This document shows, one piece after another, positions 1-64,000 of a stretch of 64,000 nucleotides of DNA; the first letter of the stretch is position 1; the number at the start of each line of letters is the position of its first letter. A program made the position numbers and the translations under genes. The notes under the pieces were generated by a model that made no database searches, had not been told where the DNA came from, and worked only from the letters and a program-made list of their open reading frames with translations. Origin of the DNA: an uncultured Actinomycetes bacterium (lineage in GTDB: Bacteria; Actinomycetota; Acidimicrobiia; Acidimicrobiales; JACDEA01); NCBI GenBank assembly GCA_963742585.1, contig CAVUMI010000005.1, forward strand, positions 52,908 through 116,907, written 5' to 3'.

Positions 1-506
1 CGGTCGGCGAGCGCCCGAGAGAGCTGCAGCGTGCCGATCAGCAGGGCGCACAGGCTGAGTGTCGTGGCGCGCGCGGACTCGGGATCGTCGGGGGCAAGGC
101 GGCCAGCGATCTCGTCGGCGATGGCCAGCACGCCGTCGGTGTAGGCCTGCTTCGTAGAGGTCGGACAGCGACCGATCTCGTCGAGCAGGGCGGCTGACGG
201 GCAACCGTGTTCGGAGTCGTCGCGGTGCCGGACCGAGAGGTACTCGCGAACTAGCTGCTCGACGCTGGGGCCCGGCCGCTGCCAGTAATTCTCGCGCTGC
301 TCGCGCAGCTGTTCGGCGACGGCAGCGGCGACGAGGTCGTTCTTGGAGTCGAAGTGGGCGTAGAAGGCGCCGTTGGTCAGACCGGCGTCCGCCATGAGCG
401 TCGCGATGCCGGACCCGTCAATGCCGTCACGCTTGAACCGCCGGCCGGCCGCCTCGACGATCCGCCGCCTCGTGGCCTCTTTGTGTTCCTTGCCGTACCG
501 GGCCAC
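1..506 (-). CDS. TetR/AcrR-family transcriptional regulator (C-terminus runs off the window)
   Basis: My own minus-strand translation from GTG at 506 gives VARYGKEHKEATRRRIVEAAGRRFKRDGIDGSGIATLMADAGLTNGAFYAHFDSKNDLV..., a typical TetR N-terminal HTH. It is missing from the ORF track because it has no stop inside the window. It is divergent from the SDR gene. Confidence 0.8.
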   Translation of the reverse strand, partial: MARYGKEHKEATRRRIVEAAGRRFKRDGIDGSGIATLMADAGLTNGAFYAHFDSKNDLVAAAVAEQLREQRENYWQRPGPSVEQLVREYLSVRHRDDSEHGCPSAALLDEIGRCPTSTKQAYTDGVLAIADEIAGRLAPDDPESARATTLSLCALLIGTLQLSRALAD

Positions 507-591
507 GGGCCCCTCCTCGTGTCGAACGACACATTGCCTCCGCTGCGAACTCGATTATAGTACAATCATAATTCAATAGCGAGGAGCCCAA

Positions 592-1326
592 GTGAACGTC
601 GAAGGCGCAACCGCGCTCGTCACCGGAGCCAACCGCGGGCTCGGCGCGGCGATCGCGCAGGCGCTTGTCGACTCCGGCGCCAAGGTCTACGGCGCCGCTC
701 GCGACAACACGACTATCACCAACCAGGACGTCATTCCCGTTCTGCTCGACGTGAACAACGCCGACGACATCGCGAACGCGGCGCGCGTCTGCGGCGACGT
801 CTCCATCGTCGTCAACAACGCGGGCATCGGCCGCAGCTCTACATCGCTCTCGCCGGACGCCGCCGACGCGGCCCGCGCCGAGATGGAGACGAACTACTTC
901 GGGCCCCTGCGTGTGGCCCGAGCGTTCGCGCCGATCCTGCGCGTCAATGGCGGCGGCGCGCTGGTCAACATCCTGTCGGTGCTCTCCTTCGTCTCCATGC
1001 CACAAGCAGCGACCTACAGCGCGTCGAAGGCCGCCGCGTGGTCGCTCACCAACTCGCTGCGCATGGAGCTCCGCCGCCAAGGGACCCTCGTGGTGGCGGT
1101 GCACGCCGGCTTCATCGACACCGACATGGCCGCCGGGATCGACGCGGAGAAGATCAGCCCCCAGTCGGTCGCCACCCAAATCGTCACCGCCATCGAGGCC
1201 GACACCGAGGAGGTGCTGGCCGACCCGACGAGCCAGATGGTGAAGGCGGCGCTGGCCGAAGACCTCACGCTGCTGTACCCGACGCTGCAGGTGCAGTGGG
1301 ACGCAGTGGCGGTCACCGCGCAATGA
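592..1326 (+). CDS. Short-chain dehydrogenase/reductase (classical SDR)
   Basis: Contains TGANRGLG (TGxxxGxG), NNAG and the YSASK (YxxxK) catalytic motif. 244 aa, GTG start. Confidence 0.9.
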   Translation: MNVEGATALVTGANRGLGAAIAQALVDSGAKVYGAARDNTTITNQDVIPVLLDVNNADDIANAARVCGDVSIVVNNAGIGRSSTSLSPDAADAARAEMETNYFGPLRVARAFAPILRVNGGGALVNILSVLSFVSMPQAATYSASKAAAWSLTNSLRMELRRQGTLVVAVHAGFIDTDMAAGIDAEKISPQSVATQIVTAIEADTEEVLADPTSQMVKAALAEDLTLLYPTLQVQWDAVAVTAQ

Positions 1327-3524
1327 AGCGGCTCGAACGCTCGGAGATTCCGTGGCCGGTCTTCGCGGTGACCGTCGCTGCCGCGTTCATGGTCGCTCTC
1401 GACCTGTCGATCGTGAACGTGGCGTTCCCGTCGATCCGCCAGTCGTTCCCTGAGGTCTCGACGGCCACGCTGTCGTGGGTCCTCGCCGCCTACAGCGTCG
1501 TGTTCGGCGCGCTGCTTCTCGGAGCAGGCAGGATCGCGGACCGCTCCGGACGCCGACGCATCTTCCTGCTCGGCCTGCTGATCTTCACGGCCGGCTCGCT
1601 GCTGTGTGGCATGGCACCCTCGGCGTGGTTGCTGATCGCCGGACGAGTCGTACAGGCCATCGGTGCGGCCTTGCTGATGCCCGCGTCGCTCGCTCTGCTG
1701 CTGTCCGCGACCGCACCAGCAGCAAGGGCCCAGGCGGTGGCGATGTGGGGCGGCGTGTCCGCGCTTGCCGTCGCCACGGGGCCGTCGCTCGGCTCGGTCC
1801 TCATCGACGCCGGCGGGTGGCGGTGGGCGTTCTTCGTCAACCTGCCCGTCGCGCTCGTCGCCGGTGTCGCCGCCAGGAGGGTGGTGCCCGAATCGGTCGT
1901 CGGCGGGCCCGTACCCGACCTCGTCGGTGTCGCTCTCCTCTCGGCTGCGGTCGCGGGCCTCGCCTTAGCGATCACCCAGGGCGGTGATTGGGGGTGGTCG
2001 AGCGGTCGGGTCGTCGGCTCCTTCGCGGCCGCTGCGGTCCTGACCCCGATTGCGATCCGCCGGTCCACCCGCCACGAAGCGCCCGCCATCGACCTCGACG
2101 TGTTCCGGTCCCGCACCGTTGTGCTCGCCAACGCCGCCACGTTCCTCTACGCGGTTGGCTTCTTCGGGATGCTGCTGGCCAACGTCCTGTTCCTGACCTC
2201 GGTGTGGGGCTACTCGACGTTGGAGGCGGGGCTGGCGATCACGCCCGGCCCACTCCTGGTCGCCGCGCTCAGCGGCCCGAGCGGACGGCTCGCGGCACGC
2301 GTCGGGTACGGCCCGGTGCTCGTCGCCGGCGGTCTCACCTTCGCGAGCGGGCTGCTCTTCTATGTCGCGATCGTCAATGCCGACGCCAGCTACCTCACGC
2401 ATTGGCTGCCGGGGGCGCTCCTCGTTGGCGTCGGCGTCGCGCTCTCCTTCCCGGTCCTCAGCGCCGCCGCGGTCGCCGGCCTGCCCCAGGAGCGCTTCGG
2501 CACCGGCGGCGCCATCAACCAGACCGCCCGCCAGATCGGGGCCGTGCTCGGTGTCGCCTTGCTCATCGCCATCGTGGGCACCCCCGCCTCGGTCGACCAG
2601 GCCATGCATCGCTTCCGCATCGCATGGCTGGTCGGCGCGGGCGCCGCCCTCGGCTCGGCCGCCATCTCGTCGTTCCACCGCCGACCGGCGGCGACCACGG
2701 TCACCGCTCCGGTCGCGCTCGGTGCCGGCCGACGCGGCATGAGTTTCGCCGACGACACCGCCGTGACGCGGGTCGGCCCCGGCCGCTTCAGCGCCGACCT
2801 GCACGAGCGGTGGTCCTCGCTCGTCGGTATCCACGGCGGCTACACCGCCGCCATCGTCGTCAACGCGATGACCGCGGCGGTCGACGATCCCTCGCGGACG
2901 CTTCGCAGCTTCGCCACCCAGTTCGCCTCCATCCCTCGCACGGGGCCGGTGGACATCGAGGTGACCGTCGAACGCACCGGCAAGTCGATGACCACCACCA
3001 GCGCCCGCTTGCTTCAGGAGGGGCGGGTGCTGCAGGTCGCCCACGCCGCGAGCTCGACGATTCGGCCTGGCCTCGCCTACGACGAGCTCGTCCGTCCGCG
3101 CGACCCTGAGCCGGGCGACACGCCACGGTTCGCGTCTTCCGGCGGCGTCGGGCACTTCCAGAACGCAGACGTGCGGTTCGACCCGGAGGTCGTCCTCTTC
3201 GCCGGCGCGCAGGAGGCGTTCGTCGCCGCGTGGCTGCGGCCACTCGAGGACGAACCCATCAGCGCCACCTGGCTGGTCGCGATGTGCGACCTGCTCCCGC
3301 CGGCCGTATTCAGCCGCACGACCGAGCCGGTCGCGGCGGCGACGATCGAGTACGCCGTCCACCTGGCCACCGGTGACCCCTCCCTCGCACCCGGCGAGTA
3401 CGTCTACCTCTCGTGCCGCTCACCCCTGTCGAGCGAGGGTTTCGCCTTCGAGGACGCCACCATGTGGGCGCCGGACGGTCGCGTCCTCGCGGTCGCCCGT
3501 CAGACCCGCCTCGCGGGCGCCTGA
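1323..3524 (+). CDS. MFS transporter (DHA2/EmrB-like, multi-TMS) read in-frame into a C-terminal acyl-CoA thioesterase II-like (double hotdog-like) domain
   Basis: ATG at 1323 overlaps the SDR stop (ATGA). The sequence MKRLERSEIPWPVFAVTVAAAFMVALDLSIVNVAFPSI... is followed by many hydrophobic segments up to about 2700. From ATG 2739 (MSFADDTAVTRVGPGRFSADLHERWSSLVGIHGGYTAA...) it resembles TesB-like thioesterases. No stop codon lies between the two parts. Confidence 0.7.
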   Translation: MKRLERSEIPWPVFAVTVAAAFMVALDLSIVNVAFPSIRQSFPEVSTATLSWVLAAYSVVFGALLLGAGRIADRSGRRRIFLLGLLIFTAGSLLCGMAPSAWLLIAGRVVQAIGAALLMPASLALLLSATAPAARAQAVAMWGGVSALAVATGPSLGSVLIDAGGWRWAFFVNLPVALVAGVAARRVVPESVVGGPVPDLVGVALLSAAVAGLALAITQGGDWGWSSGRVVGSFAAAAVLTPIAIRRSTRHEAPAIDLDVFRSRTVVLANAATFLYAVGFFGMLLANVLFLTSVWGYSTLEAGLAITPGPLLVAALSGPSGRLAARVGYGPVLVAGGLTFASGLLFYVAIVNADASYLTHWLPGALLVGVGVALSFPVLSAAAVAGLPQERFGTGGAINQTARQIGAVLGVALLIAIVGTPASVDQAMHRFRIAWLVGAGAALGSAAISSFHRRPAATTVTAPVALGAGRRGMSFADDTAVTRVGPGRFSADLHERWSSLVGIHGGYTAAIVVNAMTAAVDDPSRTLRSFATQFASIPRTGPVDIEVTVERTGKSMTTTSARLLQEGRVLQVAHAASSTIRPGLAYDELVRPRDPEPGDTPRFASSGGVGHFQNADVRFDPEVVLFAGAQEAFVAAWLRPLEDEPISATWLVAMCDLLPPAVFSRTTEPVAAATIEYAVHLATGDPSLAPGEYVYLSCRSPLSSEGFAFEDATMWAPDGRVLAVARQTRLAGA

Positions 3525-3529
3525 GCGGG

Positions 3530-3990
3530 GATCGCGGGCTCCAATTCGAACCCGTACTCGCTTTTAGCGTCCATCGTTGCAACCACCCAGATAGGTGTTC
3601 GACCGGACCGGGTCTCGACATGACCTTCGATGTCGCCCAAATCGATGAGGTGCGCGCCACAGCGCGAGCGGTCCGCCGGCGACTCGATGTAGACCGCCCG
3701 GTCGACAGCCACCCCACGCCGGGTGCCGTCGGAGCTGGCAGACGGCGTCGGCGTGCGCCTGGATCACCGCTTCGGATAAGGGTCGAGCGCGTTGAGTCGT
3801 CGGCACTCTGGCGCGAGGACGAACATCGTGGGGCCGGCGCCCGTGAGGATGTAGTACTGGCGCTGGTGATCTCGTCGACACCCCGCAGGCCCGCGGCGCG
3901 CGCGTCCATCGTTTCCGTCAGCAGCTCGAACAGTGAGTCGACCGCGGCCACGCCAGAGTTCGTCCTTCGAGCTCTGCTTTCCACAGATGA
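3530..3990 (-). pseudogene. Possible decayed isocitrate lyase/PEP-mutase-family gene (several frames)
   Basis: Minus-strand fragments lie in three different frames (YYILTGAGPTMFVLAPECRRLNALDPYPKR; AVYIESPADRSRCGAHLIDLGDIEGHVETRSGRTPIWV). They resemble the C-terminal half of PrpB/ICL-family enzymes. No intact ORF. The similarity is weak. Confidence 0.3.
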
Positions 3991-4330
3991 CGACCTTGGA
4001 GAATCTGCAGCTGATCACGACTGTGCAGTCGGAGATCGACGAGGTGCTCGACACGTTCTCTGTTCTCAAGGAGCTGTTGAGTCGACCGGCAGGTTTGCTT
4101 TCGGGTGGTCAACGTCAGCAGCTCGCCATCGCGCGGACGCTGCTGACGAAGCCGCGGTTGCTGATCTCACGAAGCGTGCTGATCTCACCATGCTCCTCGT
4201 GGAGCAGCACGTCGGATTCGCGCTGCGCTCGACCGACAGGTACTACGTGTTGGAGTCGGGTCGCATAACCGGTCGTGGGGACGGAGGCGAGGCCGCGATC
4301 GACGGGGTGCGCGCCGCAATGGCGGTGTAG
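3960..4330 (+). pseudogene. LivF-type ABC transporter ATPase remnant (N-terminally truncated, internal deletion/frameshift)
   Basis: FPQMTTLENLQL...LLSGGQRQQLAIARTLLTKPRLLI (Q-loop plus ABC signature) is in one frame. LTMLLVEQHVGFALRSTDRYYVLESGRITGRGDG (D-loop/H-loop region) is in another. Walker A and Walker B are missing. Confidence 0.6.
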
Positions 4331-4401
4331 CTCGTCCGCCCGAACCGCGCTCGCTGGCGGGTAGCGCCCACGGCGCGGGAGCTCCGCCACAACGCGGGGA
4401 T

Positions 4402-4867
4402 CTAACCACGCTCGTGATCGGCGCCGACGTCATCGCCCCTTCGCTTGTACGCGACACGAGCGACGAGCCACCATCCCGCCGCGATGACCGCGACTATTCC
4501 GAGGTAGGCGACGAGACCGGCCGCGTAGTTGCGCGGAAGCAGGGAGGGATGCCCGGGCTGGCGGCCGTAGCCGCGCACGAATGGCCACGCGATTGCGGTC
4601 GAGGACCGCGCCGGTTGCGATAGCCCACAGCAGCGGCCCCCGGCCCGGCCCGCGCGCGACCCTGCCGACGATCACCGCGCCGGCCAGGCTGACCGGCACC
4701 CACAAGCCGTCGTGGAGGACTAGGCCGGCGGCGAGCCATCGGGCGAGGGAGGCGGGATGGGTGAACACGTCGTCGTCGAGCGCGCCCGCGAGACCGAATC
4801 CGATCACGGCCCACCCGATCACGAGCGCGATCCAGAACGTGGGGCGCCCGCCGAGCCGCAGCCTCAC
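4402..4867 (-). pseudogene. Small integral membrane protein, last gene of the molybdoenzyme operon, with an apparent frameshift near 4590
   Basis: GTG at 4867 overlaps the upstream stop (GTGA). VRLRLGGRPTFWIALVIGWAVIGFGLAGAL...PLLWAIATGAV then degenerates. A plausible continuation (AWPFVRGYGRQPGHPSLLPRNYAAGLVAYLGIVAVIAAGWWLVARVAYKRRGDD) lies in another frame and ends at 4402. Confidence 0.45.
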
Positions 4868-5991
4868 CGCACCTCCAACTCGGTGACCCACTTCGTCTGC
4901 ATCACGCCGGGTCGGTTGGGGCCGATGAGGCGACACGGGTAGCCGTGGTCGATGTGCAGCGGCTCGCCCTGCAGCTCGATGGCGAGCAGCGTGTCGCGAT
5001 CGTGGGCGTGCATGGCGTTCAGCTCGGATGACCCGTATAGACCCCGTTGCTGGAGCGATCGCACTGTCACGACCGCGTCGGCTCGCGCGCCGGCCATGGA
5101 CAGGAGGTCACGCACGCGTACGCCGCGCCAGTGGGCCGACTGGCTCCACCCCTCGACGCAGGCGATGGGCAGCTCCGCGCCGTGTTGCGGGAGGGCACGC
5201 AGATCGTCGAGCGACAGCGACAGCTCGCGCCGGACCGCGCCAACGACCCGCAGGCGATACGCGGGGTCGCGCGCCGCGTCGGTCACGCCCGCACGGCGCG
5301 CCGTCTTGTTGACGGGCAGGCCCTGTGGGCCGACGCCGGGTCGTCGCTGGGCCAGCGCGCTGATCGGACCGAGCGCTGCGACCGTTCCCCCTGCCGTCGC
5401 CGCGAATACCAGGCCCATCGCGCCGGCCACGCCGCCAAGGAACCTCCGCCGCTCCAACGTCGACGCCTGGACCGGTTCGGTGGCGGGCGTCCGGCCCAGC
5501 GATTCGCGCACGATCGCGGCCTTGGCCCCGATGTGCACGACGAGCGCGCCGATCGTGATCCACGCCACCCAGTAGTGCGCGGCGGGAAAGAAGAACGGCC
5601 ACGGGTACCACTGGGCCAGGTTGAAGAGTCCCGAGAAGAGCATGAACAGACCGCCAGCGACGAGCGGCACGAGCGAGAGCCGCTCCAGGACGTGGGCCAC
5701 GCTCTCGAACGGCGGCCACACCCACAGATGCGGATACACCACCCACAGCTTGGCCAGCAGCAGCGGGATCGACACCACCCCCGTCGTCACGTGCACGCCC
5801 TGGGTGATGCGATAGAGCCCAGCCGGCCGTGACGGCCACTCGAACCACCCCGGTGGGTGCTGGATCAGGTGTGACAGCAGACCGGTGGCGAAGCACGTCG
5901 CGAAGGTGACGCCCAGCGCAATGCCGAGGATCGCTGCGGTGCGGCTCTCGTGGAGCGGGCTGCGGAACCGGGCGTGGATGCGCGCGGTCAC
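4864..5991 (-). CDS. Membrane-anchored molybdopterin-dependent oxidoreductase (sulfite-oxidase/YedY-like family)
   Basis: The N-terminal half has several TM helices. The C-terminal half has the molybdopterin-binding module with CVEGWS, a Tat-like RRRFLGG linker, and ...HGYPCRLIGPNRPGVMQTKWV. The GTG start overlaps the DUF2064 stop. Confidence 0.85.
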   Translation of the reverse strand: MTARIHARFRSPLHESRTAAILGIALGVTFATCFATGLLSHLIQHPPGWFEWPSRPAGLYRITQGVHVTTGVVSIPLLLAKLWVVYPHLWVWPPFESVAHVLERLSLVPLVAGGLFMLFSGLFNLAQWYPWPFFFPAAHYWVAWITIGALVVHIGAKAAIVRESLGRTPATEPVQASTLERRRFLGGVAGAMGLVFAATAGGTVAALGPISALAQRRPGVGPQGLPVNKTARRAGVTDAARDPAYRLRVVGAVRRELSLSLDDLRALPQHGAELPIACVEGWSQSAHWRGVRVRDLLSMAGARADAVVTVRSLQQRGLYGSSELNAMHAHDRDTLLAIELQGEPLHIDHGYPCRLIGPNRPGVMQTKWVTELEVR

Positions 5992-6626
5992 CGTGCCATC
6001 TCAGCCACAAGCCGCCCGAACCGGGTATCGGGCGCAACGTCCGCGACCGCAACGGCGTCCTCAAAGGTGTCGACGTCGCGCAGCTCGTCGAGCAGGGTGA
6101 CCCTTACGCCGAGCGCGCGCAGCCGGTCAAGCTGCGCCTGCCCGGTGTCGGCGCGGCTCATCGCCACGCCGGCGAACAGCGGGCCCGGCGCGGCCTCACG
6201 CAGCCCAAGGCCCCACCACCCGCCGTCCCACGCCGGCCCCAGCGCCGCGCCGTCGCGATCGACTGCGGCCAGCGCGTCGCAAAGCCCGTCGGTCGTGAGC
6301 TGCGGCGTGTCCATTCCGATCTGGAACAGCGGCGGCCCGACTGCGACCCAGGCATGCTCCAACCGGTCGGCGAACGTGTCGCCCTGCTGCGCGAACCACG
6401 GCACGTCGGCCGGCAGCCACTCGCCCGGCGCGCCGTCGAGCGCGACGAAAACCCGGCCCACGCGCGTCGCGGCGTCGAGGGTGTCGGCCAGCGCGGCGGC
6501 GGCGAGCTGGGCCGCTTCATGCGGCGTGCACGGCGGGCACAGCCGGGTCTTGGCCAGACCGGGCACCGGTGCTTTCGTCATCACAAGGATGGCCGGATCG
6601 CCCGTAGAGTTCGCGGCGTGGCTCAC
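5988..6626 (-). CDS. DUF2064-family (CofC-like nucleotidyltransferase fold) protein
   Basis: ILVMTKAPVPGLAKTRLCPP...FQIGMDTPQLT...GPAWDGGWWGLGL is the characteristic DUF2064 pattern. GTG at 6626 overlaps the GT2 stop (GTGA). Confidence 0.75.
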   Translation of the reverse strand: MSHAANSTGDPAILVMTKAPVPGLAKTRLCPPCTPHEAAQLAAAALADTLDAATRVGRVFVALDGAPGEWLPADVPWFAQQGDTFADRLEHAWVAVGPPLFQIGMDTPQLTTDGLCDALAAVDRDGAALGPAWDGGWWGLGLREAAPGPLFAGVAMSRADTGQAQLDRLRALGVRVTLLDELRDVDTFEDAVAVADVAPDTRFGRLVAEMAR

Positions 6627-7267
6627 CGCAGCAGCGCCGCCATGTCGCGCACCGCGGTCAACGTCCCCCGCACGGTGCCGGTGACCTTGGAGCGACCGAC
6701 TCGCGGCGAGTATCGCACCGGCACCTCGGAGATGCGCCAGCCTGCGCCGGCGGCGCGCAGCACCATCTCGAGGGGCCAGCCCGACCGTCGATCCCGCAAA
6801 CCGAGCTCGAGCAGCCGGTGACGCGGCGCCGCGCGGATCGGACCGAGGTCTCGCAGGGCGACGCCGGCGCGGGCGCGGATGCGGCGGGCGAGGTACCGGT
6901 TGGCGACGCGCGCGTGGATGGGCCAGGCGCTGCTCCCGTCCGGGACCCGGCGCCCGAGGACGAGATCGGCGGTGCCGGCAACGACCGGCCCGGCGACGGC
7001 GGTGAGGTCGGCGCCGTCGAAGGACCCGTCGGCGTCCATGAAGCAGACGACATCGGCGGTGGCCGCCTGCAAGCCGGCGAAGCACGCGGCGCCGAAGCCG
7101 CGGCGCGCCTCGGTAACGACGATGGCGCCGAGTTCGGCGGCGAGATCACCCGAGCCGTCAGTCGAGCCGTTGTCTACGACGACGGCCCGGAACCCGTTGG
7201 GCAGCCCGCCGAGTACGGCCGGGAGGGCGGCGACCTCGTCGAGGACCGGGAGCACGACGTCGATCAC
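6623..7267 (-). CDS. Family-2 glycosyltransferase (polyprenyl-phosphate sugar synthase-like)
   Basis: Contains VVVDNGSTDGS and DADGS (DXD). 214 aa, with a GT-A-type N-terminus (MIDVVLPVLDE). Confidence 0.85.
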   Translation of the reverse strand: MIDVVLPVLDEVAALPAVLGGLPNGFRAVVVDNGSTDGSGDLAAELGAIVVTEARRGFGAACFAGLQAATADVVCFMDADGSFDGADLTAVAGPVVAGTADLVLGRRVPDGSSAWPIHARVANRYLARRIRARAGVALRDLGPIRAAPRHRLLELGLRDRRSGWPLEMVLRAAGAGWRISEVPVRYSPRVGRSKVTGTVRGTLTAVRDMAALLR

Positions 7268-7306
7268 CGCCGAGTTCTACCCGCCCTAGTCGGATGGACG
7301 GCACTC

Positions 7307-8494
7307 GTGGTGGCCGCCGCCGTCGTTGGCGAGGCCGTCGTCGGCCCGGAGCAGGGCGTCGAGGCGGCGCCGTTCTTCGGGCAGTGGGAGTGGCGGGTCA
7401 CGCCCGCGATCGGTCCAGCTATCGCCATCGCAATTGTTGTCCTCGCGGTCGGGGATCGCGTTACGCGGCGGGTGTCTTGGCGACCCCTGCTGGCGGTGGC
7501 TGGCGCGGTGGCGGTGGCGTGGACGTTCGCTCTCGCGGCATCCGACGGCCTGTCCCACGTCGCCGCCCCGCTCGAGTCGCGCTACGACTACCTCGCGGTC
7601 GTGCCCAGCATCGACCACGTCGGCGAGTTCGTGCGTACGTTCACCGAGCGCATCGGCGATTATCCCATCCATGTTCGCGGCCATCCGCCCGGCATGCCTC
7701 TCCTGCTCTGGCTGATGGACACTGCCGGCCTCGGTGGTCCTGGTCCAGCTGCCGCACTGATCCTCGTCAGCACGTGCCTCCTCGTCGTCGCCGTCCTCGT
7801 CACGTGCCGTGCCGTCGCCGGCGAGGCGGTGGCGCGGCGCGCGGCACCGTTCGTCGCACTGATGCCCGCCGCCCTCTGGCTGGGGACCTCGGCCGACGCC
7901 GTCTTCGCCTCGGTCATCGCCACCGGAATCGCCCTGGCCGTCGCGACGCGCCTGGCGTGGCTCGGCGGGGCCGTCCTCGGCCTCGCGCTGCTCTTCACCT
8001 ACGGAGCGGTGCCGCTGCTCGCCGTTCCCGCCGCCGTACTCGTGCACCGGCGAGCCTGGCTCGCTGCCCTCGCCACCGCGGCGGGAATCGCCGCCGTCCT
8101 GCTCGCGGCCGCCGTGGCTGGTTTCCGGTGGCCCGAGGGTCTCGCCGCAACGCGCGACGCCTACGCGGATGGCATCGCGTCGGATCGCAGCTACGCCTAC
8201 TTCACGCTGCTCGGCAACCCGGGTGCCTTCGCGGTGGCCATTGGTCCCGGCGCGGTTGCCGGCCTCGGCGCGCTACGCGATCGGCGGTTGTGGCTGCTCT
8301 GCGGTGCCGCGCTCGCGGCACTCCTCGCCGCCGACGTGTCGGGCCTGTCGAAGGCCGAGGTCGAGCGGATCTGGCTGCCGTACGTGCCGTGGGTGGTCGT
8401 CGCCGCCGCCGCCCTGCGTCGGTGGCGGCCGTTGCTCGCGCTCAGCGCTGCCAGCGCGATCGTGATGCAGCTCGCCCTGCGGAGCGCGTGGTGA
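7307..8494 (+). CDS. Polytopic membrane protein, GT-C-like glycosyltransferase candidate (start uncertain)
   Basis: Roughly 10 or more hydrophobic segments with a loop HVRGHPPGMPLLLW. The upstream 160 codons of ORF 6818..8494 are antisense to the GT2 gene and were discarded. The first plausible start is GTG 7307. Confidence 0.6.
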   Translation: MVAAAVVGEAVVGPEQGVEAAPFFGQWEWRVTPAIGPAIAIAIVVLAVGDRVTRRVSWRPLLAVAGAVAVAWTFALAASDGLSHVAAPLESRYDYLAVVPSIDHVGEFVRTFTERIGDYPIHVRGHPPGMPLLLWLMDTAGLGGPGPAAALILVSTCLLVVAVLVTCRAVAGEAVARRAAPFVALMPAALWLGTSADAVFASVIATGIALAVATRLAWLGGAVLGLALLFTYGAVPLLAVPAAVLVHRRAWLAALATAAGIAAVLLAAAVAGFRWPEGLAATRDAYADGIASDRSYAYFTLLGNPGAFAVAIGPGAVAGLGALRDRRLWLLCGAALAALLAADVSGLSKAEVERIWLPYVPWVVVAAAALRRWRPLLALSAASAIVMQLALRSAW

Positions 8495-9471
8495 GGGTCC
8501 TTGTCACCGGCGGCGTCGGGTTCATCGGCTCGCGGGTCGTCGCCCAGCTCACCGACGCCGGCTGCGAGGTCGTCGTTCTCGACAAGGCGGTTGGCACCGG
8601 CGACGTGCGCGATCCCGACGCCTGGCTCGGTGCGGCCCGCGGCGTCGACGCCGTCTGCCACCAGGCCGCCAAGGTCGGCCTCGGCATCGACTTCGGCGAC
8701 GTGTGCGACTATGTGGCCGACAACGACGGCGGCACCGCGGCGGGATTGTGGGCGCTGCACGAACTCGGCTTCGCCGGACGGCTCGTGCTGGCGAGCAGCA
8801 TGGTGGTCTACGGAGAGGGTCGCTACCGCTGTGCCGAGCACGGCGTGGTGCGACCGCCAGCCCGCGAAGTCAGCGATCTCGAAGCCGGGCGCTTCGACGC
8901 GCGGTGTCCGGCGTGTGTCTCGCCGCTGCAGCCCGAGGCGGTGCCCGAGGACGCACCGGCCGATCCGCGCAATGTCTACGCCGCGACCAAGCTGCACCAG
9001 GAGCATCTGTGCTCGGCATTCGCGCGGGAGCACCCGGGTGTGGCGTTCAGCGCGCTCCGCTACCACAACGTCTATGGGCCGGGTATGCCCCGCAACTCGC
9101 CCTATGCGGGCGTCGCCGCGCTGTTCGCTGACGCGCTGGCATCGGGCCGCGCCCCGAGGGTCTTCGAGGACGGCGGCCAGTTACGAGACTTCGTCCATGT
9201 CGACGACGTCGCCCGCGCCAACGTGCTCGCCCTGGGCGGCGATGGGGCCATGGGCGCGTTCAACATCGCGTCCGGTCAGCCCCGATCTGTCCTCGACCTG
9301 GCGAGTGCTCTCGCCGACGCGCACGGCGACGGTGCGCCCCGTCCGCAGGTAGTCGGCGGTTACCGGCTGGGCGACGTCCGCCACGTGTTCGCGTCGCCCG
9401 ACAAGGCGGCCCGCTTTCTCGGCTTCCGCGCCGAGGTTGATTTCGCTGCAGGCATCGCGTCAGTGCTGTAG
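8491..9471 (+). CDS. NAD-dependent epimerase/dehydratase (extended SDR) with a Cys-rich insertion
   Basis: Contains VLVTGGVGFIGSRV (Rossmann) and YAATK (YxxxK). GTG 8491 overlaps the upstream stop (GTGA). There is an insertion ...YRCAEHG...ARCPACVSP. Confidence 0.85.
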   Translation: MRVLVTGGVGFIGSRVVAQLTDAGCEVVVLDKAVGTGDVRDPDAWLGAARGVDAVCHQAAKVGLGIDFGDVCDYVADNDGGTAAGLWALHELGFAGRLVLASSMVVYGEGRYRCAEHGVVRPPAREVSDLEAGRFDARCPACVSPLQPEAVPEDAPADPRNVYAATKLHQEHLCSAFAREHPGVAFSALRYHNVYGPGMPRNSPYAGVAALFADALASGRAPRVFEDGGQLRDFVHVDDVARANVLALGGDGAMGAFNIASGQPRSVLDLASALADAHGDGAPRPQVVGGYRLGDVRHVFASPDKAARFLGFRAEVDFAAGIASVL

Positions 9472-9475
9472 CGGG

Positions 9476-10030
9476 TCACCTGCGGGCGAGCTGCAGGACT
9501 TCTTGCGGGTTGAAGCTGCCGAACCACCGCTTGATCTCCAGGCCGCTTTCGTCGAACAGCACCGCGGCAGGCTGTCCGCGGATACCCAACGCCCGCCACG
9601 AGTGACCGCTGCCGTCCCACAGCAGACTGAACGTCACGCCGCGACTGGTGCGGAACTCCTTGGCTTTGTCGAACGTGTCCTGGGTCCCGAGACCGATCAC
9701 GGTCAGAGTGTCTTGATGGGCTCGAGCGAACTGCTCGACGCCGGGCGCCTCCCGGCGGCAATGCGGTCAGTGTGGTGCCCACATCCACACCAGGAGCGGC
9801 GTGGACGCGGGCACGAAAGACCGCAGCGCGACCTTCCGACCCGTCGCGACGTCGAGCACCTCGACGGCGGGTAGGTCCGGCTCGACCGCTGGTTGCGCGG
9901 AGGCCGCGGTCGCATCGGGTGTCATGACGGGCGCGGAGAGCGTCGTCGGCACCGCCGTGCGAGTGCCGCTGCTCTGTCCGCAGCCGGCGAGGGCAGCAAA
10001 CGCCAAGAGCCCCGCCAGGATCCGTCTCAC
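9476..10030 (-). CDS. TlpA/ResA/DsbA-like thioredoxin-fold lipoprotein with an in-frame TGA at the first active-site Cys (candidate selenoprotein, or pseudogene)
   Basis: ORFs 9767..10030 and 9476..9700 are in the same frame, separated only by TGA (9769..9767). The read-through is ...PLLVWMWAPH-[TGA]-PHCRREAPGVEQFARAHQDTLTVIGLGTQDTF... The N-terminus MRRILAGLLAFAALAGCG carries a lipobox. Confidence 0.6.
9739..9757 (-). other. SECIS-like hairpin, 8 nt downstream of the in-frame UGA
   Basis: The mRNA reads UGA-CCGCAUUG-CGCCGGG-AGGCG-CCCGGCG. This is a perfect 7-bp G/C stem with a 5-nt loop that has G at position 2. Confidence 0.4.
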
Positions 10031-10175
10031 GTCTCCGACCCTAAGGCGCCGGATCGTGTCAGCGATCGCGGGCCGTCGTCCGTGTGTGTCGGTTCCCCGG
10101 CCATCCGTGCGGTCGGGCGCAGGGGTCGAGATATGACCGTAATGCCATCGTCCATTTCGGGACTACATCTGACGG

Positions 10176-10763
10176 ATGCCGTCCTCGCCTGGATTGGAGA
10201 TGCTCGACGAGGCCGGCACACCAGTCGCCGCGCCCGGCCGGTGGCTCGATGAGCCGTCGCGCGCCGAGGAGTCCGTGCTGGGGTTGGCGCGCGCGCCAGT
10301 GTTGGACGTGGGCTGCGGTCCCGGCCGGCACGTGCTCGCGTTGATGCGTCGCGGTATTTCTGCGATCGGGATCGACGTCGCCGCGCCAGTCGTCGAGCTT
10401 GCGCAGCGGCGTGGTGCGCTGGTCGCCCACGGATCGGTGTTCGACGCGCTGCCTCGGGAGTGGGGGACCGTGTTGCTCCTCGACGGGAATGTGGGCATCG
10501 GCGGCGACGCGCCGGTGCTTCTGCGACGCGTCGCCGAACTCGTCGCGCCCGGCGGCCGCGTTCTGGTCGAGGCCTCGCCACCGCGCACCCCGCAGCGCCG
10601 GCGGATCGTGCAACTCCGGCTCGGGGGCGCGGTCGGTGCCCGCTTCCTCTGGAGCGACGTGGGCGTTGACCATGTGGTGGCCAGCGCTCCCGATGCGGGG
10701 TTGCGACTTCGTCGCTGCTGGCTCGACGAGAACAGATGGTTCGTGTGGCTGGATCGCGCCTAG
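10176..10763 (+). CDS. Class I SAM-dependent methyltransferase (start possibly at ATG 10200)
   Basis: Contains VLDVGCGPGRH (motif I) and LVAPGGRVLVE. It is a paralog of the 55010..55729 product. Confidence 0.75.
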   Translation: MPSSPGLEMLDEAGTPVAAPGRWLDEPSRAEESVLGLARAPVLDVGCGPGRHVLALMRRGISAIGIDVAAPVVELAQRRGALVAHGSVFDALPREWGTVLLLDGNVGIGGDAPVLLRRVAELVAPGGRVLVEASPPRTPQRRRIVQLRLGGAVGARFLWSDVGVDHVVASAPDAGLRLRRCWLDENRWFVWLDRA

Positions 10764-10834
10764 CCCGCGAGTGCGCGTCGGCAGCGCCGGCCGTCACGAG
10801 GGCTCGAGCGACTCGGGGGCCGGCGCGCCGAGCG

Positions 10835-10866
10835 GGTGACCTTCGGGTTATCAGAGGTGACCTTCG
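10835..10866. repeat. 11-bp direct repeat GGTGACCTTCG x2, 21-bp period, in a 360-bp non-coding stretch
   Basis: Exact copies at 10835..10845 and 10856..10866. Confidence 0.6.
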
Positions 10867-11020
10867 AGCTGACGACGGCGTCGACGTGTCAACAGTTTGG
10901 CGACGCGACTTGCGCAGACGACCGCCGACCAGCACCTACGAGATCGCACGAACCTCGGCCCGAAAGCGGCACTGGCCAGCACAAACGCCGCCGGACGCAT
11001 ACGAGCGCAGACGAAGCTCG

Positions 11021-11062
11021 GGATCCCACACCACCCCCGCCACTCACGCCACCCCCGCACTA
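11021..11062 (+). repeat. Degenerate copies of a tRNA 3'-end (att-scar-like)
   Basis: GGGATCCCACACCACCCCCGCCACT (a collapsed T-arm plus the acceptor 3' strand) contains the 14-mer CCACCCCCGCCACT, identical to 18888..18901. A second partial copy, CCACCCCCGCACT, is at 11050..11062. Confidence 0.4.
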
Positions 11063-11125
11063 AATCCGCAGGGTCAGGCGCCCCTCACTCGAACGGAGCC
11101 ATCAGGTCCGTAGGTTGGTGCGGCC

Positions 11126-11776
11126 GTGGCAGAACTGTCGGGCTCCCAGAGTGCTCCGAGACGCCGGGCGGTCGCGTGGGTGAAGGAGGACCCCTTCGGC
11201 GTCGAATTCGCAGAGATCGCGATCGCGGACGACCGCCTCACAGCAGTGGGCGTAGCCATCGGTACTCGGCCAACTCCGTACCGGCTCGACTACCGGCTCG
11301 AAACCGGCTCAGCGTTCGTGACGACGCGCCTGGGTGTAACGAGCATCGGCGACGGATGGAGTCGTGAACTCGACCTCCGCCGCGACCTAGACGGTGTTTG
11401 GCACGCTGCGACGAGCGAGGAAGGACACCTCGACCTGCCACCGGCCGGGGTCGAGGTAGCCGGCATGGAGCAGGCCCTGGACTGCGACCTTGGCCTATCT
11501 CCCGTAACCAACATGATGCCGATACTTCGCCACAACCTCCTTCAGCGTGAGCGGACTATCGAGTTCACGATGGCCTGGGTCTCGGTGCCGGCGCTCACTG
11601 TTCGCGCCGATGGTCAGCGCTACGCCCACATCAGCTCTCGTCCGGATCGCCACGTCATTCGCTACGAAGCGATCGACGGCACCTTCGCGGCCGACATCAC
11701 CGTGGACGGCGATGGCGTCGTGATCGACTACCCGGGCATCGCCCAGCGACTGCCCGTCGTCCCAAAGGGGCTCTGA
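11126..11776 (+). CDS. Putative glycolipid-binding domain protein (DUF1089-like)
   Basis: AWVKEDPFGVEFAEI...YRLDYRLETG...LDCDLGLSPVTNMMPILRH resembles the family pattern as I recall it. Confidence 0.55.
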   Translation: MAELSGSQSAPRRRAVAWVKEDPFGVEFAEIAIADDRLTAVGVAIGTRPTPYRLDYRLETGSAFVTTRLGVTSIGDGWSRELDLRRDLDGVWHAATSEEGHLDLPPAGVEVAGMEQALDCDLGLSPVTNMMPILRHNLLQRERTIEFTMAWVSVPALTVRADGQRYAHISSRPDRHVIRYEAIDGTFAADITVDGDGVVIDYPGIAQRLPVVPKGL

Positions 11777-11823
11777 ATCGGTCGCCGTCGCAGAGGCCCG
11801 ACGGACTTTCGGATTAAGCGCGG

Positions 11824-12783
11824 CTAGAAGGCAGCCACGTCGCTGGGGCAGCGCTTGTTGTTCTCGGCCGCCTGCTGTGCGCCGTCGCCGCACTGCGCTG
11901 AACAGTCCAACGGCGCGGACGAGCGGGTTTCGCCCCGGCTCGGTTCGCACACGCCGTCCACGGCGCTGGGCTGCGGCAACAGCGGCGAGTTCGGCCACAG
12001 CGAAGCGCGGCCACCGTCGCCTGTCGCAGTGTTTGGGAACCAGATGGTCAGGACGAACTCGGTGAGATCCATCGACTTGACCCATCCGGCGCCCGCCACG
12101 ATGGCGTCCATTGTCGGCGCCAGCAACAGCTTTACGAACGCGACGACGTCGGTGCCGGGAAGCGGCAGCGCCCGCTCGGCGTACGAGACGATCTCGGCGA
12201 CATTCGTCGTCGGGTCGAACAGCATCCACACCGCGGCGAGACCCCGGCGTTGGGCCTCAGCGCGCACACTTGGCCACCCGCCCTGGAGCGCGGCGAGGCC
12301 TTGGTCCATGGGGAGTTGCCACCGTTCGGTCCGCATGGCGACACGGTTGGCATTGACGGGGGAGAAGTCGCGCGCACCTACGGTCACCCAGGGTCGGCAA
12401 TCAGGATCCTGGAAGTAGGGCCGCTGGAGGAAGTGCGTGCCGTCTAGCACGAAGTCGTTCACGACCCAGTTGAAGTAGTCCTGCGCATGCGCGTACGTGT
12501 CGAACAGATAGCGGCCGCCCGAGCGCACCGACTGCGTCTTGGCGTCGACGACGAGGGGCAGGTGCTTGTCGACCATGCCGGGTCGCCGCGCCATGTAGAT
12601 GCGGTCCCGCTCGATGACCGCGGCGAGATCCTGCGTGAGAGCGCCGGGTCCGATGCCGAAGTCGCAGGTGAACGCGCCGGCCGGGGCGGCGCTGTCGCCG
12701 ACCGCGCCGGCCGCGGCGCCGCGGCCCATCGGGGTCAGACTGAGCGCGGCGGCGAGAACGATTACTCGGAAAGTGCGGCTCAT
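11824..12783 (-). CDS. Secreted hypothetical protein with a Cys-rich C-terminal tail
   Basis: ATG 12783 overlaps the upstream stop (ATGA). The signal peptide is MSRTFRVIVLAAALSLTPMGRGAAAGA. The tail is ...VCEPSRGETRSSAPLDCSAQCGDGAQQAAENNKRCPSD. I recognise no family. Confidence 0.6.
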   Translation of the reverse strand: MSRTFRVIVLAAALSLTPMGRGAAAGAVGDSAAPAGAFTCDFGIGPGALTQDLAAVIERDRIYMARRPGMVDKHLPLVVDAKTQSVRSGGRYLFDTYAHAQDYFNWVVNDFVLDGTHFLQRPYFQDPDCRPWVTVGARDFSPVNANRVAMRTERWQLPMDQGLAALQGGWPSVRAEAQRRGLAAVWMLFDPTTNVAEIVSYAERALPLPGTDVVAFVKLLLAPTMDAIVAGAGWVKSMDLTEFVLTIWFPNTATGDGGRASLWPNSPLLPQPSAVDGVCEPSRGETRSSAPLDCSAQCGDGAQQAAENNKRCPSDVAAF

Positions 12784-14036
12784 GAGGGGCATCCCGCCGG
12801 GCGCAAGCGGGCTACGACCTCGTCGGCGATGCGGCGGCCGGCGGTCAGCCCCGCTTGATTGCTGAACTCGAAGTGCTGGCCGCCGAGAACGCGGGACCGG
12901 CCGACCTCAGCCGCAGCGGCCGAGAAGCTGGCATACGAGCGGTCCGCGCCGCCACCCGAGTCGCTGGTGATGGTGAACGAGATGTCGTCCCGGCAAAAGA
13001 ACTGCGCAAGCACTTCGGCGCCGGCTCCGCTGAAGGAGCTGTGCCCCGAGAAGTGCTCGGGCGTGCCGGCCACTTTGTCGCGACCCGTCCACGGTTCGCC
13101 GTCGGTGTCGGAGTTTCCGTCGTCGTCGCCCTCGTTGATCGCGGTTTCCGGTCGCCAGTACCCGTAATCGAACTTCGCCTCGTTCGTCGGTCCGACGGTG
13201 TCGGCCAGCGCCATGCTCTCGAGCGCGAACAGCTGGGCGGTTTCCTCCAGCGACAGGCCCTGGACGGCGGAGACTGTCTGCGCGATCTGCAGCCATGCAC
13301 CCGGCGGCTGGTTCGTGCCGCCGCTCAGCTTCCAGAACCCGTACGTGGCGGCCGCGGCCGGATCGGGTGCCTTCGAGCCGACTGCCTTCACGTCGTTGAA
13401 CGCCGAGGTGTAGGCGGGACTGTCCATCGCCGGCAGCGGCGCCTCGGCGTAGGGCGCGGGGTCGGCGAGGGCGAACGGACGCAAGTGGCGGAAGTGAGCG
13501 TCCCACGGGGAACGGAACTGGCCGATCCCGCTGCGTGCCGGCACCATCTCCGAGCCGGCCGCACCGTCGTCGGCGCGGGCCGCCACAACCGCCGCGGCGA
13601 CTCGGGCGCCCCACGCCTGCCCATGCGCCACGTCGCCACGCATCGACGCAACATCGGCATCGAGCTGCGCGTCGTACGTATCCCTATGGCTCGGGTAGAG
13701 CGCGACGAGGACATGGTGGGCGGCGGTCGCGGCCGCCGCGACCGGATCGCCCTTTGCGCCACGTTCAGGTGCAACGAGCGCGGGTGGCGCCGGCCGCTTG
13801 GCGAGACCGTTGACGGCGTCGAACATGGCGACGTTCACCATCGCGTAGAGCCGTGCAGCGAGCGCATCGCTTCCGGAGGTCTGGCGGATGGTGTTGAACG
13901 CCACCGTTGTCCATACCCGAACGACGTCGCCGTTCGGCCGAGGACGTGCCTCGGCGGCGCCGGTGGCTGTCCACGTGACGCTCACGGTCGCGGCGACCAA
14001 CGCGATTGCGACGTGCCGTGTCTTTGCCCCGATCAT
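12780..14036 (-). CDS. Secreted PAP2-superfamily protein, vanadium-dependent haloperoxidase-like
   Basis: Has a signal peptide (MIGAKTRHVAIALVAATVSVTWTATGAAEA). Motifs are KFDYGYWRP (Kx6RP), FSGHSS (SGH) and SRVLGGQH (SRx5H). ATG 14036 overlaps the methyltransferase stop (ATGA). Confidence 0.65.
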   Translation of the reverse strand: MIGAKTRHVAIALVAATVSVTWTATGAAEARPRPNGDVVRVWTTVAFNTIRQTSGSDALAARLYAMVNVAMFDAVNGLAKRPAPPALVAPERGAKGDPVAAAATAAHHVLVALYPSHRDTYDAQLDADVASMRGDVAHGQAWGARVAAAVVAARADDGAAGSEMVPARSGIGQFRSPWDAHFRHLRPFALADPAPYAEAPLPAMDSPAYTSAFNDVKAVGSKAPDPAAAATYGFWKLSGGTNQPPGAWLQIAQTVSAVQGLSLEETAQLFALESMALADTVGPTNEAKFDYGYWRPETAINEGDDDGNSDTDGEPWTGRDKVAGTPEHFSGHSSFSGAGAEVLAQFFCRDDISFTITSDSGGGADRSYASFSAAAAEVGRSRVLGGQHFEFSNQAGLTAGRRIADEVVARLRPAGCPS

Positions 14037-15091
14037 GGCCGCACCTCGTACACCGCGTTGAACGGCGTCTCGGTGGCGCGGCGGAAGCGGGTAAAGCCGC
14101 CCTGCAGAACGACGTCGCGCATGCGCGCGTCTCCGGCTTGCGCGCCGAGCGCGAGACCGACCTCCTGGCTGCGGGAGGCGGGGACGCAGATGAGCGTCGA
14201 CGCCGAGTAGAAGATCCGACCGACGGGGTTCAGGTTGTCCTCGAGCGCGTCGCAGGCATTGGGCTCGACGATCATCCACGTGCCCTCCGCCGCCAGCGCG
14301 GCCCGCACGTGCTTGGCGGCGCCGACCGGATCGCCCATGTCGTGCAGGCAATCGAAGGACGTGACGAGGTCGAGCTCGGTCCCGCTGAACGATGCCGCGG
14401 TGGCGACTTCGAACGTGCAACGATCGCTGACGCCCGCCTCCGCGGCTGCGTTGCGTGCCGCTTCGATCGACGGTGCGTGGGGGTCGCTGCCGACGAAGGT
14501 CGAGTCGGGATACGCCTTGGCCATCAGGATGGTCGAGGACCCGTAGCCGCAGCCGATGTCGGCCACGCGGGCGCCGTTCTCCAACTGGGCAACGACGCCG
14601 TCGAGTGCGGGGAGCCAGTTCTCGACGATGTTGCCGATGTAGTTGGGGCGGAAGAAGCGGTCGGTGCCCTGGAACAGGTTGTCGTCGTGCTCGCCCCAGT
14701 CGATCCCGTCACCGGACCGCATCGCGTCGGCGACGAGGCCGACGTCGGCGATGGTCGAGGCGGCCAGCTGAAGGCCGCCCGGCGCGAACACGGGATTGTC
14801 GGGGTTCGTCAGCGCAAACGCCTGCTCTTCGGTCAGGTGAAACGTGCCGTTGGTGGCGTCGTACTCGGCGTAACCGCTCGCAGCTTGCGCCGCCAGCCAC
14901 TCCGCCAGGTAGCGCTCGTCGCAGCCGGTGCGCTTCGCCAGTTCGGCCGGTGTGACCGGCTGTTCCGCGCCCATGGCCGCGTACAGCCCGAGCCGGTCGC
15001 CGACGAGCACGGTCGCGGCGTGCAGCACCGCACCCAGGTCACCGGCAAACCGTCCGACGAACTCGTCGAGGCGCTTTTCGTCAATTGCCAT
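14033..15091 (-). CDS. Class I SAM-dependent methyltransferase with an N-terminal winged-helix-like domain
   Basis: ATG 15091 is preceded by AAGGAGAG. Contains VADIGCGYGSS (motif I). 352 aa. Confidence 0.8.
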   Translation of the reverse strand: MAIDEKRLDEFVGRFAGDLGAVLHAATVLVGDRLGLYAAMGAEQPVTPAELAKRTGCDERYLAEWLAAQAASGYAEYDATNGTFHLTEEQAFALTNPDNPVFAPGGLQLAASTIADVGLVADAMRSGDGIDWGEHDDNLFQGTDRFFRPNYIGNIVENWLPALDGVVAQLENGARVADIGCGYGSSTILMAKAYPDSTFVGSDPHAPSIEAARNAAAEAGVSDRCTFEVATAASFSGTELDLVTSFDCLHDMGDPVGAAKHVRAALAAEGTWMIVEPNACDALEDNLNPVGRIFYSASTLICVPASRSQEVGLALGAQAGDARMRDVVLQGGFTRFRRATETPFNAVYEVRP

Positions 15092-15113
15092 TTGACTCTC
15101 CTTTGTTCGAGGT

Positions 15114-15680
15114 TCAGTCGACCTTGATGGCCGACACGTCGAGTTCGATCTCGATGCGGTCGCTGACGACGACGCCCCCCGTGTCGAGCGTCTGGTTCCA
15201 CGTGAGGCCCCAGTCGCTGCGCTTGAGCGCACCCGAACCGGAGAAGCCCACGCGGTGCTGGCCGTAGGGGTCGACGCAGGTGCCCTGGTAGACGAGGTCC
15301 AGGTGGACAAGCCGCGCGATTCCCTTGATGGTCAGATCGCCGGCGACGCGGTAACGGTCGCGGCCCCGGACCGTGATGGCCGTCGTCGCAAAGGTGATCG
15401 TCGGGTGGCGGTCGACGTCGAAGAAGTCGGGCGAGCGCAGGTGAGCATCCCGGTCGGGGTTGCTCGTTCGTATGCTCGTCGCGTCGATCGTCAAGGCGAC
15501 GGACGAGTTGGTGGGATCGGACCCGTCGACGTGGAGCCGGCCGTCGACGCCCTCGAACCAGCCGTGGACGCGTGCCACGAGCAGGTGGCGTGCCGCGAAG
15601 CCGATGCGGGTGTGCGCGGGGTCGAACTGGTAGCTACCGGCGAGGTCGTGGAGGACGTCGATCGACGCAGAAACAGTCAT
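15114..15680 (-). CDS. YceI-family (polyisoprenoid-binding-like) protein
   Basis: YQFDPAHTRIGFAARHLLVARVHGWF...IRTSNPDRDAHLRSPDFFDV...FSGSGALKRSDWGL is a typical YceI signature. Confidence 0.85.
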   Translation of the reverse strand: MTVSASIDVLHDLAGSYQFDPAHTRIGFAARHLLVARVHGWFEGVDGRLHVDGSDPTNSSVALTIDATSIRTSNPDRDAHLRSPDFFDVDRHPTITFATTAITVRGRDRYRVAGDLTIKGIARLVHLDLVYQGTCVDPYGQHRVGFSGSGALKRSDWGLTWNQTLDTGGVVVSDRIEIELDVSAIKVD

Positions 15681-15791
15681 GGGTTCGCACCTTTCGTTGG
15701 ACTGCGATGTGCTGAGCGTGCGGGATGACGCGTGCGGTCTCGCGTGCGGCGGGCGTGCGCGCCGGAATTCAGGTGCGCTGGAGGCGCCGTG

Positions 15792-18731
15792 TCACCGCGG
15801 AGGCGAAGGTGACGGAGTCGGCGTCGTCGAGGCGTTCGCCGCGCTGCACGGCAGCTTCGAACTCGCCTTGTCCGAGCTCGGCGGCCAGGGTTCGCACGAC
15901 CGCCTGCAGCCGGTCCGCCTCCGGGCCGTACGGGGAGAGGTCCGGTTGAAGGTCGCGCACGCTCCGTAGAGCACCGCGGCTTCTTCGTACGCGCCGAGCC
16001 GACTGATCAACTCGACGAGATTGCGCAGCGTAAGCCACAGCTGCGTCCACCCACCGCTACGACGCCAGTACTCGATCACTTCCTCGAACAGCGGTAGCGC
16101 AAGCGCCGGATCGCCGTGGCGGCCGCGAAGTGACGTGTTGGACACCAAGGCGTTGCCGGTCATGAACACGTTGTCCGCAGCACGCGCGAACGCGAGAGCC
16201 TCGCCGATCGGCTCCAACGCGTGCACGGGATCGACGTCGAGCACGGACTCGCCCTCCGAGTAGTAGATCAGCGCCATCATCGTCGGATTTCCCGTCGGCA
16301 CCGCGACTTGCCGCGCCTGCTCGGTCAGCGCCTTCGCGGCCGGGATGTCGCCGCGCTTGGCGACGATGACCCCCAGATTGCACAAGCCCCATACCTCACC
16401 CTGGTCGTAGCCGGCGAGCTGCCAGAGACGGGTGAATGCGATCGAGTATTCGGGGGCCTCATCGAGGCGTCCACTAAGAAGACAGATGCCTGCGAGCGCT
16501 TCAGTCGGCAGCGCCCGGCGAAGGTCGTCACCGTCGTCGCACAACGCGAGCGCGCGCTCGGCGTAGTCCGTTGCAATGTCCATCTCCCCACGGTGCATCC
16601 GGCGAACCGCGGTGCAACCAAGTACCACCGGGAACAACGGGTGGTCCTGCATCGCAGGGAGATCGACCAGCGCTTCGGCCCAGCTGAGGATCTCGTCGTT
16701 CGCCTGCCAGGTCGCAAACCGGTGCAGTGCGACCGACAGGCGGATGGCCACGTCGGGATCGCCGCCTTCGCCGCGCGACCACTCGTGGGCCGCCCGCAGG
16801 TTGTCGAGTTCGCCGTGCAGCCGCCGCGCCCAGTCACGCTCGTGTGGACCGCGCAGTGCGACCTCGGCTTCCTCGGCCAGGCGGAGGAAGTAGCGGGCGT
16901 GCGCAGTGCCGACTGTTTCCCGCTCACGACGCGCCTCGAGGTGTTCGACGCCGTAGAGACGGAGCGTTTCGAGCATGCCGTAGCGCGGTGGGCCCGACGG
17001 AGTCGGCGGTACGACCATTGACTTCTCGGCCAGCCCGGCGACGAGGGCAGCCGCGTCGGCATCCGAGACCGCGCTCGGCGCGCACACCGCGGCGGCTGCG
17101 TCGAGCGTCCAGCCCCCGGCAAAGACGGAGAGCCGGTCGAACATTGCTCGCTCGGTGTCGTCGAGCAACCCGTACGACCAGTCGACGAGTGCCCGCAGTG
17201 TCCGGTGGCGCTCATCCTCGTTGCGCGGACCTGAGGTCAGCAGTGTGAACCGGTTGCGGAGCCGTTGCGCCAAGTCCTGCGCGGTCAGAACACCTAATCG
17301 GGACGCGGCGATTTCCAGGGCCAGCGGCAGGCCGTCGAGCCCGCGACAGATCTCGACCACCGCGCCGGTGTTCGGTTCGTCGAGCACAAAGCCGGCCCGC
17401 GTGGCGCACGCTCGATCGAGAAACAACGCCACTGCGGGCGACGCCAGGACGTCTGCCGGCTCGGCGGTCGCCGATGGTACGGACAGGGGAAGGACGGGCC
17501 AGACGTGCTCGCCGTCGACACCAAGGCGCTCGCGGCTCGTCGCCACGATCGTGACGTGCGGACAACGCCGAGCCAACGCGTCGACGAGATGTGCCGCGGC
17601 GTGCAGAACGTGTTCGCAGTTGTCGACGACCAGCAGCATCCGGCGGTGTCGGAGCGAAGCGACCAGCGCCTCCACGACGTCGACTCCGGGAGCGAGGACG
17701 ACGCCTAACGTCGTGGCGACCGCATGCGGGACGGCGTCAGCGGAGTTCAGCCGCGCCAACTCGACGACCCATGTTCCGTCCGGAAATGCGGCGGCGACGG
17801 TCTCGGCCAGGCGCAACGCGAGGCGGCTCTTGCCCACTCCGCCGACGCCGACCAGGGACATCAGGCGCACCCGGTCGACCAGGTCGGCCAGCGCGGCGAC
17901 GTCGTTGTCTCGCCCGACAAACGTGGTGATCGCCGGCGCGAGATTGCCCAGGCCCTCCGGACGCGCCGCGGGCGGCTCTGCGGTGATGAGGTCCGGCGCT
18001 TGGGCCAAGATCTGGCTCTCGACTTCGCGCAGGACGGCCGAGGGTTCAAGCCCCAGCTCCTCGGCGAGTCGTTCCCGGAAGCGCTGGTAGAGCCGGAGGG
18101 CATCGACCTGACGACCGGCGGACGCCATCGCCCGCATCAGCTGCGCGTGCGGACGCTCGCGCAATGGATGCGCGGCGACCACGCCCTCCAACACGCTGAG
18201 CGCCTCAGCGGTGCGCGCGACCGCCAGCAGCGCGTCGGCGCGCATTTCGACCGCAGTCTGGTGCAGCTCCTCGAGACGAACCGCCTCGGCACGCGCCAGT
18301 TCGTCGTCGGCGAACTCGGCGAAGGCAGGACCGCGCCACAGCGTCAGCGCGGCGTCCAGCAGCGCGAGCGCGCCGCCCGGGTCGTCGGCCAACCGGGTCT
18401 GCGCCTCGCCTAACAGGGCGCAGAACTCGAGGGCGTCGAGCTGGTGGACGCTGAGCTCGATCGCGTACCCGGGGGGTCGCGTGACGATGGGTGCGGGTTG
18501 CTCTGGCGTACGTAGCCGACGCCGCAGACGGGCCACATATGTCTGCAGGGCGTTGCGGTCCGAATGCGGCGCGTCGTCTCCCCAGACTGCATCGATCAAG
18601 CGCGAGGTCGAGACCACGGCATTGGCGTCCACCAGTAGCGCGGCAAGGACCTTTCGCTCGTTGCGGCTACCGATGTCGACGAGGTGGCCGCCGCGCCGGA
18701 CCTCGAGCGAGCCGAGTACTCGAATCTCCAT
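15792..18731 (-). CDS. AfsR/SARP-family regulator (OmpR-type wHTH, BTAD, NB-ARC ATPase, TPR), with a possible frameshift in the last ~60 codons
   Basis: MEIRVLGSLEVRRGGHLVDIG...ALQTYVARLRRRL is the SARP DNA-binding domain, and VGVGGVGKSRLA is Walker A, followed by a long TPR-like tail. A more typical C-terminus (DLSPYGPEADRLQAVVRTLAAELGQGEFEAAVQRGERL) lies in another frame that ends at 15769. Confidence 0.85.
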   Translation of the reverse strand: MEIRVLGSLEVRRGGHLVDIGSRNERKVLAALLVDANAVVSTSRLIDAVWGDDAPHSDRNALQTYVARLRRRLRTPEQPAPIVTRPPGYAIELSVHQLDALEFCALLGEAQTRLADDPGGALALLDAALTLWRGPAFAEFADDELARAEAVRLEELHQTAVEMRADALLAVARTAEALSVLEGVVAAHPLRERPHAQLMRAMASAGRQVDALRLYQRFRERLAEELGLEPSAVLREVESQILAQAPDLITAEPPAARPEGLGNLAPAITTFVGRDNDVAALADLVDRVRLMSLVGVGGVGKSRLALRLAETVAAAFPDGTWVVELARLNSADAVPHAVATTLGVVLAPGVDVVEALVASLRHRRMLLVVDNCEHVLHAAAHLVDALARRCPHVTIVATSRERLGVDGEHVWPVLPLSVPSATAEPADVLASPAVALFLDRACATRAGFVLDEPNTGAVVEICRGLDGLPLALEIAASRLGVLTAQDLAQRLRNRFTLLTSGPRNEDERHRTLRALVDWSYGLLDDTERAMFDRLSVFAGGWTLDAAAAVCAPSAVSDADAAALVAGLAEKSMVVPPTPSGPPRYGMLETLRLYGVEHLEARRERETVGTAHARYFLRLAEEAEVALRGPHERDWARRLHGELDNLRAAHEWSRGEGGDPDVAIRLSVALHRFATWQANDEILSWAEALVDLPAMQDHPLFPVVLGCTAVRRMHRGEMDIATDYAERALALCDDGDDLRRALPTEALAGICLLSGRLDEAPEYSIAFTRLWQLAGYDQGEVWGLCNLGVIVAKRGDIPAAKALTEQARQVAVPTGNPTMMALIYYSEGESVLDVDPVHALEPIGEALAFARAADNVFMTGNALVSNTSLRGRHGDPALALPLFEEVIEYWRRSGGWTQLWLTLRNLVELISRLGAYEEAAVLYGACATFNRTSPRTARRRTGCRRSCEPWPPSSDKASSKLPCSAANASTTPTPSPSPPR

Positions 18732-18779
18732 GCCGCTGCCCAACGCGTTCAACGCTAGTAGGAAGCGCGCCGCGAAACG

Positions 18780-18799
18780 TGTCAAACAACTTGTCAAAC
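18780..18799. promoter_or_regulatory. Direct repeat TGTCAAAC x2 (12-bp period) upstream of the SARP gene
   Basis: Copies at 18780..18787 and 18792..18799, about 50-70 bp upstream of ATG 18731 on the minus strand. Confidence 0.3.
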
Positions 18800-18845
18800 G
18801 AACGGCCGCGTCACCCGACATCACGACGGCGAACCACCCACCACC

Positions 18846-18899
18846 GTGCGTGTCGGGCTCATCACCCGAAGGGCGTGGGTTCGAATCCCACCCCCGCCA
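18846..18899 (+). pseudogene. 3' fragment of a tRNA-Met(CAU), initiator-like (anticodon arm, T arm, acceptor 3' strand only)
   Basis: GTCGGGCTCATCACCCGAAGGGCGTGGGTTCGAATCCCACCCCCGCCA matches the 3' two-thirds of bacterial tRNA-fMet, including the GGG/CCC anticodon stem. There is no D arm, only 4 of 7 acceptor pairs can form, and position 37 is C. Confidence 0.65.
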
Positions 18900-18981
18900 C
18901 TTGTGATGTCTCAAGAATGCCAAAGCCCCTATTGCATGCTTACCGTGAAAGCATGTAACGTGCTCGAATGAGAGCAGGCGC

Positions 18982-19269
18982 TTGATTGCCTCCTTTGGCG
19001 ACCGGGCGACCGAGGCGTTGTTTCACGGACGCGGCGCCGCGACACCTCATCTGCCGAGCGACATCCGAAGGGTGGCCGCCCGGAAGTTGGACGTCATCAA
19101 TGCCGCCAAGGAATTGGGTGACCTGAGAGCACCGCCGGGCAATCGCCTGGAGGCGTTGAGAGGAGATCGAAGAGGCATGCACAGCATTCGCGTGAACGAC
19201 CAGTGGCGCATCGTCTTTACTTGGCGCGATGGCGACGCCCACGACGTGTCGATCGTGGACTATCACTGA
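18982..19269 (+). CDS. higB: HigB-family (RelE/ParE superfamily) toxin
   Basis: MIASFGDRATEALFHG...LRAPPGNRLEALRGDRRGMHSIRVNDQWRIVFTWRDGDAHDVSIVDYH is a canonical HigB ('plasmid maintenance system killer') pattern. TTG start. Confidence 0.85.
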   Translation: MIASFGDRATEALFHGRGAATPHLPSDIRRVAARKLDVINAAKELGDLRAPPGNRLEALRGDRRGMHSIRVNDQWRIVFTWRDGDAHDVSIVDYH

Positions 19270-19280
19270 GGCGAGGACAC

Positions 19281-19568
19281 ATGCTGCCGACCAATCGGAT
19301 CCCGACTCACCCCGGAGAGGTCTTGGCCGAGGAGTTCCTCAAGCCACTCGGCCTAACCCAGGTCGCGCTGGCGGCGCACCTAGATGTGCCGGTTCAGCGG
19401 ATCAATGAGCTCGTCAGAGGCAAGCGCGGCGTCACCCCCGAGACCGCATGGCTCCTGGCCGGTGCCTTCGGGACCACCCCGGACTTTTGGGTGAACCTTC
19501 AGACGGCGCACGACCTTGCCGCCAGCCGGCCGAAGAAGCAGGTGCGCCAGCTGGCCCAAACTGGGTGA
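19281..19568 (+). CDS. higA: HigA-family antitoxin (XRE HTH)
   Basis: HPGEVLAEEFLKPLGLTQVALAAHLDVPVQRINELVRGKRGVTPETAWLLAGAFGTTPDFWVNLQ. It sits downstream of higB, as in HigBA modules. Confidence 0.85.
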   Translation: MLPTNRIPTHPGEVLAEEFLKPLGLTQVALAAHLDVPVQRINELVRGKRGVTPETAWLLAGAFGTTPDFWVNLQTAHDLAASRPKKQVRQLAQTG

Positions 19569-19579
19569 CGGCAAACTCG

Positions 19580-20017
19580 TCAAACAACTGGAAGCGACCT
19601 CGGCGCGGCGTTGAGGTGTTCCGCCACCACCCCGTCGTGAAGTCGGCGGTCCCACACCGCGACAAGAAGGCTTGGCGACTTGATGGCGAGAGCGCTTGCG
19701 AGATGGACGGCATCGCCGCCGCGTAAGCCTCGACGCTTCGCGAGCTCTCCAGCACGCTTTTCGACGTCGGCTGACAGCTCGACTGGGCGCGTTGCCGCCC
19801 AAAACTCTTCCCAGTCTCGGGCAGCTAGAGCGAAGTCCCGGTCGTCGAGGTCCTGGTTCCGGTGAGCCGCTGCGAGGGCAGCGCACACCTCGGGATAGGC
19901 GAGGCGGCTGGAGAGAGCGGCGTCGCATCCGTCCCAGAGCGCGGATGCGATGTCGCTGCCTTCCTCCTCGACGACGAGCTTCACTAGGGCGCTCGAGTCG
20001 AAGTACACGATGGCCAT
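19580..20017 (-). CDS. vapC: PIN-domain toxin (VapC-like)
   Basis: MAIVYFDSSALVKLVVEE...GGDAVHLASALAI... carries the PIN acidic residues. It follows an antitoxin gene with a 3-bp gap. Confidence 0.85.
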   Translation of the reverse strand: MAIVYFDSSALVKLVVEEEGSDIASALWDGCDAALSSRLAYPEVCAALAAAHRNQDLDDRDFALAARDWEEFWAATRPVELSADVEKRAGELAKRRGLRGGDAVHLASALAIKSPSLLVAVWDRRLHDGVVAEHLNAAPRSLPVV

Positions 20018-20020
20018 GGC

Positions 20021-20284
20021 CTACCGGCGTTGGTCGCTCACGATGTCGGCCACCGGTCGGCGCGGGCGCGGGCGTCGACGAGCCGTCGCCGAGGGACGCC
20101 TTCGACGCGGCGGTCCGGCGATCACTCCTTGCTGGACTAGCTCCTCCAGCCTCGTCGTGGTCGTGAGGCCGAGGATCCGTGCCACCGGCACGCCGCGGTC
20201 GGTGATCACAACTTCGTCTCCGGCCCGCACTCGCTCAAGCCATCGGCTGAGATTCGCTCGCAGTTCGCTGACGGCAACGTCCAT
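20021..20284 (-). CDS. Phd/YefM-type antitoxin
   Basis: MDVAVSELRANLSRWLERVRAGDEVVITDRGVPVARIL is the Phd/YefM N-terminal signature. 87 aa. Confidence 0.75.
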   Translation of the reverse strand: MDVAVSELRANLSRWLERVRAGDEVVITDRGVPVARILGLTTTTRLEELVQQGVIAGPPRRRRPSATARRRPRPRRPVADIVSDQRR

Positions 20285-20752
20285 GACTAAAGTGTACAAA
20301 ATCCAGGGCACGAATTGTACAGAAGTCGGTGCCCGGCGCTGCCTACTACTCCGCCTGTTGTGACTCCAAGCGTGCGAGCACGTGTACATCGGGTCGGACG
20401 ATCCGAGCGACGGTGAGCTGTTCGACAACCGCTCGCCGAGCTTCACGTTCGTCGATCTCCGTCTGCCCGCGTTGCTCAGACACCCAGACGAGGCCGTCCG
20501 ACGCCCCAGAGCTCCCGGCGCGGATCATCCTCCTCGCGCGCCGTCCGAAGCGCCGGACGAAACGCGGCGTCCGCTTCATCGACTCGGCCACGGAGCCCGT
20601 CGCATCACCCGCGCAATGGCGCGATCACCGTGGACTGGCAGCAGATCTCCGTCGGTCGTCACCAAGAGGGCCGACGCGTCGACGCACATGTCCTGGAGCC
20701 TCTGCTGCTCTCGGCGAACCTGGCGGCGCGGCGAAGCTCGGCGTTTCTGGCC

Positions 20753-21371
20753 TCATCGCGCGTCGCGCCACATGGCGTATAGGGAGGGACCGTCCGGGAG
20801 CGGGATCTCGCGGGTGAAAGAGAAGCCGAGCCGCTCGTAAAGGGCGCGGTTCCGGAGTGACGTCGCTTCGGTGTATGCGGCCTCGCCGTTTTCGTCGGCC
20901 GCAGCGAGCACGTCGCGGAGCAGCGTGGCCCCGATGCCGCGGCTCTGAAGCGGCGGGTCGGTGGCAAGGAACTGCAAGTACCAGTGCGGGTCCTGTGGGT
21001 AGCACCCTCGAACGCCTCGACGATCTGCTGAAGGCGCTGCGCGGCGCCGTCGTCGATCACTTCGAGACAGCGGGCCACCATTGCTTCCTCGTCATCAGGT
21101 TGCATGAGCGGTGCGCCTGGTCGGGCCCAGATGGCGACACGGCGGCGGCGGCGGCGGTGCTGGCGACGCGGGTCGCGTCGTGCGGAGCGTAGGCGTCGAT
21201 ATACGCGTCGAATACCGCAGGCAGGGCCGTGGCGCGAGCGACGGGGTTCGGGATCCACCATTCGAACACGGGATCGTTCTGGAACGCGGCGCTGAGGACG
21301 CGGACAGCTTCGGTCCTGGTGGCCTTCGTTACGTCGGTAACAGCGGTCAGGTTGTCGTTGGTGATGGTCAT
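20753..21371 (-). pseudogene. GNAT N-acetyltransferase with two frameshifts
   Basis: There are three consecutive frame segments: MTITNDNLTAV...RVASTAAAAAV, then AIWARPGAPLMQPDDEEAMVARCLEV...VEAFEG, then YPQDPHWYLQFLATDPPLQSRGIGATLL...YERLGF. The first shift lies inside a (GCC)n run near 21135, the second near 20998. Confidence 0.65.
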
Positions 21372-21544
21372 GGCAGTCCTTTCAGTTGCCGAGTCGATAG
21401 ATACGGAAGAAGCCGGCGTCGACGTGGACGATTCGCAATGCGTGAAGCCGCCGGCGGCCCGCGCCGCCATCCGAAGTCGACTCACGAGGGCGCAACAAGT
21501 TCCAGACTGACGACCTCGTCGCGGCGTACCCGGCGAGGGTCCAG

Positions 21545-21880
21545 TCAACTGGCGGAACCGGCTTCGAGCCATGAGCGCAGCCCCGGATCGAGTTGGGCGG
21601 CGGCGGCCTCATAGAGAGCGAGGTCGTTCTCGGTGAGGACGTCGCGCCACCGTCCGTTGGTGCCCTTGTGGAAGAAGCGGCCGGCCCCGCCCTCGAAGAT
21701 GAGCCTCGTCCGCTCATCGTTTCGCATCGCCTCCTGCTTCATGGTGTCGAAGCGGGCAGCCGCCACCAGCTCGGGCCACGTGTCCTCGACCACCTCGATT
21801 CGGGTGAACGCGGCGACGCGACGCATCTGGCCTTCGAGGTCCGCGAGAAGGTCGGCGTAGTGGACCGTTAGCGCATGGCT
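21545..21880 (-). pseudogene. Sulfotransferase, C-terminal fragment only
   Basis: VHYADLLADLEGQMRRVAAFTRIEV...FFHKGTNGRWRDVLTENDLALY matches the C-terminal third of cytosolic-type sulfotransferases. The PAPS-binding N-terminus is absent. Confidence 0.65.
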
Positions 21881-21893
21881 TCTCTCCAGCGTG

Positions 21894-21929
21894 GCCGATT
21901 GGAGCGGTTGAGCCGATTGGAGCGGTTGA
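21894..21929. repeat. Perfect 18-bp tandem duplication (GCCGATTGGAGCGGTTGA x2)
   Basis: Read directly from the sequence. It lies at the truncated 5' boundary of the sulfotransferase fragment. Confidence 0.9.
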
Positions 21930-22007
21930 TATGTAACGCGCGGGCGCAAGGCCGGACTAAATGCCAGTGCGCTGCTCTGAGGCGGCGCCTAATTCGGAGG
22001 GGAACCC

Positions 22008-22643
22008 ATGAAGCTCGGCAATAAGGGTCACGGGCGCGTGCGCACGACCATCCTCATCGGCACCTGCTTGACCGTCGGCGCCATCGGCGGTCCCGGCATC
22101 GCCGGAGCCGCGGAGAAGCTCGCCCAGAACGTGTTCGTCACGAACACCGCCAGCAACCCGATCCCGGTCGCGCCGCAGGGCACCACCCAGATCGCGGGCA
22201 CGGTCACCGTCGCCAACCAGCCTGCGCCGCCGCCTGCGCCGGCCGCACCCATACCGATCCAGATCCGCATCAAGAGCAGTCCCGTCACCCGCGACGCTCC
22301 GACGTCCACCGAGACGCTCTTCACCGTGCCCCAGGGCAAGGTCTTGACGATCGAGTACGCCGAGTTCTACTTCAGCCAGCCCGCCGACGCGTACAACGCG
22401 AACCTCCAAATCAGCTGCGGCATCCAGCAGACGGAGAACATCGAGGAGGTCAGCTACCACCTGCCCCAGGTCGAGGGCGCCAACCTCACGCGGATCTTCG
22501 CCGGCCCGATCAAGATGCTCATCCCGCCGGGCAGGTGCGTGCAATCCCACGTCACGATCATCAACACCGACATCCCCGAAAACGGGACCTACTACGTCAA
22601 CGGCGGGATCACGGGCTACCTGAGCGACCTGCCGGCCTCCTGA
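22008..22643 (+). CDS. Secreted hypothetical protein (orphan)
   Basis: GGAGGGG lies upstream of the ATG. The signal peptide is MKLGNKGHGRVRTTILIGTCLTVGAIGGPGIAGAA, followed by a Pro-rich linker (QPAPPPAPAAP). I recognise no family. Confidence 0.6.
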   Translation: MKLGNKGHGRVRTTILIGTCLTVGAIGGPGIAGAAEKLAQNVFVTNTASNPIPVAPQGTTQIAGTVTVANQPAPPPAPAAPIPIQIRIKSSPVTRDAPTSTETLFTVPQGKVLTIEYAEFYFSQPADAYNANLQISCGIQQTENIEEVSYHLPQVEGANLTRIFAGPIKMLIPPGRCVQSHVTIINTDIPENGTYYVNGGITGYLSDLPAS

Positions 22644-22659
22644 GCACCGCGCAGTCGCC

Positions 22660-22757
22660 GGCCAGTCTTCCGTGAAACCGAGGTGCTGCACAGCGAACCC
22701 GGCTGACGCCGCGACATCAGCGACGTTGAGCGAGATGGCCGAAGCGGTGATCTTCAC
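22660..22757 (-). pseudogene. VOC/glyoxalase-family N-terminal fragment
   Basis: MKITASAISLNVADVAASAGFAVQHLGFTED is a typical VOC first beta-alpha-beta unit. The similarity stops after about 32 residues. Confidence 0.4.
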
Positions 22758-22850
22758 CCTTGTCTCCTTTCAGTCATGAGGGCCTTCGGCCTCACTGCGA
22801 GCCGGCGGCGGCCTTCGATCTATGCTTGTCCAGGTACGAAGGGGGGATAC

Positions 22851-23975
22851 GTGGGCTGGAGACGGTGGGCCGTGGTCCTTGTCGTGGTCGTTGCCGCGTT
22901 CGGCGTCGTCCCGAAGGCGGAGGCCGCTGCAGGCGCGACCGGTTTTGCCCCGAGCATTGCGTGCACGGGCAATCCGGCGGCGCCGTTCATCCAGTCGTTC
23001 ACGGTCGACGGCGAGCGCACGCGTGCCGACGTCGCGTTGCCCGCGACAACGCCGCGTGGGCTGCTGGTGCTGGCTCACGGCTACGGCGGCTGGGCCACGG
23101 CCGCGCCCGGGAACCGCGTCGGCACCACGCTGACGTACATGGCCCGCCGGCTGGGCGTCATCGTCGTCGCACCCGAGTTCCGCGGCACTGTGCCACCAGC
23201 GTCGGGACGCGGGTCGTCCCGTGGGCTGCCAGTGGCCAAGGGTGCGGCCGACCTCATCGCCGTCGCCCAGGCGTACGACGCTGCGTGCCCCGGCTTGCCC
23301 ACCAGAGTGCTTCTCGCCGAGAGCATGGGCGCACTCGTGAGCACGGTCGCGCTCACGAGCGCGCCTCGTCGCCTCGACGGCACACCGCTCTTCGACGCGT
23401 GGATCATCAACAGTGGCGCGCACGACGCGGTCGTCCTCGGTGCTGCCGTCAATGCAGTCGGCGCGACGGGCGTCGACCCGTACTTCGCTGCGATCACCGC
23501 CGACGCCGAGCACGAGGCCGGCGGAACCGTCGCCACCAAGCCCGGGGTATACGCGAGTTGGAGCGCGTACCTGCAGACCGCCGCACTCGCCGCCCGGTCG
23601 GGCCTGCGCCAGGTCGAGGTCGTTCACGCGCTGGGCGACTGGGTCCCCGTCGCGAGCGCGATCGCCACCGCGGTCGGGCTGGCCGGCGGGGGCATGCCGA
23701 CGCGCCTGTCGCTCGAGACCACTGATCAGGGCGCGACGTGCGACCCGTCGATGTTGTTCCCGTTCGCGGGCGACACGCTCCTCTCGCTCACCGGCCTCGT
23801 GCCGCCTGGGGTGATCGCCGGCCACAGTGGCAACTCACCGGGCTGCCGGGCGCTCGACGTGGCCGAGCAGTGGTTCGCCGATCCCCAGCCGCGCTGCGAT
23901 CTCTCGGTCCTCGCCGAGGCGAGGTATACCCGCGGCGATCGTGCCGCGGCCGGCCTCTGCAGCAGGTGGCGCTAG
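22851..23975 (+). CDS. Secreted alpha/beta-hydrolase-like protein (start GTG 22851 or earlier)
   Basis: Has a TM/signal segment WRRWAVVLVVVVAAFGVVPKAEA, then LLVLAHGYGGW and LLAESMG (a GxSxG-like elbow). Confidence 0.55.
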   Translation: MGWRRWAVVLVVVVAAFGVVPKAEAAAGATGFAPSIACTGNPAAPFIQSFTVDGERTRADVALPATTPRGLLVLAHGYGGWATAAPGNRVGTTLTYMARRLGVIVVAPEFRGTVPPASGRGSSRGLPVAKGAADLIAVAQAYDAACPGLPTRVLLAESMGALVSTVALTSAPRRLDGTPLFDAWIINSGAHDAVVLGAAVNAVGATGVDPYFAAITADAEHEAGGTVATKPGVYASWSAYLQTAALAARSGLRQVEVVHALGDWVPVASAIATAVGLAGGGMPTRLSLETTDQGATCDPSMLFPFAGDTLLSLTGLVPPGVIAGHSGNSPGCRALDVAEQWFADPQPRCDLSVLAEARYTRGDRAAAGLCSRWR

Positions 23976-24060
23976 CTGGCTCGTGTGTCAGGAGTACGGT
24001 GGCAGTACGTCCAAAACGTGAACGCGCATCCCCCGTACACGGGCGAGATCGGGGGCTTCT

Positions 24061-24200
24061 GTGAAGCCCAAGCACCCGCCGCCGTGGTTCGTGCACACGG
24101 CCTGGCGCATTCATCGCGCGCTGTACCGGCTCAGTGGCGGTCGATTCCTGTGGACCACGTCGAACACGCGCGGCTGGGGCGCGCTGCGCCTCACCACGCC
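24061..24200 (+). pseudogene. Possible N-terminal fragment of an F420-dependent DDN-like (PF04075-type) reductase
   Basis: PPWFVHTAWRIHRALYRLSGGRFLWTTSNTRGWGALRLTT resembles the N-terminus of deazaflavin-dependent nitroreductase-family proteins. The similarity then ends. Confidence 0.3.
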
Positions 24201-24206
24201 GAGGCC

Positions 24207-25013
24207 ATGGCCCGCGACGAGGAGATCATCGTGTGGTGGGCCAGCAATGAGTCCTTCAACGGTTTCCTGCGCGGCCTGAAGTACTGGCGCTACGAAAACG
24301 ACCCAGACTTCGGCGACGGCTCGGCCGCCCGCATCCACTCACGCCGCCAGCTGTTCGCCAAGAAGCGCATCAACGGGATGCTGGCCGGCCACTTCGATCT
24401 GGACCCCCTCGGCGGGGAGATCTGGCTGGGCGAGCTGCTGCGCGTCGAGCACCAGCTCTTCGAGGCCGACTGGGCCGAGGCCCGAGACCGTCTGGGTGAG
24501 GACCCGACGGTCAGCGACCTGGCTCGCACCGCGGCCCAGCGCCGGGCCGACGCCATGGTCGAGATGGCCAAGCGATCGGCGGCGATGCCCGCCGATGCGC
24601 AGAAGCCGGCACCGCTGTTCAGCGTGTTCGTCGGGTGGGAGACATTCCACGGCATGTTGTGCCGCCTGGGCCGGGGCGACGCGGTCGAGCCGGGGGCGCT
24701 TGCCCCGTGGCTGGAGGAGGCCTGGATCGAACGCGTCGTCTTCGACGGGCCGTGGCGCGTCATCGACGTCGGCGCCCAGCGCCGGTTCTTTACCGGTGCC
24801 ACCCGTCGCGCCGTCGAGCTGCGCGACCAGGAGTGCTTCCACGACTTCTGCGAGGTGCCCGCCGTCGACGCCCAGATCGATCACATCGTGCCGGCGGCCT
24901 TCGGCGGCCCCACGATCCAGGAGAACGGCCGGGTGGCGTGCGGCCCCCACAACCGGGCCCGGCACACAACGAGTGGGCTCAGTGGACGAGGCCCATCTTC
25001 GCGGTCTCCTTGA
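24207..25013 (+). pseudogene. DUF222/HNH endonuclease (13E12-repeat-like), N-terminally truncated copy
   Basis: ...RRADAMVEMAKRS...RFFTGATRRAVELRDQECFHDFCEVPAVDAQIDHIVPAAFGGPTIQENGRVACGPHNR is the HNH module. The DUF222 N-terminal ~150 aa are missing compared with the 45715 copy. Confidence 0.6.
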
Positions 25014-25392
25014 TGAGCGCCAAGAGCGCCTTCTCGTCGAGGTCCGCGAGCTTCTTGAACCGCACGCATGTCTTGCCGATGCTGGCCTTCGGGAGCCGGT
25101 CGACGTACCGCTCGGCGACGTAGCCGTTCGCGTCGGCGGCGAAGCAATACAGCGAGATGTACGAGGCGTTGCTGGCGATCGAGAGCTTGCAGGCGTCGCC
25201 CTCGCGGCCGCTGGCATAGCGGTAACGGAACGGCCCGTAGCCGAGCATGCCGCCCATGATGACCGGCTCGAGCTTCGGCGCGCGCTTACGAATCAGCGCA
25301 TCGAGCGCCGCTATGTCGGGCCGGCGCTTGTCGTCCACCGCGGCGATGTACTCGGCCGCGGTCTTCACGTTCAGCTGTCCCTTCATCTTCAT
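24979..25392 (-). CDS. DUF1801 (YdhG-like) domain protein
   Basis: MKMKGQLNVKTAAEYIAAVDDKRRPDIAALDALIRK...TCVRFKKLADLDEKALLALIKE. Confidence 0.7.
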   Translation of the reverse strand: MKMKGQLNVKTAAEYIAAVDDKRRPDIAALDALIRKRAPKLEPVIMGGMLGYGPFRYRYASGREGDACKLSIASNASYISLYCFAADANGYVAERYVDRLPKASIGKTCVRFKKLADLDEKALLALIKETAKMGLVH

Positions 25393-25416
25393 CGATGAAC
25401 TGTCGCACGACGGGGC

Positions 25417-26064
25417 TCAGGGCGCCGGCAGCAGCTGGTGGACGAGGGAGCCCGTGAGCCACTGTCGATACTTCTCGGAAGGCCAGTTCCGGTCGACGAC
25501 GAGGAGTCGGTACACCTCCGGTGACATGAGCGCGTGGATCAGATCGACCGCGTCGCGTTGCCGCAGCTCCTTCCGGAGTGACTTGCCGCGATCGAGGGCG
25601 CGGGCGATCTGGCTCTGCCCTTGGGCGCGCTGGTGTTGAACCTCCTTGAGGAGCTCCGCCGCGGCGGGCTCGGAGTCGGCGGCGCCTATGAGCACGCGGT
25701 ACACGTCGGTCGTCCGCTGGTTGATCGCGGTCGTCACGCCCGCGAAACCCTCGAGGAGCTTCACCGGGTCACGCTCGGCGAACAGCGACGCGACATCCGG
25801 GCGCTCTTGCACGGCGAGTGGCTGGTCGTCGCCGGCGATCGACGTGTCGAGGAGCGCCTTGAGGATGCCGGGCTTTGAGGTGAACAACCGGTAGACGGTC
25901 GCGGGAGGAACGTCGGCGAGGTTGCTGATGGCCTCGATCGTCGTTCCCGTGTAGCCACGCTCGAGGAACAGGGTTCGAGCGGCAGCGACAACGGCTCGCC
26001 GGGCCAGTCGCGTGCGGGCTTGGCCTCGGCCTTGGCTCGGAAGTTCGCGCTTGACACTCGGCAC
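25417..26064 (-). CDS. TetR/AcrR-family transcriptional regulator
   Basis: ARRAVVAAARTLFLERGYTGTTIEAISNLADVPPATVYRLFTSKPGIL is the HTH. Confidence 0.85.
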   Translation of the reverse strand: MPSVKRELPSQGRGQARTRLARRAVVAAARTLFLERGYTGTTIEAISNLADVPPATVYRLFTSKPGILKALLDTSIAGDDQPLAVQERPDVASLFAERDPVKLLEGFAGVTTAINQRTTDVYRVLIGAADSEPAAAELLKEVQHQRAQGQSQIARALDRGKSLRKELRQRDAVDLIHALMSPEVYRLLVVDRNWPSEKYRQWLTGSLVHQLLPAP

Positions 26065-26123
26065 GTTTTGATAGTAACACTCTCAATTCAAGAGTTCCAC
26101 TACCGAATCAAACGAGGTGAGTT

Positions 26124-26354
26124 ATGAAGACCCTGACTTGCAAGCAGCTCGGCGGACCGTGTGACCTTCCGCATGAAGGCGAGACCGCCGACGACATCAT
26201 CAAGGCCCAGGACCGCCATTTGAAGGAAATGGTCGCGGGCGGCGATGAAATGCACGCGCCCGCACTCAAGGAGATGAAGGGCCGCTGGAAGCGCCCGATC
26301 TCAGGGATGGGCTGGTACCGCGGCGTCAAGAAGAGCTTCGCGGCCCTGCCGTAG
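26124..26354 (+). CDS. DUF1059 small protein
   Basis: MKTLTCKQLGGPCDLPHEGETADDIIKAQDRHLKEM is the pattern typical of DUF1059. It is divergent from the TetR gene. Confidence 0.7.
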   Translation: MKTLTCKQLGGPCDLPHEGETADDIIKAQDRHLKEMVAGGDEMHAPALKEMKGRWKRPISGMGWYRGVKKSFAALP

Positions 26355-26395
26355 CGACGACGAGGATCACCCCACCTGGCCGATGGAAAGTGGGA

Positions 26396-26569
26396 ATGGG
26401 CCAGCACATCCACTACGAGGTCGAGGACGGGGTCGTCACCATCACGATCGACCGGCCCGAGAAACGCAACGCCATGACGTATGCGGTGCTCGCCGACTTC
26501 AACGATGCCATTGCCCGGGCTGTCGCCGCCTTCCTCGAGCGGCGCCCGGCCACGTTCACCGGCCGGTGA
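26396..26569 (+). pseudogene. Enoyl-CoA hydratase/isomerase (crotonase) remnant with a large internal deletion
   Basis: My own translation gives MGQHIHYEVEDGVVTITIDRPEKRNAMTYAVLADFNDAIARAVAAFLERRPATFTGR*. The crotonase N-terminus is joined directly to the extreme C-terminus, leaving 57 aa. Confidence 0.55.
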
Positions 26570-26593
26570 CGTCGGCCGCCCGTTAGGGGCGGC

Positions 26594-27052
26594 TCAGCCC
26601 TCGACCGCGGCGGCGAGACGGGCCAGCGTCGCTTCCATGCCCGTGCGGTTGTGCGAGGCGCGGTCGTCGACCCCCGAGATGCCCTTGGTCAGTTCGATGA
26701 CTTCCGGCGGCCGGCCCTCATCCCACGTCTCGGTGACGAGGCAGCCTGAATCGGTGGGCTCGATCTTGTACGCCCACTTTGAGAAGCGGAGGTCGCCGAA
26801 GACCCCGTCGAAGGCGAAGAGCCGGCCGGGCTCGCAGCCCACGATCTCGGCCTCTGTCGTCCACTCCTTGTCGCCGTTGCGATTGTGCCCGGTGAACTTC
26901 GCCCCCACCGCCGGCTCGGTGGCCCCGTCGTTCCAGGTACAGCTGTGGCATTCCGGCGACCACTCACCCATGCGCGTCACGTCCGAGATCGCCACCCACA
27001 CCGCATCGGGACTCGCCTTAATCTCTCGGCACACTTCGACGTGATCGCTCAT
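26594..27052 (-). CDS. SRPBCC (START/polyketide cyclase-like) family protein
   Basis: VEVCREIKASPDAVWVAISDVTRMGEWSPEC... 152 aa. Confidence 0.75.
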   Translation of the reverse strand: MSDHVEVCREIKASPDAVWVAISDVTRMGEWSPECHSCTWNDGATEPAVGAKFTGHNRNGDKEWTTEAEIVGCEPGRLFAFDGVFGDLRFSKWAYKIEPTDSGCLVTETWDEGRPPEVIELTKGISGVDDRASHNRTGMEATLARLAAAVEG

Positions 27053-27137
27053 GCCGGGAGCGTATCGAGTGCCCGTTCATCGCCCCCAATTCTTCCGGTG
27101 GAGTGACCGATGAGTTTCGCGGCCCGGAAACGTCTGA

Positions 27138-27764
27138 TTGGCGACAAGGAGAACAACTGTGCGACAACTGCTCGTTGACTTCATCACCTCCCTCGATGGC
27201 TACGCCTCGGGCGAGGGCTGGCCCGGATGGTGGGGGTTAGAAGGGCCTGAGTACTTGGCCTGGCTCGGCGAGCAGCCCGAGGTCACGTACCTGATGGGAG
27301 CCACGACCTACCGGCTGATGTCGGGCTTCGCGGCCGGCGAGATGCCACCGGGAACCGATGAGTTCAGTGCCGATGAGGCGGCGTCAGTCGGTGGACTCAC
27401 CGGCGCGTCGAAGGTGGTGTTCTCGAGCTCGCTCGAGGAGCCGCTCACCTGGGCCAACACGACGCTCGTGCGCGGTGACGCCGCCGAAGCGGTTCGGCAG
27501 ATGAAGCAGGAAGGCTCGGGAGTCCTGAGCACCATCGGCAGCCTCAGCCTGTGCCGGGCGCTGCTGCAGGCCGGACTCGTCGATCGCTTCCGGGTCGTGA
27601 TGTTCCCGGTGATCACCGGCGCTACCGGCGCGGAACGCATCTACGACGGTTACCCCGACGTCGCCCTCGAGATGATCGACAGCCGCACGTTCGACGGTCG
27701 CATCCAACTGGTCGAGTACCGGCCCCGCGTGCTCGAGCATCCGCCGCTGGCCACCGCCACCTGA
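27138..27764 (+). CDS. Dihydrofolate reductase-like (RibD C-terminal domain) family protein
   Basis: LLVDFITSLDGYASG...TYLMGATTYRLM...VVFSSSL...LVDRFRVVMFPVITG. Confidence 0.75.
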   Translation: MATRRTTVRQLLVDFITSLDGYASGEGWPGWWGLEGPEYLAWLGEQPEVTYLMGATTYRLMSGFAAGEMPPGTDEFSADEAASVGGLTGASKVVFSSSLEEPLTWANTTLVRGDAAEAVRQMKQEGSGVLSTIGSLSLCRALLQAGLVDRFRVVMFPVITGATGAERIYDGYPDVALEMIDSRTFDGRIQLVEYRPRVLEHPPLATAT

Positions 27765-27777
27765 TCGCTACTTTGTA

Positions 27778-28587
27778 TTACGCCTCGTCGTTGCTGTCGA
27801 TGAACCGCGCGGTGGCCTTCAAGTACTCCGGCGGCATGTGGCCGGCGACGATCGTGGTCAGGTGTGACTTGCCGGGCAGCACCACGTTGGTGAAGTCATT
27901 CAGTTCCCGCCACAAGCGATGCGTTTTGGCGAACGGTCGGTCGTACTCGCCGTTGATGGCGAGCACTGGGAAGTCGACCTTCCGCAACTCGATGGCGGCC
28001 GCCAGCTTGCGAGTGGCGGTCGCGTCAACGGCCAACGGCTCGCGCCGCGTGTCTGCGATGCCCTCGGCTTCCTCGCGCGTCTTGCCGTTGGTCATGGCGA
28101 ACGAGATGCGAAGGTTCCGGCTGACCACGGCCTCCTCGGGATCGACGCCGTCGCTGTCGCGAGGCGTGGCGTCGACGTATGGGTCCTCGAACTCCATCAC
28201 GCCCGAGCCGCCGAAGGTCGCGGTGATGATCCGCTCGGGAATGAAGCCGAGCAGGCGCGCGGTGATCATCCCGCCCATCGAATAGCCGTGGATGTGGGCG
28301 CGCGTGACGCCGAGGTGGTTCATCAGCTCGATGACATCCTTGGCCCGCCCCGGACCGCCCGGCTGCGGCTTGTCGCTCTTGCCGTGGTTGCGACAGTCAA
28401 TGGCCACGACGCGGTGGTTGGCGGCAAGGGCCTGCGCAATGCCGTTGGCGAACCAGTTGCCCTCGGCGCTCCCGGTGTAGCCGTGGATCAGCACCACCCA
28501 CGACCCGGTGTCACCGGCGCGGAGATAGTGAATCCTCGTGCCGTCGGAGGCGGTGAACGAAGCCTGCTCCCGATCGCTGTGTTCCAT
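27778..28587 (-). CDS. Alpha/beta hydrolase
   Basis: ATG 28587 follows GGGGAGGG. Contains VVLIHGYTGS and HGYSMGG (GxSxG). 269 aa. Confidence 0.8.
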   Translation of the reverse strand: MEHSDREQASFTASDGTRIHYLRAGDTGSWVVLIHGYTGSAEGNWFANGIAQALAANHRVVAIDCRNHGKSDKPQPGGPGRAKDVIELMNHLGVTRAHIHGYSMGGMITARLLGFIPERIITATFGGSGVMEFEDPYVDATPRDSDGVDPEEAVVSRNLRISFAMTNGKTREEAEGIADTRREPLAVDATATRKLAAAIELRKVDFPVLAINGEYDRPFAKTHRLWRELNDFTNVVLPGKSHLTTIVAGHMPPEYLKATARFIDSNDEA

Positions 28588-28615
28588 CTGCCCTCCCCAA
28601 TAAGTGGGCGCGACA

Positions 28616-29665
28616 TTAGAGGGCGACGGGTAGCTGAACCTCGACGCAGAGCCCGCCCGCGGGCCGGGGGGTGAGCGTGAGGGTCCCGTCATGCGCTTGG
28701 GTGATGCGTTCGACGATTGCCAGGCCGAGGCCGACACCTGCATGATCGGTGCGTATGCGCTCAGTACCCCGAAGCAGCGGCTCGATAAGCGTGGAAACGA
28801 CCTGCGCGGTGAGCTGCGCACCGGTGTTCTCGACCGTGAGCACCACACCCTCGGGTCGCATGTCGGTCGCGACCCACACAGTGCCCTGTTGCGGGAGGTT
28901 GTGAACGATCGCGTTGTGCACGAGGTTCGTCGTCAACTGCAGCAGCAGCACGTGTGAGCCGATGGTGGACGCCACGTCGGCGGAGGTCTCGATGGTGACG
29001 CCGCGCTTTTCTGCGAGGGGGAGGAGCGTCTCGGTGGCTTCCTCGGCGATGAGGGACAGGTCGACGCGGTTCCGGGCGAAGGACCGCTGGTCGGCGCGGC
29101 TCAGCAGGAGCAGTGCTTCGGTGAGCTCAATCGCTCGGGTGTTGACGGCGTAGAGACGGTCGACCAGCTCGCCGGCGTCGCGGTTCGGATCGTTGCGGGC
29201 CACGTCGAGCAGTGTCTGGGTGATGGCCAGGGGCGTGCGCAGTTCGTGCGAGGCGTTGGCTGCAAATCTTTGCTGCTCGGCGACGTGGGCCTCGAGCCGC
29301 GCCAGCATGGCGTCGAAGGCGTCGGCGAGCTCGCGGAACTCGTCGCTGCGGCCCGCTAATCGGATCCGGTGGGAGAGCGACCCGTCCGCGGCAATGCGCG
29401 TGGCGTCGGTGATCCGAGTCAGAGGGGCGAGCATGCGGCCGGCGAGTAGCCACCCTCCTAGGAGACCAAATGCGAGCAGGAACGCCATCACGACGGCCGC
29501 GATCGGAGCGAAATTGCGGAGGAGGTCGGCGTGGCTGCGCACGAGGAAGATCACACCGGGGTGCGCACCGCGCGAAAGCGAGAAGTAGCCGGCGACAAGC
29601 AGCACCGCACCAGCGAGCATGAGGAACCCGGCGTAGCTGAGGGTGAGTTTGAGGCGCACGCTCAT
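28616..29665 (-). CDS. Two-component sensor histidine kinase (HAMP, HisKA, HATPase)
   Basis: Two N-terminal TM segments, the H-box ASHELRTPL, and N/G boxes (LVHNAIVHN; GVGLGLAIV). Confidence 0.85.
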   Translation of the reverse strand: MSVRLKLTLSYAGFLMLAGAVLLVAGYFSLSRGAHPGVIFLVRSHADLLRNFAPIAAVVMAFLLAFGLLGGWLLAGRMLAPLTRITDATRIAADGSLSHRIRLAGRSDEFRELADAFDAMLARLEAHVAEQQRFAANASHELRTPLAITQTLLDVARNDPNRDAGELVDRLYAVNTRAIELTEALLLLSRADQRSFARNRVDLSLIAEEATETLLPLAEKRGVTIETSADVASTIGSHVLLLQLTTNLVHNAIVHNLPQQGTVWVATDMRPEGVVLTVENTGAQLTAQVVSTLIEPLLRGTERIRTDHAGVGLGLAIVERITQAHDGTLTLTPRPAGGLCVEVQLPVAL

Positions 29666-29675
29666 GCCAGGGGCT

Positions 29676-30335
29676 CTATCCACTGATGCGGTATCCGGTA
29701 CCTGGCACGGTGGCGATGATTCCGGGTTCGCCGAGCCGTTTGCGTAGAGCCGAGACCGTGATGCGCACGGCGTTCGTGAAGGGGTCGGCGTTCGCATCCC
29801 ACGCCCGTTCGAGGAGCTCCTCGGCACTGACGACGCCGCCCTCGGCGGCGACGAGCACTTCGAGCACGGCGAACTGCTTCCTGGTTAGTGCGACGTAGCG
29901 GTCGTCGCGGTAGACCTCGCGGCGGAACGGATCCAGCCGCAGACCTGCGATCTCTCGCACCGGCGGCCGGTTGTGGGCCCGCCTGCGGTCGAGCGCTCGG
30001 AGGCGGAGTACGAGTTCTCGGAGTTCGAACGGTTTTGTGAGGTAATCGTCGGTACCGAGCTCGAACCCGGAGGCCTTGTCGTCGAGACGGTCGGCCGCGG
30101 TCAGCATGAGAATCGGCATGCCACTGCCGGAGGCGACGATGCGCTTCGCGATCTCGTCACCGGTGGGTCCGGGAATGTCACGGTCGAGGACGGCGATGTC
30201 GTACGCGTTCACGCGCAGCAGTTCCAGCGCGGTGTCGCCGTCACCTGCGATGTCTGCCGCGATCGCTTCCAAGCGCAGCCCATCGCGGATGGCTTCGGCC
30301 ATGAAGGGCTCGTCCTCAACGATCAACACGCGCAT
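29676..30335 (-). CDS. OmpR/PhoB-family response regulator
   Basis: MRVLIVEDEPFM...DIAVLDRDIPG is the receiver domain. A C-terminal wHTH follows (VALTRKQFAVLEVL). Confidence 0.9.
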   Translation of the reverse strand: MRVLIVEDEPFMAEAIRDGLRLEAIAADIAGDGDTALELLRVNAYDIAVLDRDIPGPTGDEIAKRIVASGSGMPILMLTAADRLDDKASGFELGTDDYLTKPFELRELVLRLRALDRRRAHNRPPVREIAGLRLDPFRREVYRDDRYVALTRKQFAVLEVLVAAEGGVVSAEELLERAWDANADPFTNAVRITVSALRKRLGEPGIIATVPGTGYRISG

Positions 30336-30450
30336 GCTTTTCTCCGAGGCTACGGGCTGGCGCATATGGCTGGCGTATCGAAAACCACCTATGCGCTGGC
30401 AACACCGCGCTCAGCTGAATGGGGGCGTGGCCTATAGCGAATCAGCCCGA

Positions 30451-31068
30451 ATGCCGACCCGTCGGCTTCCGACGGTCCTCGTTACCGCCCCACTAGTGGT
30501 CCTCGCGGCGATCGCCGCAACCGTCGCGTACCACTCGCGAGCGCACCCGCCCACGTCCTCGACGGCCGCGCCACCGATCGACGCCCCTCGCACTGAGCGC
30601 CGCGGTGGGCTCGGCGAGCCCAGTGCTGTCCCGGCCGGCACGACCGTCTTCGACGACGAGATTCCGGGAGTGGCCAACCTCAACGCTGACGTGCTCGGCG
30701 CCCTTCGCCGAGCAGCCAGCGATGCCGCGCGGGACGGGATCAAGCTCTACGTTGACAGTGGCTGGCGTTCTAAGGAGTACCAGGAGCAACTGCTCCGTGA
30801 GGCGATCTCGAAGTACGGCTCAGAAGAGGAAGCGGCCCGATGGGTGGCCACACCGGAGAGGTCTGCCCACGTGTCGGGCGACGCGGTCGACATCGGACCC
30901 TCCCGTGCCACCGCGTGGCTGTCGAAACACGGCGCCAAATACGGGCTGTGCCAGATCTACCGCAACGAACCCTGGCATTACGAGCTGCGCCGCAACGCCA
31001 TCGATCATGGCTGCCCGGTTATGTACACCGACCCGACGAAGGATCCAAGGATGCATTTGGGGAATTAG
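30451..31068 (+). CDS. M15-family D-alanyl-D-alanine carboxypeptidase (VanY-like), membrane-anchored
   Basis: Has an N-terminal TM segment, plus SGWRSKEYQEQL, SAHVSGDAVD (Hx6D) and EPWHYE. It is divergent from the two-component pair. Confidence 0.8.
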   Translation: MPTRRLPTVLVTAPLVVLAAIAATVAYHSRAHPPTSSTAAPPIDAPRTERRGGLGEPSAVPAGTTVFDDEIPGVANLNADVLGALRRAASDAARDGIKLYVDSGWRSKEYQEQLLREAISKYGSEEEAARWVATPERSAHVSGDAVDIGPSRATAWLSKHGAKYGLCQIYRNEPWHYELRRNAIDHGCPVMYTDPTKDPRMHLGN

Positions 31069-31110
31069 AAGCGGTAGCGCGTTGTGTTCGCCCGCAACTA
31101 ACCACGCGGG

Positions 31111-32550
31111 CTACAGGGGCACCTCACGTTGCTGTAGCAGTCGCGAGGCCTCACGCACACCGGTGATCCACGCCGAGTCGACAGTCGAGGTGCCGCGCTC
31201 GCATGTGTGTTCGCCGGCGAAGAGCACCCGGCCGTGCGGCGTCGCCAACGCGGCCAGGTCGGCAACGTGCTGGGCAGGATCGGTCCCCGGTGCGATGTTG
31301 GCGTAGCAGCCGAGCAGAAACGGGTCGGTCGCCCAGCTCGTCGTGGCCGACGCGATGGGATCGGGAGTGTCGGGCCCGCCGATGGCGCGGATCGTGTCGT
31401 GCAGCGCGGCAACCCGTGCCGCTTCGGGCCGCACCGCGAGCGCACGCGCATGATCGCCGGTTGCCAGGCCGACGACGACGGGCACGCCGTACCAAGTGGA
31501 GAGGTCGAGGATCACCGGCCACTCCGGCCGGGGTGCGTCGACGATCGTGATGTGTGTCGGGTTACCGTCGACCTGCCACACGGGCTGCTCGTATGCGAGG
31601 GCGACCTTCTCGAGCGCGCCGAAGCCGACACGGCGAATCGCGTCGGCGTGCGCAAGGGGTAGCGGCGGGTCGATTTCGATGGCGTCGCCCTTGAGCACGC
31701 CGAGCGGCACGGTCACGATCGCGTGCGTGCCGGTGAAGGTGTCGGTCGACGTGTGGACAGTGATGCGGTCTGGCCCCTGTTCGATCCTGAGCACGGGCTG
31801 CGCAGTATGTATGTCGAGGCCGTCGGCCAGGTGCTCGACCACAGGCCGGTAACCGCCACGCGGCATCACGTCCTCGTGCTCAGCGGCCCCGGAGAAGAAC
31901 AGTGAGGCAAACGTCGCGAAGTCGACCTCGTCGGCGTCCTTGCCTTCGTTCATTGCCAGCAGGGCACCGAGGGTGCCGCGCACGTTTGGATCGGTTGTCG
32001 CGAGCAGTTCGCTCATCGCTTGGTCGAGGTCGACGCCAGACTTGAGATCGCCGATGTTGCCGCCGCTCATGACCAGCCCGGCCATGGCACCGGTGAGGGC
32101 GGCGCGCGCATCGACATCGGGGAACGCGCCGTCGACCCGGTTGAGCACGGACGCGCCGAGCGCGACGCCGGTCGTCGAAGCCGGAAGGCGTTCGATCCCG
32201 AGTGCGTCGACCAGCGGGAGCATCGGTGAGCCGGCGCCGTCGTGGATCCACGAGCCACCCAGGTCGACCGCGGCGCCCGCGAAATCGATCGTGTGCGTGC
32301 GGCCGCCGATGCGGTCACGGGCCTCGACGACGACGACGTCGACGCCGCTGAGCCAGAGCGCACGCGCCGCGACGAGTCCGGCGATCCCCGCACCGACCAC
32401 GACGACGCGTTCGGCCGGCCCGGCGACCGGCGCCGGGAGCTCCCCGGGATTCCCCACGCGAACGATTGGTGATGCGGACGTGTCGGTCACAGTAGGTTCG
32501 TGCCGACGCCAAAGGGGACGGTTTGCGCGCACTGAGCTGGGGTCTGTCAA
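31111..32550 (-). CDS. Flavin-containing amine oxidase (start uncertain)
   Basis: Contains VVVVGAGIAGLVAARAL (GxGxxG), EARDRIGGR, and the C-terminal FAGEHT motif. Confidence 0.8.
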   Translation of the reverse strand: MTDPSSVRANRPLWRRHEPTVTDTSASPIVRVGNPGELPAPVAGPAERVVVVGAGIAGLVAARALWLSGVDVVVVEARDRIGGRTHTIDFAGAAVDLGGSWIHDGAGSPMLPLVDALGIERLPASTTGVALGASVLNRVDGAFPDVDARAALTGAMAGLVMSGGNIGDLKSGVDLDQAMSELLATTDPNVRGTLGALLAMNEGKDADEVDFATFASLFFSGAAEHEDVMPRGGYRPVVEHLADGLDIHTAQPVLRIEQGPDRITVHTSTDTFTGTHAIVTVPLGVLKGDAIEIDPPLPLAHADAIRRVGFGALEKVALAYEQPVWQVDGNPTHITIVDAPRPEWPVILDLSTWYGVPVVVGLATGDHARALAVRPEAARVAALHDTIRAIGGPDTPDPIASATTSWATDPFLLGCYANIAPGTDPAQHVADLAALATPHGRVLFAGEHTCERGTSTVDSAWITGVREASRLLQQREVPL

Positions 32551-34118
32551 TCGTCGTGCTGCTCGTCACGTCGACGACGTCGATGATGGGAGCGCCGGCG
32601 GCGGCGGCCGCCGCAATCACGTCACCCGCCTTGTGCGCTCCGGGCGACCCGAACCCCGAGCCCGGCGTTCAGGGCGACGTTCCCAGCGGCGTTCAGCCCA
32701 ACTGGGATTGTGGCGTCAGGCCTGTCGGATTCCTTGCCGGTGCCAACGGCGCGATGGCGGTCGCCAGCCACTGCGCGTACACGGGGGGCAGCGCACTCGG
32801 CAACGATGAAGGTGTCCGGGTCATCGACGTGGCCGACCCCACCAAACCCAGGCTCGTCAAAATGCTCAACACCGGGAGCCGAGAACTCCTCGCCGCCACG
32901 GTGACCGGCAACCGCGGATTGCTCGCGACGCGCCACCGAGCTGAAGCCCGCGAGGGCCAGGTGCTCGGCCGGGACATGTACGTCGACATCTGGGACATCC
33001 TCGCCGACTGCACCCAGCCCAAGCTCCTTGGCACGTTGCGCCTCCCGACGACGAGCGACATCTTCGGCGACCCGCCCAATGAACTCGGCGGCCCCGTGCA
33101 CAACCTCAAGTTCAACCCGACGGCAACCAAGCTGTACGGCTCGCTGCCGATGCACGAGATCGATCTCACCAACCTGAAGGACCCGACGACCTGGACGGCG
33201 CGCAACCTCCACTGCGCGATCACCAGCCAGACGTTCCTGCCGCACAAGACCGTCCCAGGGCTGTGTGACCAGCTGACCGAGACCGAGTCGCCGATGGGCG
33301 CGGCCGGTGGCATGCCGGCGATCGACCACGAGCCGACCTTCAACCCCGACGGTTCCCGGCTCTACATCGGTGGCCAGCTGCCGGAGCCCGACTCTCGCCA
33401 GCTCCTGGTCCTCGACATGACCGGTCCCGAGCCGGTCGTCCTTTCGGTGACGCCGGATGCGCCGGGGCACTCGATCGACTTCATGACGATCGGCGGTCGC
33501 GAGTACCTGCTGCACTCCAACGAGATCGTCGCCGTGCCGACCGCGTGCATTCCCGCGGGTTACCGCCCGAACTTCCTTGGCTTCGCCGACCGGGCGTTCG
33601 TGCTCGACATCACCGATGAGAAGCGACCAGTAAAAACGTCAGAGGTCATGTTGGCAGACAGCGACTTCTCGAATTGCGGTCCCGCCGGCGGGGGACCGTC
33701 GACCGCGTACCACGAGGTCGATGACCCGACCGACACGACCTACGCCGTCATCGGGTTCGAAGCCGCTGGGTTCCGATTCTTCGATGTGCGTGACCCTCGA
33801 AATCCCGTTGAAGTCGCCTACTTCAACCACGGCCGCTCGGAGCACACCAAGTCCTACGTGATTCCCGAGACGGGTCACATCTGGGCAAGCGATGCGAACG
33901 GCTTCTGGGTGCTCGAACTCGAGCCCCAGGTTCGGCAGCGCCTTGGCCTCGCCAGCCGCTCCGCCGCGGTGCTGGGCCGCCAGGCGCTCCCTGCTCAAAC
34001 CGCGGCAGTAAATCAAGGGCTGCCCGCGACCGGCGGGGTCGAAGGAGTGTGGACGGGCGTTGCCGCCGCGCTGATCGCCACCGCGCTGTTGGTTAGACGC
34101 GCACGAGCGCAGCACTGA
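32523..34118 (+). CDS. Secreted beta-propeller-like (LVIVD-repeat-like) surface protein with an LPXTG sortase signal
   Basis: Has a signal peptide, VRVIDVADPTKPRLV- and FRFFDVRDPRNPVEV-type repeats, and a C-terminal LPATG followed by a hydrophobic segment and RRARAQH. Confidence 0.65.
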   Translation: MRALSWGLSIVVLLVTSTTSMMGAPAAAAAAITSPALCAPGDPNPEPGVQGDVPSGVQPNWDCGVRPVGFLAGANGAMAVASHCAYTGGSALGNDEGVRVIDVADPTKPRLVKMLNTGSRELLAATVTGNRGLLATRHRAEAREGQVLGRDMYVDIWDILADCTQPKLLGTLRLPTTSDIFGDPPNELGGPVHNLKFNPTATKLYGSLPMHEIDLTNLKDPTTWTARNLHCAITSQTFLPHKTVPGLCDQLTETESPMGAAGGMPAIDHEPTFNPDGSRLYIGGQLPEPDSRQLLVLDMTGPEPVVLSVTPDAPGHSIDFMTIGGREYLLHSNEIVAVPTACIPAGYRPNFLGFADRAFVLDITDEKRPVKTSEVMLADSDFSNCGPAGGGPSTAYHEVDDPTDTTYAVIGFEAAGFRFFDVRDPRNPVEVAYFNHGRSEHTKSYVIPETGHIWASDANGFWVLELEPQVRQRLGLASRSAAVLGRQALPAQTAAVNQGLPATGGVEGVWTGVAAALIATALLVRRARAQH

Positions 34119-34157
34119 CCGAGCGGCTCTCTAGACGGCACCGTAAATAACGTACAC

Positions 34158-35349
34158 TTGAGTCACCAAGCGTACGAAAGAGGTGTTTTGGAGCCCGCAG
34201 GCGTCGAGGTCCCGATCCGGTGGCGCGGCCGGCGGGCGAAGGCGTTCGTGCCGACTCGCTTGGCGGAGCGCGACCTGACGTTCGCCGCGGAGACCGTTGC
34301 TCGGGCGGCGCGGGCGCAGGCCGCGGTGGAGCACGGCGCCGAGACCATGCCGGCGGACTACGCGGCGCTCGCTCGGCTGCTCCTCCGCGCCGAGGGCGTC
34401 GCGTCGTCGTTCATCGAAGGCGTCACGGCGCCGGTCGTCGACATCGTTCTCGCCGAGGCCAACGATTCGACGGAACCGTCAGCTGCGGGGTGGGTCGCGG
34501 CCAACCTCGCTGCGGTCACGAACGCCATCCAGGAGGCGCAAATAGGGGGCCTCGAGGTCGACAGCTTGTGTCGTTGGCACCGAACGTTGATGACTGGCAG
34601 CCCGACCCCTGCTCAGCAGGTCGGAGCCGTGCGCTCCGAGCAGGGGTGGATCGGCGGGTCGTCCCCGTTTGACGCCCATCTCGTCACGCCGCCACCGGAC
34701 GAGGTGCCGCCGCTGCTCGACGACCTCATCGCGTATGTCAATCGCGACGATGTCGAGCCAGTAGCGCAGGCGGCAATCGCGCACGCCCAGTTCGAAATCA
34801 TTCACCCGTTCGCCGATGGCAATGGTCGCATCGGCCGCGTCCTCGTCGCGTGGATCCTCGTTCGTCGGCTCTCACTCATCACGCCGCCGCCGGTGAGCAC
34901 GCGCATCGCGGCCGACGTCGGCGGCTACGCCTCGGGGCTCGTGCGGTTTCGCATCGGCGATCACGATTCGTGGGTGCGGTGGTTCGCGGAAGCAGTCTCG
35001 GGGGCGGGCCGCGCCCAACAAGAGCTTGTCGCTTCGGTCGAGCAGCTCCAGCGCGCGTGGCGAGAGCGGCTCGGCGCGCCACGGGAAGGCATCAAGCGCT
35101 TGCGCAGCAACGCGGCCGCGGTGGCGCGTACTCGAGCTGCTGCCGCGACATCTCGTCCTCACTGGCCCGATGGTCGCATCGGAGCTCGTTATCCCGCTGA
35201 AGTCAGCGAACGCGGCGCTGCGCGACCTCGTCGATGCCGGTGTCCTCGTCGAGCACGGCGTCGTTCAGCCGAAGGGTCGGGGGCGGCCGAGCCGGCTTTA
35301 CACGAGCCCTGAACTGCTCGGCCTCACCGGGTCGAAGCCCTTCGCCTGA
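34158..35349 (+). pseudogene. Fic-family protein (AMPylase-type) with a frameshift before the C-terminal wHTH
   Basis: Contains HPFADGNGRIGR (the Fic motif). After about 35125 the typical C-terminus (VLELLPRHLVLTGPMVASELVIPLKSANAALRDLVDAGVLVEH...) continues in another frame (ORF 35026..35349). Confidence 0.7.
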
Positions 35350-36712
35350 TCGAGTTCGCGAGAACCAGTGCGACGAGCGCGCCGACCATTGCGGCGCGCT
35401 GGTCGGTGCCGGAAACGGCCAGCACACCAATGGGCGCCGTCGTCGCCGGCGATGCCGCCGGTGGTTCCGTCGGCGTGTAGACGCCGAGCCCGTCCGGAAA
35501 CGTGAGGTTGGCGGCGACGGTCTGGGCCGGCAACACCGGCGTGCCGCGCTCATCGAACCGGAGGCGTAGCAGCGACCCGGCGCCCGGCGCGGGCATGGCG
35601 GCGACGATGCCGAGGTCGGCGATCCAGAGTGTCCCGTCGCCCGTGAAGGCCAGCCCGTACGGCGTGTTGCCCAACGGGCCTTGCGGCGGCGCCAGCGGCG
35701 AGAGCGGGTAGAGATCGCGCTTCCACGCGCCGTCTTTCCCGTACTCCGAGATGGTCCCGGTGAACACGCTGGCCACCACGAGCGTGCCGGCCGGGCTGAT
35801 CGCCACCGACGACGGCGTCGGCGCGCGCACGTCGACGGGCAGCGGCAGCGATGGCACGACGGCCTCGCGCCGGATGTTGGCGGCGAGATAGGCGGCCGTG
35901 CACTCGGCCGCCGTGCGGGGCCACTGCCCGCGGTACCGCCATACGGCGCTCGGGTTGCCGGCGTCGTCGGGCCGGTTGGCAGTGATGTACACGTCGCCGT
36001 TCGTGTCGACCGCGATGCCGCCGGCGGTGGCCAGGGCGCCGTCGATCTGGCAATGGTCGACGGCGCCGACGAAGAACGACACGCCAGCGGTTTGATCGGT
36101 GACCTGCTGGAACCCCGAGGTGAACGGGCCGAACCAGAGGAACAGCTGGCCGGTCGCCGGCTGGCCCGGCAGGGTGTCGCCGATGGCCGTGGTCAGCAGC
36201 CGGTTGCCGTCGAGGAAGCCGCAGCCGTAGTTGTCGGGATCGCCGTTGTAGGACGGACCGCGGCCGGCGGCCGGCGCGAGCTTGCCCGTCTCGGTGATGG
36301 CGATCCGGCCCAGAGCGGAGCCGGTGATGTCGAAGTAACCCCAGCCGGCGATGCGCGGGTCGTGGCTGCTGCCGCCGGACGTCGCCAGCACCGTGTCTTC
36401 ACCGGCGACGACGTGAACGCCGTCGGGCGAGACGCAGATCTGGCCGTTGATGTCCCGGCGCAGGCCGTTGGGTGCGGCCGTTCCGGGGTCGGGCCCATTG
36501 ACCGCGCGGGCAACGAGTTGCCGCTCGCCGCTCGCCGCGTCATACGCCCAGAGGTGGTTGTTCTCAGGGCTGAGGACGAACTGGTGGGGTGGCTCCGCCG
36601 CCCGCGCCGGCAGCGCCAGCACGAGCAGAAGCCCGACGGCGAAGACGACCCAGCGGCGCACGTGCGCAGTCTGGCCGTTGACGTTTGCGCGTGCAGTCGT
36701 AGACGTGTGCAC
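35324..36712 (-). CDS. Secreted beta-propeller-like protein with a C-terminal cell-wall-sorting-like tail
   Basis: Has a signal peptide (WVVFAVGLLLVLALPARA) and NHL/SMP-30-like repeats (GIAVDTNGDVYITAN; GLAFTGDGTLWIADLG). The tail is LAVSG followed by AMVGALVALVLANSI and RRRASTR. Confidence 0.6.
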   Translation of the reverse strand: MHTSTTARANVNGQTAHVRRWVVFAVGLLLVLALPARAAEPPHQFVLSPENNHLWAYDAASGERQLVARAVNGPDPGTAAPNGLRRDINGQICVSPDGVHVVAGEDTVLATSGGSSHDPRIAGWGYFDITGSALGRIAITETGKLAPAAGRGPSYNGDPDNYGCGFLDGNRLLTTAIGDTLPGQPATGQLFLWFGPFTSGFQQVTDQTAGVSFFVGAVDHCQIDGALATAGGIAVDTNGDVYITANRPDDAGNPSAVWRYRGQWPRTAAECTAAYLAANIRREAVVPSLPLPVDVRAPTPSSVAISPAGTLVVASVFTGTISEYGKDGAWKRDLYPLSPLAPPQGPLGNTPYGLAFTGDGTLWIADLGIVAAMPAPGAGSLLRLRFDERGTPVLPAQTVAANLTFPDGLGVYTPTEPPAASPATTAPIGVLAVSGTDQRAAMVGALVALVLANSIRRRASTR

Positions 36713-36742
36713 GTCCGCCCACTACTGCACGCGCCGGCCCCG

Positions 36743-37906
36743 TTAGTGCTCTTTCGACGCCACGATTTGGCGGCCGACGCCTTCGGCGACGAGGTCGATG
36801 TCGAACACCGTGTGCGCGCACATCATGTGGACGTCACGCTGGATGCGCTGCAACTCGTTGTCGAGGTAGTGCGCCGACGCACCGCTCGACTGCATGATCT
36901 CGCGCACGATGTCGCGGCACTTGCGAACGATGTGCGCGATGCCGAGGCGGAGATGCAGCTGGCCCAACAGGTCCAGATCGACACGACCGTCGGCATGGGC
37001 CTGCATGCGATCGGCCACGTCGCGCATCAACGTCTCGGCGAAGTCGACCTCGACGCGCAGGTTGGCCAAGCGCACCTGCGTCGGCACCCGGGCGCTCTGC
37101 GTCCGCTTGGTGCCGAACATCACGCGGTTGAACAGGCGGTCCTCGAACAGCGCGAGGGCTCGCTTGGCCGCGCCAAGCGCGGGCATGGCCGCGGTGAGCG
37201 ACAGGAACGGCGCGATTGGGATCCGGTGTAGGTAGGGATCGCCGGGCTTGGCGACGACATGGGGTGGCGGCATCAACGACACGCGTCGCTCGGGCACAAC
37301 GATGCCGTTGGCCACGATGTCGCGGCTGCCCGTCGCGGCCATGCCGTCGACGTGCCACGTGTCCTTGACTTCGACCGTGTCGACCGGCAAGAGGAAGTTG
37401 CGGGCCGCGTCCGTCGCGTCGCCCTCGATCTTCCCGCTCACAAGTACCCAGTCGGCGTGGCAGATGCCCGTGGCGAAGGTCCAGTGGCCCGACAAGGTGT
37501 AGGTGCCGTCACCGCTGGGGACCGCCAGGCCGGTTGCGTTCACGCTGCCCGGAGCGAGCACAAAGGGCTGCGCACCGAAGATCTCGTCTTGGAGGTCCTC
37601 GGCGAACATGGTGAGCAGCCAGTTGTGCTCCATATAGAAGGTGGTGATCCAGCCCATCGACGGATCGGCTTCGGCGACGGCAAGCCCGATGTCGACGTAC
37701 GTCGACATGTCGATCTCGTAGCCGCCGTATTTCTTCGCGACGAACGACCGGAACACGCCGGTGGCCTTGAGCGCCTCGATGATCTCGTCGAGCGGCCGGC
37801 GTTGCGCCTCGGCCTGGAATGACTTCGCGGCGATCGTCGGTGTCAGCGCGCGGATGCGCTCAACGAGGCCGTCAGCCGAAGGCGGTCCTGGCTCGCCCAT
37901 ACTCAC
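36743..37906 (-). CDS. Acyl-CoA dehydrogenase-fold flavin-dependent monooxygenase (HsaA/HpaB-C2-like oxygenase component)
   Basis: 387 aa. ...GWITTFYMEHNWLL...HWTFATGICHADWVLV...TWHVDGMAATGSRDIV is a pattern typical of group D flavin monooxygenases. No reductase partner is nearby. Confidence 0.7.
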   Translation of the reverse strand: MSMGEPGPPSADGLVERIRALTPTIAAKSFQAEAQRRPLDEIIEALKATGVFRSFVAKKYGGYEIDMSTYVDIGLAVAEADPSMGWITTFYMEHNWLLTMFAEDLQDEIFGAQPFVLAPGSVNATGLAVPSGDGTYTLSGHWTFATGICHADWVLVSGKIEGDATDAARNFLLPVDTVEVKDTWHVDGMAATGSRDIVANGIVVPERRVSLMPPPHVVAKPGDPYLHRIPIAPFLSLTAAMPALGAAKRALALFEDRLFNRVMFGTKRTQSARVPTQVRLANLRVEVDFAETLMRDVADRMQAHADGRVDLDLLGQLHLRLGIAHIVRKCRDIVREIMQSSGASAHYLDNELQRIQRDVHMMCAHTVFDIDLVAEGVGRQIVASKEH

Positions 37907-38298
37907 CCAGCTTTTTGCTCGAGGAATTCCACGACGTTTCCCTCGGGATCTTCGATCATCGCGATGCGAATGCCGGGCATCAGCTGTGTGACTGGCAACG
38001 GGATCGGCGCCCCCGCTGCCTCACATTGCGCGACTGCGGCGTCGATGTCGTCCACACCGATCGTCCAATAGCGCAGGCCAGTGCCGCCGGCGGAACCACC
38101 CGGCGGATTCGCGGCGGCTGGCGTTGCCTTGTGCGAGACGATCTTCACGACGCATTCGCCCACCGCGAACTGCCACATGTGCGACCCCGTCGGAAGGTCG
38201 AAGTCGAACAGGAACTTCAGGCCAAGTGCGTCGCGATAGAACGGCAGGCACTTGTCTGCGTCGCGCACGACGATGCCGATATCGATGTGTTGGCTCAC
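37903..38298 (-). CDS. VOC (glyoxalase/bleomycin-resistance/extradiol dioxygenase) family protein
   Basis: IDIGIVVRDADKCLPFYRDALGL...IAMIEDPEGNVVEFLE. It overlaps both neighbours by 4 bp. Confidence 0.75.
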   Translation of the reverse strand: MSQHIDIGIVVRDADKCLPFYRDALGLKFLFDFDLPTGSHMWQFAVGECVVKIVSHKATPAAANPPGGSAGGTGLRYWTIGVDDIDAAVAQCEAAGAPIPLPVTQLMPGIRIAMIEDPEGNVVEFLEQKAG

Positions 38299-38693
38299 TG
38301 CGTCTTCTCCCTTGGAGGTAGGAACTTGTCGACCTGGCCGGTGTCGAAGTACTCGTAAGCCCGGCTGATCATTCCGTCGCGGACGTAGCCGATGAAGCAG
38401 ACGTCCATCTGCCCGACGAACCCGGTTTCATACGTGACGTAGATCGTGTGCTGCTGGACGAAACCGCCCTCGAAGACGCGCACACGCCGATCCTTGTAGC
38501 GCGTCTTTGTCTGCGCCTCCATGCCCCGCTTCAGCATGGCGAGGTTGTCGGCCCGCGGTTGATACAACGAGTCGTGACTGTGCCAGATGACGGCCTCGGG
38601 CGCGTAACACGCTTCGAGGGTCGCGTAGTCCTTCTGTTCGATCGCGTCGAAGAAGCGATCACACAGCTCGAGTGTCTGCCAGTCCTTACGCAC
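38295..38693 (-). CDS. NTF2/SnoaL-like protein, paralog 3 of 3
   Basis: LCDRFFDAIEQKDYATLEACYAPEAVIWHS...YVRDGMISRAYEYFDTGQ is an NTF2-like fold pattern. Confidence 0.65.
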   Translation of the reverse strand: MRKDWQTLELCDRFFDAIEQKDYATLEACYAPEAVIWHSHDSLYQPRADNLAMLKRGMEAQTKTRYKDRRVRVFEGGFVQQHTIYVTYETGFVGQMDVCFIGYVRDGMISRAYEYFDTGQVDKFLPPREKTQ

Positions 38694-39084
38694 GTGGTCC
38701 CCCCATCCATGCCGCGAATTTCGACGTGTCCATGTACTCGTCGATGCGGGTGATCTTCCCGTCGCGCACCCGGCCGACGATGCAGATCCACAGCGCTCCT
38801 TTGTGCCCGGTGTGCATTACACCGTTGAGGGAGTACTGGATCACGAAGCCATCGTCGAACGTGTTGATGACGCGGTCGTTGTAGGTACGGCGGCGCTGTC
38901 CGCTGTAGCTGTTGGGATACGCCTCGAGGTTCTCGTCGCGCGTGGTCTCCCGGCCGAAGACGTTGTGCCAGACGATGCAGTCGTCGCTCATGATGCGCCG
39001 CAGCACGTCGACGCGACCGTCTTGGTAGGCGTCGAAGAACTCGTTGCAGAGTTCGCGGATCTCGTACCCGGTCATCGCGCTCAT
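38686..39084 (-). CDS. NTF2/SnoaL-like protein, paralog 2 of 3
   Basis: LCNEFFDAYQDGRVDVLRRIMSDDCIVWHN...NDRVINTFDDGFVIQY...RVRDGKITRIDEYMDTSKF. Confidence 0.65.
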   Translation of the reverse strand: MSAMTGYEIRELCNEFFDAYQDGRVDVLRRIMSDDCIVWHNVFGRETTRDENLEAYPNSYSGQRRRTYNDRVINTFDDGFVIQYSLNGVMHTGHKGALWICIVGRVRDGKITRIDEYMDTSKFAAWMGGPRA

Positions 39085-39467
39085 GTCGCCTTGGCCCGTG
39101 ACTTGAACTGCGTCGTATCGAGGTACTCGAAAAGCTTCGAGATCTTGCCGTCGCGAACCTCGGCAACGAGGCAGGCCGAAAGCGGAACCTCGGTGCCGTT
39201 GTGGGCGACGACGTGGGTCGTGTACTGGACCACGAACCCATCGTCGAACGTGTTGATGTTCCGATCGTTGTAGAGGCGCCGCCGATGCAACCCGCGCCCA
39301 TTGTCGACGGCCTCGAGGTTGGCCTCACGCGTGATGGTCTCGCCGCTGACGTTGATCCACATCGTCATGTCGCGGGCGTAACAGGCGTCGACGCCGGCGA
39401 CGTCGCCCGTTTCCAGCGCGTCGAACAGCGCGTGACACAACTTCCGATGTTCTGTGTCAAGCGTCAT
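39081..39467 (-). CDS. NTF2/SnoaL-like protein, paralog 1 of 3
   Basis: ATG 39467 overlaps the GntR stop (ATGA). LCHALFDALETGDVAGVDACYARDMTMWIN...NDRNINTFDDGFVVQY...EVRDGKISKLFEYLDTTQF. Confidence 0.65.
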   Translation of the reverse strand: MTLDTEHRKLCHALFDALETGDVAGVDACYARDMTMWINVSGETITREANLEAVDNGRGLHRRRLYNDRNINTFDDGFVVQYTTHVVAHNGTEVPLSACLVAEVRDGKISKLFEYLDTTQFKSRAKAT

Positions 39468-40171
39468 TTCTCGGTCCGTCTCTGCTCGGCGACCGCCATC
39501 GCGTCGAGCACCGCGTCGCGGCCCTGCGCGATGTGTTCGGCCATAAGCGCTGCGGCGCGGGCCGCGTCCCGGCGGCACATGGCTTCGGCGATGAGGTGGT
39601 GGAACGTGTCGGAGCGCTCGATCTCCGCTGCTCCGAACGTACGAAAGGCCTGGAACACCAGCGGGATGTCGACGGTGCGGGCGAGCATCGTCGCCAGCCG
39701 GCGGTGGCGGGCGGCGTTGATGATGATGTCGTGGAACTCGCGGTTGGCCTCATGGATCAGGCGGACACCTGCGACCGCGTTGACGTCAACGGTGCGCCGG
39801 ATCTCTCGGAACGCGTCCGCGGCGGCAACCAGTTCCCCGAGTTCGGTTTCGGTCGACCGTTCCGTTGCCACTTCGACGGCGTAGGCCTCGAGGCGAATGC
39901 GCAGGCCATAGAGGTCAACCACTTCGGTCGCCGACAGCGAGCGCACCATGGCCCCGCGGTTCCGTTCGCTGACGACCAGTCCTTCGGCCTCGAGCATGTG
40001 CAGCGCCTCGCGTACAGGCGTGCGCGATAAGCCCAGTTCTTCGGCGATGCGCTGCTCGACCAGGCGCTGGCCCGGCGAGTAGCGGTTCTCGACGATCGCG
40101 GCGCGCACCTGTTCGTAGGCGAGCTCGGCGCCAACGGTGTCGGCGGGCGGGCCGCTACTCGCCGTCGTCAC
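39464..40171 (-). CDS. GntR/FadR-family transcriptional regulator (start probably GTG 40171)
   Basis: RLVEQRIAEELGLSRTPVREALHMLEAEGLVV is the wHTH, followed by an FCD-like helical C-terminal domain. Confidence 0.8.
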   Translation of the reverse strand: MTTASSGPPADTVGAELAYEQVRAAIVENRYSPGQRLVEQRIAEELGLSRTPVREALHMLEAEGLVVSERNRGAMVRSLSATEVVDLYGLRIRLEAYAVEVATERSTETELGELVAAADAFREIRRTVDVNAVAGVRLIHEANREFHDIIINAARHRRLATMLARTVDIPLVFQAFRTFGAAEIERSDTFHHLIAEAMCRRDAARAAALMAEHIAQGRDAVLDAMAVAEQRRTEK

Positions 40172-40808
40172 GCCCGCTGATCTGACGACCGATGTTGGCC
40201 GCCTGATAGCCCTCGGGTGCTGCGACCTCGACGATCGGGTCGTCGCGATCATCGAACTCGGTGCGCAATGCGACCGACATCACGGCATGCAGCGCGTAGG
40301 TCATCGTGATGTACGTGAAGTCGAGGATGGCCTGATCGTCGAGGTGCTTCTTCAACACCGCGAACACACCGTCGGCGATCCGTCCGTGGGAGAGGACCAG
40401 TCCGTCGGTGTACGCGAGCAGTCCCCGCTCGAGCTGATCGAACTGGTCCGACACCTGCCAATGCTTCAGCGCCTCGATCTTCTCCTCGGAGAAGCCGAGG
40501 GCGCGACAGCTCTTGCAGTGCTGGGAGAACACGAACTGACTGCCGATGAGCCAGCCGGCCCGTGTCTGGCCCAGCTCGCGCAGCGCCGCTGGAATCTTGC
40601 GCTCGGGGCTGGCGTAGAGCGCGAAGCCGCTGACCGCATGCTCCAGGACGTCGGGGGAGTTGGCCCACACCGTCCACCAGTCGCCTGGGGTGCCGGTGGC
40701 GGTGCCGGGCTCCTTTACCGGGTCACGGTCACCGAAGAGCAGCTTGTACATGCGACGCACGATCTTCGGGTTGTCATCGGATTTGGCGATCTGACCGAGT
40801 CGAGGCAC
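40155..40808 (-). CDS. Carboxymuconolactone decarboxylase (CMD/AhpD-like) family protein
   Basis: ...IGSQFVFSQHCKSCRALGFSEEKIEAL...ILDFTYITMTYALHAV is CMD-like. It is a paralog of the 59884..60480 product. Confidence 0.65.
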   Translation of the reverse strand: MPRLGQIAKSDDNPKIVRRMYKLLFGDRDPVKEPGTATGTPGDWWTVWANSPDVLEHAVSGFALYASPERKIPAALRELGQTRAGWLIGSQFVFSQHCKSCRALGFSEEKIEALKHWQVSDQFDQLERGLLAYTDGLVLSHGRIADGVFAVLKKHLDDQAILDFTYITMTYALHAVMSVALRTEFDDRDDPIVEVAAPEGYQAANIGRQISGRDDGE

Positions 40809-40896
40809 CCGCGGATTGTATGCAAAGGCACGGGCCGGGCGTCAGAGCACCGAGCAACTGGTTGACCTGCCCCACCAGATCGTGTGCAATAGCTGT

Positions 40897-41472
40897 ATGG
40901 CGTCTACCGGTAGGAACACAAATACCGAATTCGAGTTGCGAGGGTTCAACCACCTTGCGCTCGTGGCGCGGGACATGGCCGAAACGGTTGCCTGGTACGA
41001 GGACATCCTCGGCATGAAGCTCGTCAAGACGCTCGAGCTGCCCGGCGGGTACGGCCAGCACTTCTTCTTGGACATGGGCAACGGGGTGGACGGGATTGCC
41101 TTCTTCTATTTCCCCAACGCGCCCGAGGGCGTACGGGGTGAGTCGCTGCAGAACCGCTACGGCGTCACCGCAATCGGCACGATGAATCACCTCGCGTTCG
41201 ACGTCGATCCGGCCAAGTTCGACGAGTACCGCCAGAAGCTCATCGACAAGGGCGTCGAAGTCACGATGGTCATCAACCACTGCGACTCCCTCGACGGGGG
41301 CCACAAGGAGAACTACGACCCCGAGACCGACGACAACGACGTTTTCGTGCGCTCGATCTACTTCACCGATCCCAACGGCACGCGGCTCGAGTTCGCGTGC
41401 TGGACGAAGACGTTCGACGAGAGCGACGTCAAGCACGCGCCGGCCACGGCGCGCACACCCGTCGAAGCCTGA
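40897..41472 (+). CDS. VOC-family protein (extradiol dioxygenase/glyoxalase-like)
   Basis: LRGFNHLALVARDMAETVAWYEDILGMKLV...MNHLAFDV...SIYFTDPNGTRLEF. Confidence 0.75.
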   Translation: MASTGRNTNTEFELRGFNHLALVARDMAETVAWYEDILGMKLVKTLELPGGYGQHFFLDMGNGVDGIAFFYFPNAPEGVRGESLQNRYGVTAIGTMNHLAFDVDPAKFDEYRQKLIDKGVEVTMVINHCDSLDGGHKENYDPETDDNDVFVRSIYFTDPNGTRLEFACWTKTFDESDVKHAPATARTPVEA

Positions 41473-41474
41473 TC

Positions 41475-41705
41475 TTGCGCACCGCGCTCCGGCACAAGCC
41501 GGGCCCGCGCTGGTGGCCGCTTCGTCTCGTTTTCGGCGCGTTCTTCCTCCACGTCGCTCTGTCCCATCGCGAGCTTGATGAGAAGGCAGCCAAGGATCTC
41601 CAGCGCTTCGCGTCGTCGGCCTATCCCTTCGTGCGAAGGCTTCGGCCCCGCACGTTTCAGCAGGGCATGGTCGCCGCGGAGTCCGCGTGGCGGCTTCGCT
41701 CTTGA
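41475..41705 (+). pseudogene. Possible remnant of a small membrane protein gene (frameshifted and truncated)
   Basis: KPGPRWWPLRLVFGAFFLHVALS...AKDLQRFASSAYPFVRRLRPRTF is followed by a plausible continuation, SLLMPGVPVAVG, in another frame. This rests on weak, recollection-based similarity. Confidence 0.25.
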
Positions 41706-41742
41706 TGCCCGGCGTGCCCGTCGCAGTGGGTGAACCCGTAGC

Positions 41743-41940
41743 TCAGCGCACGATCACCCGGACTCGCCCCAGGTTGAAGACGCGGCAGTGCGGCGTGCCA
41801 TAGTCGACCGACCGCTGATTGGAGACCCGGACCGCCGGGAAGTACGTCCCCGGCTCGCTGAAGGTGTGGGTGACCGCTGTTGTGTAGCTGGCCAGGAGAC
41901 GTAGCTGGTCTCGCGTGGAGGCGTAGTCAGACGACGCGGC
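41743..41940 (-). pseudogene. PKD/Ig-like domain remnant, in frame immediately after the esterase TAA stop
   Basis: My own translation directly after the TAA (41943..41941) gives AASSDYASTRDQLRLLASYTTAVTHTFSEPGTYFPAVRVSNQRSVDYGTPHCRVFNLGRVRVIVR*. The HTFSEPGTYxxxxxV stretch is PKD-like. Confidence 0.35.
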
Positions 41941-42867
41941 TTAGTACTGGTCGAACCAGTTCTTGATGCCGGTGGCGCCGAGGTCGTGGCTGGTGAACTC
42001 ATGGCCGCCGGAGTGCTCGACCTTGGCGGTGGTGAATCCACCTTGCACGAGTTTGGTGTGGTAGTTCCGCATCCCCGATATGAGGACGAGGTTGTCGTTC
42101 GTGCCGTGCCAGAACTTGGTGGGCGGGTGGTTGGTCGGCAGCGTCGGGACGCTGTTGCACGAGTAAGAGCACGTGGCGTACGAGGCGGCAACGATGCCCA
42201 GCGCCTTCCACGTATTCGCGTTGCCACTGCCGCTGTTGAAGGTCACGGCCATGCGGCTGCTATTGAACCCACCGCTTGAGATGCCGTACGCGTAGCGCTT
42301 GTTCATGTTGTACTGCGACGCAGGTCCGTAGCTGCCGTTCTTGATCTCGTTGAAGAAGTCGGGGAAGAACTGGTTGTCGCAACTCGCGCTGTACGGGAAC
42401 ACGACGTTGGTGTGCCAGGCCTGGACCCAGCCCCCGCTTGCCGGCGGGTCGGCCACGATCACGGCATAGCGCTTGCCGGTACCGGACGGATCATCGAGCA
42501 ACTCATGGATGATCTGGGGCTCGTACTCGACGCCGAACGCGTCGCCGAAGTTGCGCTGGAACGCGGAGGACGTGTCCGTCGGTTGCGTGCCGGCGTAGTA
42601 GAACGCGACGGGCCAGCCACCGGCGGGCGGCGTGCCGCTGGGAACCTGCCAACGCACGGCTCGAGGGATGTAATACGCGCCGCACCAGTAGTAGTTGTAA
42701 CGCTTGGTGTGCGTGCAGCTCCATCCATTGGCCGACTGCGTGCAGCGGTCACCGGGAGCAGCAGCGGCGGTCGGTGGATTGGCAACAAGGCCGAACCCAA
42801 CCGCCGAGAGGACCAGCGCGGCAGCGGCAAGGGTTGCGGGCATCCGGCGGGCTGAACCGTGGAGCAT
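41941..42867 (-). CDS. Secreted esterase (PHB-depolymerase/feruloyl-esterase-like alpha/beta hydrolase)
   Basis: ATG 42867 follows AGAGGAGAA. Has a signal peptide (ATLAAAALVLSAVGFGLVANPPTAAAA) and the GISSGG nucleophile elbow. 308 aa. Confidence 0.6.
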   Translation of the reverse strand: MLHGSARRMPATLAAAALVLSAVGFGLVANPPTAAAAPGDRCTQSANGWSCTHTKRYNYYWCGAYYIPRAVRWQVPSGTPPAGGWPVAFYYAGTQPTDTSSAFQRNFGDAFGVEYEPQIIHELLDDPSGTGKRYAVIVADPPASGGWVQAWHTNVVFPYSASCDNQFFPDFFNEIKNGSYGPASQYNMNKRYAYGISSGGFNSSRMAVTFNSGSGNANTWKALGIVAASYATCSYSCNSVPTLPTNHPPTKFWHGTNDNLVLISGMRNYHTKLVQGGFTTAKVEHSGGHEFTSHDLGATGIKNWFDQY

Positions 42868-42949
42868 GGGTTTCTCCTCTCGCCGATCGAACGATCGGCT
42901 GGGCACGCATTGCGTTGCAATTTGCGTGATCTTGCAGCAATCTGGTGGC

Positions 42950-43603
42950 GTGGTCAAGCGATCGATCGATCGGAAGCCCCCGCCCGCCCGCCGCCTCCTC
43001 GCCGGCACGGGTGCCCTGCCGCCCGGCTCGGCGCCGGAAGGCACCAGCGGCACCATCCTCACGGCCGCGCTCACCCTGTTCTCCGAGCACAGCTACCACG
43101 GCACCTCGATCAGGGACCTGGCCGAGGCCGCGGGCATCACCTCGGCCACGTTGTACAGCCACTACCGGACCAAGGACCACATCCTCGCCGAGCTCCTACG
43201 CATCGGCCACGAACACCACCTTCGAGCGCTCCAAGCTGCGGTGCTCGACGCCGGTTCCGAACCAAATGACCAGCTCGCCGCGGCTGTGCGCGCGCATGTG
43301 CGGGTGCATGCCACGTTCAGTCGCCTCGCCGTGGTCTGCAACGACGAACTTCACGCCCTGACCCCCGAGCTCGCCTCGCCAATACTCGCGGTGCGCTCCG
43401 AGAGCGAGCTGCTGCTGTTTAGCGTCCTCCAGCGCGGCATCGACAAGGGCGTCTTCCACCCGGAGCACGACTTCTTGGCCCTCGCCGCCATCGGCAGCAT
43501 GGGACTACGCGTCGCCAACTGGTTCGTCCCTGATGGCCCGGTGACCGTGGAGCAAGTCGAGGACACCTACGCCGCGTTCGCTCTACGGATCGTTCTCGGC
43601 TAA
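42950..43603 (+). CDS. TetR/AcrR-family transcriptional regulator
   Basis: ILTAALTLFSEHSYHGTSIRDLAEAAGITSATLYSHYRTKDHIL is the HTH. It is divergent from the esterase gene. Confidence 0.8.
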   Translation: MVKRSIDRKPPPARRLLAGTGALPPGSAPEGTSGTILTAALTLFSEHSYHGTSIRDLAEAAGITSATLYSHYRTKDHILAELLRIGHEHHLRALQAAVLDAGSEPNDQLAAAVRAHVRVHATFSRLAVVCNDELHALTPELASPILAVRSESELLLFSVLQRGIDKGVFHPEHDFLALAAIGSMGLRVANWFVPDGPVTVEQVEDTYAAFALRIVLG

Positions 43604-43609
43604 CAGGCT

Positions 43610-43628
43610 CCGGCGGGAACGCCGCCGG
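43610..43628. terminator. GC hairpin between convergent genes (no U-tract)
   Basis: CCGGCGG-GAACG-CCGCCGG, a 7-bp perfect stem. Confidence 0.3.
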
Positions 43629-43641
43629 GCACTCGCGTTCG

Positions 43642-44142
43642 TTAAAGCAGCCGGCGGATCTCGGGCGGGATCAGGTGCAACTGTCCGGCCCGCGCTGCGG
43701 TTGAGGACATGTCCGCGAGCGCGGCGTCAACCTCGAGCACCACGCAGCCATTGGGCATCGCCAGTCCGTCGCGTGGTGCGACCGCGAGCTGGGGAAGACG
43801 GGCTACCGCCGCGTCCCGCTCCGCCTCTGACTCGTAGAACGTGACGTCGAGGACCTGCACCCACTTGTCGGCGCCCAACACGAGCACGTCGTAGGCCGCG
43901 GCAATGTCAGCAAGGTGTTGAAGGTCGGTCACGACGACGCGCAGCCACGGCCGGCTTACTGCGATGGCCTCGAGCATGGCGACGCGAGTGGCCAGTGGCC
44001 GCACGTTCGCCTTGGCGAGTGGCTGCTCGTTGACGACGATGTCGATGGCGTCGAGCCGGCACTGATCGCGGGCCGCTTGTGCGATCGCGACGTGCGCGAT
44101 CGTCGGTGGATCAAACGTGCCGGGGTAGGCGCCCACTCGCAT
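43642..44142 (-). CDS. Cytidylyltransferase-like nucleotidyltransferase (NadD/CoaD superfamily)
   Basis: MRVGAYPGTFDPPTIAHVAIA is an HxGH-type motif variant. 166 aa. Confidence 0.6.
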   Translation of the reverse strand: MRVGAYPGTFDPPTIAHVAIAQAARDQCRLDAIDIVVNEQPLAKANVRPLATRVAMLEAIAVSRPWLRVVVTDLQHLADIAAAYDVLVLGADKWVQVLDVTFYESEAERDAAVARLPQLAVAPRDGLAMPNGCVVLEVDAALADMSSTAARAGQLHLIPPEIRRLL

Positions 44143-44154
44143 CGTGGCGGATAC

Positions 44155-44355
44155 TTAATCAGTCGAACAGCAGCGCACGCGTCCGCCGTGGCTGCGCACA
44201 ATCGGCCCCGACGTCCGGTGGTGGCCCAGCAGCGGCCGGCTCGCCGCGTCGTCACCCGCGGCCTCCGTGTAAGGAGTGAAGCCCTCGAGGTCGGTGAACA
44301 CGACAGTGAGCTCCGACACGGTGCGGGTGGGCACCTCAACGGCGGTGAGTGTCAA
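44155..44355 (-). pseudogene. Class III adenylate/guanylate cyclase domain, N-terminal fragment
   Basis: LTVVFTDLEGFTPYTEAAGDDAASRPLLGHHRTSGPIVRSHGGRV is the start of a CYC domain. It stops prematurely where VKxxGD is expected. Confidence 0.5.
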
Positions 44356-44365
44356 CGCCGCCCGT

Positions 44366-44752
44366 TCACGACGCGGCGGCCGGTTGGAACAGCTCGATCA
44401 GGTTCCCCGACGGGTCAACGGCGAGAACCTGTGCGCCGCCGGGACCGGTCACGACTTCGTTGCGGAACCGAACTCCCTCGTCGGTGAGGCGGGCGATCTC
44501 GCGGTCGAGGTCATCGACGATGAGATGGATGCGGTTCCAACCGCCGGGGCCGGGTCGTTCCCCGTCGGTCATCGCCTGGCCGGCCGAGCTGCGCGGACCT
44601 GACAGCAGCAGCCGCAGGTTGCCTCGAGTCGCGTCCGCAAACGCCGGACTCGAGATTCCGACGGTGAAGCCGAAGTGGCGGGTGTAGAAGTCGACGGACG
44701 CGGCGACGTCGTCGACCAGGTAGCGAACATTCACTGTCTCGGTGTCAACCAT
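44366..44752 (-). CDS. VOC/glyoxalase-family protein
   Basis: VRYLVDDVAASVDFYTRHFGF...NRIHLIVDDLD...VDPSGNLIELFQ. Confidence 0.75.
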   Translation of the reverse strand: MVDTETVNVRYLVDDVAASVDFYTRHFGFTVGISSPAFADATRGNLRLLLSGPRSSAGQAMTDGERPGPGGWNRIHLIVDDLDREIARLTDEGVRFRNEVVTGPGGAQVLAVDPSGNLIELFQPAAAS

Positions 44753-45518
44753 GGTGAGTCCTTTCCACTGGTCGGGTTCGGAGGTCAGCGAGCAGCAGCG
44801 CCACGCGGTCCTCGATCTCGTCCGCGGTCTGTTGGAAGGCGGCGTGCCTGGTGTAGAGGGTGCCGTCTGCGGCGGCGGGGTCGGCCATGCTCCAGTGGGC
44901 GGCGACCGGCGCTCCCGAGAATGTTGGGCAGACCTCGCGCACCTTGTCGCACAGCGTGATGACGCGGTCGAATCGGTTGCGAGTGAAGCGGGTCAGCGAC
45001 TTCGTCGGGCGCCCGGAGATGTCGATGCCGCGCTCTGCCATTACTCGTACCGCATTCGGATGCAGCGGCTTCGGATGGCTGCCCGCGCTGCGGGCCTCGA
45101 TGGTGCCTGCCGAACGGTGCTCGACGAGGGCTTCGGCGATCTGGGAGCGGGCGCTGTTTCCGGTGCACAGGAACAGCAGTCGCGGTCGCCCGCGACGTGG
45201 CTCGACGTCGTCTCGTGGGGCGGGCATGAGCGAGAGCCCCGGATGGAGCGAGAGGCCTGCCGCTCCGAGGAGGTCCTGACAACGGAACAGATCGGCCCGG
45301 TAGTAGACGTCGCGGCCGTCGGCCGAGCTGCGGCGGGCGCTGACAATGCCGGCGCGTCGGAGCTCGGCCAGGTGGTACGAGACCAGGTTCTGCGGCTTAC
45401 CTGTCAGCAGCACCAGCTCGCCGACCCGGCGATCGCTTCGACCGAGCTCGACGACCAGCTGCCACCGCAACGGATCGCTGAGCAGCCCCAGGATCTCCGG
45501 CGGCTGTAGAGCTTCCAT
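44745..45518 (-). CDS. ArsR/SmtB HTH regulator fused to an LMW-PTP-type arsenate reductase domain
   Basis: The N-terminus is LSDPLRWQLVVELGRSDRRVGELVLLTGKPQNLVSYHLAELRRAGIV. The C-terminus is LLFLCTGNSARSQIAEAL (CX5R P-loop) followed by RVITLCD. Confidence 0.8.
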   Translation of the reverse strand: MEALQPPEILGLLSDPLRWQLVVELGRSDRRVGELVLLTGKPQNLVSYHLAELRRAGIVSARRSSADGRDVYYRADLFRCQDLLGAAGLSLHPGLSLMPAPRDDVEPRRGRPRLLFLCTGNSARSQIAEALVEHRSAGTIEARSAGSHPKPLHPNAVRVMAERGIDISGRPTKSLTRFTRNRFDRVITLCDKVREVCPTFSGAPVAAHWSMADPAAADGTLYTRHAAFQQTADEIEDRVALLLADLRTRPVERTHHG

Positions 45519-45519
45519 G

Positions 45520-45570
45520 GATTCACATTACATCAGAATAGATTGATGCATTGTAAATTGATGTAATCCG
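45520..45570. promoter_or_regulatory. AT-rich imperfect inverted repeat directly upstream of the ArsR-ArsC gene (operator candidate)
   Basis: GGATT..ATTACATCA (45528..45536) - N23 - TGATGTAAT (45560..45568)..AATCC. The spacer contains an internal direct repeat, ATTGATG x2. Confidence 0.45.
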
Positions 45571-45619
45571 GGAGGTGAAGCCGCCCGCGCAATTCGCAAG
45601 AGAAATGGTCGATTTGCTC

Positions 45620-45649
45620 TTGACCGGGTCGAACATATGTTCGTATAGT
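45620..45649 (+). promoter_or_regulatory. SigA-type promoter (TTGACC-N18-TATAGT) with a perfect LexA/Cheo SOS box in the spacer
   Basis: TTGACC is at 45620..45625 and TATAGT at 45644..45649. CGAACATATGTTCG at 45630..45643 is a perfect 14-bp palindrome. The promoter lies about 65 bp upstream of the DUF222-HNH start. Confidence 0.6.
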
Positions 45650-45714
45650 GGGGGAAGCAGATATCGGGTGACTACTTCCCCCTATGACAGTCCCCTCCGA
45701 GTCCGGAGGATGGC

Positions 45715-46847
45715 GTGCTGGCAACGCTGCAGAGCATCACCAAGGAGTTGGACGAGCTTCTGAGCGAGCTCGATCCTTCGGCCCTGCACGCCAGTGACGC
45801 CGTGAAACTGTTGGAGGAGTCAACCGCGATCGAAAAGCGGGCGGTGGCCATCAGGACACTCGTGGCCGACCGCGCCGCCGACAGCAGCGACTGGACCCGC
45901 AACGGTCATCGCTCGCCGGAGGAATGGCTGGCGGCCAAGACCGGCACCAGCTTCGGCCAGGCCCGATCGACGCTGGAGACCTCGGCCAAGCTCGAGGAGC
46001 TGCCCAAGACGTCAGACGAGTTGCGTCGCGGTCGCCTTTCGGCAACCCAACTCAACGAGATCGGCCCAGCGGCCACGCCGGAAAACGAGGAGCGGCTGCT
46101 GGGCGCAGCCAAGAAGGAGAGCTTCAAGGGGCTCAAGGGCACCTGTGCCAAGGAGAAGGCCAAGGCCCGCTCGGTCGATGACGAGGCCGCCCGCCACGCG
46201 CGTATCCACAAGGAGCGCCACCACCGGAGCTGGACCGATGCAGAAGGTGGCTACTGCTACTCGGGCCGCAACACCGCGATGGCCGGCGCCCGGTTCGACG
46301 CGGCGCTCGCCGCGGAGACCGAGAAGGTCTTCAAGGCCGCCCATGCCGAGGGCCGCCGTGAGAGCTCCGAGGCCTATAGAGCCGATGCGCTGCTGAACCT
46401 CATCACCTCAGGCGGGGCCAACGTCGATTCCACCGTGGTCATCCGGGTCGATGACTCAGCGCTGCGCGACGGCGAGGGCACAGCTGAGACGCCCACCGGG
46501 CCGATCCCGGTACGGGAGGCCATCGGGGCCATCCTGGCCGGGGCCTTCGTCAAGGTGCTGGCCACAAACGGCGTCGATGTCTCAAGGTGGCCCATCCGGG
46601 TCGTCACCGGCCGGCGACGCTCGATACCGCCATCTTCGAGCGTGACGGCTATCGCTGTGTGCGTCCGGGGTGCTCATCGGCCCATCGCCTGCAGGTGCAC
46701 CACTACCGCATCGACTACGGCAAGAAGGGGCCAACCGCCTACTGGAACCTGGCCACGCTGTGTTCCTTCGACCACGACCTCATCACCTACGGCGGTCACC
46801 GCCTCGAGGGTGGGCCCGGTGCGTGGGCGTGGCGCGGTCCGCCGTAG
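45715..46847 (+). pseudogene. DUF222/HNH endonuclease (13E12-repeat-like), full length but frameshifted near 46585
   Basis: The DUF222 N-terminus (LDELLSELDPSALHASDAVKLLEE...) runs in the 45715 frame. The HNH module (ATLDTAIFERDGYRCVRPGCSSAHRLQVHHYRIDYGKKGPTAYWNLATLCSFDHDLI) continues in the 46587 frame. Confidence 0.7.
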
Positions 46848-46906
46848 TCAGGGCGCCGGAACCCCCCCGCTGGTCACGCCAACTGGGCGCGGCGCCATAC
46901 TCGGGG

Positions 46907-49165
46907 ATGGAACGCGGAGAGTTTGCCGGGACGATCGGCCGGTACCACTGGCAGTCTGAGCCGTGGTGGCCGGAGGAGCCGCGTCCGCCCGATGGCGCGC
47001 CCAACGTGTTGCTCGTCGTCCTCGACGACGTCGGCTTCGCCCAGCTCGGTTGTTACGGCTCCGACATCGATACGCCGAACCTCGACACGCTCGCGGCCGG
47101 CGGTCTCCGGTACACCAACTTCCACACGACGGCGCTTTGTTCGCCGACCCGTGCGTGCGTCCTGACCGGCCGCAACCATCACGCGGTCGGGATGGGCCGC
47201 ATCGTCGACCTCGCCATGGGATTTCCCGGCTACGACGCGCGCATCCCGCGCACCACACCGTTGTTACCGGCCTTGCTGACACCACACGGGTACGCGGCCT
47301 ACGCGGTTGGAAAGTGGCACCTCACGCCCGAGGCCGAGGAACACATGGGCGCACGCCGCGACCGCTGGCCGCTGGGCCGCGGCTTTGAGCGGTTCTACGG
47401 ATTCTTCCCGGGCGAGACCCACCAGTTCGTCCCCGCGCTCATTCATGACAACCACCGTGTCGACCCGCCGGGCAGCTACGAGGACGGCTACCACCTCACC
47501 GCCGATCTCGTCGACCACGCCATCGAGTACGTCGAGGATCTCCGCAACGTCGACCTCGACAAGCCGTGGCTCCTCTACCTCGCAACCGGCGCCTGCCACT
47601 CGCCGCACCAGTCACCCGCGGGCTGGGTCGACCGCTACCGCGGCCGCTTTGACGACGGATGGGACGCATGCCGCGAGCGCGTCATCGGTCGGCAGAAAGC
47701 CAACGGCACCGTCCCGCCACATACCGAGCTTTCGCCCCGTCCTGACTGGGTGCCGGCGTGGGATTCGCTCTCCGACACCGAGCGACGCGTGTATGCCCGA
47801 TACATGGAGGCGTTCGCCGCGTACCTCTCCCACACCGACCACGAGGTCGGCCGGCTGCTGACGCGACTGCGCGAGCTGGATGAGCTCGACAACACACTGG
47901 TAATCGTGCTCTCCGACAACGGCGCGTCCTCCGAAGGCGGACCCGTGGGGTCGCTCAACGACGCGCGCGCATGGAACGTCCTGCCCCGCACGGTCGAGGA
48001 AGCGGCGGAGCGAATTGACGAGATCGGTGGCCCGCGCATCCACAACAACTATCCGTGGGGTTGGACCGTCGCCGGCAACACGCCGTTCCGTCGCTGGAAG
48101 CGCGAAACACACGAGGGTGGCGTGGCCGACCCGTTGATCCTCCACTGGCCGCGGCGCGTCGCGGCGGCGGCAGGGACCCGCCAGCAGTACGTGCACGCGA
48201 TCGACATCGTCCCGACCGTCCTCGAACTCATCGGCGTCGCCGCCCCCACCGATCTCGACGGCCTGAGCTTCGCCTACACGTTCGACGACGCGGGCGCCGC
48301 CGAGCGGCACACCACGCAGTACTACGAGATGTTCGGCTGCCGCGCGCTCTATGACAGCGGGTGGAAGGCTGTCACCTACCACGAGATCCAGAGTGAGGAA
48401 CCGGGCCTCGAGGACGCGCCGTGGGAGCTGTACGACCTCCGGGCCGATCCTTCGGAGTGCCACAACCTCGCGGCGGCAGAGCCGGAACGACTGGCCAGGA
48501 TGATCGACCGGTGGTGGGTCGAAGCCGAAGCCAACGGCGTGCTACCGATCGACAACCGGCCCTTCTCCGAGATGGTCTTTGGTCGACCGACCGGCGTCCG
48601 TCACCGCGACCGCTACACCTACTGGCCCAATCGCGCGCCGGTGCCCGAGGCGGTCGCGGTCAATGTGCGGGGACGGCCGCACACCGTCACCGCGCACATC
48701 ACCGTTGTGCCTGACGCCGCCACGCCGATGGCTGGCGCCCTCGCGGTTCAAGGCTCAGTGCTGGGCGGCTGGTCGTTCCACCTGCTGGGTGACGGCCGGC
48801 TGGTCTACGTGCACAACCTCTCGGGCTGGCGTTCGTACCGGGTCGAGGCGCCCGTTTCCGCCGACGGACGACTGGCGCCGGGAGATCACACGCTGTCGAT
48901 GCGCTTCACCGGTCCCGCGGTTGACCTGTTGGTCGACAACGCCGTGATCGGCCAAGGGACCGTCGACCGGACGGTCTGGAGCAAGTTCTCGATCACTGGC
49001 GCGGGCCTCACCGCCGGCTGGGCGGCCGACTTCTCGCCCGCGGACGAGGACTACCGCGGGCGTTTCGAGTTCACCGGCGTACTTCATCGTGTCGAGATCG
49101 ACGTGGCCGGCGACCCGATCATCGATCCGGCGTCTGAAGCCGCCGACGCCATCGCTTCGCAGTAG
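46907..49165 (+). CDS. Arylsulfatase (type I, formylglycine-dependent)
   Basis: Contains PNVLLVVLDDVGF, the sulfatase signature LCSPTRACVLTGRNHH, and GKWHL. 752 aa. Confidence 0.85.
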   Translation: MERGEFAGTIGRYHWQSEPWWPEEPRPPDGAPNVLLVVLDDVGFAQLGCYGSDIDTPNLDTLAAGGLRYTNFHTTALCSPTRACVLTGRNHHAVGMGRIVDLAMGFPGYDARIPRTTPLLPALLTPHGYAAYAVGKWHLTPEAEEHMGARRDRWPLGRGFERFYGFFPGETHQFVPALIHDNHRVDPPGSYEDGYHLTADLVDHAIEYVEDLRNVDLDKPWLLYLATGACHSPHQSPAGWVDRYRGRFDDGWDACRERVIGRQKANGTVPPHTELSPRPDWVPAWDSLSDTERRVYARYMEAFAAYLSHTDHEVGRLLTRLRELDELDNTLVIVLSDNGASSEGGPVGSLNDARAWNVLPRTVEEAAERIDEIGGPRIHNNYPWGWTVAGNTPFRRWKRETHEGGVADPLILHWPRRVAAAAGTRQQYVHAIDIVPTVLELIGVAAPTDLDGLSFAYTFDDAGAAERHTTQYYEMFGCRALYDSGWKAVTYHEIQSEEPGLEDAPWELYDLRADPSECHNLAAAEPERLARMIDRWWVEAEANGVLPIDNRPFSEMVFGRPTGVRHRDRYTYWPNRAPVPEAVAVNVRGRPHTVTAHITVVPDAATPMAGALAVQGSVLGGWSFHLLGDGRLVYVHNLSGWRSYRVEAPVSADGRLAPGDHTLSMRFTGPAVDLLVDNAVIGQGTVDRTVWSKFSITGAGLTAGWAADFSPADEDYRGRFEFTGVLHRVEIDVAGDPIIDPASEAADAIASQ

Positions 49166-49170
49166 TCGTC

Positions 49171-50163
49171 TCAAGCGCGCGCGAAGCGGGGGCCGATCAT
49201 CCGCAGGACGGCGCCGGCCGGCAGCCAGGCCAGCGCGCCAAGGATGCCCAGGGGTGGCGCCACGAGGCGGTCGCCGCCGCAGACGATCAGCACGATGCCC
49301 GCAACCGCGTTCAAGGCGCCGTGGAGGGCGGCTGGGGCGATCGGTGACCCTGACTGTCGTCGTAGCTCGTGCATCGGCCACGACATGGCGACGCTGAACA
49401 GCACCATCCAGAGGACGCCCACCAGGCGATCGTCCGGGTAGTTGTGGCCAACAAGCAGGATGACCGGCGCGTGCCACAGCCCCCAAAGGACGCCGACGAT
49501 CCCGATGGTGCCCACAGGACCGCGCCCGTCGAGGCGCTCCCACAGGAAGCCGCGCCACCCGTACTCCTCGCCGAACGCCAGCACGCCATTGAGCGTGAAT
49601 CCGGCGATGATCCCGCCCATCAGACCGAGGAGGACGACGACGAAGAACGACGGCAGCTGGACCTCCGCCGCGGTCTTCGGGTCGAGCAGTATCGCCAGGT
49701 TGGCCCGCATCCCGGTCGCGGTCGTTGTGACGCCACCTGCCGAATCAACGCCCACCACATCACCGACGAGCCACGCCGACGCGAGGGCCGACGCGAACCA
49801 TGTGAGGATCGCGACCATCGGCGGGAGGATTGACAATTCCGGCCTCGTGGCCGCTCGGCGAAACGCGCCGCTGACGGCACGACGCGGCGCCTCACGGTTA
49901 ACGATCACCGCGGCAGCGAAGGGCATGGGCATGGCCAGCGCGATCACGAACGTGCTCGTCAGCGGCGACAGCGAGTCGGTGAAGAGCCGCACCACCACCG
50001 CAGCCGCGCTGATGCCGAGCAGCGCGAGACCGAAGAAAGCAGCGATCCCGCGGCCGTCGGTTTTTCGGCCCTCTGGAGCCACGGGCGGAACGTACTGCGC
50101 TTTCGGATCGGAGCGCCTCGGGATCATGGCCGTCGACAGTTCACGGGTCGCGATCCGTGTCAT
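49171..50163 (-). CDS. CPBP-family intramembrane glutamic endopeptidase (CAAX protease-like); start 50163 or 50127
   Basis: Polytopic. Contains EEYGWRG, LWGLWH and HGALN motifs. Confidence 0.75.
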   Translation of the reverse strand: MTRIATRELSTAMIPRRSDPKAQYVPPVAPEGRKTDGRGIAAFFGLALLGISAAAVVVRLFTDSLSPLTSTFVIALAMPMPFAAAVIVNREAPRRAVSGAFRRAATRPELSILPPMVAILTWFASALASAWLVGDVVGVDSAGGVTTTATGMRANLAILLDPKTAAEVQLPSFFVVVLLGLMGGIIAGFTLNGVLAFGEEYGWRGFLWERLDGRGPVGTIGIVGVLWGLWHAPVILLVGHNYPDDRLVGVLWMVLFSVAMSWPMHELRRQSGSPIAPAALHGALNAVAGIVLIVCGGDRLVAPPLGILGALAWLPAGAVLRMIGPRFARA

Positions 50164-50172
50164 AATACAAGT

Positions 50173-50982
50173 ATGAGACAAGTAAGCCGCGACGGCTGGG
50201 AGCCGCTGCAGTACGAGCGGTTCAAGGCCGAGCGCACGCAGCCGTTCCTCGATCTCCTCGCCATGGTCGTCCCCGCTATCGGCGGCCAGGTAGTCGACCT
50301 CGGGTGCGGCACCGGCGAGCTGACCGGTCACCTCCACGCGTACACCGAGGCGGCGTCGACGCTCGGGATCGATAATTCATCGGCGATGCTTGCTGAAGCG
50401 GCGGCGTTGGCCGGGGGTGGGCTCACGTTCGAGGAGGGCGACATCGCCGCGTTCGGCCCGGCGTCGCCGGAGCGATACGACGTTGTGTTCGCCAACGCCG
50501 CGTTGCAATGGGTGCCGGACCACGAGCGGGTGCTCGCCGCGTGGACGGGCGCGCTCCGGCCCGGTGGCCAGCTCGCCGTGCAAGTTCCGGCCAACGCCGA
50601 CCACCAGTCGCACCTTGTCGCCCGTGCCGTTGCCGACGAACCGCCCTTCCGCGACGCGCTGGGCGCCGCACCGCGCCCCGACCCGGTCGCGGCAAACGTC
50701 CTGAAGCCGGAGCAGTACGCCGAGTTGCTGGACCGGCTTGGCTTCGTCGACCAGCACGTCCGGCTCCAGGTCTACGGCCACCACCTCGCCTCCACCGCCG
50801 AGGTGGTGGAGTGGACCAAGGGGACGTCGCTCACCCGCTTCCGCCGCGTGCTGTCGCCCGAGCTGTTCGATGCCTTTGTCGACCGGTACCGGACGCGGCT
50901 GCTTGAGGTGCTTGGCGAGCGCGCTCCGTACTTCTACGCCTTCAAGCGCATCCTTATGTGGGCGCGACGCCGCAGCAGGTGA
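50173..50982 (+). CDS. tam: Trans-aconitate 2-methyltransferase-like SAM methyltransferase
   Basis: WEPLQYERFKAERTQPFLDLLAMV..VVDLGCGTGELT...ANAALQWVPDH is the Tam-family pattern. Confidence 0.75.
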   Translation: MRQVSRDGWEPLQYERFKAERTQPFLDLLAMVVPAIGGQVVDLGCGTGELTGHLHAYTEAASTLGIDNSSAMLAEAAALAGGGLTFEEGDIAAFGPASPERYDVVFANAALQWVPDHERVLAAWTGALRPGGQLAVQVPANADHQSHLVARAVADEPPFRDALGAAPRPDPVAANVLKPEQYAELLDRLGFVDQHVRLQVYGHHLASTAEVVEWTKGTSLTRFRRVLSPELFDAFVDRYRTRLLEVLGERAPYFYAFKRILMWARRRSR

Positions 50983-51011
50983 TCGCTAGCCCTTGAGCGA
51001 CGATCCGTTTC

Positions 51012-51308
51012 TCAGACGCGGTGTTGCTCCTCGATCACGTCGAGGTTCTGGAAGGCCAGGTTCGACACCAACTTGGCCTGTTTGGCGGCGAACTCTCCGG
51101 TCTCGGGGAGATTCGAGTTCTCCATCGCCTTCTCGTAGGACTCGAAGAGGACCGCGATCACATGGCGCTCGGGGTTCTCGCGGTCGCGGCCGACGTAGAA
51201 GTGCTGCACGGTGCTCTTATCCCCGATCGACGCCTCGTATTCCTCGCTGAGCTTCTGGATCTCGTCGTAGTTGGATGTGTCGAATGTCATGAGTTGTAGA
51301 AATGCCAT
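51012..51308 (-). CDS. Small hypothetical protein (possibly ABM/ferredoxin-like fold)
   Basis: A 98-aa ORF, MAFLQLMTFDTSNYDEIQKL... It reads as plausibly coding. No motif is recognised with certainty. Confidence 0.5.
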   Translation of the reverse strand: MAFLQLMTFDTSNYDEIQKLSEEYEASIGDKSTVQHFYVGRDRENPERHVIAVLFESYEKAMENSNLPETGEFAAKQAKLVSNLAFQNLDVIEEQHRV

Positions 51309-51373
51309 GACCCTCTGTCTAGACCGATACTGCTCGTGTTACACGGTGCCTCGCGATTCTGGGGGCCGCTACG

Positions 51374-52633
51374 GTGCTCGGTATGGGTACGCCAGTGGAG
51401 CCGCCGGAACTATTCGACCTGCGCATGAGCGCGGAGGCGCGGGAGCTGTTCGGCCGGGTCACGCAATTCCTCGAAGAGGTGGTCGCGCCGATGCAGGAGG
51501 AGTACTTCGCACTCGCGGAGACCCGCGACGAACGGTGGGGCTACGCCCCCGGCCAACTCGAACTGCTCGACGCCGCCAAAGAGAAGGCCAAAGGCGCGGG
51601 ACTCTGGAACTTCTTCCTGCCCGACTCCGAGGTAGGCGGTCTCTCGAACCTGGACTACGCGTACATCGCGGTTGAGCTGGGCAAGTACCCGCTCGGATCC
51701 GAATCCCTCAACTGCTCCGCCCCCGACACCGGCAACATGGAGGTGCTCGAACGGGTCGGCACCCCCGAGCAGAAGAAGCAGTGGCTCGAGCCCCTACTCG
51801 CCGGCGAGATCCGCTCGGCCTACGCGATGACCGAGCCCAACCTCGCCAGCTCCGATGCGAAGAACGTGTCGCTGTCCGCCGTCCGTGACGGTGACGAATA
51901 CGTGCTGAACGGCGAGAAGTACTACATCAGTGGAGCGGGTGATCCCCGCTGCAAGATCATGATCGTGATGTGCAAGACGAACCCTGAAGCGTCGGCGCAC
52001 AAGCAGCAGTCGCAGATCCTTGTACCGATGGACACGCCCGGTGTCGAAATTCTCGGGCCGATGCACGTGTTCGGTCACGACGATGCGCCGCACGGGCATA
52101 TGCACCTGCGGTTCACCGACGTCCGGGTACCGGAGACGAACATGCTGCTCGGCGAGGGGCGCGGCTTCGAGATCAGCCAGGTCCGGCTCGGCCCGGGCCG
52201 CATCCATCACTGCATGCGGGCGATCGGTCAGGGCGAGAAGGCACTCGAATTGATGATCCGGCGCTCCAAGTTCCGCGAGGCGTTCGGCAAGCCGATCCTC
52301 AGCCTCGGCAAGAACATGGAACTCGTGTCGCGCGCGCGTATCGAACTCGATGCGTGTCGACTCATGGTCCTCAAGGCGGCCAAGGCGATGGACGTGCTCG
52401 GCAACGCCGAGGCCCGTGTCTATGTCAGCGCGGTCAAGGCGATGGTGCCGGAGAAGGTCTGCCAGATCATCGACCAGGCCATCCAGATCCACGGCGCAAC
52501 CGGTGTGTCGCAGTGGACGCCGCTGGCCGCGATGTACACCAGTCAGCGCACACTCCGTCTCGCCGACGGACCCGACGAGGTGCACCACTTCGTCGTCGCC
52601 CGCCACGAGGCCGGCCAGTACAACGAGCCCTAA
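51374..52633 (+). CDS. Acyl-CoA dehydrogenase
   Basis: 419 aa. ...YAMTEPNLASSDA...KYYISGAGDPRCKI...IHGATGVSQWTPLA is the ACAD N, M and C domain pattern. Confidence 0.85.
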   Translation: MLGMGTPVEPPELFDLRMSAEARELFGRVTQFLEEVVAPMQEEYFALAETRDERWGYAPGQLELLDAAKEKAKGAGLWNFFLPDSEVGGLSNLDYAYIAVELGKYPLGSESLNCSAPDTGNMEVLERVGTPEQKKQWLEPLLAGEIRSAYAMTEPNLASSDAKNVSLSAVRDGDEYVLNGEKYYISGAGDPRCKIMIVMCKTNPEASAHKQQSQILVPMDTPGVEILGPMHVFGHDDAPHGHMHLRFTDVRVPETNMLLGEGRGFEISQVRLGPGRIHHCMRAIGQGEKALELMIRRSKFREAFGKPILSLGKNMELVSRARIELDACRLMVLKAAKAMDVLGNAEARVYVSAVKAMVPEKVCQIIDQAIQIHGATGVSQWTPLAAMYTSQRTLRLADGPDEVHHFVVARHEAGQYNEP

Positions 52634-52684
52634 CTGTCGGTGGATTTACGTACGGGAACCACCAATTCCACCGACACCTGTCAG

Positions 52685-52774
52685 ATGGGCGACGTCGTCG
52701 CCGAGACCGCGCAGCACGCCGGCCACGCCGACATCATCCGCGAGGCCATCGACGGCGCCAAGACCATGGGCTGA
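52685..52774 (+). pseudogene. DinB/DUF664 (mycothiol-dependent transferase-like), C-terminal remnant
   Basis: My own translation gives MGDVVAETAQHAGHADIIREAIDGAKTMG*. HAGHADIIRExIDG is the conserved C-terminal motif of DUF664/DinB proteins. Only 29 codons remain. Confidence 0.45.
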
Positions 52775-52797
52775 GCCATCTGGGTAGCGTGCCGGCA

Positions 52798-54288
52798 ATG
52801 GCACGCGAGGTCGTTACGGGGTATTGCTGGCCGCAATCGGTCGCCGGTGGCGACCAGGTAGCGATCCACCTGTCGTCGTCAGGTGGGCGGCCGGTTCGGA
52901 TCGAGGTGGCGCGCGTCGGGTTCGGGCGCGAGGTCGTGTTCTCCGATGCAGCGGTAGCGGCCGATGAGCACGAAATACCCAAGGACGCGGCGTCACGCGG
53001 GTGCAACTGGCCGGTGGCGCTCTCCCTGGACGTCGACCGCGATTGGCGGTCGGGTTACTACGAGGTCGTCATGGAGATCGACGTCGGCGAGAAGGTCCGG
53101 CGTGACTACGCGTTCTTCGTCGTACGCCCCGTGGGCGCGCGCATCGTCCTCGCCCTGGCCACGAACACGTGGCACGCCTACAACGACTTCGGCGGACCCA
53201 ACCTGTACACCGGCGGAACGCACGTCTCGATGAAGCGGCCAATGTCGGCCGGCTACCTGTACAAGCCACCGGGCAAGGGACGCCGGGTGACGGGCACGGG
53301 CGCGCCCGACCCGCAGAACGCCGCGCACGTCGGCTACATCCAGCTGAACCACCTGTCCGGGTACGCCGGATCGGCGGGTTGGCCGGACTGGGAGCTTCCG
53401 TTCATCGAATGGGCCGAGCGCGAGGGATTCGAGATCGGCGTGGTCACCAATGCCGATCTCGAGGAGCACTCGGAGGTGCTGAAGGACGCGTCGTTGTATC
53501 TGTCGGTCGGTCATGACGAGTACTGGTCCAAGGGGATGCGCGACACCGTCGAGGCGTTCATCGCCCGGGGCGGCAACGCCGCGTTCTTCTCGGGGAACAC
53601 GTCGTTGTGGCAGGTGCGGATCGAGGGCGACGACCACGACGTGATGGTCGGCTACAAGGGCTTCTTCAAGAACGACCCGATGATGGAAACCGACCGCGAG
53701 CCCGAGGTCACGACGTTCTGGTCCGACGTGGTGGTCGGTCGGCCGGAGAACCACATGACCGGCGTGACGTTCACCCGCGGCGGCTACCACCGCATCGGCA
53801 AGAACGTGACCAGCGGGCTCGGCGGCTACACGGTCCACCGCGCCGGCCACTGGATTTTCGACGGCACCGGCCTCGGCTACGGCGACGTGCTGGGCGCGGG
53901 CGCGACCGTGGTCGGTTACGAGTGCGACGGTTGCGTGTTCACGTATCGAGACGGGCTGCCCTATCCGACGGGGGAGGACGGCACGCCGTCGACCTTCGAG
54001 ATCCTCGGTACGTGCCCGACCCAACACTTCACCCGCGAGTCCGCGCCGCGGCCGCCCAAACCCGGAGAGCCGAGTGAGTTGGAGTACATCGCGTCACGGG
54101 TGTTCGGCACCCGTGACCCCGAAGCGATGGAACGCATCCGTCACGGCCACGCCGTCTTCGGCGCCTACACGAACAAGGCGGGCGCAACTGTGGTCACGTC
54201 GGGGTCGACCGACTGGGCGCACGGGCTGGCCGGGCGCGATCCCCAGGTCGAACAGATCACCCGCAACATCTTGAGCCGGCTCGGGTGA
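52798..54288 (+). CDS. N,N-dimethylformamidase large-subunit-like (DUF6605-type) protein
   Basis: 496 aa. ...LALATNTWHAYNDFGGPNLY...LSVGHDEYWS...FFSGNTSLWQVR. The family assignment is from recollection only. Confidence 0.5.
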   Translation: MAREVVTGYCWPQSVAGGDQVAIHLSSSGGRPVRIEVARVGFGREVVFSDAAVAADEHEIPKDAASRGCNWPVALSLDVDRDWRSGYYEVVMEIDVGEKVRRDYAFFVVRPVGARIVLALATNTWHAYNDFGGPNLYTGGTHVSMKRPMSAGYLYKPPGKGRRVTGTGAPDPQNAAHVGYIQLNHLSGYAGSAGWPDWELPFIEWAEREGFEIGVVTNADLEEHSEVLKDASLYLSVGHDEYWSKGMRDTVEAFIARGGNAAFFSGNTSLWQVRIEGDDHDVMVGYKGFFKNDPMMETDREPEVTTFWSDVVVGRPENHMTGVTFTRGGYHRIGKNVTSGLGGYTVHRAGHWIFDGTGLGYGDVLGAGATVVGYECDGCVFTYRDGLPYPTGEDGTPSTFEILGTCPTQHFTRESAPRPPKPGEPSELEYIASRVFGTRDPEAMERIRHGHAVFGAYTNKAGATVVTSGSTDWAHGLAGRDPQVEQITRNILSRLG

Positions 54289-55007
54289 CGGCGGTGGACG
54301 AGTTCGACGTTCCCGATACCGCTGCCGCGTTACGCGGTTTGGATATGTCCGTCGCCAAGGCGATGCGTACACAGCGGGCGGTTCGCCGGCTGCATCTCGC
54401 CCCGGTCGACATGGAACTGCTCCTGCGACTCCTCGAGCTGTCGCTGAAGGCGCCGACCAGTTCGAACACGCAGGACTGGTCCTACCTCGTCGTCACCGAT
54501 CCGGCGCAGAAGGCGCGACTGGCCAAGCTGTACCGGCCACTATTCCACGCGTTCGATCCGATCGTCTCCCGGCAAGCTCGCAACGATCCCAAGGAGCTTC
54601 GCCAGATGGCGCCGGGCCAGTGGCAGGCGCAGCACTTCGCTGAGCTCCCGGTGTTCGTGGTCCCGTGCTACCGGCGCAACATGAAGCACCGTCCGACCGG
54701 TTGGCCGCAGATCTCGGTGTCGTCTTTCTACGGATCGGTGTACCCGGCGGTGCAGAACCTCCTCCTCGCCTGCCGCGCCGTCGGACTCGGCACGTCGATC
54801 CAGACGCTGCCGATCTGGATCGCGCCGCTGGCGCGCCGCGTCCTCGGTCTGCCGCGGTCGGTGGTGCCGGTGTGCATCATCCCGATCGGCTGGGCAAAAG
54901 GTCGGTACGGCCCGACGACCCGGCCGCCGATCGGCGAGGTTGTGCACCTCGATCGTTACGGGAACCAGCCGTACCTCCCATCGACGGTCGATGGAGGAGG
55001 GCATTGA
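54285..55007 (+). CDS. Nitroreductase-family protein
   Basis: GTG overlaps the upstream stop (GTGA). MRTQRAVRRL...LKAPTSSNTQDWSYLVV...AVQNLLLACRAVGLGT. Confidence 0.8.
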   Translation: MTAVDEFDVPDTAAALRGLDMSVAKAMRTQRAVRRLHLAPVDMELLLRLLELSLKAPTSSNTQDWSYLVVTDPAQKARLAKLYRPLFHAFDPIVSRQARNDPKELRQMAPGQWQAQHFAELPVFVVPCYRRNMKHRPTGWPQISVSSFYGSVYPAVQNLLLACRAVGLGTSIQTLPIWIAPLARRVLGLPRSVVPVCIIPIGWAKGRYGPTTRPPIGEVVHLDRYGNQPYLPSTVDGGGH

Positions 55008-55009
55008 GC

Positions 55010-55729
55010 GTGTCGGGCGACGCGTTCGGTGCCGCGCTCCTCGATCATCTTCACGGCCGCCCGGAAGGTGAGCTGCTTCTCGAGGTCGATGACGGCTACG
55101 TGACGCCGGCGATGCCCGCCCTTGCCTTCTTCCTGCCCGCGGAAGCCTGGTCGGCCGAAGAGCGTGAGGTCCTGGGCCATGCCAACGCGGGACCGGTACT
55201 CGACCTCGGAGCCGGCGCCGGTCGGCACACGTTGCACTTCCGGGCGCTCGGCCATGCGGTAACCGCGGTGGACTCGTCACCCGGTGCGGTCGACGTCTGC
55301 AAGGTCCGTGGCGTCGTCGACGTCCGCCTGGCCGATCTGACCGACCCGCCGACGGACAAGCAGTGGGCGACGGTGCTGCTCATGTGCGGCAATTTCGGAT
55401 TGGCCGGCGGGTGGGACGAGACGCGGGCGTTGCTGCGTCGCTTGGCCGACGTGTCAGCCAAGCACGCAGTTCTCATTGCCGATACCGTCGATCCAACGCT
55501 GATGGAGGACGAACACTCCGTGGCCCACCGCGCCCGTAACGTCGCGATGGGCGCCCACGTGGGCCGCGTCCGCCTGCGACTCCGCTATGGCGCGGTGGAG
55601 AGTGCGTGGTGGAATCTGCTCAACGTCCCGATCGCCGACGTGACGCCGCTTGTCGCGGATACCGGGTGGACGCTCGAGACGCACCTCGTTGCGTCAGTGG
55701 ACCACTACCTCGTCCTTCGGCGGGCGTGA
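55010..55729 (+). CDS. Class I SAM-dependent methyltransferase (paralog of 10176..10763)
   Basis: VLDLGAGAGRHTLHF (motif I). The GTG/TTG start lies 0-6 bp after the nitroreductase stop. Confidence 0.7.
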   Translation: MSGDAFGAALLDHLHGRPEGELLLEVDDGYVTPAMPALAFFLPAEAWSAEEREVLGHANAGPVLDLGAGAGRHTLHFRALGHAVTAVDSSPGAVDVCKVRGVVDVRLADLTDPPTDKQWATVLLMCGNFGLAGGWDETRALLRRLADVSAKHAVLIADTVDPTLMEDEHSVAHRARNVAMGAHVGRVRLRLRYGAVESAWWNLLNVPIADVTPLVADTGWTLETHLVASVDHYLVLRRA

Positions 55730-55859
55730 CAATTCGGTTGCGCGAGCCGCCGGCTATCTGTTCCACTCGCACGACCACCGATCAACCGAGGAGGGAAGTT
55801 GCGCACATCGTTCGTGTCCATGCGGAAGGGAGTTGCCCATCGAAAGGACATGACGCGCT

Positions 55860-57657
55860 GTGCGAACTTTGAACCTGGGCATCCTTGCCCACGTAGACGC
55901 CGGTAAGACCACCCTCACCGAGCGCCTGCTCTACTCTGCCGGGGTCATCGACGAGATCGGTAGCGTCGACAAAGGCAGTACCCAAACCGACTCGTTGCCC
56001 CTCGAACGACAACGGGGCATCACCATCAAGTCGGCCGTCGTTTCGTTCACGATCGGCGACGTCGCGGTCAACCTGATCGACACACCGGGCCACCCCGACT
56101 TCATTGCCGAAGTCGAGCGCGTACTCAACGTGCTCGACGGTGCTGTGCTCGTGGTCTCGGCCGTCGAAGGCGTGCAGTCGCAGACCCGCGTGTTGATGCG
56201 GGCGCTGCGCCGCCTTCGCATTCCGACCCTCATCTTCATCAACAAGATCGACCGCCGCGGGGCCGATGCTGCTGCCGCGCTCGCGGCAATCGAGGGAGAA
56301 GCTGATACCGGACATCGGCAGCGATCACCGAGTGTTTGTCGGGTCGGCGATCACCGGGGCCGGCATCGACGCGCTCACAAAAGGGATCGCCGAGGTGCTG
56401 CCGGCTGGTCGGGGTGATGTCGACGAACCCTTGTCGGGATTGGTCTTCAAGGTCGATCGTGGTGCCAGCGGCGAGAGGGTCGCGTACGTGCGCGTCTTGA
56501 CGGGAAGACTCGCAGTGCGAGACCGCGTGCCCACATCTGGCGGGCGCGAGGCGCGGGCGACGCGCGTCGATGTGTTTGACCAAGGCACGACGGAGCGTCG
56601 AGGCGAGGTCGTGGCCGGCCAGATCGCCAAGGTGTGGGGTCTGGGCGATGTGCGTATCGGTGACGTTCTCGGCCGTTCCGACACGGAGGGAGCGCAGCAC
56701 CGTTTCGCTCCTCCCACGTTGGAGACAGTCGTCGTCCCGCACACAGCGAGGGAGAAGGGTGCGCTCCACGCTGCGCTCGTACAGCTGGCGGAACAGGACC
56801 CGCTGATCAACGTACGGCAGGACGACACGAAGCAGGAGATCTCCGTATCGCTCTACGGCGAGGTCCAGAAGGAGGTGATCCAGGCGACACTGGCGAGCGA
56901 CTTCGGCCTTGATGTCACGTTCCGGGAAACGACGACGGTCTACATCGAGCGTCCGAAGGCCACGGGTGCTGCGCTGGAGCGGCTTCAAGCGGAGACCCAT
57001 CCGTTCTCCGCGACGATCGGTCTTCGGATCGAGCCCGCCACTCCCGACTCCGGCGTCGAGTTCCGACTCGACGTCGACCCGCGCCTGCTCCCGGTTCACA
57101 TCTACAAGACGGCGGAGAAGTTCGCCTCGGCTATGACGCAGTACATCTGCAGTTCGCTCGACGAAGGCCTCTTTGGGTGGCGGGTGACCGACTGTCTCGT
57201 GACGATGACCGACTGTGGCTACTACGCCAGCGACGGGCCGACGAAGCCCACGCTGCCGACGGCGAGAAGCACGGCGACGGACTTCCGTGGCCTTGCACCC
57301 CTCGTGCTGATGTCCGCGCTCGAGCGAGCCGCGACGGTGGTTTGCGAACCGATCTTGCGGGCAAGCATCGAGGTCCCAACCGCAACCGTGGGCGGCGTTC
57401 TTGCCGCGGCGGCACGGCTGGGCGAAGTGGTGGCCGCGCCATCGGTGCGGGGGGATCTCTCGGTGATCGAGGCCTTGTTCTCCGCTGCTCGGGCGCAGGA
57501 TTTCGCCCGCCAGCTGGCGCGCCTCACGGGCGGCGAGGGAGTCGTCGAAACGAACTTTGACGGCTATCGACCCGTCCGCGGCGCGCAACCGAGCCGGCCA
57601 CGGTCGATTCACCACCCGCTCAACCGGACGGAATACCTGCGCCACGTCAGGGGGTAA
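55860..57657 (+). pseudogene. Tet(M)/Tet(O)/OtrA-like ribosomal-protection (EF-G-like) GTPase, frameshifted with a probable internal deletion
   Basis: G1-G4 motifs are present: [19 protein letters not shown]. The frame changes near 56285 (...[10 protein letters not shown] versus ...[28 protein letters not shown]). The segment between G4 and G5 looks about 50 aa shorter than I expect. Domains II-V follow intact. Confidence 0.7.
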
Positions 57658-58642
57658 GCGTCACCTTTATCGCGTCGGTTCCCTTGTCGGCGGCGGTCGT
57701 GAACGCGGTGGCGACGTCGTCCAACGGGAACTGATGGGTGGTGAGCGTGCTCAGCTCGTCGCGCCAGCGGCCCGTAAGGCGTGCCGCGGTGGCGAACTCC
57801 GGCTCGCGGTTCCCGCCGCCGTAGCAGAACGACCCGATGAGCGAGACCTCCTTCATCATCAGGCTCTGCAGGTTCAGCGGCATGGGCTGGTTGAACGCGC
57901 CGAGGACGACGATGCGCCCGCCGCGCCCGACGAGGCCGATTGCCTCGGCGACGGTACCGGCGCGACCACCGACGCTCTCGATGACGACCTCGGGCCGATG
58001 CTCCTTGGCCCACGCGGCCGCCTCGTCCTCGGCGAGCACGGTCGCACCGAGCCGCTCGGCCGCGGCCCGTTGGTGCGGATAACGGGCGGTAATCGCCACG
58101 CGGGCGACTCGATCACGGGCAACGAGCGCGGCGCACAGGCCGATGGCGCCGGCGCCCATGACGAGCACGTTGCTGTCGGGCTGCGCACGGGCGAGGCCCA
58201 CGGCCCGGACCGTGACCGCGAGCGGCTCGGTCAGTGACGCGGTGATTGCGTCGACACCGTCGGGAATCGGGGCGAGGTTGGCGAGCGGCGCGTCGACCAA
58301 CTCGGCGAGGCCGCCGTCGCGCCCAAGGCCGATGCCCGCGCCGCCGCGTCCGCAGAGGTTGGTTCGCCCGGTCCGGCAGAACAGGCACACGCCGCAGGCG
58401 ACGTTGGGCGAGACCGCGTAGCGCACATCAGGCAACCCAGGCGGGCCGTCGATGACGACGCCGGCCAGCTCATGGCCGGGTGCGGTGCCGATCGGGCGGG
58501 CGAGGTCGCCGTGCCAGAAGTGCAGGTCTGATCCGCAGATCCCACAGGCCTCTACGCGCAACCGGACCCAACCGGGCTCGAGCGGCCCCGGCTCAGAATC
58601 GACGACGTCGAGTCCGGTGGCACTCCACACAGCACGGCGCAT
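57647..58642 (-). CDS. Zinc-dependent alcohol dehydrogenase (MDR family)
   Basis: Contains CGICGSDLHFW, GHELAG, CGVCLFCRTGRTNLC (structural Zn) and VMGAGAIG. Confidence 0.85.
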   Translation of the reverse strand: MRRAVWSATGLDVVDSEPGPLEPGWVRLRVEACGICGSDLHFWHGDLARPIGTAPGHELAGVVIDGPPGLPDVRYAVSPNVACGVCLFCRTGRTNLCGRGGAGIGLGRDGGLAELVDAPLANLAPIPDGVDAITASLTEPLAVTVRAVGLARAQPDSNVLVMGAGAIGLCAALVARDRVARVAITARYPHQRAAAERLGATVLAEDEAAAWAKEHRPEVVIESVGGRAGTVAEAIGLVGRGGRIVVLGAFNQPMPLNLQSLMMKEVSLIGSFCYGGGNREPEFATAARLTGRWRDELSTLTTHQFPLDDVATAFTTAADKGTDAIKVTLTP

Positions 58643-58726
58643 GCCTTGCACCGTACGTCTCTCAGCTCTTGACTCGCCGGAGAATTGGTGGAACCATTCA
58701 GCCATTCGCTGATTGAGGGAGCCGCC

Positions 58727-59880
58727 ATGACGACGTATGCCGGGAACCGCCGCTGCGCAGACGCGGACAGTCACCTGATGGAGGAGCCCGGGTGGTTGGC
58801 GAGCTTCGCCGATGCGTCGGTCCGGGATCGGCTGCCCGACTTCTCCGCCGAGGTGGCGGCCGCGGTCAAGGCCGGGATGGCCCGGCGGCCCGACGGCCCG
58901 ATCGACGAGTTGTCGCCCAAGGAGCTGCTCGGCGCGAAGGGCTGGGCGGCGATCGGCGCCCTCGACCCGAGCGAACGGACCAAGGCGCTGGACATTCTCG
59001 GCTTCGAGCAGCAGATCGTGTTCCCGACATTCGCGCCCACGCAGTTCATGTTCTCGAAGGACGACGATCTCTTCTACGGCGGCATCGACGCCTTGAACCG
59101 TGGCATGGCGGAGACGTGCGCCGCGGACGAACGGCTGCTGGCCGTCGGGTTCGTCTCGCTGCGCGACCCCGACCGCGCCATGGTCGCGCTCGAGCGCGCG
59201 CTCGACGTCGGGTGCCGCGCCGTGCTTGTGCCGTCGGCGGCGGACGGCAATCGTTCACCCGCGCACGTCTTGCACGATCCCGTGTGGGCTCGCACGCGGA
59301 GGCTGGCGTTCCCGTCCTGTGTCACATCGGGTTCGGGTCCGGCGGCTTGCGGCCGGCGTGGCACGACAATGGCCGCCCGCTCCCCAAGGACCATCTCGGC
59401 GGGGGAGAGAACCTACGGGCCAAGGACTTCCCTGCGGTACACCACAACGCCGAGAAGTTCTTGACTTGCCTCACGCTCGATGGTGTGTTCGAACGGTTCC
59501 CCGAGCTCCGGTGTGGCGTCATCGAGTTGGGCGCGTCGTGGGTCCCCGGGTTCCTGCGCCAGCTCGATGCCGCCGCTCGCCACATGGGCAAGAACGAACC
59601 GATGATCGGCGAACTGACCATGGCGCCGTCGGACTACATACGCCGTCAGGTGAGATTCACGCCCTTCCCGTTCGACGACGTCGGGTGGCTCATCGAGCAG
59701 GAAGGCGATGAGCTGTTCTTGTTTTCTTCCGACTACCCGCATCCCGAAGGCGGTCGCGACCCGATCAGCCGGTTCGAGGCGTCCCTTGACGCCGCGGGCA
59801 TCGGCGAGGATGAACGCGCCCGCTTCTACGCCGGCAACTTCGACGAGTTCATCGGCCTCGCGTCGAGCTCGGTCGGCTGA
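58727..59880 (+). pseudogene. Amidohydrolase-2 (ACMSD-like metal-dependent hydrolase) with a frameshift near 59297
   Basis: The N-terminal part (ADADSHLME...IVFPTF...) is in the 58685 frame. After HDPVWAR the continuation (AEAGVPVLCHIGFG...FSSDYPHPEG) is in the 58792 frame. Confidence 0.65.
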
Positions 59881-59883
59881 CCG

Positions 59884-60480
59884 ATGCGACTCGACCAACC
59901 GCGCATCGCCCCGATGGCCCCAGAGGATTGGCCCGAGGACGCGATTGCGTTGCTGCACTCCATCCGGGACCTCGTCGGCTACGACATGAACTGGTTCTCG
60001 ACGCTGGCCCAACACCCGAAGCTGTACAGGCGCTTCGTGGTGTTCGGCAACCACGTCCGGTTGAAGTCGTCCCTACGCTCGAGGGATCGCGAGCTGCTCA
60101 TCCTGCGCACCTGCTGGCTCTGCGATTGCAGCTACGACTTCACCCACCACATCACCGTCGGGCGAGCCCTCGATTTCAGCGACGAGTTGATCGAGCGCGT
60201 CAAAGAGGGGCCTGACGCGGACGGGTGGGACGATCACGACGCGGCGCTGCTGCGCGCCGCCGACGAGCTGCACGCGAACACGTTGATCTCCAACACGACC
60301 TGGTCCACGCTCGCCCAGCGGTATTCGACCGAACAGCTCATGGACGTCGTGTTCTGCGTTGGCCAGTACGTATCGGTCTCCATGGCGGTGAAGTCCTTCG
60401 GCGTTCAGCTTGAGCCCTGGGCCCACGACCACCAAGTGGCCCGCTCCCTTCCGCCCCGACCGAAAGGCACCCGAGCATGA
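59884..60480 (+). CDS. Carboxymuconolactone decarboxylase (CMD/AhpD-like) family protein
   Basis: ...RDRELLILRTCWLCDCSYDFTHHITVGRALDFSDELIERV is the CMD core helix pattern. Confidence 0.65.
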   Translation: MRLDQPRIAPMAPEDWPEDAIALLHSIRDLVGYDMNWFSTLAQHPKLYRRFVVFGNHVRLKSSLRSRDRELLILRTCWLCDCSYDFTHHITVGRALDFSDELIERVKEGPDADGWDDHDAALLRAADELHANTLISNTTWSTLAQRYSTEQLMDVVFCVGQYVSVSMAVKSFGVQLEPWAHDHQVARSLPPRPKGTRA

Positions 60481-61571
60481 GCCGCGACAACGTCAACGAT
60501 CTGGAGGCGATCCTCCTGATCAGTCCGCCGCCGGTGGACGAGATCATCCGCGAGGTCCAGGCCGCTGGTGAGATTCGCTTTACGTGGGACTACGACCGCG
60601 CCCGCCCCGCGCTCGAGAAGCTGTACGAGAAGGCGAAGCGCCCAGTGGAAGCGTCGGTCGACGTCGACTGGTCGCAGGACGTCGACCCCGAACGAATCGC
60701 CCGCGGGCTGCTCGAATCGCATCCCGAGATGTTGATGTACCAGCACAAGGCCAAGACCGACTCGTCGATCCCGATCTACGGGTGGACCGACGAGCAGTTC
60801 GTGCAGCTGGCGATCGAGTACCAGACGCAGTTCCTCAGCCAGATCGTGCACGGCGAACAGGGCGCGCTGGTGTGCACTGCGAAGATCTGCGAGCAGGTGC
60901 CGTGGATCGACGCCAAGTACTACGCGTCGACCCAAGTGATGGACGAGGCGCGTCATGTCGAAGTGTTCAGCCGTTACCTCGACACGAAGCTGGGGGGTCA
61001 TCACCCGATCAGCGGGCACCTGCTCGCGTTACTCGAAGACATCCTCGGCGACGCCCGATGGGACATCACCTACCTCGGCATGCAGATCATGATCGAGGGA
61101 CTCGCGCTCGCCGCGTTCGGCTTCCTACATGCCGTTACGCCGGATCCGCTGCTGAAGACGATCCTTCGCTACGTGATGAGCGACGAGGCGCGCCACGTAG
61201 CGTTCGGCGTGCTGTCGCTGGCCGAGGTATACGACGGCATGAGCGCGGAAGAGATCAAGGACCGTCAGGAGTTCGCGTTCGAGGCCGGCCTGCGCATGCG
61301 CGACCGCAGCTTCAATCAGGACTTCTGGGAGCGCCTCGGCGTCGACCCGCGCGCCCAACTCAAGTGGCAGATAGCGAACCTCGACACCGCCATGTACGGC
61401 GGCGTCTTGTTCTCCAAGATCGTGCCAAACGTCAAGAAGCTCGGCCTGCTCGACGCGGGCGACGGCTGGCTGCGCGGGAAGTACACCGAGATGGGGATCA
61501 TCCAGTACGAGGACTGGGTCGACACCGCCGAGGAGTACGTCGCCTTCGACGCCGTCGACACGGCGAGCTGA
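60477..61571 (+). CDS. Ferritin-like diiron-carboxylate protein (R2/AurF-like oxygenase candidate)
   Basis: Four metal-ligand-like motifs in order: HGEQGAL, MDEARHVEVF (ExxH), MIEGLAL, SDEARHVAFG (ExxH). It overlaps the upstream gene by 4 bp. Confidence 0.55.
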   Translation: MSRDNVNDLEAILLISPPPVDEIIREVQAAGEIRFTWDYDRARPALEKLYEKAKRPVEASVDVDWSQDVDPERIARGLLESHPEMLMYQHKAKTDSSIPIYGWTDEQFVQLAIEYQTQFLSQIVHGEQGALVCTAKICEQVPWIDAKYYASTQVMDEARHVEVFSRYLDTKLGGHHPISGHLLALLEDILGDARWDITYLGMQIMIEGLALAAFGFLHAVTPDPLLKTILRYVMSDEARHVAFGVLSLAEVYDGMSAEEIKDRQEFAFEAGLRMRDRSFNQDFWERLGVDPRAQLKWQIANLDTAMYGGVLFSKIVPNVKKLGLLDAGDGWLRGKYTEMGIIQYEDWVDTAEEYVAFDAVDTAS

Positions 61572-61575
61572 GCGA

Positions 61576-62316
61576 GTGCTCTACGAGAAGATCGACAAGG
61601 AAGACCTCTCCGCTGGGGTGGCCCGTCAGCTCCGAAGCGCCATCCTCACTGGCGTCCACCAGCCCGGCGAGTTGTTGCCTCCTGAGCGCGACTTGGCGGC
61701 TCAATTCGGCGTCGACCGCCACACGCTGCGATCCGCGCTCACCGAGCTCGAGCAACTCGGGCTGGTGCAACGCCGCCAGGGGTCGGGGAGCCGGGTGCTG
61801 GACTTTCGCGACACCGGCACGCTCGATCTCATCAAGTATCTGGTGGTCAAGCCCGGGACCGACGAGCTCGATCCGACGATGGTCACGTCCGTTTTGGAAG
61901 TCGGACGGGTCGCCTTGCAGGGCCTTATCGATCTCGTCGTCGAACGCGTGGACGCGGCGGACCTTGCGGTCATGCGAGAAGCGCTCGACGGGCTCGCAGA
62001 CACCGTCGCCGAGGGCGACGTTCGAACGATCATCCGGACCGAGCGCCGCTTCTTCAAGCAAGTCTTTCGGGGGGCACATTCACTTGCTGCCGAGCTCTTG
62101 GTCAACACACTCGATCAGATCTTCGATGCCGCTATCGACCCCGAAGGCCGCGTCCGCGCACACTGGGACGACGCGATGGTCAGCTCCGGCCGCTTCGACG
62201 CCTACCACCGCGTTATCGACGCCATCGAGCGCCGTGACGCGCTCGATGCGCGACAGCTCGTCGAGTTGATCTTCGCCACGATTCCGGCGTCGGTTACGAC
62301 GGCACGCAAGGCCTGA
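61576..62316 (+). CDS. GntR/FadR-family transcriptional regulator
   Basis: LPPERDLAAQFGVDRHTLRSALTELEQLGLV is the wHTH, followed by a helical FCD-like C-terminal domain. Confidence 0.8.
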   Translation: MLYEKIDKEDLSAGVARQLRSAILTGVHQPGELLPPERDLAAQFGVDRHTLRSALTELEQLGLVQRRQGSGSRVLDFRDTGTLDLIKYLVVKPGTDELDPTMVTSVLEVGRVALQGLIDLVVERVDAADLAVMREALDGLADTVAEGDVRTIIRTERRFFKQVFRGAHSLAAELLVNTLDQIFDAAIDPEGRVRAHWDDAMVSSGRFDAYHRVIDAIERRDALDARQLVELIFATIPASVTTARKA

Positions 62317-62320
62317 ACCG

Positions 62321-64000
62321 ATGACGCTCCGCCGGGCCTGCGCCGTGGGCTCTGTTCGCGGGCGTGATCGTGGCCGCGTTGGTCGCGACCTCCCCGGTTG
62401 ACCGCGTTGCCGCGAGGGGCGGTGCCAGGGCCCTTTCTGCCGCGGACGCCGCCGAAGCCGTCGAAGCCGTCGAGGCTGCCGCCGACCAGTCCGCCGACGA
62501 CGTGTCGAATGGATCAAGCCCGGTTGCCGCCGCGTCCGGCCCTGGCGGTGTCGCCGCCGCCAGTGCGGCAGCGTCGGCGTCGGGTGTGCCCGCCGCGGTC
62601 GGGACCGGGACGTCGGTGTCCGGTGTCGACTGTGCGTCGGGCAAGCGGCAGCTGGCGACCTCCGCGTACGGCGCCGCGTGTCAGGCGGCTTCGAACATCA
62701 AGGGACCCGGCGCCACTGCGCGCGGCATCACGAACGACACCATCAACGTGACGCTGCGGATCTCCGAGGGCGGTCAGTCGGCGGCGCTTCTCGCAACTGC
62801 CGGTACCGCTGCGGATTCACTCGGGGCCGACCAACAGAGCGTGGCCGCCGACATGAGGACGCTCGTCGCCTACTTCAACCGGGTCTACGACCTGTACGGA
62901 CGCCATGTGGAGCTGAAGGTCTACAACGGCCAGGGCGACTTTCTGGCCGAGTTCCAGAATCAGAACATCCAAGGCGCGCAGGCCGATGGCGCGCGCGCCC
63001 GCGACCTCGACGCGTTCGCCGACGTCTCCATCGTCACGATGACCCAGCCCTACAGCGAGGCGCTGGTCTCGCAGCAGATCATCGCCATGAGCCCCGTCTA
63101 CCTCTCCGAGCGCTGGCACAGGGCCCACGCGCCGTACGCGTTCGGCGTCGTCACGCCGATAGGTACACGGGTCGGATCGTTCATGGGCAACGTCGCCTGC
63201 CGGCGGCTCGCCAGCGGCAACGCCGCCTTCGCGGGTGACAGCGCCATGCACGGCAAGCCCCGCGCCTTCGGGATCATCCACCCCGAGAACCCCGAGTTCG
63301 CGCTCATAGGCGACGTCATCGACCGCGCCCTCCGGTCCTGCGGTCATGCCCCCGCCCGCCGGATCGCCTACGCCTTGAATATCGCTACGGCGCAGAACGA
63401 GCACACCAATGCCGTGGCGCAGATGAAGGCGGCCGGCGTTACCACGCTGATGTGCGTGTGTGACGAGTTCTCGCCGATCTTCCTCACCCGCGCCGCCGAC
63501 CAGCAGCACTACGCGCCGGAGTGGATGCAGATCTGGTGGCCGGACCCGTGGCAGCGGCTGGCCAACTCGTCGCAGTGGAGCCATTCGATGCACACCGGCG
63601 GCACGTCGCCTGACTTCCTCGCTGGTGAAATTGGCGCGACCTGGCGCGCCGCGGCGGGGGGAGCGCAGCCGAGGGCGGCGGCCGCACTCCACTTCGTGTA
63701 CCCGCAACTGCTCTCGCTGTTCTCCGCGCTCCAGGCCGCCGGGCCGAACCTCACACCGGTGACGTTCCAACGGGGATGGTTCTCGCTGCCGAGCACGGCC
63801 GCGGGCGACCTGGGGCCGTGGACCTTCGGACCCGGCGTGTTCAACCCGAAGACCCAATTCCAACTCGGCTGGTACGACCCCGCGTTCCGAAGCAACTTCG
63901 ACGGACAGGCCGGCGCCATCCGCAGTTGCGAGGGTGGCCGATGGTTCCGGTTCGACGACGCGGGCGGCATAGGGGCTGGCCCGATCCGGTGGTTTCGCGC
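62321..64000 (+). CDS. Secreted or membrane-anchored solute-binding-like protein (PBP type 1/LivK-like?), 3' end off the window; the start region needs a frameshift or an alternative start at 62364
   Basis: My own translation gives an open frame from 62325 to the window edge (>550 codons), missing from the ORF track because it has no stop. It reads ...PWALFAGVIVAALVATSPV (TM/signal), an Ala-rich linker, then GITNDTINVTLRIS...VELKVYNGQGDF... The nearby ATG 62321 (MTLRRA) is in another frame. Confidence 0.5.

Follow-up and report, generated by a model that had tools for sequence, protein, structure and literature searches.

A probable selenocysteine-containing DsbE/DsbF-like lipoprotein encoded across an in-frame UGA in an uncultured actinobacterium

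The locus at 9476..10030 (minus strand) of the analysed stretch of DNA, a window of 64,000 nucleotides from an uncultured actinobacterium, raises the question of whether an in-frame TGA marks a broken gene or encodes selenocysteine (Sec). Two minus-strand open reading frames, 9767..10030 and 9476..9700, lie in a common frame and are interrupted solely by the TGA at 9769..9767, an arrangement pointed out in the initial annotation and confirmed by reading through. The read-through product, ...LLVWMWAPH*PHCRREAPGVEQFARAH..., ends at a TGA stop at 9478..9476. The complete candidate selenoprotein gene comprises 184 codons plus the stop, with a GTG start at 10030..10028 and the proposed Sec codon at position 88. 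The GC3 was 0.84 before the TGA and 0.82 after it, and the neighbouring genes gave the same values.

Judged from its sequence, the locus is very probably a single intact gene whose product is an exported and lipid-anchored thiol-disulfide oxidoreductase of the DsbE/DsbF (MPT53)/TlpA type, in which selenocysteine would be the nucleophile of a U-P-H-C motif. The UxxC selenoprotein lipoprotein of TlpA/ResA/DsbE type that had been proposed at the outset is supported by a TGA shared among 11 homologs and by an RNA structure specific to the TGA-containing genes. At the N-terminus, a signal peptide is recognizable by its motif (9980..10030, minus strand), with the lipobox L-A-G-C at residues 14-17 (9991..9980), where it had been annotated. 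The active site is entered through W-M-W-A-P-H (9770..9787), a conserved beta-strand and turn, followed by the redox motif U-P-H-C (Sec88...Cys91, 9758..9769) in the read-through translation. Alignment with homologs carrying W-A-P-H-[C]-x-x-C placed the TGA (9767..9769) exactly at the first, nucleophilic Cys of the thioredoxin-fold CxxC, in agreement with the original proposal.

The homologous codon was found in both states. It is TGA in the window copy and in the loci L002 and L064-L073, which amount to 11 distinct sequences (referred to below as Sec forms); these are phylogenetically related, so that counts such as 11/11 overstate their independence. The ten further distinct TGA homologs are 35-55% identical, with 37-47% identity when the comparison is made to the window protein, and come from unrelated metagenomes and metagenome-assembled genomes (MAGs), the sources being Logan, ENA, JGI and NCBI assemblies. 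Every Sec form has an intact N-terminal half with a lipobox and an open, alignable C-terminal half of 94-100 codons, which ends as the Cys forms end. TGC or TGT was present at the aligned codon in 55 distinct sequences (65 matches; 61 loci fetched), which served as controls; the metagenome scan pattern that was used, [LV]xW[FA]WAP[HYS]C, requires Cys and returns Cys forms only. Cys also occupies the TGA position in full-length proteins such as P0122, P0126 and P0127. In a scan of the genome collection the sole match was a distant Bordetella MAG (L001), and a word-index search with the Cys-substituted full protein gave zero homologs at E <= 1e-3.

When the C-terminal half was compared by phmmer with 1.84 billion representatives, 532 matches were obtained. 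Among the best 150 of these, 11 are short ORFs beginning 1-3 residues ahead of the second Cys, 10 begin at V(V/I)GLG, about 20 residues past the TGA position, and at least 35 are Cys forms with the CxxC intact, typically W-A-P-H-C-P-x-C. Further N-terminal halves stop at ...WFWAPH or ...WFWTPH, and further C-terminal halves open with MCRxEAP, in genomes of up to 6.4 Mb. One Sec-form C-terminal half belongs to Candidatus Poriferisocius (Acidimicrobiales), where it is annotated as a 96-aa 'TlpA family protein' and lies on a 3.57-Mb contig; other TGA forms are carried by ERZ25072076 ctg245590 (1.0 Mb) and GCA_038206295.1. Relaxed constraint past the TGA was not seen, as pN and pS downstream equal both the upstream values and those of the Cys forms; dN/dS is saturated at the present divergence and alone gives no proof of purifying selection.

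With Cys put in for the stop, the protein matched the Pfam families AhpC-TSA (2e-11), Redoxin (1e-9) and Thioredoxin (2e-6), and the match spans residues 54-163. The best solved structures for the family profile were DsbF (Rv1677, 3ios, 4e-23) and DsbE/MPT53 (Rv2878c, 1lu4, 1e-19) of Mycobacterium tuberculosis, while ResA, CcmG/DsbE, StoA and TlpA structures matched with lower scores. Like the window protein, both mycobacterial proteins have the context W-F-W-A-P-W-C-P-x-C-x-x-E-A-P. They are extracytoplasmic TlpA/ResA/CcmG-like oxidoreductases of Actinomycetota, and share its domain length and exported location. They differ in having Cys first (CPxC instead of U-P-H-C) and in genes without an in-frame UGA or a SECIS element. 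The scores for the curated equivalogs DsbE TIGR00385, TlpA NF047696, ResA NF002854 and StoA NF041202 were 25-41 bits, against cut-offs of 123-230 bits. Being so far under the cut-offs, they indicate a separate subfamily that is none of the named equivalogs. No match to the DsbA family was found in Pfam (DSBA/Thioredoxin_4) or the PDB. The active site had been described as TlpA/ResA/DsbA-type; the TlpA/ResA part holds, with DsbE/DsbF/TlpA as the nearest likeness by sequence, and the only resemblance to DsbA is the P-H between the redox residues.

The conserved residues are distributed on both sides of the TGA. A hydrophobic N-terminal segment and a lipobox with an invariant Cys are present in 10/10 aligned Sec forms; this residue, Cys17, is preceded by a nearly invariant Ala and followed by a nearly invariant Gly, and is the putative lipidated N-terminus of the mature protein. 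Among the aligned Sec forms W82 and P86 never vary and W84 and A85 hardly do; where the alignment is made up mostly of Cys forms, no variation is seen at W82, A85 or P86. Cys91 is invariant across Sec and Cys forms. Further downstream, Q153-P154 (9569..9574) is invariant in the A1 alignment, and P154 is nearly invariant among the Sec forms. This pair stands where the conserved cis-proline loop would be expected in a thioredoxin fold, and its conservation indicates that the part past the TGA retains fold-critical residues. In L002 the Sec form overlaps at its start with a DsbD_TM (CcdA-like) gene; neither the annotated genes of the window nor the neighbours of the other Sec forms included one that is CcdA/DsbD-like.

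Two hairpins follow the UGA in the mRNA. The one that had already been described, H1 (9757..9739, minus strand; codons R-R-E-A-P-G), folds as stated into a 7-bp stem, CGCCGGG/CCCGGCG, with the loop AGGCG, and its structure is kept in the TGA forms. Its stem begins 9 nt past the UGA, not 8 nt as first given, and its loop 16 nt past it. By itself H1 is unexceptional for a sequence of 70% GC (z = -0.28 against shuffles), so its significance has to be judged from the comparison of homologs only. A hairpin was predicted over this region in 11/11 Sec forms, with differing stem sequences and a register that moves by 1-2 nt. Because of this shift H1 was assessed by folding each sequence separately; in a fixed alignment register 57% of the cells are paired. 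The mean minimum free energy (MFE) of the region was -11.6 kcal/mol in the Sec forms versus -7.5 kcal/mol in the 55 Cys forms (p = 0.001). A lone synonymous A/G difference between L066 and L067 lengthens the H1 stem from 5 to 8 bp.

Bacterial SECIS (bSECIS) elements have been described by a stem of 4-16 bp, a loop of 3-9 nt with G among its first two bases, a distance of 16-37 nt from the UGA and an MFE of <= -7.5 kcal/mol (PMC13188914). The distance from the UGA to the H1 loop is 13-17 nt across the Sec forms and falls under the published 16-nt minimum in 6/11. H1 agrees with the description in all respects but this spacing in these six, and in L071 it departs from it also in the loop G and the MFE. 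The suggestion that H1 is a SECIS-like element at the short end of the spacing range stands as far as the conserved hairpin is concerned; the spacing is too short in over half of the Sec forms, and H2 is a better candidate.

H2 (9738..9722, minus strand; codons V-E-Q-F-A-R) comes directly after H1 and was absent from the initial annotation. It has the sequence UCGAGC-AGUUC-GCUCGA, with a core of GAGC-[A/G]GUU[C/U]-GCUC, and its loop begins 34 nt past the UGA. From 5 to 7 contiguous pairs were found in 11/11 Sec forms versus 1/55 Cys forms, and the MFE was -10.7 versus -5.0 kcal/mol, respectively (p = 2e-7). In the alignment 97% of the cells are paired, including 2 compensatory pairs (GUU..CAA and AAC..CGU), and the hairpin is specific to the TGA forms. 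The 13-mer GAGCRGTTYGCTC is shared by the 11 Sec loci without exception and occurs in 0/62 other loci. The Ala codon within H2 is the rare GCT in 11/11 Sec forms, compared with 5/40 Ala codons in the Cys forms, and where Cys forms share the peptide V-E-Q-F-A-R/Q their codon choice breaks the stem. H2 lies within the bSECIS description in every respect in 11/11. Rfam gave no meaningful match to the H1/H2 element. Bacterial SECIS elements are scarce in that database, so a missing match is to be expected.

These features suggest how the gene may be decoded. The UGA at 9769..9767 would be read by Sec-tRNA(Sec), brought by SelB, which would be recruited by a SECIS within the coding sequence directly downstream of the UGA. 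On sequence grounds H2, with its 6-bp stem and the loop AGUUC, is most likely the SelB-binding hairpin, and the GC-rich H1 is probably a conserved helix with an accessory or spacing role in the SECIS region. The product would be secreted and presumably lipidated at Cys17, and may act on extracytoplasmic protein thiols and disulfides, Sec88 being the attacking and Cys91 the resolving residue. None of selA, selB, selD and tRNA-Sec was found within the 64-kb window, and a tRNA search of the regions flanking the other Sec forms gave no tRNA-Sec. The Sec machinery is present in Actinomycetota including Acidimicrobiia (Actinomarina preprint).

An origin of the TGA by a nonsense mutation, TGC>TGA, in a TlpA-like gene was the competing explanation raised at the outset, and it may be extended to a recent relic in a lineage that lost Sec decoding. 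A single base change is all that it requires, relatives are handled as split or truncated by gene callers and by NCBI, and Sec machinery is presumed for the source genome. This explanation does not agree with the recurrence of the TGA at the identical codon in 11 sequences that are deeply diverged and yet intact on either side of it, and GC3 and pN/pS are unchanged past it. Moreover, the window copy has both hairpins perfect, the invariant 13-mer included, and it is not credible that separate identical nonsense mutations each gained the same RNA hairpin. A pseudogene is therefore extremely improbable. It is also very unlikely that the UGA is decoded as an amino acid other than Sec, either by reassignment of the code (to Trp or Gly) or by near-cognate or programmed read-through (as Cys or Trp). 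Such reassignments are reported for some Actinomycetota, among them UGA-to-Trp in Eggerthellaceae (PMC13462651). A stable hairpin past a stop can promote read-through. Reassignment is rejected in view of stop-codon usage, as TGA ends 45/64 predicted genes of the window, the gene at 9476..10030 among them. In addition, homologs have their catalytic Cys at the aligned position, and not Trp or Gly, the base following the UGA varies (C, A or G), and H2 shows the G-U pattern of the apical loop and the spacing of a bacterial SECIS.

Sec insertion is generally inefficient, and a truncated by-product would be expected from such a gene. The locus could accordingly be imagined to yield two products, an 87-residue lipoprotein and a C-terminal half made separately or in dependence on selenium, so that the site would be a selenium-sensing switch; some of the C-terminal halves do have an in-frame start codon 1-2 codons past the UGA. 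The UGA, however, divides the active-site motif within one thioredoxin-fold domain (Pfam match at residues 54-163), and neither half should be able to fold alone. In the window copy a start codon is absent between the UGA and V112, and a lone C-terminal half would have no signal peptide. We regard such a regulated truncation as hardly probable at all. Within the preferred reading, a single selenoprotein, there is a further choice, as H1 could be the SelB-binding SECIS in place of H2. Its region folds better in Sec than in Cys forms, and its loop (nt 20-24 from the U of the UGA) is at what we take to be the position of the SECIS loop of E. coli fdhF. On the other side stand its short spacing in 6/11, its variable loop (AGGCG, GAA, GAG, GGC, AAGCAC and others) and the R-E-A-P codons, also present in the Cys forms, that supply part of its stability, together with the invariant loop and core of H2, which are nearly missing from the Cys forms. 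This assignment of H1 is rather unlikely.

The initial annotation was aware of no Sec-containing TlpA-like lipoprotein in a high-GC actinobacterial context, but related proteins have been catalogued. [quoted passage not shown] Like the window gene, these families pair a thioredoxin fold with Sec at the first position of the CxxC motif, carry a bacterial SECIS inside the gene and have homologs of the Cys form, the likeness of the Redoxin and cd02966 families being one of description. At the level of sequence, the Sargasso Prx-like example (FYRGHW-U-PYC) aligned over 38 residues only (E = 8e-5), and the Sargasso thiol-disulfide isomerase-like example (DW-U-TWC) gave no alignment. A closer relative is the GOS 2008 read JCVI_READ_1091141091063 (Zhang & Gladyshev, PMC2398784, Dataset S1), whose heading, 'Prx-like 2', is inferred from its place in the file. 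The read combines a lipobox (LLGSAC) with ...VLWFWAPY-U-TTC-MREA, an architecture and active-site context matching those of the window protein, and hhalign against the Sec-form profile gave a probability of 96.7% over 31 columns. The read stops 9 residues past the Sec, and the likeness covers the N-terminal half and the active site only. Most other 'Prx-like 2' sequences (HYFGHFT-U-GTC) have a sequence context unrelated to that of the window protein. Since UxxC thioredoxin-fold selenoproteins and a matching GOS read are already catalogued, the window gene is of a type already described.

The RNA element was compared in the same way. H2 resembles the bSECISearch consensus (PMC13188914) in its stem of 5-7 bp (up to 9 bp if the outer loop bases pair), its loop of 3-5 nt with G and then U, its distance of 34-35 nt from the UGA and its MFE of -8.8 to -13.3 kcal/mol. 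In contrast to the consensus, H1 occupies the gap between the UGA and H2, which gives a tandem arrangement. Furthermore, the core and loop of H2 are invariant over 13 nt despite the deep divergence of the proteins, whereas the published consensus is almost purely structural. We suggest tentatively that the Sec forms may constitute an uncurated selenoprotein subfamily: DsbE/DsbF-like lipoproteins from aerobic Actinomycetota of high GC content (Acidimicrobiia and relatives) with an extracytoplasmic Sec and an unusually rigid tandem SECIS, in which a variable GC hairpin is joined to an invariant GAGC-RGUUY-GCUC hairpin 34 nt from the UGA. If this is so, the invariant 13-mer could serve as a lineage-specific SECIS signature to flag further actinobacterial selenoproteins.

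For annotation, the window locus and dozens of relatives, now recorded as two short ORFs or as truncated 'TlpA family' proteins, would each become one selenoprotein; gene callers routinely split bacterial selenoproteins of the UxxC kind in two. It is implied that an uncultured high-GC actinobacterium decodes selenocysteine and needs selenium for an extracytoplasmic redox function. The clean contrast between Sec and Cys forms (11/11 versus 1/55, over a 13-nt RNA core), with controls in which the same peptide is encoded by different codons, provides an actinobacterial example for the improvement of SECIS models. The understanding of the mechanism of Sec decoding is left unchanged.

When the window was scanned for TGAs lying in frame between two stretches with coding signal, three sites were returned besides that at 9769..9767. 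The TGA at 59878 is a gene boundary, with a separate CMD gene beginning just downstream, and those at 25419 and 50980 are gene boundaries as judged by peptide context alone. A further perfect match to the H2 13-mer, at 32002..32014 (plus strand), is attributed to chance, as it lies on the strand opposite an amine oxidase gene and no TGA precedes it. Two candidate gene remnants were noticed elsewhere in the window, a degenerate tRNA at 18825..18899 and, at 56266..57654, an EF-G-like ORF that lacks a GTPase domain.

The gene at 9476..10030 (- strand) is very probably a genuine selenoprotein gene, a new one of an already known kind. As the initial annotation had correctly described, it consists of a single frame with one internal TGA at 9769..9767. 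The read-through product of 184 residues comprises a signal peptide with the lipobox L-A-G-C (Cys17), a low-complexity linker and a thioredoxin-fold domain with the active site W-M-W-A-P-H-[TGA]-P-H-C-R-R-E-A-P. When Cys was put for the stop, the protein matched the Pfam families AhpC-TSA (2e-11), Redoxin and Thioredoxin, and scored far below the cut-offs of the NCBIfam models DsbE, TlpA, ResA and StoA. Third-position GC was 0.84 before the TGA and 0.82 after it, equal to that of the flanking genes. The best matches of a neighbouring gene (65-70% identity) were found in MAGs of Acidimicrobiia and other Actinomycetota, which makes the source an uncultured actinobacterium of high GC content.

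With the 96 residues that follow the TGA as query, an exhaustive phmmer search revealed 532 relatives. The full-length ones carry W-A-P-H-C-P-x-C, and a striking share of the best matches are ORFs of 94-100 residues with one of two starting points: either 1-3 residues ahead of the second Cys (MCNREAP..., VCRAEGP..., MQCNRAAP...) or a V(V/I)GLG motif that lies some 20 residues beyond the TGA position. The DNA of ten such short ORFs was fetched from Logan, ENA, JGI and NCBI assemblies (L002, L064-L073). In all ten loci, a same-frame upstream ORF with a lipoprotein signal ends in ...W-[FMI]-[WY]-[AT]-P-[HYF], and TGA-x-x-TG[CT] comes immediately afterwards. Together with the window they make up 11 distinct Sec-form sequences. 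In the ortholog alignment that had been proposed as a check, all 11 showed TGA at the same codon, while 55 distinct Cys forms, taken from 61 metagenome loci, showed TGC or TGT. The C-terminal half is intact in every Sec form and ends where the Cys forms end. Identity of the other Sec forms to the window protein is only 37-47%, and in a crude NJ tree their branches are long and deep. The standard criterion by which bacterial selenoproteins are recognised independently of a SECIS combines these features: a conserved in-frame UGA, conserved flanks and Cys-form homologs (PMC13188914).

Two adjoining hairpins, H1 and H2, were found downstream of the UGA. H1 (9757..9739, -), noticed in the initial annotation, folds as claimed there; taken alone, its folding does not surpass that of shuffled sequence with 70% GC (z = -0.28), and therefore the single locus by itself cannot tell a selenoprotein from a pseudogene. 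H2 (9738..9722, -) reads xxGAGC-[A/G]GUU[C/U]-GCUCxx over the codons V-E-Q-F-A-R. It forms 5-7 contiguous pairs in 11/11 TGA forms, compared with one of the 55 Cys forms, and the pairing in this lone case involves unrelated sequence with a G-less loop. Paired cells account for 97% of the H2 alignment, and the two outer pairs display compensatory changes (GUC..CGA to GUU..CAA, and U-A to A-U). In all 11 TGA forms the Ala is encoded by the rare GCT; in Cys forms this codon accounts for 5 of 40 Ala codons at the same position. Each of the 11 Sec-form loci contains the 13-mer GAGCRGTTYGCTC once, where expected, and the 62 other loci lack it. The stem is broken in the Cys forms L020 and L013, which encode the same V-E-Q-F-A-R/Q peptide with GAA, GCA or GCC codons; H2 thus reflects a constraint at the RNA level that is coupled to the UGA, and does not simply follow from the peptide. 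H2 is probably the SelB-binding hairpin, and H1 probably a conserved accessory helix.

In the NJ tree L020 (3814.., TGT), which retains V-E-Q-F-A-R, falls between Sec forms, and it may have changed from Sec to Cys fairly recently. The H2 core 13-mer recurs exactly, as GAGCAGTTCGCTC, at 32002..32014 (+); this copy was judged a chance match, since it runs opposite to the coding strand of an amine oxidase gene (encoding ...SELL...) and no TGA lies upstream.

A hairpin in the H1 region was predicted in 11/11 TGA forms, with its loop 13-17 nt from the UGA and a register that moves by 1-2 nt. Its stem sequences vary (CGCCGGG, AUCGGG, ACCGGG, CCGGC, GCCGGGCC, GUCGGAGC and others), and the loop is not conserved. 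Mean folding energy of the region was -11.6 kcal/mol in TGA forms and -7.5 kcal/mol in Cys forms (p = 0.001). Two near-identical contigs from one JGI sample, L066 and L067, were compared over a stretch reaching 90 nt upstream and 138 nt downstream of the TGA and differ there only by a synonymous A/G change (CCA/CCG) in the 3' arm of H1 (L066 ~5021, L067 ~3822; nt 27 from the T of TGA). The G variant extends the stem from 5 to 8 bp (-13.4 vs -19.6 kcal/mol).

A one-off nonsense mutation at 9769..9767 is excluded by the conservation, in 11 distinct sequences, of a TGA at the same codon with both halves intact. No relaxation of constraint was seen after the TGA: pN and pS were equal upstream, downstream and in the Cys forms, although these values are saturated and so constitute weak evidence. 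Reassignment of UGA to an amino acid is likewise excluded, because TGA ends 45 of the 64 predicted genes in the window, this gene included. Two independent products from either side of the TGA are implausible because the split sits inside the active-site motif of a single domain.

Neither a tRNA-Sec in the 64-kb window nor selA-, selB- or selD-like genes among the 50 of 66 predicted ORFs in the Pfam survey were found. Outside the survey were the two target halves, an epimerase, two partial ORFs at the window ends and short ORFs of 74-164 residues, smaller than SelA, SelB and SelD proteins usually are. Sec decoding has been documented in Actinomycetota (PMC1794560) and in Acidimicrobiia (Actinomarina preprint). 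An Rfam tRNA match at 18825..18899 (+; 29.2 bits, cut-off 29; no ARAGORN call) has the wrong size for tRNA-Sec (75 nt); its end, ...GGGTTCGAATCCCACCCCCGCCA, suggests a degenerate tRNA or the 3' half of one, which an integrated element may have left behind as an att remnant. A 463-aa ORF at 56266..57654 (+) contains EF-G domains II, III, IV and C without a GTPase domain and is not SelB; it may be a truncated paralog of the EF-G/Tet(M) type or the remnant of a gene.

Among characterised proteins, M. tuberculosis DsbF (3ios) and DsbE/MPT53 (1lu4) are closest in sequence, ahead of CcmG, ResA and TlpA. The protein belongs to the DsbE/DsbF/CcmG/ResA/TlpA superfamily but to none of its curated equivalogs, and it is not a DsbA. 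As a selenoprotein it is of a well-known kind. The Sargasso Sea 'Prx-like' and 'thiol-disulfide isomerase-like' selenoproteins are at best distant relatives, and one 'Prx-like 2' read of the GOS 2008 dataset, with a lipobox and ...WFWAPY-U-TTC-MREA, very likely belongs to the same family.

Further searching gave more N-halves ending in ...WFWAPH or ...WFWTPH and more C-halves starting with MCRxEAP, on contigs up to 6.4 Mb. The Sec-form family is systematically mis-annotated in public records. For P0288 (NCBI, Candidatus Poriferisocius sp., Acidimicrobiales, 3.57-Mb contig), one of these C-halves, only the C-terminal 96 residues of the Sec-form homolog are annotated, as 'TlpA family protein disulfide reductase', and such N-halves (P0285-P0300 set) stand as hypothetical proteins of their own in genomes up to 6.4 Mb. 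The result is of value for this annotation correction and because it defines an actinobacterial SECIS very cleanly; it brings no new mechanism.

Two CMD/AhpD-like genes, a family with CxxU selenoprotein forms elsewhere, are uninterrupted ORFs (40158..40751, -; 59884..60477, +). The TGA at 59878..59880, just upstream of the second, was taken as the stop of the preceding same-frame ORF 58792..59880. At L002, a CcdA-like (DsbD_TM) gene (1131..1931) shares 4 nt with the beginning of the Sec-form homolog; proteins of this kind are the classical electron donors for TlpA/ResA-type proteins. Neither the window nor the other Sec-form loci showed such a neighbour. A molybdopterin-oxidoreductase domain (Oxidored_molyb) gene (4867..5991, -) is located 3.5 kb from the selenoprotein gene, and L066 (2478..4193) and L067 (1255..2970) each have a similar gene, in divergent orientation, immediately upstream of their Sec-form homolog. 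This proximity may reflect a functional link or coincidence.

Follow-up and report, generated by a model that had tools for sequence, protein, structure and literature searches.

Pieces of a tRNA-Met gene appear to bracket a small SARP/haloperoxidase module between about 11 and 19 kb of the window analysed here, a stretch of 64,000 nucleotides (64 kb) from an uncultured actinomycete. A preliminary description, made from the letters alone, took two direct repeats of a tRNA 3′ end for att scars. The locus thus raises the question of whether these pieces are relics of site-specific integration and, if so, whether the module between them was itself the inserted DNA.

The right-hand tRNA-fMet fragment

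The plus strand at 18852–18899 carries the 3′ half of a tRNA-fMet (positions 27–74), consisting of an anticodon arm with CAU, the variable loop, an intact T arm (GTGGG TTCGAAT CCCAC) and the 3′ acceptor strand CCCCGCC followed by discriminator A. Its 5′ half, with the D arm and the 5′ acceptor strand, is missing, as is CCA, and it departs from tRNA-fMet by A37C (a C at position 37) and by U47G in the variable loop. The fragment is of initiator type specifically: an nhmmer profile built from 16 different initiator tRNAs matches it at E = 4.2e-12 (model positions 24–74), and a degenerate pattern of the fragment matched 34 genome loci, nearly all of them intact tRNA-fMet genes (5′ CGCGGGG, C1:C72). 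Rfam recognised the T arm alone. The preliminary description had named an initiator-like tRNA-Met 3′ half with CAU, T arm, acceptor strand and C37, lacking a D arm and a pairing 5′ acceptor strand, and all of this holds. Of the bounds it gave, 18846–18899, the end is right and the start is not; the first six bases are non-tRNA and the fragment begins at 18852.

The similarity continues past the discriminator base. Metagenome contig L039 has an intact tRNA-fMet gene that aligns with the window at 93% over 59 nt, 8 nt downstream included (L039 60–118 with 18852–18909), and the CT plus TGTGATGT that follow the discriminator directly (18900–18909, plus strand) are common to the flank of that gene and probably represent the tail of an att identity block. 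Identity to tRNA-fMet runs from position 26/27 in the anticodon stem through the discriminator to about 10 nt beyond. This is the extent of a classic att identity block, and we interpret the fragment as a distal att remnant of the attR type.

SARP and higB are 250 bp apart, and the fragment lies in the gap separating them. The segment described earlier as TA-rich and decayed (18900–18981) has a GC content of 50%, and beyond 18981 come higBA, a PIN/Phd pair, and then GNAT and sulfotransferase fragments. As had been stated before, the window holds neither an intact tRNA (ARAGORN, 0 in 64 kb) nor an integrase detectable by Pfam among its larger ORFs; both absences count against an island.

The module and its orthologue in a related contig

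Leftwards from the fragment, the region upstream of the SARP gene (18732–18851) is alignable with related locus L042. It contains a direct repeat, TGTCAAAC-N4-TGTCAAAC, at 18780–18799, and immediately before the fragment about 56 nt that L042 has are deleted from the window. The SARP-family regulator (15768–18731, minus strand) comprises Trans_reg_C, BTAD, NB-ARC/AAA and TPR domains by Pfam; it is frameshifted about 45 codons ahead of its normal stop, and the ORF as read stops at 15792. Also on the minus strand follow a YceI-like protein (15114–15680, by Pfam and contiguous homology to L042), a methyltransferase with an Rv2258c-like winged-helix domain (14033–15028, likewise) and a PAP2/vanadium-haloperoxidase-like protein (12780–13904, by Pfam). 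The haloperoxidase gene is 82.5% identical to that of L042 and 94% to that of L044, and both homologues bear PF22778 VCPO_2nd. Its stop is overlapped by the start of a gene for a 322-aa protein without a Pfam match (ORF 11824–12792, minus strand), which is missing from L042 and survives in L044 as an 81-nt remnant. A putative glycolipid-binding protein (PF06475; 11126–11776, plus strand) completes the set; its gene is 88% identical at the nucleotide level to a copy in L044 that is also near SARP and haloperoxidase genes.

The SARP–YceI–methyltransferase segment of L042 is contiguous and 93.7% identical to that of the window, and nhmmer detects an orthologue of the right fragment at 8023–8066 (E = 5.5e-9) and a second tRNA-fMet 3′ fragment at 14667–14705 (E = 3.3e-6). 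The two have the same orientation and bracket the genes from SARP to haloperoxidase, as the att-scar interpretation of the preliminary description would have it. Homology between window and L042 does not go beyond the right fragment's 3′ end, and the flanks of L042 are unrelated to those of the window, with a 333-aa gene, panB, panC and tsaE on one side and giant RTX-like genes on the other. An empty site was not found among the relatives compared, and this too counts against the island reading. The L042 fragments are of two sequence types (right T arm GTGGGTTC.., left GTTCAAATCCTGCC) and for this reason fit hybrid att sites, part element and part host, rather than simple duplication.

Window and L042 agree at 38/48 positions of the right fragment (79%), compared with 93.7% in the adjoining DNA, and the mutations arose independently: A37C and U47G in the window, a collapse of the T arm in L042. 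Since it diverges faster than its flanks and has acquired separate mutations, the fragment appears to be a scar and not a functional RNA.

The left end of the unit and the tRNA-fMet loci of relatives

At 11020–11061 the plus strand reads GGGATCCCACA-CCACCCCCGCCACT-CACG-CCACCCCCGCACT, a set of acceptor-end remnants that match the right fragment in type, down to the CT following the discriminator. The 14-mer CCACCCCCGCCACT occurs exactly at 11031–11044 and 18888–18901, and a second partial copy, CCACCCCCGCACT, lies at 11049–11061. Both repeats had been reported; the exactness and the right-hand position are as described, and the two left-hand positions shift by one from 11032–11045 and 11050–11062. 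Under a third-order Markov model, the probability that any 14-mer of the 56-nt fragment is matched exactly somewhere in the window, on either strand, is P = 0.047, which makes the 14-mer borderline by itself. A scar of 14 nt plus 13 nt at this P value speaks against an island, and Rfam had no match over 10.8–11.3 kb.

The scar is not isolated. The second-best match of the window to the initiator-tRNA profile (E = 0.02) falls at 10838–10871 on the minus strand, within the 363-bp intergenic gap that also holds the scar. Represented in it are the D-stem, the anticodon arm and the variable loop (AGCTCG..CTgATAACCCGAAGGTC), and CGAAGGTCACC is duplicated internally. This inverted remnant is kept in L042 at 14754–14770 (E = 0.0097). 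None of 300 simulations produced a pair of matches of at least 13 nt to the full tRNA-fMet inside 400 bp; from the simulated rate of 0.26 per window, a rough calculation puts their co-occurrence at about 4e-4. Across 203 kb of window and related loci, the 11-mer CCCCCGCCACT has six occurrences, five of them in tRNA-fMet fragments or scars, and the 13-mer CCCCGCCACTCAC of the left scar recurs only in the distal fragment of L043. The earlier identification of the left scar as a tRNA 3′ end, weak when taken alone, gains support from the inverted remnant and the relatives.

The leftmost block common to window and L042 is 10822–10899 (84.6% identity), so the shared unit begins at about 10822. The preliminary description had placed the left boundary at the scar; it now moves outwards to include the inverted remnant. 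The scar itself sits in a window-specific junction of 256 bp (10900–11155) between two breakpoints of synteny with L042 and L044, at 10899/10900 and 11156. Because this junction intervenes, the scar does not occupy the position of the left fragment of L042, and the two are not demonstrably orthologous.

Other relatives place intact tRNA-fMet genes beside such remains. In L041, 110 nt separate the 3′ end of an intact tRNA-fMet from a tyrosine-integrase pseudogene that it faces, a C-terminal Phage_integrase (PF00589) fragment (E = 3.6e-12); an anticodon-arm remnant lies 5.1 kb on, followed by a paralogous YceI/SARP cluster. In L043, an intact tRNA-fMet precedes an array of same-orientation 3′ fragments (E = 6.8e-8 and 6.5e-12) and an acceptor-only scar, after which come the YceI operon and SARP. 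L035 and L045 also have 3′-half fragments near the cluster. At least six independent fragments in relatives are likewise cut off where the anticodon stem begins, and the intact tRNA-fMet genes of L041 and L043 differ in their T arms, which fits incoming elements replacing 3′ halves. The fragment array and the integrase pseudogene support the earlier proposal that the locus is either an old island or a hotspot of tandem integration.

The SARP gene is 94–96% identical at the nucleotide level in six relatives with differing flanks (93–96% for L044 and L046), and flanking panC–tsaE is just 70–74% identical between contigs whose SARP segments reach 94–96%, which points to recent exchange. The right fragment was absent upstream of SARP in L035, L041, L043, L044, L045 and L046; in the more distant L036/L037 (72%), SARP–YceI–methyltransferase is kept and fragments were undetectable. 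SARP loci free of fragments, as in L036/L037, L044 and L046, count against the island reading.

Origin of the scars and comparison with known systems

We favour, with a probability of about 0.7, the reading that the fragments are decayed att sites of a tRNA-fMet hotspot and that the module is an integrase-less, CIME-like island. A tyrosine integrase would have inserted an element into a tRNA-fMet gene by crossover in or near the anticodon loop, rebuilding the tRNA at the proximal end of the insert. The distal end would have kept a duplicate of the 3′ part, which begins at the anticodon stem and reaches slightly beyond the tRNA's 3′ end. In this lineage of uncultured Actinomycetota, apparently Acidimicrobiia-like, the tRNA-fMet gene would have served repeatedly as a hotspot, so that elements stacked in tandem by accretion, later losing their integrases and decaying. 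The unit at about 10.8–18.9 kb (glycolipid-binding, 322-aa, haloperoxidase, methyltransferase, YceI and SARP genes) would be comparable to a cis-mobilizable element, closed at one end by the right fragment and at the other by the plus-strand scars at 11020–11061 and the inverted remnant at 10838–10871. We infer integration by an integrase and the order of these events; likewise, the left scar is taken as the partner att site, and the module itself, beyond just its neighbours, as inserted DNA. Differing flanks and excess sequence identity are what suggests mobilization of the module. As a kind of island scar the case is ordinary, and its confirmation by relatives is good.

The module may instead never have integrated, being chromosomal or older island DNA inside a tRNA-fMet accretion zone that was copied by duplication, inversion and deletion, with att fragments of other elements left on either side. 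We consider this unlikely. There are two paralogous cluster types, type A (tRNA or fragment, then YceI–methyltransferase–OsmC–PyrRedox with convergent SARP; L035, L041, L043, L045) and type B (SARP–YceI–methyltransferase–haloperoxidase; window, L042), with SARP about 95% and YceI 75% identical between them; given these several arrangements, fragments could have landed beside the module secondarily, by rearrangement at the hotspot. L044 and L046, both mosaic variants, lack fragments, the left end carries an inverted remnant, and a type A cluster may sit just left of the window, since window 1–2341 continues the TetR–adh–MFS end of L035. The shared unit runs beyond the scars to the inverted remnant, which simple integration does not predict. 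However, the L042 fragments lie precisely at both module ends, in direct orientation and with different sequence types, and homology to the window stops at the right fragment's 3′ end. Breakpoints that fall on att sites are not expected from random rearrangement.

A somewhat less probable view holds that the right fragment alone is a genuine att remnant, with the 14-mer at 11 kb matching by chance, so that an island or array ending at 18.9 kb begins beyond the left edge of the window and 11.0–18.9 kb is no unit. It draws on the borderline P value, the blank Rfam result, the lack of collinearity with the left fragment of L042 and the presence of another, unrelated exact 14-mer match to a tRNA-fMet in the window, by which such matches can evidently occur. 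But this second 14-mer shares the 363-bp gap with the first and is kept in L042 within a tRNA-fMet remnant; the simulated rarity of the pair, the link of CCCCGCCACTCAC to L043 and the synteny breaks on either side of the scar also argue against coincidence.

That a resident tRNA-fMet simply lost its 5′ half by an unrelated deletion or insertion, for example when a SARP segment arrived by illegitimate recombination, is very improbable: the window's larger ORFs include no integrase and the 8 nt past the fragment resemble the native downstream flank in L039, but anticodon-stem truncation is the expected att position and recurs, and relatives show fragment arrays and an adjacent integrase pseudogene. 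Retention of the half-tRNA for a regulatory or structural role, as an RNA of the divergent promoter region of SARP and higBA, is scarcely credible, its position in the SARP–higB gap and intact T-arm hairpin being offset by its 79% identity to an L042 orthologue with a destroyed T arm and by its absence upstream of the 94–96% identical SARP genes.

Some actinomycete integrative elements occupy tRNA 3′ ends, as with pSAM2 (tRNA-Pro), SLP1 (tRNA-Tyr) and pMEA300 (tRNA-Ile), and Williams reportedly set out in 2002 a scheme of sublocations for integration within tRNA genes. The decayed att sites described here share with these elements the identity block from anticodon arm to tRNA 3′ end, the high-GC actinobacterial host and, in L041, a tyrosine integrase at the tRNA-proximal end. 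They differ in that the window lacks genes of replication or transfer (rep, tra, spd) and, among its larger ORFs, an integrase, that the target is an initiator tRNA, and that, unlike active AICEs, the element is a remnant. The cargo recalls SARP-regulated biosynthetic clusters, in which a large SARP (OmpR-type DNA-binding domain, BTAD, NB-ARC/TPR) adjoins a small operon of tailoring-type enzymes, here a vanadium-haloperoxidase-like PAP2 protein and a methyltransferase, with SnoaL in relatives; core biosynthetic enzymes of the PKS, NRPS or terpene synthase kind were not observed among the genes of the module. We assume from adjacency that the SARP regulates it.

[quoted passage not shown] 2017, PMC5704250). 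Here, by contrast, decay of the att sites is visible, with A37C and U47G in the right one and only 14 nt remaining of the left one, and a partner ICE or IME was not found in the window. In Dehalococcoides, genomic islands stand in tandem downstream of ssrA (McMurdie et al. 2011, PMC3146451); they differ in target (tmRNA rather than initiator tRNA), in repeat (20 bp, against about 48–59 nt from the anticodon stem) and in enzyme (a CcrB-type serine recombinase, against a tyrosine integrase fragment, PF00589, in a relative only), and our hosts are Actinomycetota MAGs. The two nonetheless share several features: one small-RNA gene acts as the hotspot, tandem units are bounded by direct repeats of its 3′ end, the cargo consists of strain-variable metabolic genes, and some units have no integration genes and are discussed as possibly cis-mobilizable or fixed (PMC3146451).

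A partial initiator tRNA at the right edge of the module

The tRNA-Met sequence on which the preliminary description was built maps to 18852–18899 on the plus strand. ARAGORN detected no tRNA gene in the whole 64-kb window, and Rfam recognized the T arm alone, as a tmRNA/tRNA-clan hit. A degenerate pattern built on the fragment retrieved 34 loci from a collection of species-representative genomes, nearly all of them intact initiator tRNA-fMet genes with 5′ CGCGGGG, an anticodon stem closed by three G:C pairs, a CAU anticodon and 3′ CCCCGCC-A (C1:C72); their hosts include Acidimicrobiia, Chloroflexota, Acidobacteriota, Rhodothermales, Brevibacterium and Actinomyces. An nhmmer profile of 16 distinct initiator tRNAs drawn from these loci matches the fragment with an E value of 4.2e-12 over model positions 24–74 only, which identifies the fragment as the final two-thirds (3′ part) of an initiator tRNA, spanning anticodon stem to discriminator. 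It is initiator-derived but mutated: the GGG/CCC and CAU signatures are present, position 37 is C, not A (A37C), U47 has become G, and CCA is absent. No complete cloverleaf can be drawn, and the upstream CCACCCACCACCGTGCGT is unable to pair with CCCCGCC.

Identity to intact tRNA-fMet genes extends from position 26/27 to the discriminator and about 10 nt beyond, so that the fragment is, as expected of an att site, a partial tRNA copy running from about the anticodon arm through the 3′ end. Intact tRNA-fMet genes with the same T stem (GTGGG/CCCAC) were found in only two metagenome contigs. The intact tRNA-fMet of one of these two contigs, L039, is 93% identical to the window over 59 nt, including TGTGATGT just beyond the 3′ end. 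The scanned open reading frames (ORFs) of a viral contig carrying an intact tRNA-Met with the same T arm (L040) and of a Solirubrobacterales genome carrying a half-tRNA (L009) contain no integrase. We rejected the possibility that the fragment is a conserved feature upstream of SARP genes: it is absent from that position in L035, L036/L037, L041, L043, L044, L045 and L046, the related loci described below.

The left scar and the genes between the two ends

The left scar comprises an exact 14-mer at 11031–11044 and a second partial copy, a 13-mer, at 11049–11061, each one base away from where it had been placed originally. In 300 third-order Markov simulations, the probability that some 14-mer of the 56-nt fragment recurs exactly anywhere in the window was 0.047, and the 14-mer taken alone is borderline. 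An inverted remnant at 10838–10871 (−) ranks second among the profile matches in the window, with E = 0.02 (the remaining matches all exceed E = 1), and reads AGCTCG..CTgATAACCCGAAGGTC, the part of tRNA-fMet from D stem to variable loop. The candidate second copy in direct orientation within the window consists only of the 14-mer and 13-mer at 11031–11061, accompanied by this inverted piece in the same 363-bp intergenic gap. Two matches of at least 13 nt within 400 bp never occurred in the 300 simulations, and a rough calculation from the simulated rate puts the chance of two such matches at about 4e-4. The 11-mer CCCCCGCCACT occurs six times in the 203 kb of window and related loci, five times in tRNA-fMet fragments or scars, and within the same 203 kb the 13-mer CCCCGCCACTCAC is common only to the left scar and the distal fragment of L043. 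The second remnant in the gap and the specificity of the motif for tRNA-fMet remnants make the left scar more credible. Rfam returned nothing at the scar, even at E values up to 10.

Rightwards from this gap lie genes for a glycolipid-binding protein (PF06475 by Pfam; 11126–11776, +), a 322-residue protein with no Pfam match (11824–12792, −), a PAP2/vanadium-haloperoxidase-like protein (12780–13904, −), a methyltransferase with an Rv2258c-like winged helix (14033–15028, −) and YceI (15114–15680, −). They are followed by a large SARP gene (15768–18731, −) with the domain order of such regulators: an OmpR-type winged-helix DNA-binding domain (PF00486, E = 7e-13), then PF03704 (BTAD; E = 2.4e-37), plus AAA/NB-ARC and TPR regions. 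Some 45 codons short of its usual stop the gene carries a frameshift (region 15768–15940, −): all close relatives end ..AFASAVTRRLQRT, the window reads ..SPRTARRRTGCRRS.. and reaches a stop at 15792, 24 nt ahead of the conserved TGA at 15768. The gene is thus either a pseudogene or affected by an indel in the assembly; split genes are also present in related long-read contigs. A perfect direct repeat, TGTCAAAC-N4-TGTCAAAC with a 12-nt period (18780–18799), precedes the SARP start by about 50–70 nt. It is 100% conserved in the orthologous module described below (L042), where the adjacent bases vary, and is a candidate regulatory element (operator or promoter) or arm-type site for an integrase.

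Pfam scans found no integrase, transposase or transfer gene among the larger ORFs of the window, and no integrase or transfer gene was seen within 10.8–18.9 kb. Base composition was rejected as an island mark, the module not being set apart from the window (68.5% versus 67.8% GC). To the right of the fragment, 18982–21949 holds two type II toxin–antitoxin pairs, higB (18982–19269) followed by higA and a PIN (VapC) toxin (19580–20017) with a Phd/YefM antitoxin, and then GNAT and sulfotransferase gene fragments; nothing corresponding to this segment was seen in the related loci examined. No profile match with E < 1 lies to the right of 18.9 kb that would close a second island (higBA to 22 kb). 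Elsewhere in the window, four consecutive ORFs of about 120–132 residues at 37903–39440 (−), two of which share a 147-nt direct repeat of 71% identity (38752–38898 and 39141–39287), look like a small tandem paralogue family.

tRNA-fMet fragments and SARP clusters in related loci

Several close relatives came from the 90% cluster of the SARP, and loci that share the gene order of the window's module were classed as type B. Of these, L042 (ERZ25039516 contig_26382) carries an orthologous SARP–YceI–methyltransferase–SnoaL–haloperoxidase module that aligns to the window in three blocks: L042 8146–12946 with window 18834–14030 (93.7%), 13340–14575 with 14016–12782 (82.5%) and 14710–14785 with 10899–10822 (84.6%). 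This comparison gave no homology beyond the three blocks, and the L042 module adjoins a 333-residue gene, panB, panC, UDG and tsaEBD next to the SARP and giant RTX-like genes at its far end. Each end is marked by a tRNA-fMet 3′ fragment, at 8023–8066 (E = 5.5e-9) and 14667–14705 (E = 3.3e-6), both pointing the same way, making the second direct copy clear in this locus, and a profile search also recovered an inverted remnant orthologous to that of the window.

Synteny breaks at these sequences. Pairwise alignment of the window with L042 on the right side spans the fragment and collapses immediately after ..CCCCGCCA (..GCCA); on the left, identity ends at window 10899/10905, with breakpoints at 10899/10900 for L042 and at 11156 for L044. 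The two right fragments are identical at 38 of 48 positions, set in neighbouring DNA of 93.7% identity. The L042 copy keeps A37 and U47 and has a collapsed T arm, so the two copies decayed independently from an L039-type sequence. At the left end of the L042 module, the fragment differs in its T arm (GTTCAAATCCTGCC), which resembles that of the intact tRNA of L041. The other type B loci lack fragments: L046 (SARP and YceI 93.5% identical), and L036 and L037 (72%), which keep SARP–YceI–methyltransferase.

A second arrangement, type A, is a cluster paralogous to that of the window, in which a tRNA or fragment is followed by YceI–methyltransferase–OsmC–PyrRedox and a convergent SARP. In the 1.7-Mb contig L041, only 110 nt separate the 3′ end of an intact tRNA-fMet from the C-terminal fragment of a tyrosine integrase (PF00589, E = 3.6e-12); 5.1 kb on comes a remnant of the anticodon arm, and then YceI–methyltransferase, OsmC, PyrRedox and a 93.9% identical SARP. 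In L043, UPF0182 is followed by an intact tRNA-fMet and a tandem array in which two fragments (E = 6.8e-8 for the first, 6.5e-12 for the second) enclose an acceptor-only scar; YceI–methyltransferase–OsmC–PyrRedox and SARP come next. The intact initiator tRNA genes of these two loci (L041 21626–21702 and L043 17566–17641) differ in their T arms (GTAGGTTCAAATCCTGC versus GTCGGTTCAAATCCGGC) and variable regions, and the loci carry approximately 95% identical SARP genes; such differences would be expected from elements that, on integrating, substitute their own sequence for the 3′ half of this essential tRNA time after time.

L035 and L045 each carry a 3′-half fragment near the type A cluster. In L035 the fragment adjoins an rve-family insertion sequence, found only in this relative; an 87-nt ‘tRNA-Pro(cgg)’ called there by ARAGORN at 13444–13530 (−) is false, the sequence being the 3′ half of a tRNA-fMet (nhmmer E = 2.2e-10) that lacks a matching 5′ counterpart. 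From contig end to window end, L035 1–2403 is 87.5% identical to window 1–2341 (TetR, the short-chain dehydrogenase adh and an MFS–thioesterase fusion), and in L035 these genes adjoin TacA/GNAT, VCPO (a vanadium-haloperoxidase-type protein), SARP, YceI and the tRNA-fMet fragment. This match suggests that a second, type A SARP cluster may lie just left of the window in the source genome. A mosaic locus, L044, shares the SARP (96%), haloperoxidase (94%) and glycolipid-binding genes (88%) and a remnant of the 322-residue gene, has no fragments, and loses homology at window 11156 and 18766. No empty site, with an uninterrupted tRNA and flank, was present among the nine related loci examined (L035–L037 and L041–L046).

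The SARP gene has its own pattern of conservation. With about 30 nt upstream and 25–60 nt downstream, window 15732–18770 is approximately 94–96% identical in L035, L041, L043, L044, L045 and L046, in surroundings that all differ, and it looks, from these alignments, to have been recently exchanged or converted as a cassette. Between L045 and L042, SARP segments are 94.4% identical and the panC–tsaE flanks 70–74%. Genes for GT2, DUF2064, a methyltransferase, a molybdopterin-oxidoreductase-domain protein and an epimerase at window 4864–10763 recur near the SARP in L041 (1335–6112) in rearranged order and with amino-acid identities of only 46–66%; this neighbourhood is conserved far more deeply than the SARP.

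A probable integrase-less island in a tRNA-fMet hotspot

The anatomy matches that of the att remnants left by tRNA-targeting tyrosine integrases: the block runs from the anticodon stem to just beyond the 3′ end, such blocks recur in direct orientation downstream of an intact tRNA-fMet, an integrase pseudogene adjoins the tRNA, synteny is lost at the block, and the two ends of one unit differ in sequence type. In the window itself no intact target tRNA stands at the proximal end and no integrase was seen among the larger ORFs; relatives show both. We conclude that the original reading of tRNA-Met att scars around a SARP/haloperoxidase module without an integrase holds in its essentials. Att remnants bound the module, which is probably an island devoid of an integrase or, at the least, a discrete unit inside a hotspot of integration at tRNA-fMet. 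We infer the module itself to be the integrating DNA rather than DNA rearranged into place, the 14-mer of the window to be the partner att site, and the order of integration events.

As the main rival explanation, duplication or rearrangement inside the hotspot could instead have placed the fragments around the module as passengers. It draws support from the paralogy of the two cluster types, from the inverted remnant and from the existence of mosaic variants, and we consider it unlikely. Other element classes fit poorly: the larger ORFs of the window encode no integrase, replication, transfer or virion genes of an active ICE, AICE or prophage by Pfam; an IS-bounded composite transposon finds no transposase in the window, where the inverted tRNA-derived pieces (10838–10871 and 18852–18878) are an imperfect pair. 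Set beside a CIME, which has attL and attR and no integration or transfer genes, the module has a good right att remnant and a heavily decayed left one.

The half-tRNA is not a gene and marks the edge of horizontally acquired DNA, thereby flagging the SARP/haloperoxidase cluster of these little-studied soil Actinomycetota as accessory and apparently recently exchanged. In this lineage the essential initiator tRNA gene appears to have been a hotspot for integration many times over, as seen in the tandem arrays of 3′ fragments and in the differing T arms of intact tRNA-fMet genes in relatives. More speculatively, and in our view improbably, the SARP–YceI–methyltransferase–haloperoxidase module might still be a mobilizable, integrase-less cassette that rides on the tRNA-fMet-specific integrases of co-resident elements by accretion and cis-mobilization. 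Such mobility would explain the spread of a 94–96% identical SARP-regulated halogenation cluster across uncultured, Acidimicrobiia-like lineages with core genes only about 70–75% identical, and sequence brought in by the elements would overwrite the 3′ half of an essential initiator tRNA again and again.

That elements integrate into tRNA 3′ ends, build up in tandem and leave decaying att sites is textbook knowledge. The particular target (an initiator tRNA), host group (uncultured Acidimicrobiia-like Actinomycetota) and cargo (a SARP and haloperoxidase cluster) appear to be undescribed, and a literature search, neither specific nor exhaustive, found nothing on an initiator tRNA as an integration site among the papers listed. 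These observations leave general principles unchanged and provide useful context for island prediction and natural-product genome mining. The overall picture resembles the tandem accretion of the Dehalococcoides ssrA islands (PMC3146451) and is comparable to the CIME concept (PMC5704250).

Follow-up and report, generated by a model that had tools for sequence, protein, structure and literature searches.

Does the 14-bp palindrome that lies upstream of a DUF222-HNH endonuclease gene in the window (the whole stretch of 64,000 nucleotides that was analyzed here) serve as an operator for the SOS repressor LexA, and if it does, what would it control? In the SOS regulon of Mycobacterium tuberculosis, LexA control of 13E12/DUF222 genes has stood as an oddity without an explanation, and to our knowledge, the Acidimicrobiales are uncultured and their SOS box is unstudied.

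The palindrome and its promoter

Three predicted elements lie next to each other upstream of the gene.

45620..45625, + strand: -35 hexamer TTGACC (consensus promoter scan; family conservation)
45630..45643, no strand assigned: predicted LexA (SOS/Cheo-type) box CGAACATATGTTCG, a spacer-filling palindrome that abuts the -10
45644..45649, + strand: -10 hexamer TATAGT (consensus promoter scan)

The two hexamers with their 18-nt spacer form a predicted promoter with 10 of 12 consensus matches, and the scan found two promoter-like sites in 2.2 kb against 0.1 expected. The end of the -10 is 65 nt from the GTG codon at 45715, which is preceded by GGAGG. These values agree with the initial annotation, which had placed the box inside a TTGACC-N18-TATAGT promoter about 65 bp upstream of the DUF222-HNH gene. 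The box fills the spacer, a position in which a bound repressor would block RNA polymerase.

The sequence CGAACATATGTTCG is a perfect 7+7 palindrome of 14 bp and matches the consensus CGAACRNRYGTTYG. The window box (TCGAACATATGTTCGT) also agrees, at 11 of 12 specified bases, with the mycobacterial motif TCGAAC-N4-GTTCGA, a consensus that was taken from M. tuberculosis (PMC3381160). The palindrome at 45630-45643, which had been described as matching the Cheo consensus and the SOS core, was thus confirmed. The motif of the host's own LexA is deduced from relatives because recA and lexA are absent from the 64-kb window and from the fetched loci.

The bare core GAAC-N4-GTTC was found once in the window with 0.98 expected, which is not significant alone, and CGAAC-N4-GTTCG with up to one mismatch was found nine times with 5.3 expected. 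The exact 14-mer with up to two mismatches is expected 0.10 times per window, and the window box is the only exact CGAAC-N4-GTTCG in the 64 kb. Other box-like sites with up to two mismatches were checked by position throughout the window, and no further SOS site was found; one of these sites, at 21263 beside an ORF start, was rejected as it falls within a longer coding frame. The case for the box is carried by its position and its conservation, and not by the motif match alone.

Related promoters and the imuA' genes

The box, in the form CGAAC-N4-GT(T/A/G)CG, occupies the same place abutting the -10 in 15 of the 21 related copies of the gene, the window copy included. The 15 promoters (the window and 14 others from several MAGs, whose proteins are 55-68% identical to the window protein) were aligned, and the alignment (A2) contains only five conserved non-coding blocks: the -35, the box, the -10, ACTTCCCC and the Shine-Dalgarno (SD) sequence. 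The non-coding DNA around these blocks has diverged. The half-sites of the box are invariant columns and its 4-nt centre varies freely; the -35 TTGAC(A) is kept at the same position in all 15 promoters, and the -10 columns A..A.T are invariant. In a larger sample of 207 kb, 10 of the 13 matches to TCGAAC-N4-GTTCGA with up to one mismatch are located 70-91 nt before a DUF222-HNH start, and in 43 fetched loci every exact CGAAC-N4-GTTCG is either in a DUF222-HNH promoter or on the start of imuA'. The right half-site is degenerate in many copies of the family (GTACG, GTGCG and GTTTG), and therefore LexA may control some of them only weakly or no longer control them.

The imuA' gene is a canonical SOS gene and LexA target in the Actinomycetota. 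Six distinct Acidimicrobiales-type imuA' loci, several from records named Acidimicrobiales, were gathered by protein search and contig look-ups. In four of them the start codon is overlaid by the identical 14-mer CGAACATATGTTCG, and the boxes of the other two, CGAACATACGTTCG in locus L028 and CGTACATATGTTCG in the sixth locus, differ from it by one base. The identity of the L028 gene is given by the NCBIfam model repair_Rv3395c (E = 4e-44), and its box divergently adjoins a DUF222-HNH gene. The box was not found in three distant metagenomic ImuA' relatives (45-49% identity) in a metagenome scan with the L028 ImuA'. Given the conserved family boxes and the imuA' boxes, the palindrome is very probably what the initial annotation had proposed, a LexA operator in the core promoter of the DUF222-HNH gene, and LexA repression by promoter occlusion is a well-supported prediction for the same reasons. 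These comparisons also supply a likely SOS box for the Acidimicrobiales.

The family promoters display some further patterns. In eight related DUF222-HNH copies the LexA box is replaced by TGT(T/C)ACAC-8nt-TAnnGT, and a second, unrelated palindrome, TACA-N4-TGTA, is present in many of the promoters.

The leader, the nuclease gene and its copies

Between the promoter and the gene is a predicted leader with two elements.

45656..45714, + strand: predicted 5' untranslated leader, its start placed about 7 nt after the -10 from the promoter position
45674..45682, + strand: conserved C-rich leader element ACTTCCCCC, in which ACTTCCCC is invariant in A2
45694..45709, + strand: hairpin CCUCCG-AGUC-CGGAGG, which pairs the SD GGAGG (45705-45709) with an upstream anti-SD (centroid fold)

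CTTCCCC is present in all 21 copies and in every promoter class; with two mis-set starts corrected, its distance from the start codon is 37-43 nt. We know of no description of this invariant leader element for mycobacterial 13E12 genes. In 12 of 19 copies CUUCCCC is the loop of a short hairpin built from a few different complementary stems, and a flank-swap control supports the hairpin in those 12 of the 19 leaders. This structure is suggestive only, as only about three independent types of stem occur and the window copy lacks the hairpin. The fold of the window leader is no more stable than that of shuffled sequence (z = 0.54), Rfam found no relevant family in the intergenic region and leader, and RNAalifold found no consensus structure in a MAFFT alignment of the 19 leaders. 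The CCUCC...GGAGG pairing can be drawn by eye in most related leaders and occurs in many of the RNAfold minimum-free-energy folds; the bases of the SD hairpin are invariant, and therefore they offer no covariation to score.

The gene itself is in two frames.

45715..46587, + strand: first part of the nuclease gene with the DUF222 domain (Pfam), read in frame 1 from a GTG start to the frameshift
46587..46847, + strand: HNH part of the same gene in the neighbouring frame, one G lost, stop at 46845-46847

The DUF222 match (PF02720) is strong (E = 3e-10; 40.3-41.7 bits, cutoff 24.4). The Pfam matches to HNH are weak (13.8-17.1 bits, below the 21.4 cutoff); set against these scores, a putative HNH domain is indicated by a PHROG HNH match of the paralogue P0001 (E = 7e-6), by McrA/IscB HNH matches in the PDB and by 110 homologues in which C315, C320, H330 and C350 are invariant and N345 is nearly so. 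An AlphaFold model of P0001 is confident (pLDDT 89). Its comparison with the PDB gave no significant neighbour, only weak local ParB-HTH-like (E = 0.1) and IscB-HNH matches.

The window protein is 86-89% identical to the intact 377-aa proteins P0001-P0003. Frame 1 ends with ...VDVSR, the next frame goes on with VAHPGRHRPATL, and base 46587 is common to both. The reading frame from DUF222 to HNH is interrupted by a 1-nt deletion near 46587, where AGG GTG reads AGGTG. P0001 residues 292-377 match 46587-46844 at 96.5% (tblastn), and once rebuilt, the 377-aa protein can be aligned with intact 377-aa homologues with no gap. Programmed frameshifting was rejected, as every homologue is encoded by a single ORF and the sequence at the site is no slippery heptamer. 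The frameshift had been recognized earlier and is seen here too; the further statement that the gene is in decay rests on a single G missing from a G run, which could be an assembly error. Unless it is such an error, the product of this copy, as judged from its sequence, is probably inactive.

It is possible, if unlikely, that the gene is fully functional and SOS-induced, that the G missing at 46587 is a homopolymer error and that an intact 377-aa protein is made. The lesion is indeed confined to one base of a G run, and the gene is otherwise intact: the HNH segment, nearly identical to that of P0001, contains all of the catalytic and zinc residues, and the promoter and the predicted operator are perfect. 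The low-coverage MAG copies L012, L020 and L023 contain apparent frameshifts too, as assembly noise predicts. However, P0004 is the 414-aa frameshifted product from the same contig, and thus the deletion is in the deposited assembly; the other paralogues on that contig are intact, so the assembly is not error-prone everywhere, and pseudogenes are common in repeat families. We prefer a frameshifted gene.

The initial annotation took the gene for a member of a repeat or multi-copy family, and this is the case. At least three copies (P0001, P0121 and P0004) share the same 284,511-bp source contig, and related MAGs have several copies per genome, for example six loci in MAG SMAG_U10132. The named relatives are all from Acidimicrobiales or Actinomycetota MAGs and not from mycobacteria. 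The homology between paralogues of the same genome is bounded exactly by the -35 hexamer and the stop codon. The cassettes showed neither terminal repeats nor machinery for transposition or homing, and no association with phages was found; PADLOC gave no defence-system match, and viral contigs contained no relative. The 'selfish' nature that the initial annotation suggested is plausible.

Repeat units of this kind are copied whole, promoter included, and therefore the box of a recent copy would still be perfect even if selection did not maintain it. The box might then be a relic that was inherited with the cassette, its promoter silent or irrelevant, the gene dead and the site at most a LexA decoy. 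The frameshift and the 86-89% identity to intact paralogues are both consistent with such a history, which we nevertheless regard as doubtful: it contradicts the usefulness of LexA binding, not the binding, a truncated DUF222-only product could still function, and the frameshift may be an artefact. A LexA operator in front of a frameshifted gene is still the reading that we favor; the frameshift would imply that the operator in this copy may no longer be under selection.

A second gene in the window had been described as another copy, at 24207..25013, that had lost its 5' end and its box.

24201..25013, + strand: 5'-truncated gene of another DUF222-HNH subfamily, separate from the gene above (tblastn, BLASTP)

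The loss of the 5' end is correct. Residues 119-373 of P0244 match 24201-24965 (tblastn) and nothing matches upstream, so that about 92-118 N-terminal residues are missing. However, the gene belongs to another subfamily (BLASTP against the main gene, E = 0.098), and its Pfam matches are below threshold. There is no LexA box upstream of it, and the suggestion that it lost one is unsupported because its closest intact relative, L042 (85% identity), has a leaderless RecA-NDp-like promoter, TGTTACAC-8nt-TAnnnT, without a LexA box. Along with its 5' end, this gene lost its promoter, of whatever type that was.

Proposed regulation and comparison with known systems

RecA-stimulated self-cleavage of LexA relieves repression after DNA damage in the SOS pathway. 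We propose that in this actinobacterium, a relative of the Acidimicrobiales, the core promoter of one member of a multi-copy family of DUF222-HNH cassettes contains a LexA operator, the palindrome at 45630-45643. In an undamaged cell, a LexA dimer on the box would cover the spacer and abut the -10 and would therefore exclude RNA polymerase; DNA damage would free the promoter by way of LexA self-cleavage. The transcript would begin with a leader of about 59 nt in which the SD is paired with the upstream CCUCC and CUUCCCC lies 40 nt before a weak GTG start, and this pairing suggests a second brake, on translation. A protein translated from the GTG at 45715 would consist of the DUF222 domain followed by out-of-frame residues and would lack the HNH domain. 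In the window copy, the operator and promoter appear to be intact. We give the reading as a whole (a LexA operator in the promoter that is released by damage, a brake in the leader, and a frameshifted gene with a probably inactive product), which is built on sequence comparisons, a probability of roughly 0.8. The practical consequence for the window is small, namely one well-defined predicted LexA site before a probably dead gene copy.

The palindrome could instead be the operator of another regulator, either the ArsR-family neighbour or a family-specific repressor, with its likeness to a LexA box a coincidence. A gene for an ArsR-HTH/LMW-phosphatase fusion is divergent and 112 bp away, an HNH nuclease gene of M. 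smegmatis has a promoter to which an ArsR-family protein binds (PMC9416677), and the TACA-N4-TGTA palindromes suggest that other regulators act on the family. This explanation is nonetheless very improbable. The ArsR gene has no homologue beside any other copy, which also led us to reject it as a conserved partner, yet the box is conserved at those copies; the gene has an AT-rich inverted repeat of its own by its start (45527-45567); the same 14-mer is on imuA', a LexA target, in unrelated genomic contexts; and the half-sites are identical to those of the actinobacterial SOS box as defined by experiment (PMC3381160, PMC9380542). A chance palindrome without function is effectively refuted by the comparative data. 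It is the minimal core that chance would produce about once per window; the full 14-mer, even with two mismatches, would arise 0.1 times, and the palindrome sits exactly in the promoter spacer, with the same element in the same position in 14 other copies.

The LexA operator reading could be extended, although we consider the extension speculative and would not be surprised if it failed. The cassettes would be autonomous, with a structured leader (the CUUCCCC loop, the SD hairpin and GTG/TTG starts) and, in some genomes, TACA-N4-TGTA as a second operator; their damage wiring, by a LexA box or a RecA-NDp-like site, would predate the split of Acidimicrobiia and mycobacteria, and the product would be a double-locked, damage-triggered nuclease. 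If true, the family would be no passive repeat and might have a role in damage-induced self-propagation or gene conversion, or in suicide or abortive defence, and its leader would represent a cis-regulatory RNA of a kind not yet described.

Several known systems resemble parts of this locus. Free-standing HNH homing endonuclease genes are also compact cassettes of promoter and HNH ORF in many copies. Unlike them, the window family has no intron, intein, phage context or recognisable target site, its copies are in unrelated intergenic places, and its N-terminal 300 residues are the DUF222 helical domain, which has at most a weak ParB-HTH-like match.

The M. smegmatis HNH nuclease MSMEG_1275, which is controlled by the ArsR-family protein MSMEG_6762, has toxic effects on over-expression and a link to the DNA-damage response (PMC9416677). 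It is an actinobacterial HNH nuclease, and the divergent neighbour of the window gene is an ArsR-family gene. In contrast to that system, the window promoter has no ArsR-type site and the ArsR neighbour is not conserved at other copies; MSMEG_1275 is likened here as an HNH nuclease, and nothing indicates a DUF222 domain in it.

The imuA'-imuB(-dnaE2) cassette has the identical 14-mer in another arrangement. At imuA' the ATG start codon falls within the box, the -10 immediately precedes the box and the mRNA looks leaderless, whereas the window box fills the -35/-10 spacer and is followed by the leader.

The closest likeness is to the REP13E12 genes of M. tuberculosis, which, like the window family, are multi-copy, gene-sized DUF222 repeats whose promoters contain a TCGAAC-N4-GTTCGA-type SOS box. 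In M. tuberculosis, six of the 25 LexA ChIP-seq peaks are at 13E12-family genes, as the initial annotation had correctly stated in outline, and the LexA-regulated REP13E12 (DUF222) genes are Rv0515, Rv0336, Rv1702c, Rv2100, Rv1588c and Rv0095c; other family members have a RecA-independent (RecA-NDp-type) promoter instead (PMC3381160). The consensus of such RecA-NDp/PafBC-dependent promoters is tTGTCRgtg-8nt-TAnnnT (PMC5656591). This motif is absent from the window; the eight related copies described above share its layout and a TGTCR-like core, with CAC and not gtg as the last three bases. The Acidimicrobiales-type relatives thus have the same two promoter classes, LexA-type and RecA-NDp-type, as the M. 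tuberculosis family. LexA control of 13E12/DUF222 genes is already established in M. tuberculosis, and what is new here is the lineage. The two families are linked through a shared Pfam family and the literature. Binding and induction were shown in M. tuberculosis and would be expected by analogy for the window, where the copy is frameshifted. The same wiring, the same position in the promoter and the same split into promoter classes in a distant lineage argue that damage induction is ancestral and selected and not a mycobacterial accident, and they provide a comparative handle on the role of the uncharacterised DUF222-HNH repeats.

The LexA-type box and its conservation

The 14-mer CGAACATATGTTCG at 45630-45643 is a perfect 7+7 palindrome and, with its flanks (TCGAACATATGTTCGT), agrees with the mycobacterial SOS box consensus TCGAAC-N4-GTTCGA, as quoted in PMC3381160, at 11 of its 12 specified bases. 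A consensus promoter scan, which found two promoter-like sites in 2.2 kb where 0.1 were expected, places the box between these two elements:

45620-45625, plus strand: -35 hexamer TTGACC
45644-45649, plus strand: -10 hexamer TATAGT

The promoter matches its consensus at 10 of 12 positions, and the palindrome fills the 18-nt spacer and touches the -10 hexamer. The frame of the DUF222-HNH nuclease gene first offers a start codon at GTG 45715, with GGAGG (45705-45709) five bases ahead of it. These results confirm the initial annotation, which had described a perfect palindrome inside the promoter of a DUF222-HNH gene.

The sequence match alone is not strong evidence because about one GAAC-N4-GTTC would occur in the window by chance and the one-mismatch form of CGAAC-N4-GTTCG occurs nine times against 5.3 expected. 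The exact CGAAC-N4-GTTCG occurs only at 45630-45643 in the 64 kb, and only 0.10 occurrences of the 14-mer are expected when up to two mismatches are allowed.

Upstream regions were compared for 21 family copies whose 5' ends are complete, the window copy being one of them. The layout is kept across the family: 15 of them have TTGAC(A) followed by CGAAC-N4-GT(T/A/G)CG, which ends 0-3 nt from a TAnAAT-like -10. The invariant columns in the alignment of these 15 promoters are the box half-sites CG.AC and GT, A..A.T of the -10 and ACTTCCCC in the leader, while the 4-nt box centre and the remaining non-coding DNA vary (mean column identity 47%). Invariant half-sites with a variable centre and flanks point to a palindromic operator bound by protein, not to recent common descent. 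When 207 kb (the window plus 30 loci) were scanned with the mycobacterial consensus, 10 of the 13 matches with at most one mismatch were located 70-91 nt upstream of a DUF222-HNH start. All exact CGAAC-N4-GTTCG sites in the 43 fetched loci are either in a DUF222-HNH promoter or on the start of imuA'.

The imuA'-imuB-dnaE2 genes are a classical LexA target in Actinomycetota. In one Acidimicrobiales MAG (L028), a divergent operon has the box CGAACATACGTTCG (1726-1741) on its start. Its first gene encodes ImuA' (NCBIfam repair_Rv3395c, E = 4e-44, 150 bits, cutoff 65), and the second ORF, whose DNA polymerase IV similarity is far below threshold (best E = 8e-6, 25 bits against 371), is read as ImuB-like from its position. 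Five further imuA' genes were taken from a protein search; four distinct loci have exactly CGAACATATGTTCG, the 14-mer of the window, with the ATG start inside the box and a -10-like element just upstream, and the fifth has CGTACATATGTTCG. The same arrangement (CGAACAT-ATG-TTCG, with the -10-like element immediately 5') is seen in the Acidimicrobiales-type imuA' genes (L028, L034, L035-L041), and these appear to be leaderless. Three distant metagenomic ImuA' relatives of undefined taxonomy have no box. The initial annotation had regarded absence of the box from other SOS genes as evidence against LexA; imuA' in the Acidimicrobiales-type loci carries it.

Position, conservation and an independent SOS gene thus give good support to the box as a predicted LexA operator, to which we assign a probability of about 0.8. 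In undamaged cells LexA dimers would occlude the promoter, and RecA-stimulated cleavage of LexA would derepress it; the transcript would start near 45655 and have a leader of about 59 nt.

Many copies also have small AT-centred palindromes 15-35 nt 5' of the -35 or overlapping it (e.g., GGAGAAATCTCC). The window form is CAAGAGAAA/TTGCTCTTG at 45597-45622, with counterparts in L004, L009, L011, L020, L023 and others; the sequences differ among copies and the form is similar. They may serve as an UP-like element or as one more binding site, or they may mark a preference in insertion sites.

The nuclease, its frameshift and a truncated relative

Pfam DUF222 is found in the ORF at 45715-46959 (E = 3e-10; 40 bits, cutoff 24.4), and the HNH motif lies in the next frame, in an 86-codon ORF of its own (46587-46847). 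The first frame reads ...VDVSR and the next VAHPGRHRPATL; base 46587 is common to both, and therefore one G is absent from the AGG-GTG junction. Once rebuilt, the 377-aa protein gives a gap-free, full-length alignment with intact proteins of the same size (86-89% identity). Among 110 homologues, the zinc/catalytic residues C315, C320, H330 and C350 never vary and N345 hardly does. The frameshift noted in the initial annotation is real in the deposited assembly, since its 414-aa product (P0004) is present in the protein collection, and this one-base loss in a G run could be an assembly error. The window copy is probably inactive, and so its local significance is small. Measured against the 377-aa consensus, L012, L020 and L023 likewise stop early or change frame, which could reflect either pseudogenes or errors in low-coverage assemblies.

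The AlphaFold model of the intact 377-aa paralogue P0001 is confident (pLDDT 89, pTM 0.75) and predicts that the N-terminal 300 residues are mostly helical and that a small beta-beta-alpha HNH unit comes after them. Foldseek found no significant neighbour in the PDB, only a weak match resembling a ParB DNA-binding domain (E = 0.1) and a local match to the IscB HNH. A PDB-sequence profile search returned only the McrA and IscB HNH regions. PADLOC gave no match for the nuclease, and a PHROG HNH family matched at E = 7e-6.

The ORF at 24207-25013 (P0243) had been called a second copy that had lost its 5' end and its box. It has 1,855 homologues, mostly DUF222(-HNH) proteins of about 377-383 aa, and its own Pfam DUF222 and HNH matches are below threshold. 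Compared with the main gene by BLASTP it scores E = 0.098, and by sequence it belongs to a different DUF222-HNH subfamily, not a second copy of the main gene. In tblastn with its closest homologues, P0244 (85%) and P0245 (70%), only residues 119-373 or 93-373 match (from 24201 or 24123 to 24965) and nothing matches upstream in any frame; therefore, the 5' truncation is real. The loss of a box has no basis: in L042, its closest intact relative, TTGTTACAC-8nt-TACCCT stands seven bases ahead of the GTG start and on sequence is a leaderless promoter of a class other than the LexA-box one. In L043, a member further removed, TCGAACAGGTGTACGA overlaps the -10.

A repeated cassette and its leader

The family is multi-copy. 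For example, P0001, P0121 and P0004 are all encoded on one 284,511-bp contig, and MAG SMAG_U10132 has six family loci, many cut by contig ends, where family copies are often found. Every named homologue belongs to a MAG of Acidimicrobiales or unclassified Actinomycetota, with no mycobacteria among them, and no relatives were found on viral contigs. Same-genome paralogues (L001/L002/L013/L018/L019/L022, L008/L023, L014/L016 and L004/L020) are 77-97% similar in DNA from the -35 hexamer to the stop codon, and therefore the repeated unit is promoter, leader and ORF, about 1.2 kb. They have no terminal repeats or shared flanks, and neighbouring genes are not conserved. The window cassette lies between unrelated housekeeping-type genes (marked as flanking), listed here with its divergent neighbour:

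44366-44752, minus strand: glyoxalase/bleomycin-resistance-fold protein gene, flanking
44745-45518, minus strand: ArsR-HTH and LMW-phosphatase (ArsC-like) fusion gene, divergent neighbour of the nuclease gene
46907-49165, plus strand: large sulfatase gene, flanking

The adjacency of the fusion gene is not kept at other copies. Just 5' of it, an AT-rich stretch (45527-45567) has a perfect 9-nt inverted repeat, ATTACATCA/TGATGTAAT, 23 nt apart, and a direct repeat, TAGATTGATG/TAAATTGATG; a minus-strand promoter-like site lies at 45579-45550. The AT-rich stretch is probably the operator of the fusion regulator.

The Shine-Dalgarno sequence of the nuclease gene is paired in a predicted hairpin, CCUCCG-AGUC-CGGAGG (45694-45709). 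Similar CCUCC...GGAGG pairing can be drawn by eye in most related leaders and appears in many single-sequence folds. The start codon in the examined leaders is GTG or TTG, never ATG. The ACTTCCCC/CUUCCCC element (45674-45682) is invariant; CUUCCCC is present in 21 of 21 copies, those in L001-L023 among them, and precedes the start by about 37-43 nt whatever the promoter class. For 12 of 19 copies it makes up the loop of a hairpin with a 4-8 bp stem, a stem that is absent from the window copy. The stems differ yet stay complementary (e.g., GUUCUC/GAGAAC and ACGCA/UGCGU), with only about three independent stem types. Natural flanks average -2.9 kcal/mol versus -1.0 when swapped, and none of 2000 permutations reached the observed mean. 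No Rfam family matched the leader, and RNAalifold on the plain leader alignment gave no consensus structure. These leader features are read as a probable brake on translation of a nuclease that may be toxic.

A distant subfamily (L024, L026, L027 and L030) has about 120 nt from promoter to start and nearly identical leaders with hairpins UCCUGC-ACUG-GCAGGA and GAGGCA-GCGC-AUGCCUC, the copies being too alike for covariation. This may be another structured 5' leader.

Other promoter classes and known damage-response systems

A second palindrome, TACA-N4-TGTA (up to AATTACA-TCGT-TGTAATT), occupies operator positions in many family promoters, sometimes in tandem with the LexA box, and suggests a further repressor. 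It is right after the -10 in L001, L004, L006, L007, L008, L009, L012, L019, L020 and L022 and in the -35/-10 spacer in L024, L026, L027 and L030. It is not in the window promoter; the half-site ATTACAT of the 45527-45567 repeat resembles it.

In eight related loci (L010, L014-L017, L025, L028 and L042), just 5' of the DUF222-HNH genes, the LexA-box promoter is replaced by TGT(T/C)ACAC, 8 nt (CCCYTCTG) and TAnnGT, a combination absent from the window and from the rest of the fetched loci. The mRNAs of L042 and L028 look leaderless because the start codon is 6-7 nt after the -10. The layout of this replacement promoter equals that of the mycobacterial RecA-NDp/PafBC motif, tTGTCRgtg - 8 nt - TAnnnT (PMC5656591).

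PMC9416677 describes an HNH nuclease of an actinobacterium whose over-expression is lethal and whose promoter is bound by an ArsR-family regulator; in the window, the divergent neighbour is an ArsR-HTH fusion. The box motif equals the SOS boxes set by experiment in M. tuberculosis and Streptomyces (PMC3381160, PMC9380542). Some members of the M. tuberculosis 13E12 family have LexA peaks and others RecA-NDp (PMC3381160), and the Acidimicrobiales-type relatives are split between LexA and RecA-NDp-like promoters in the same way, a parallel that suggests that damage-inducibility of the DUF222-HNH family is ancient. In conclusion, LexA wiring of this family is known in kind from M. tuberculosis, and what is new is the lineage and the clearer regulatory architecture of the cassette.
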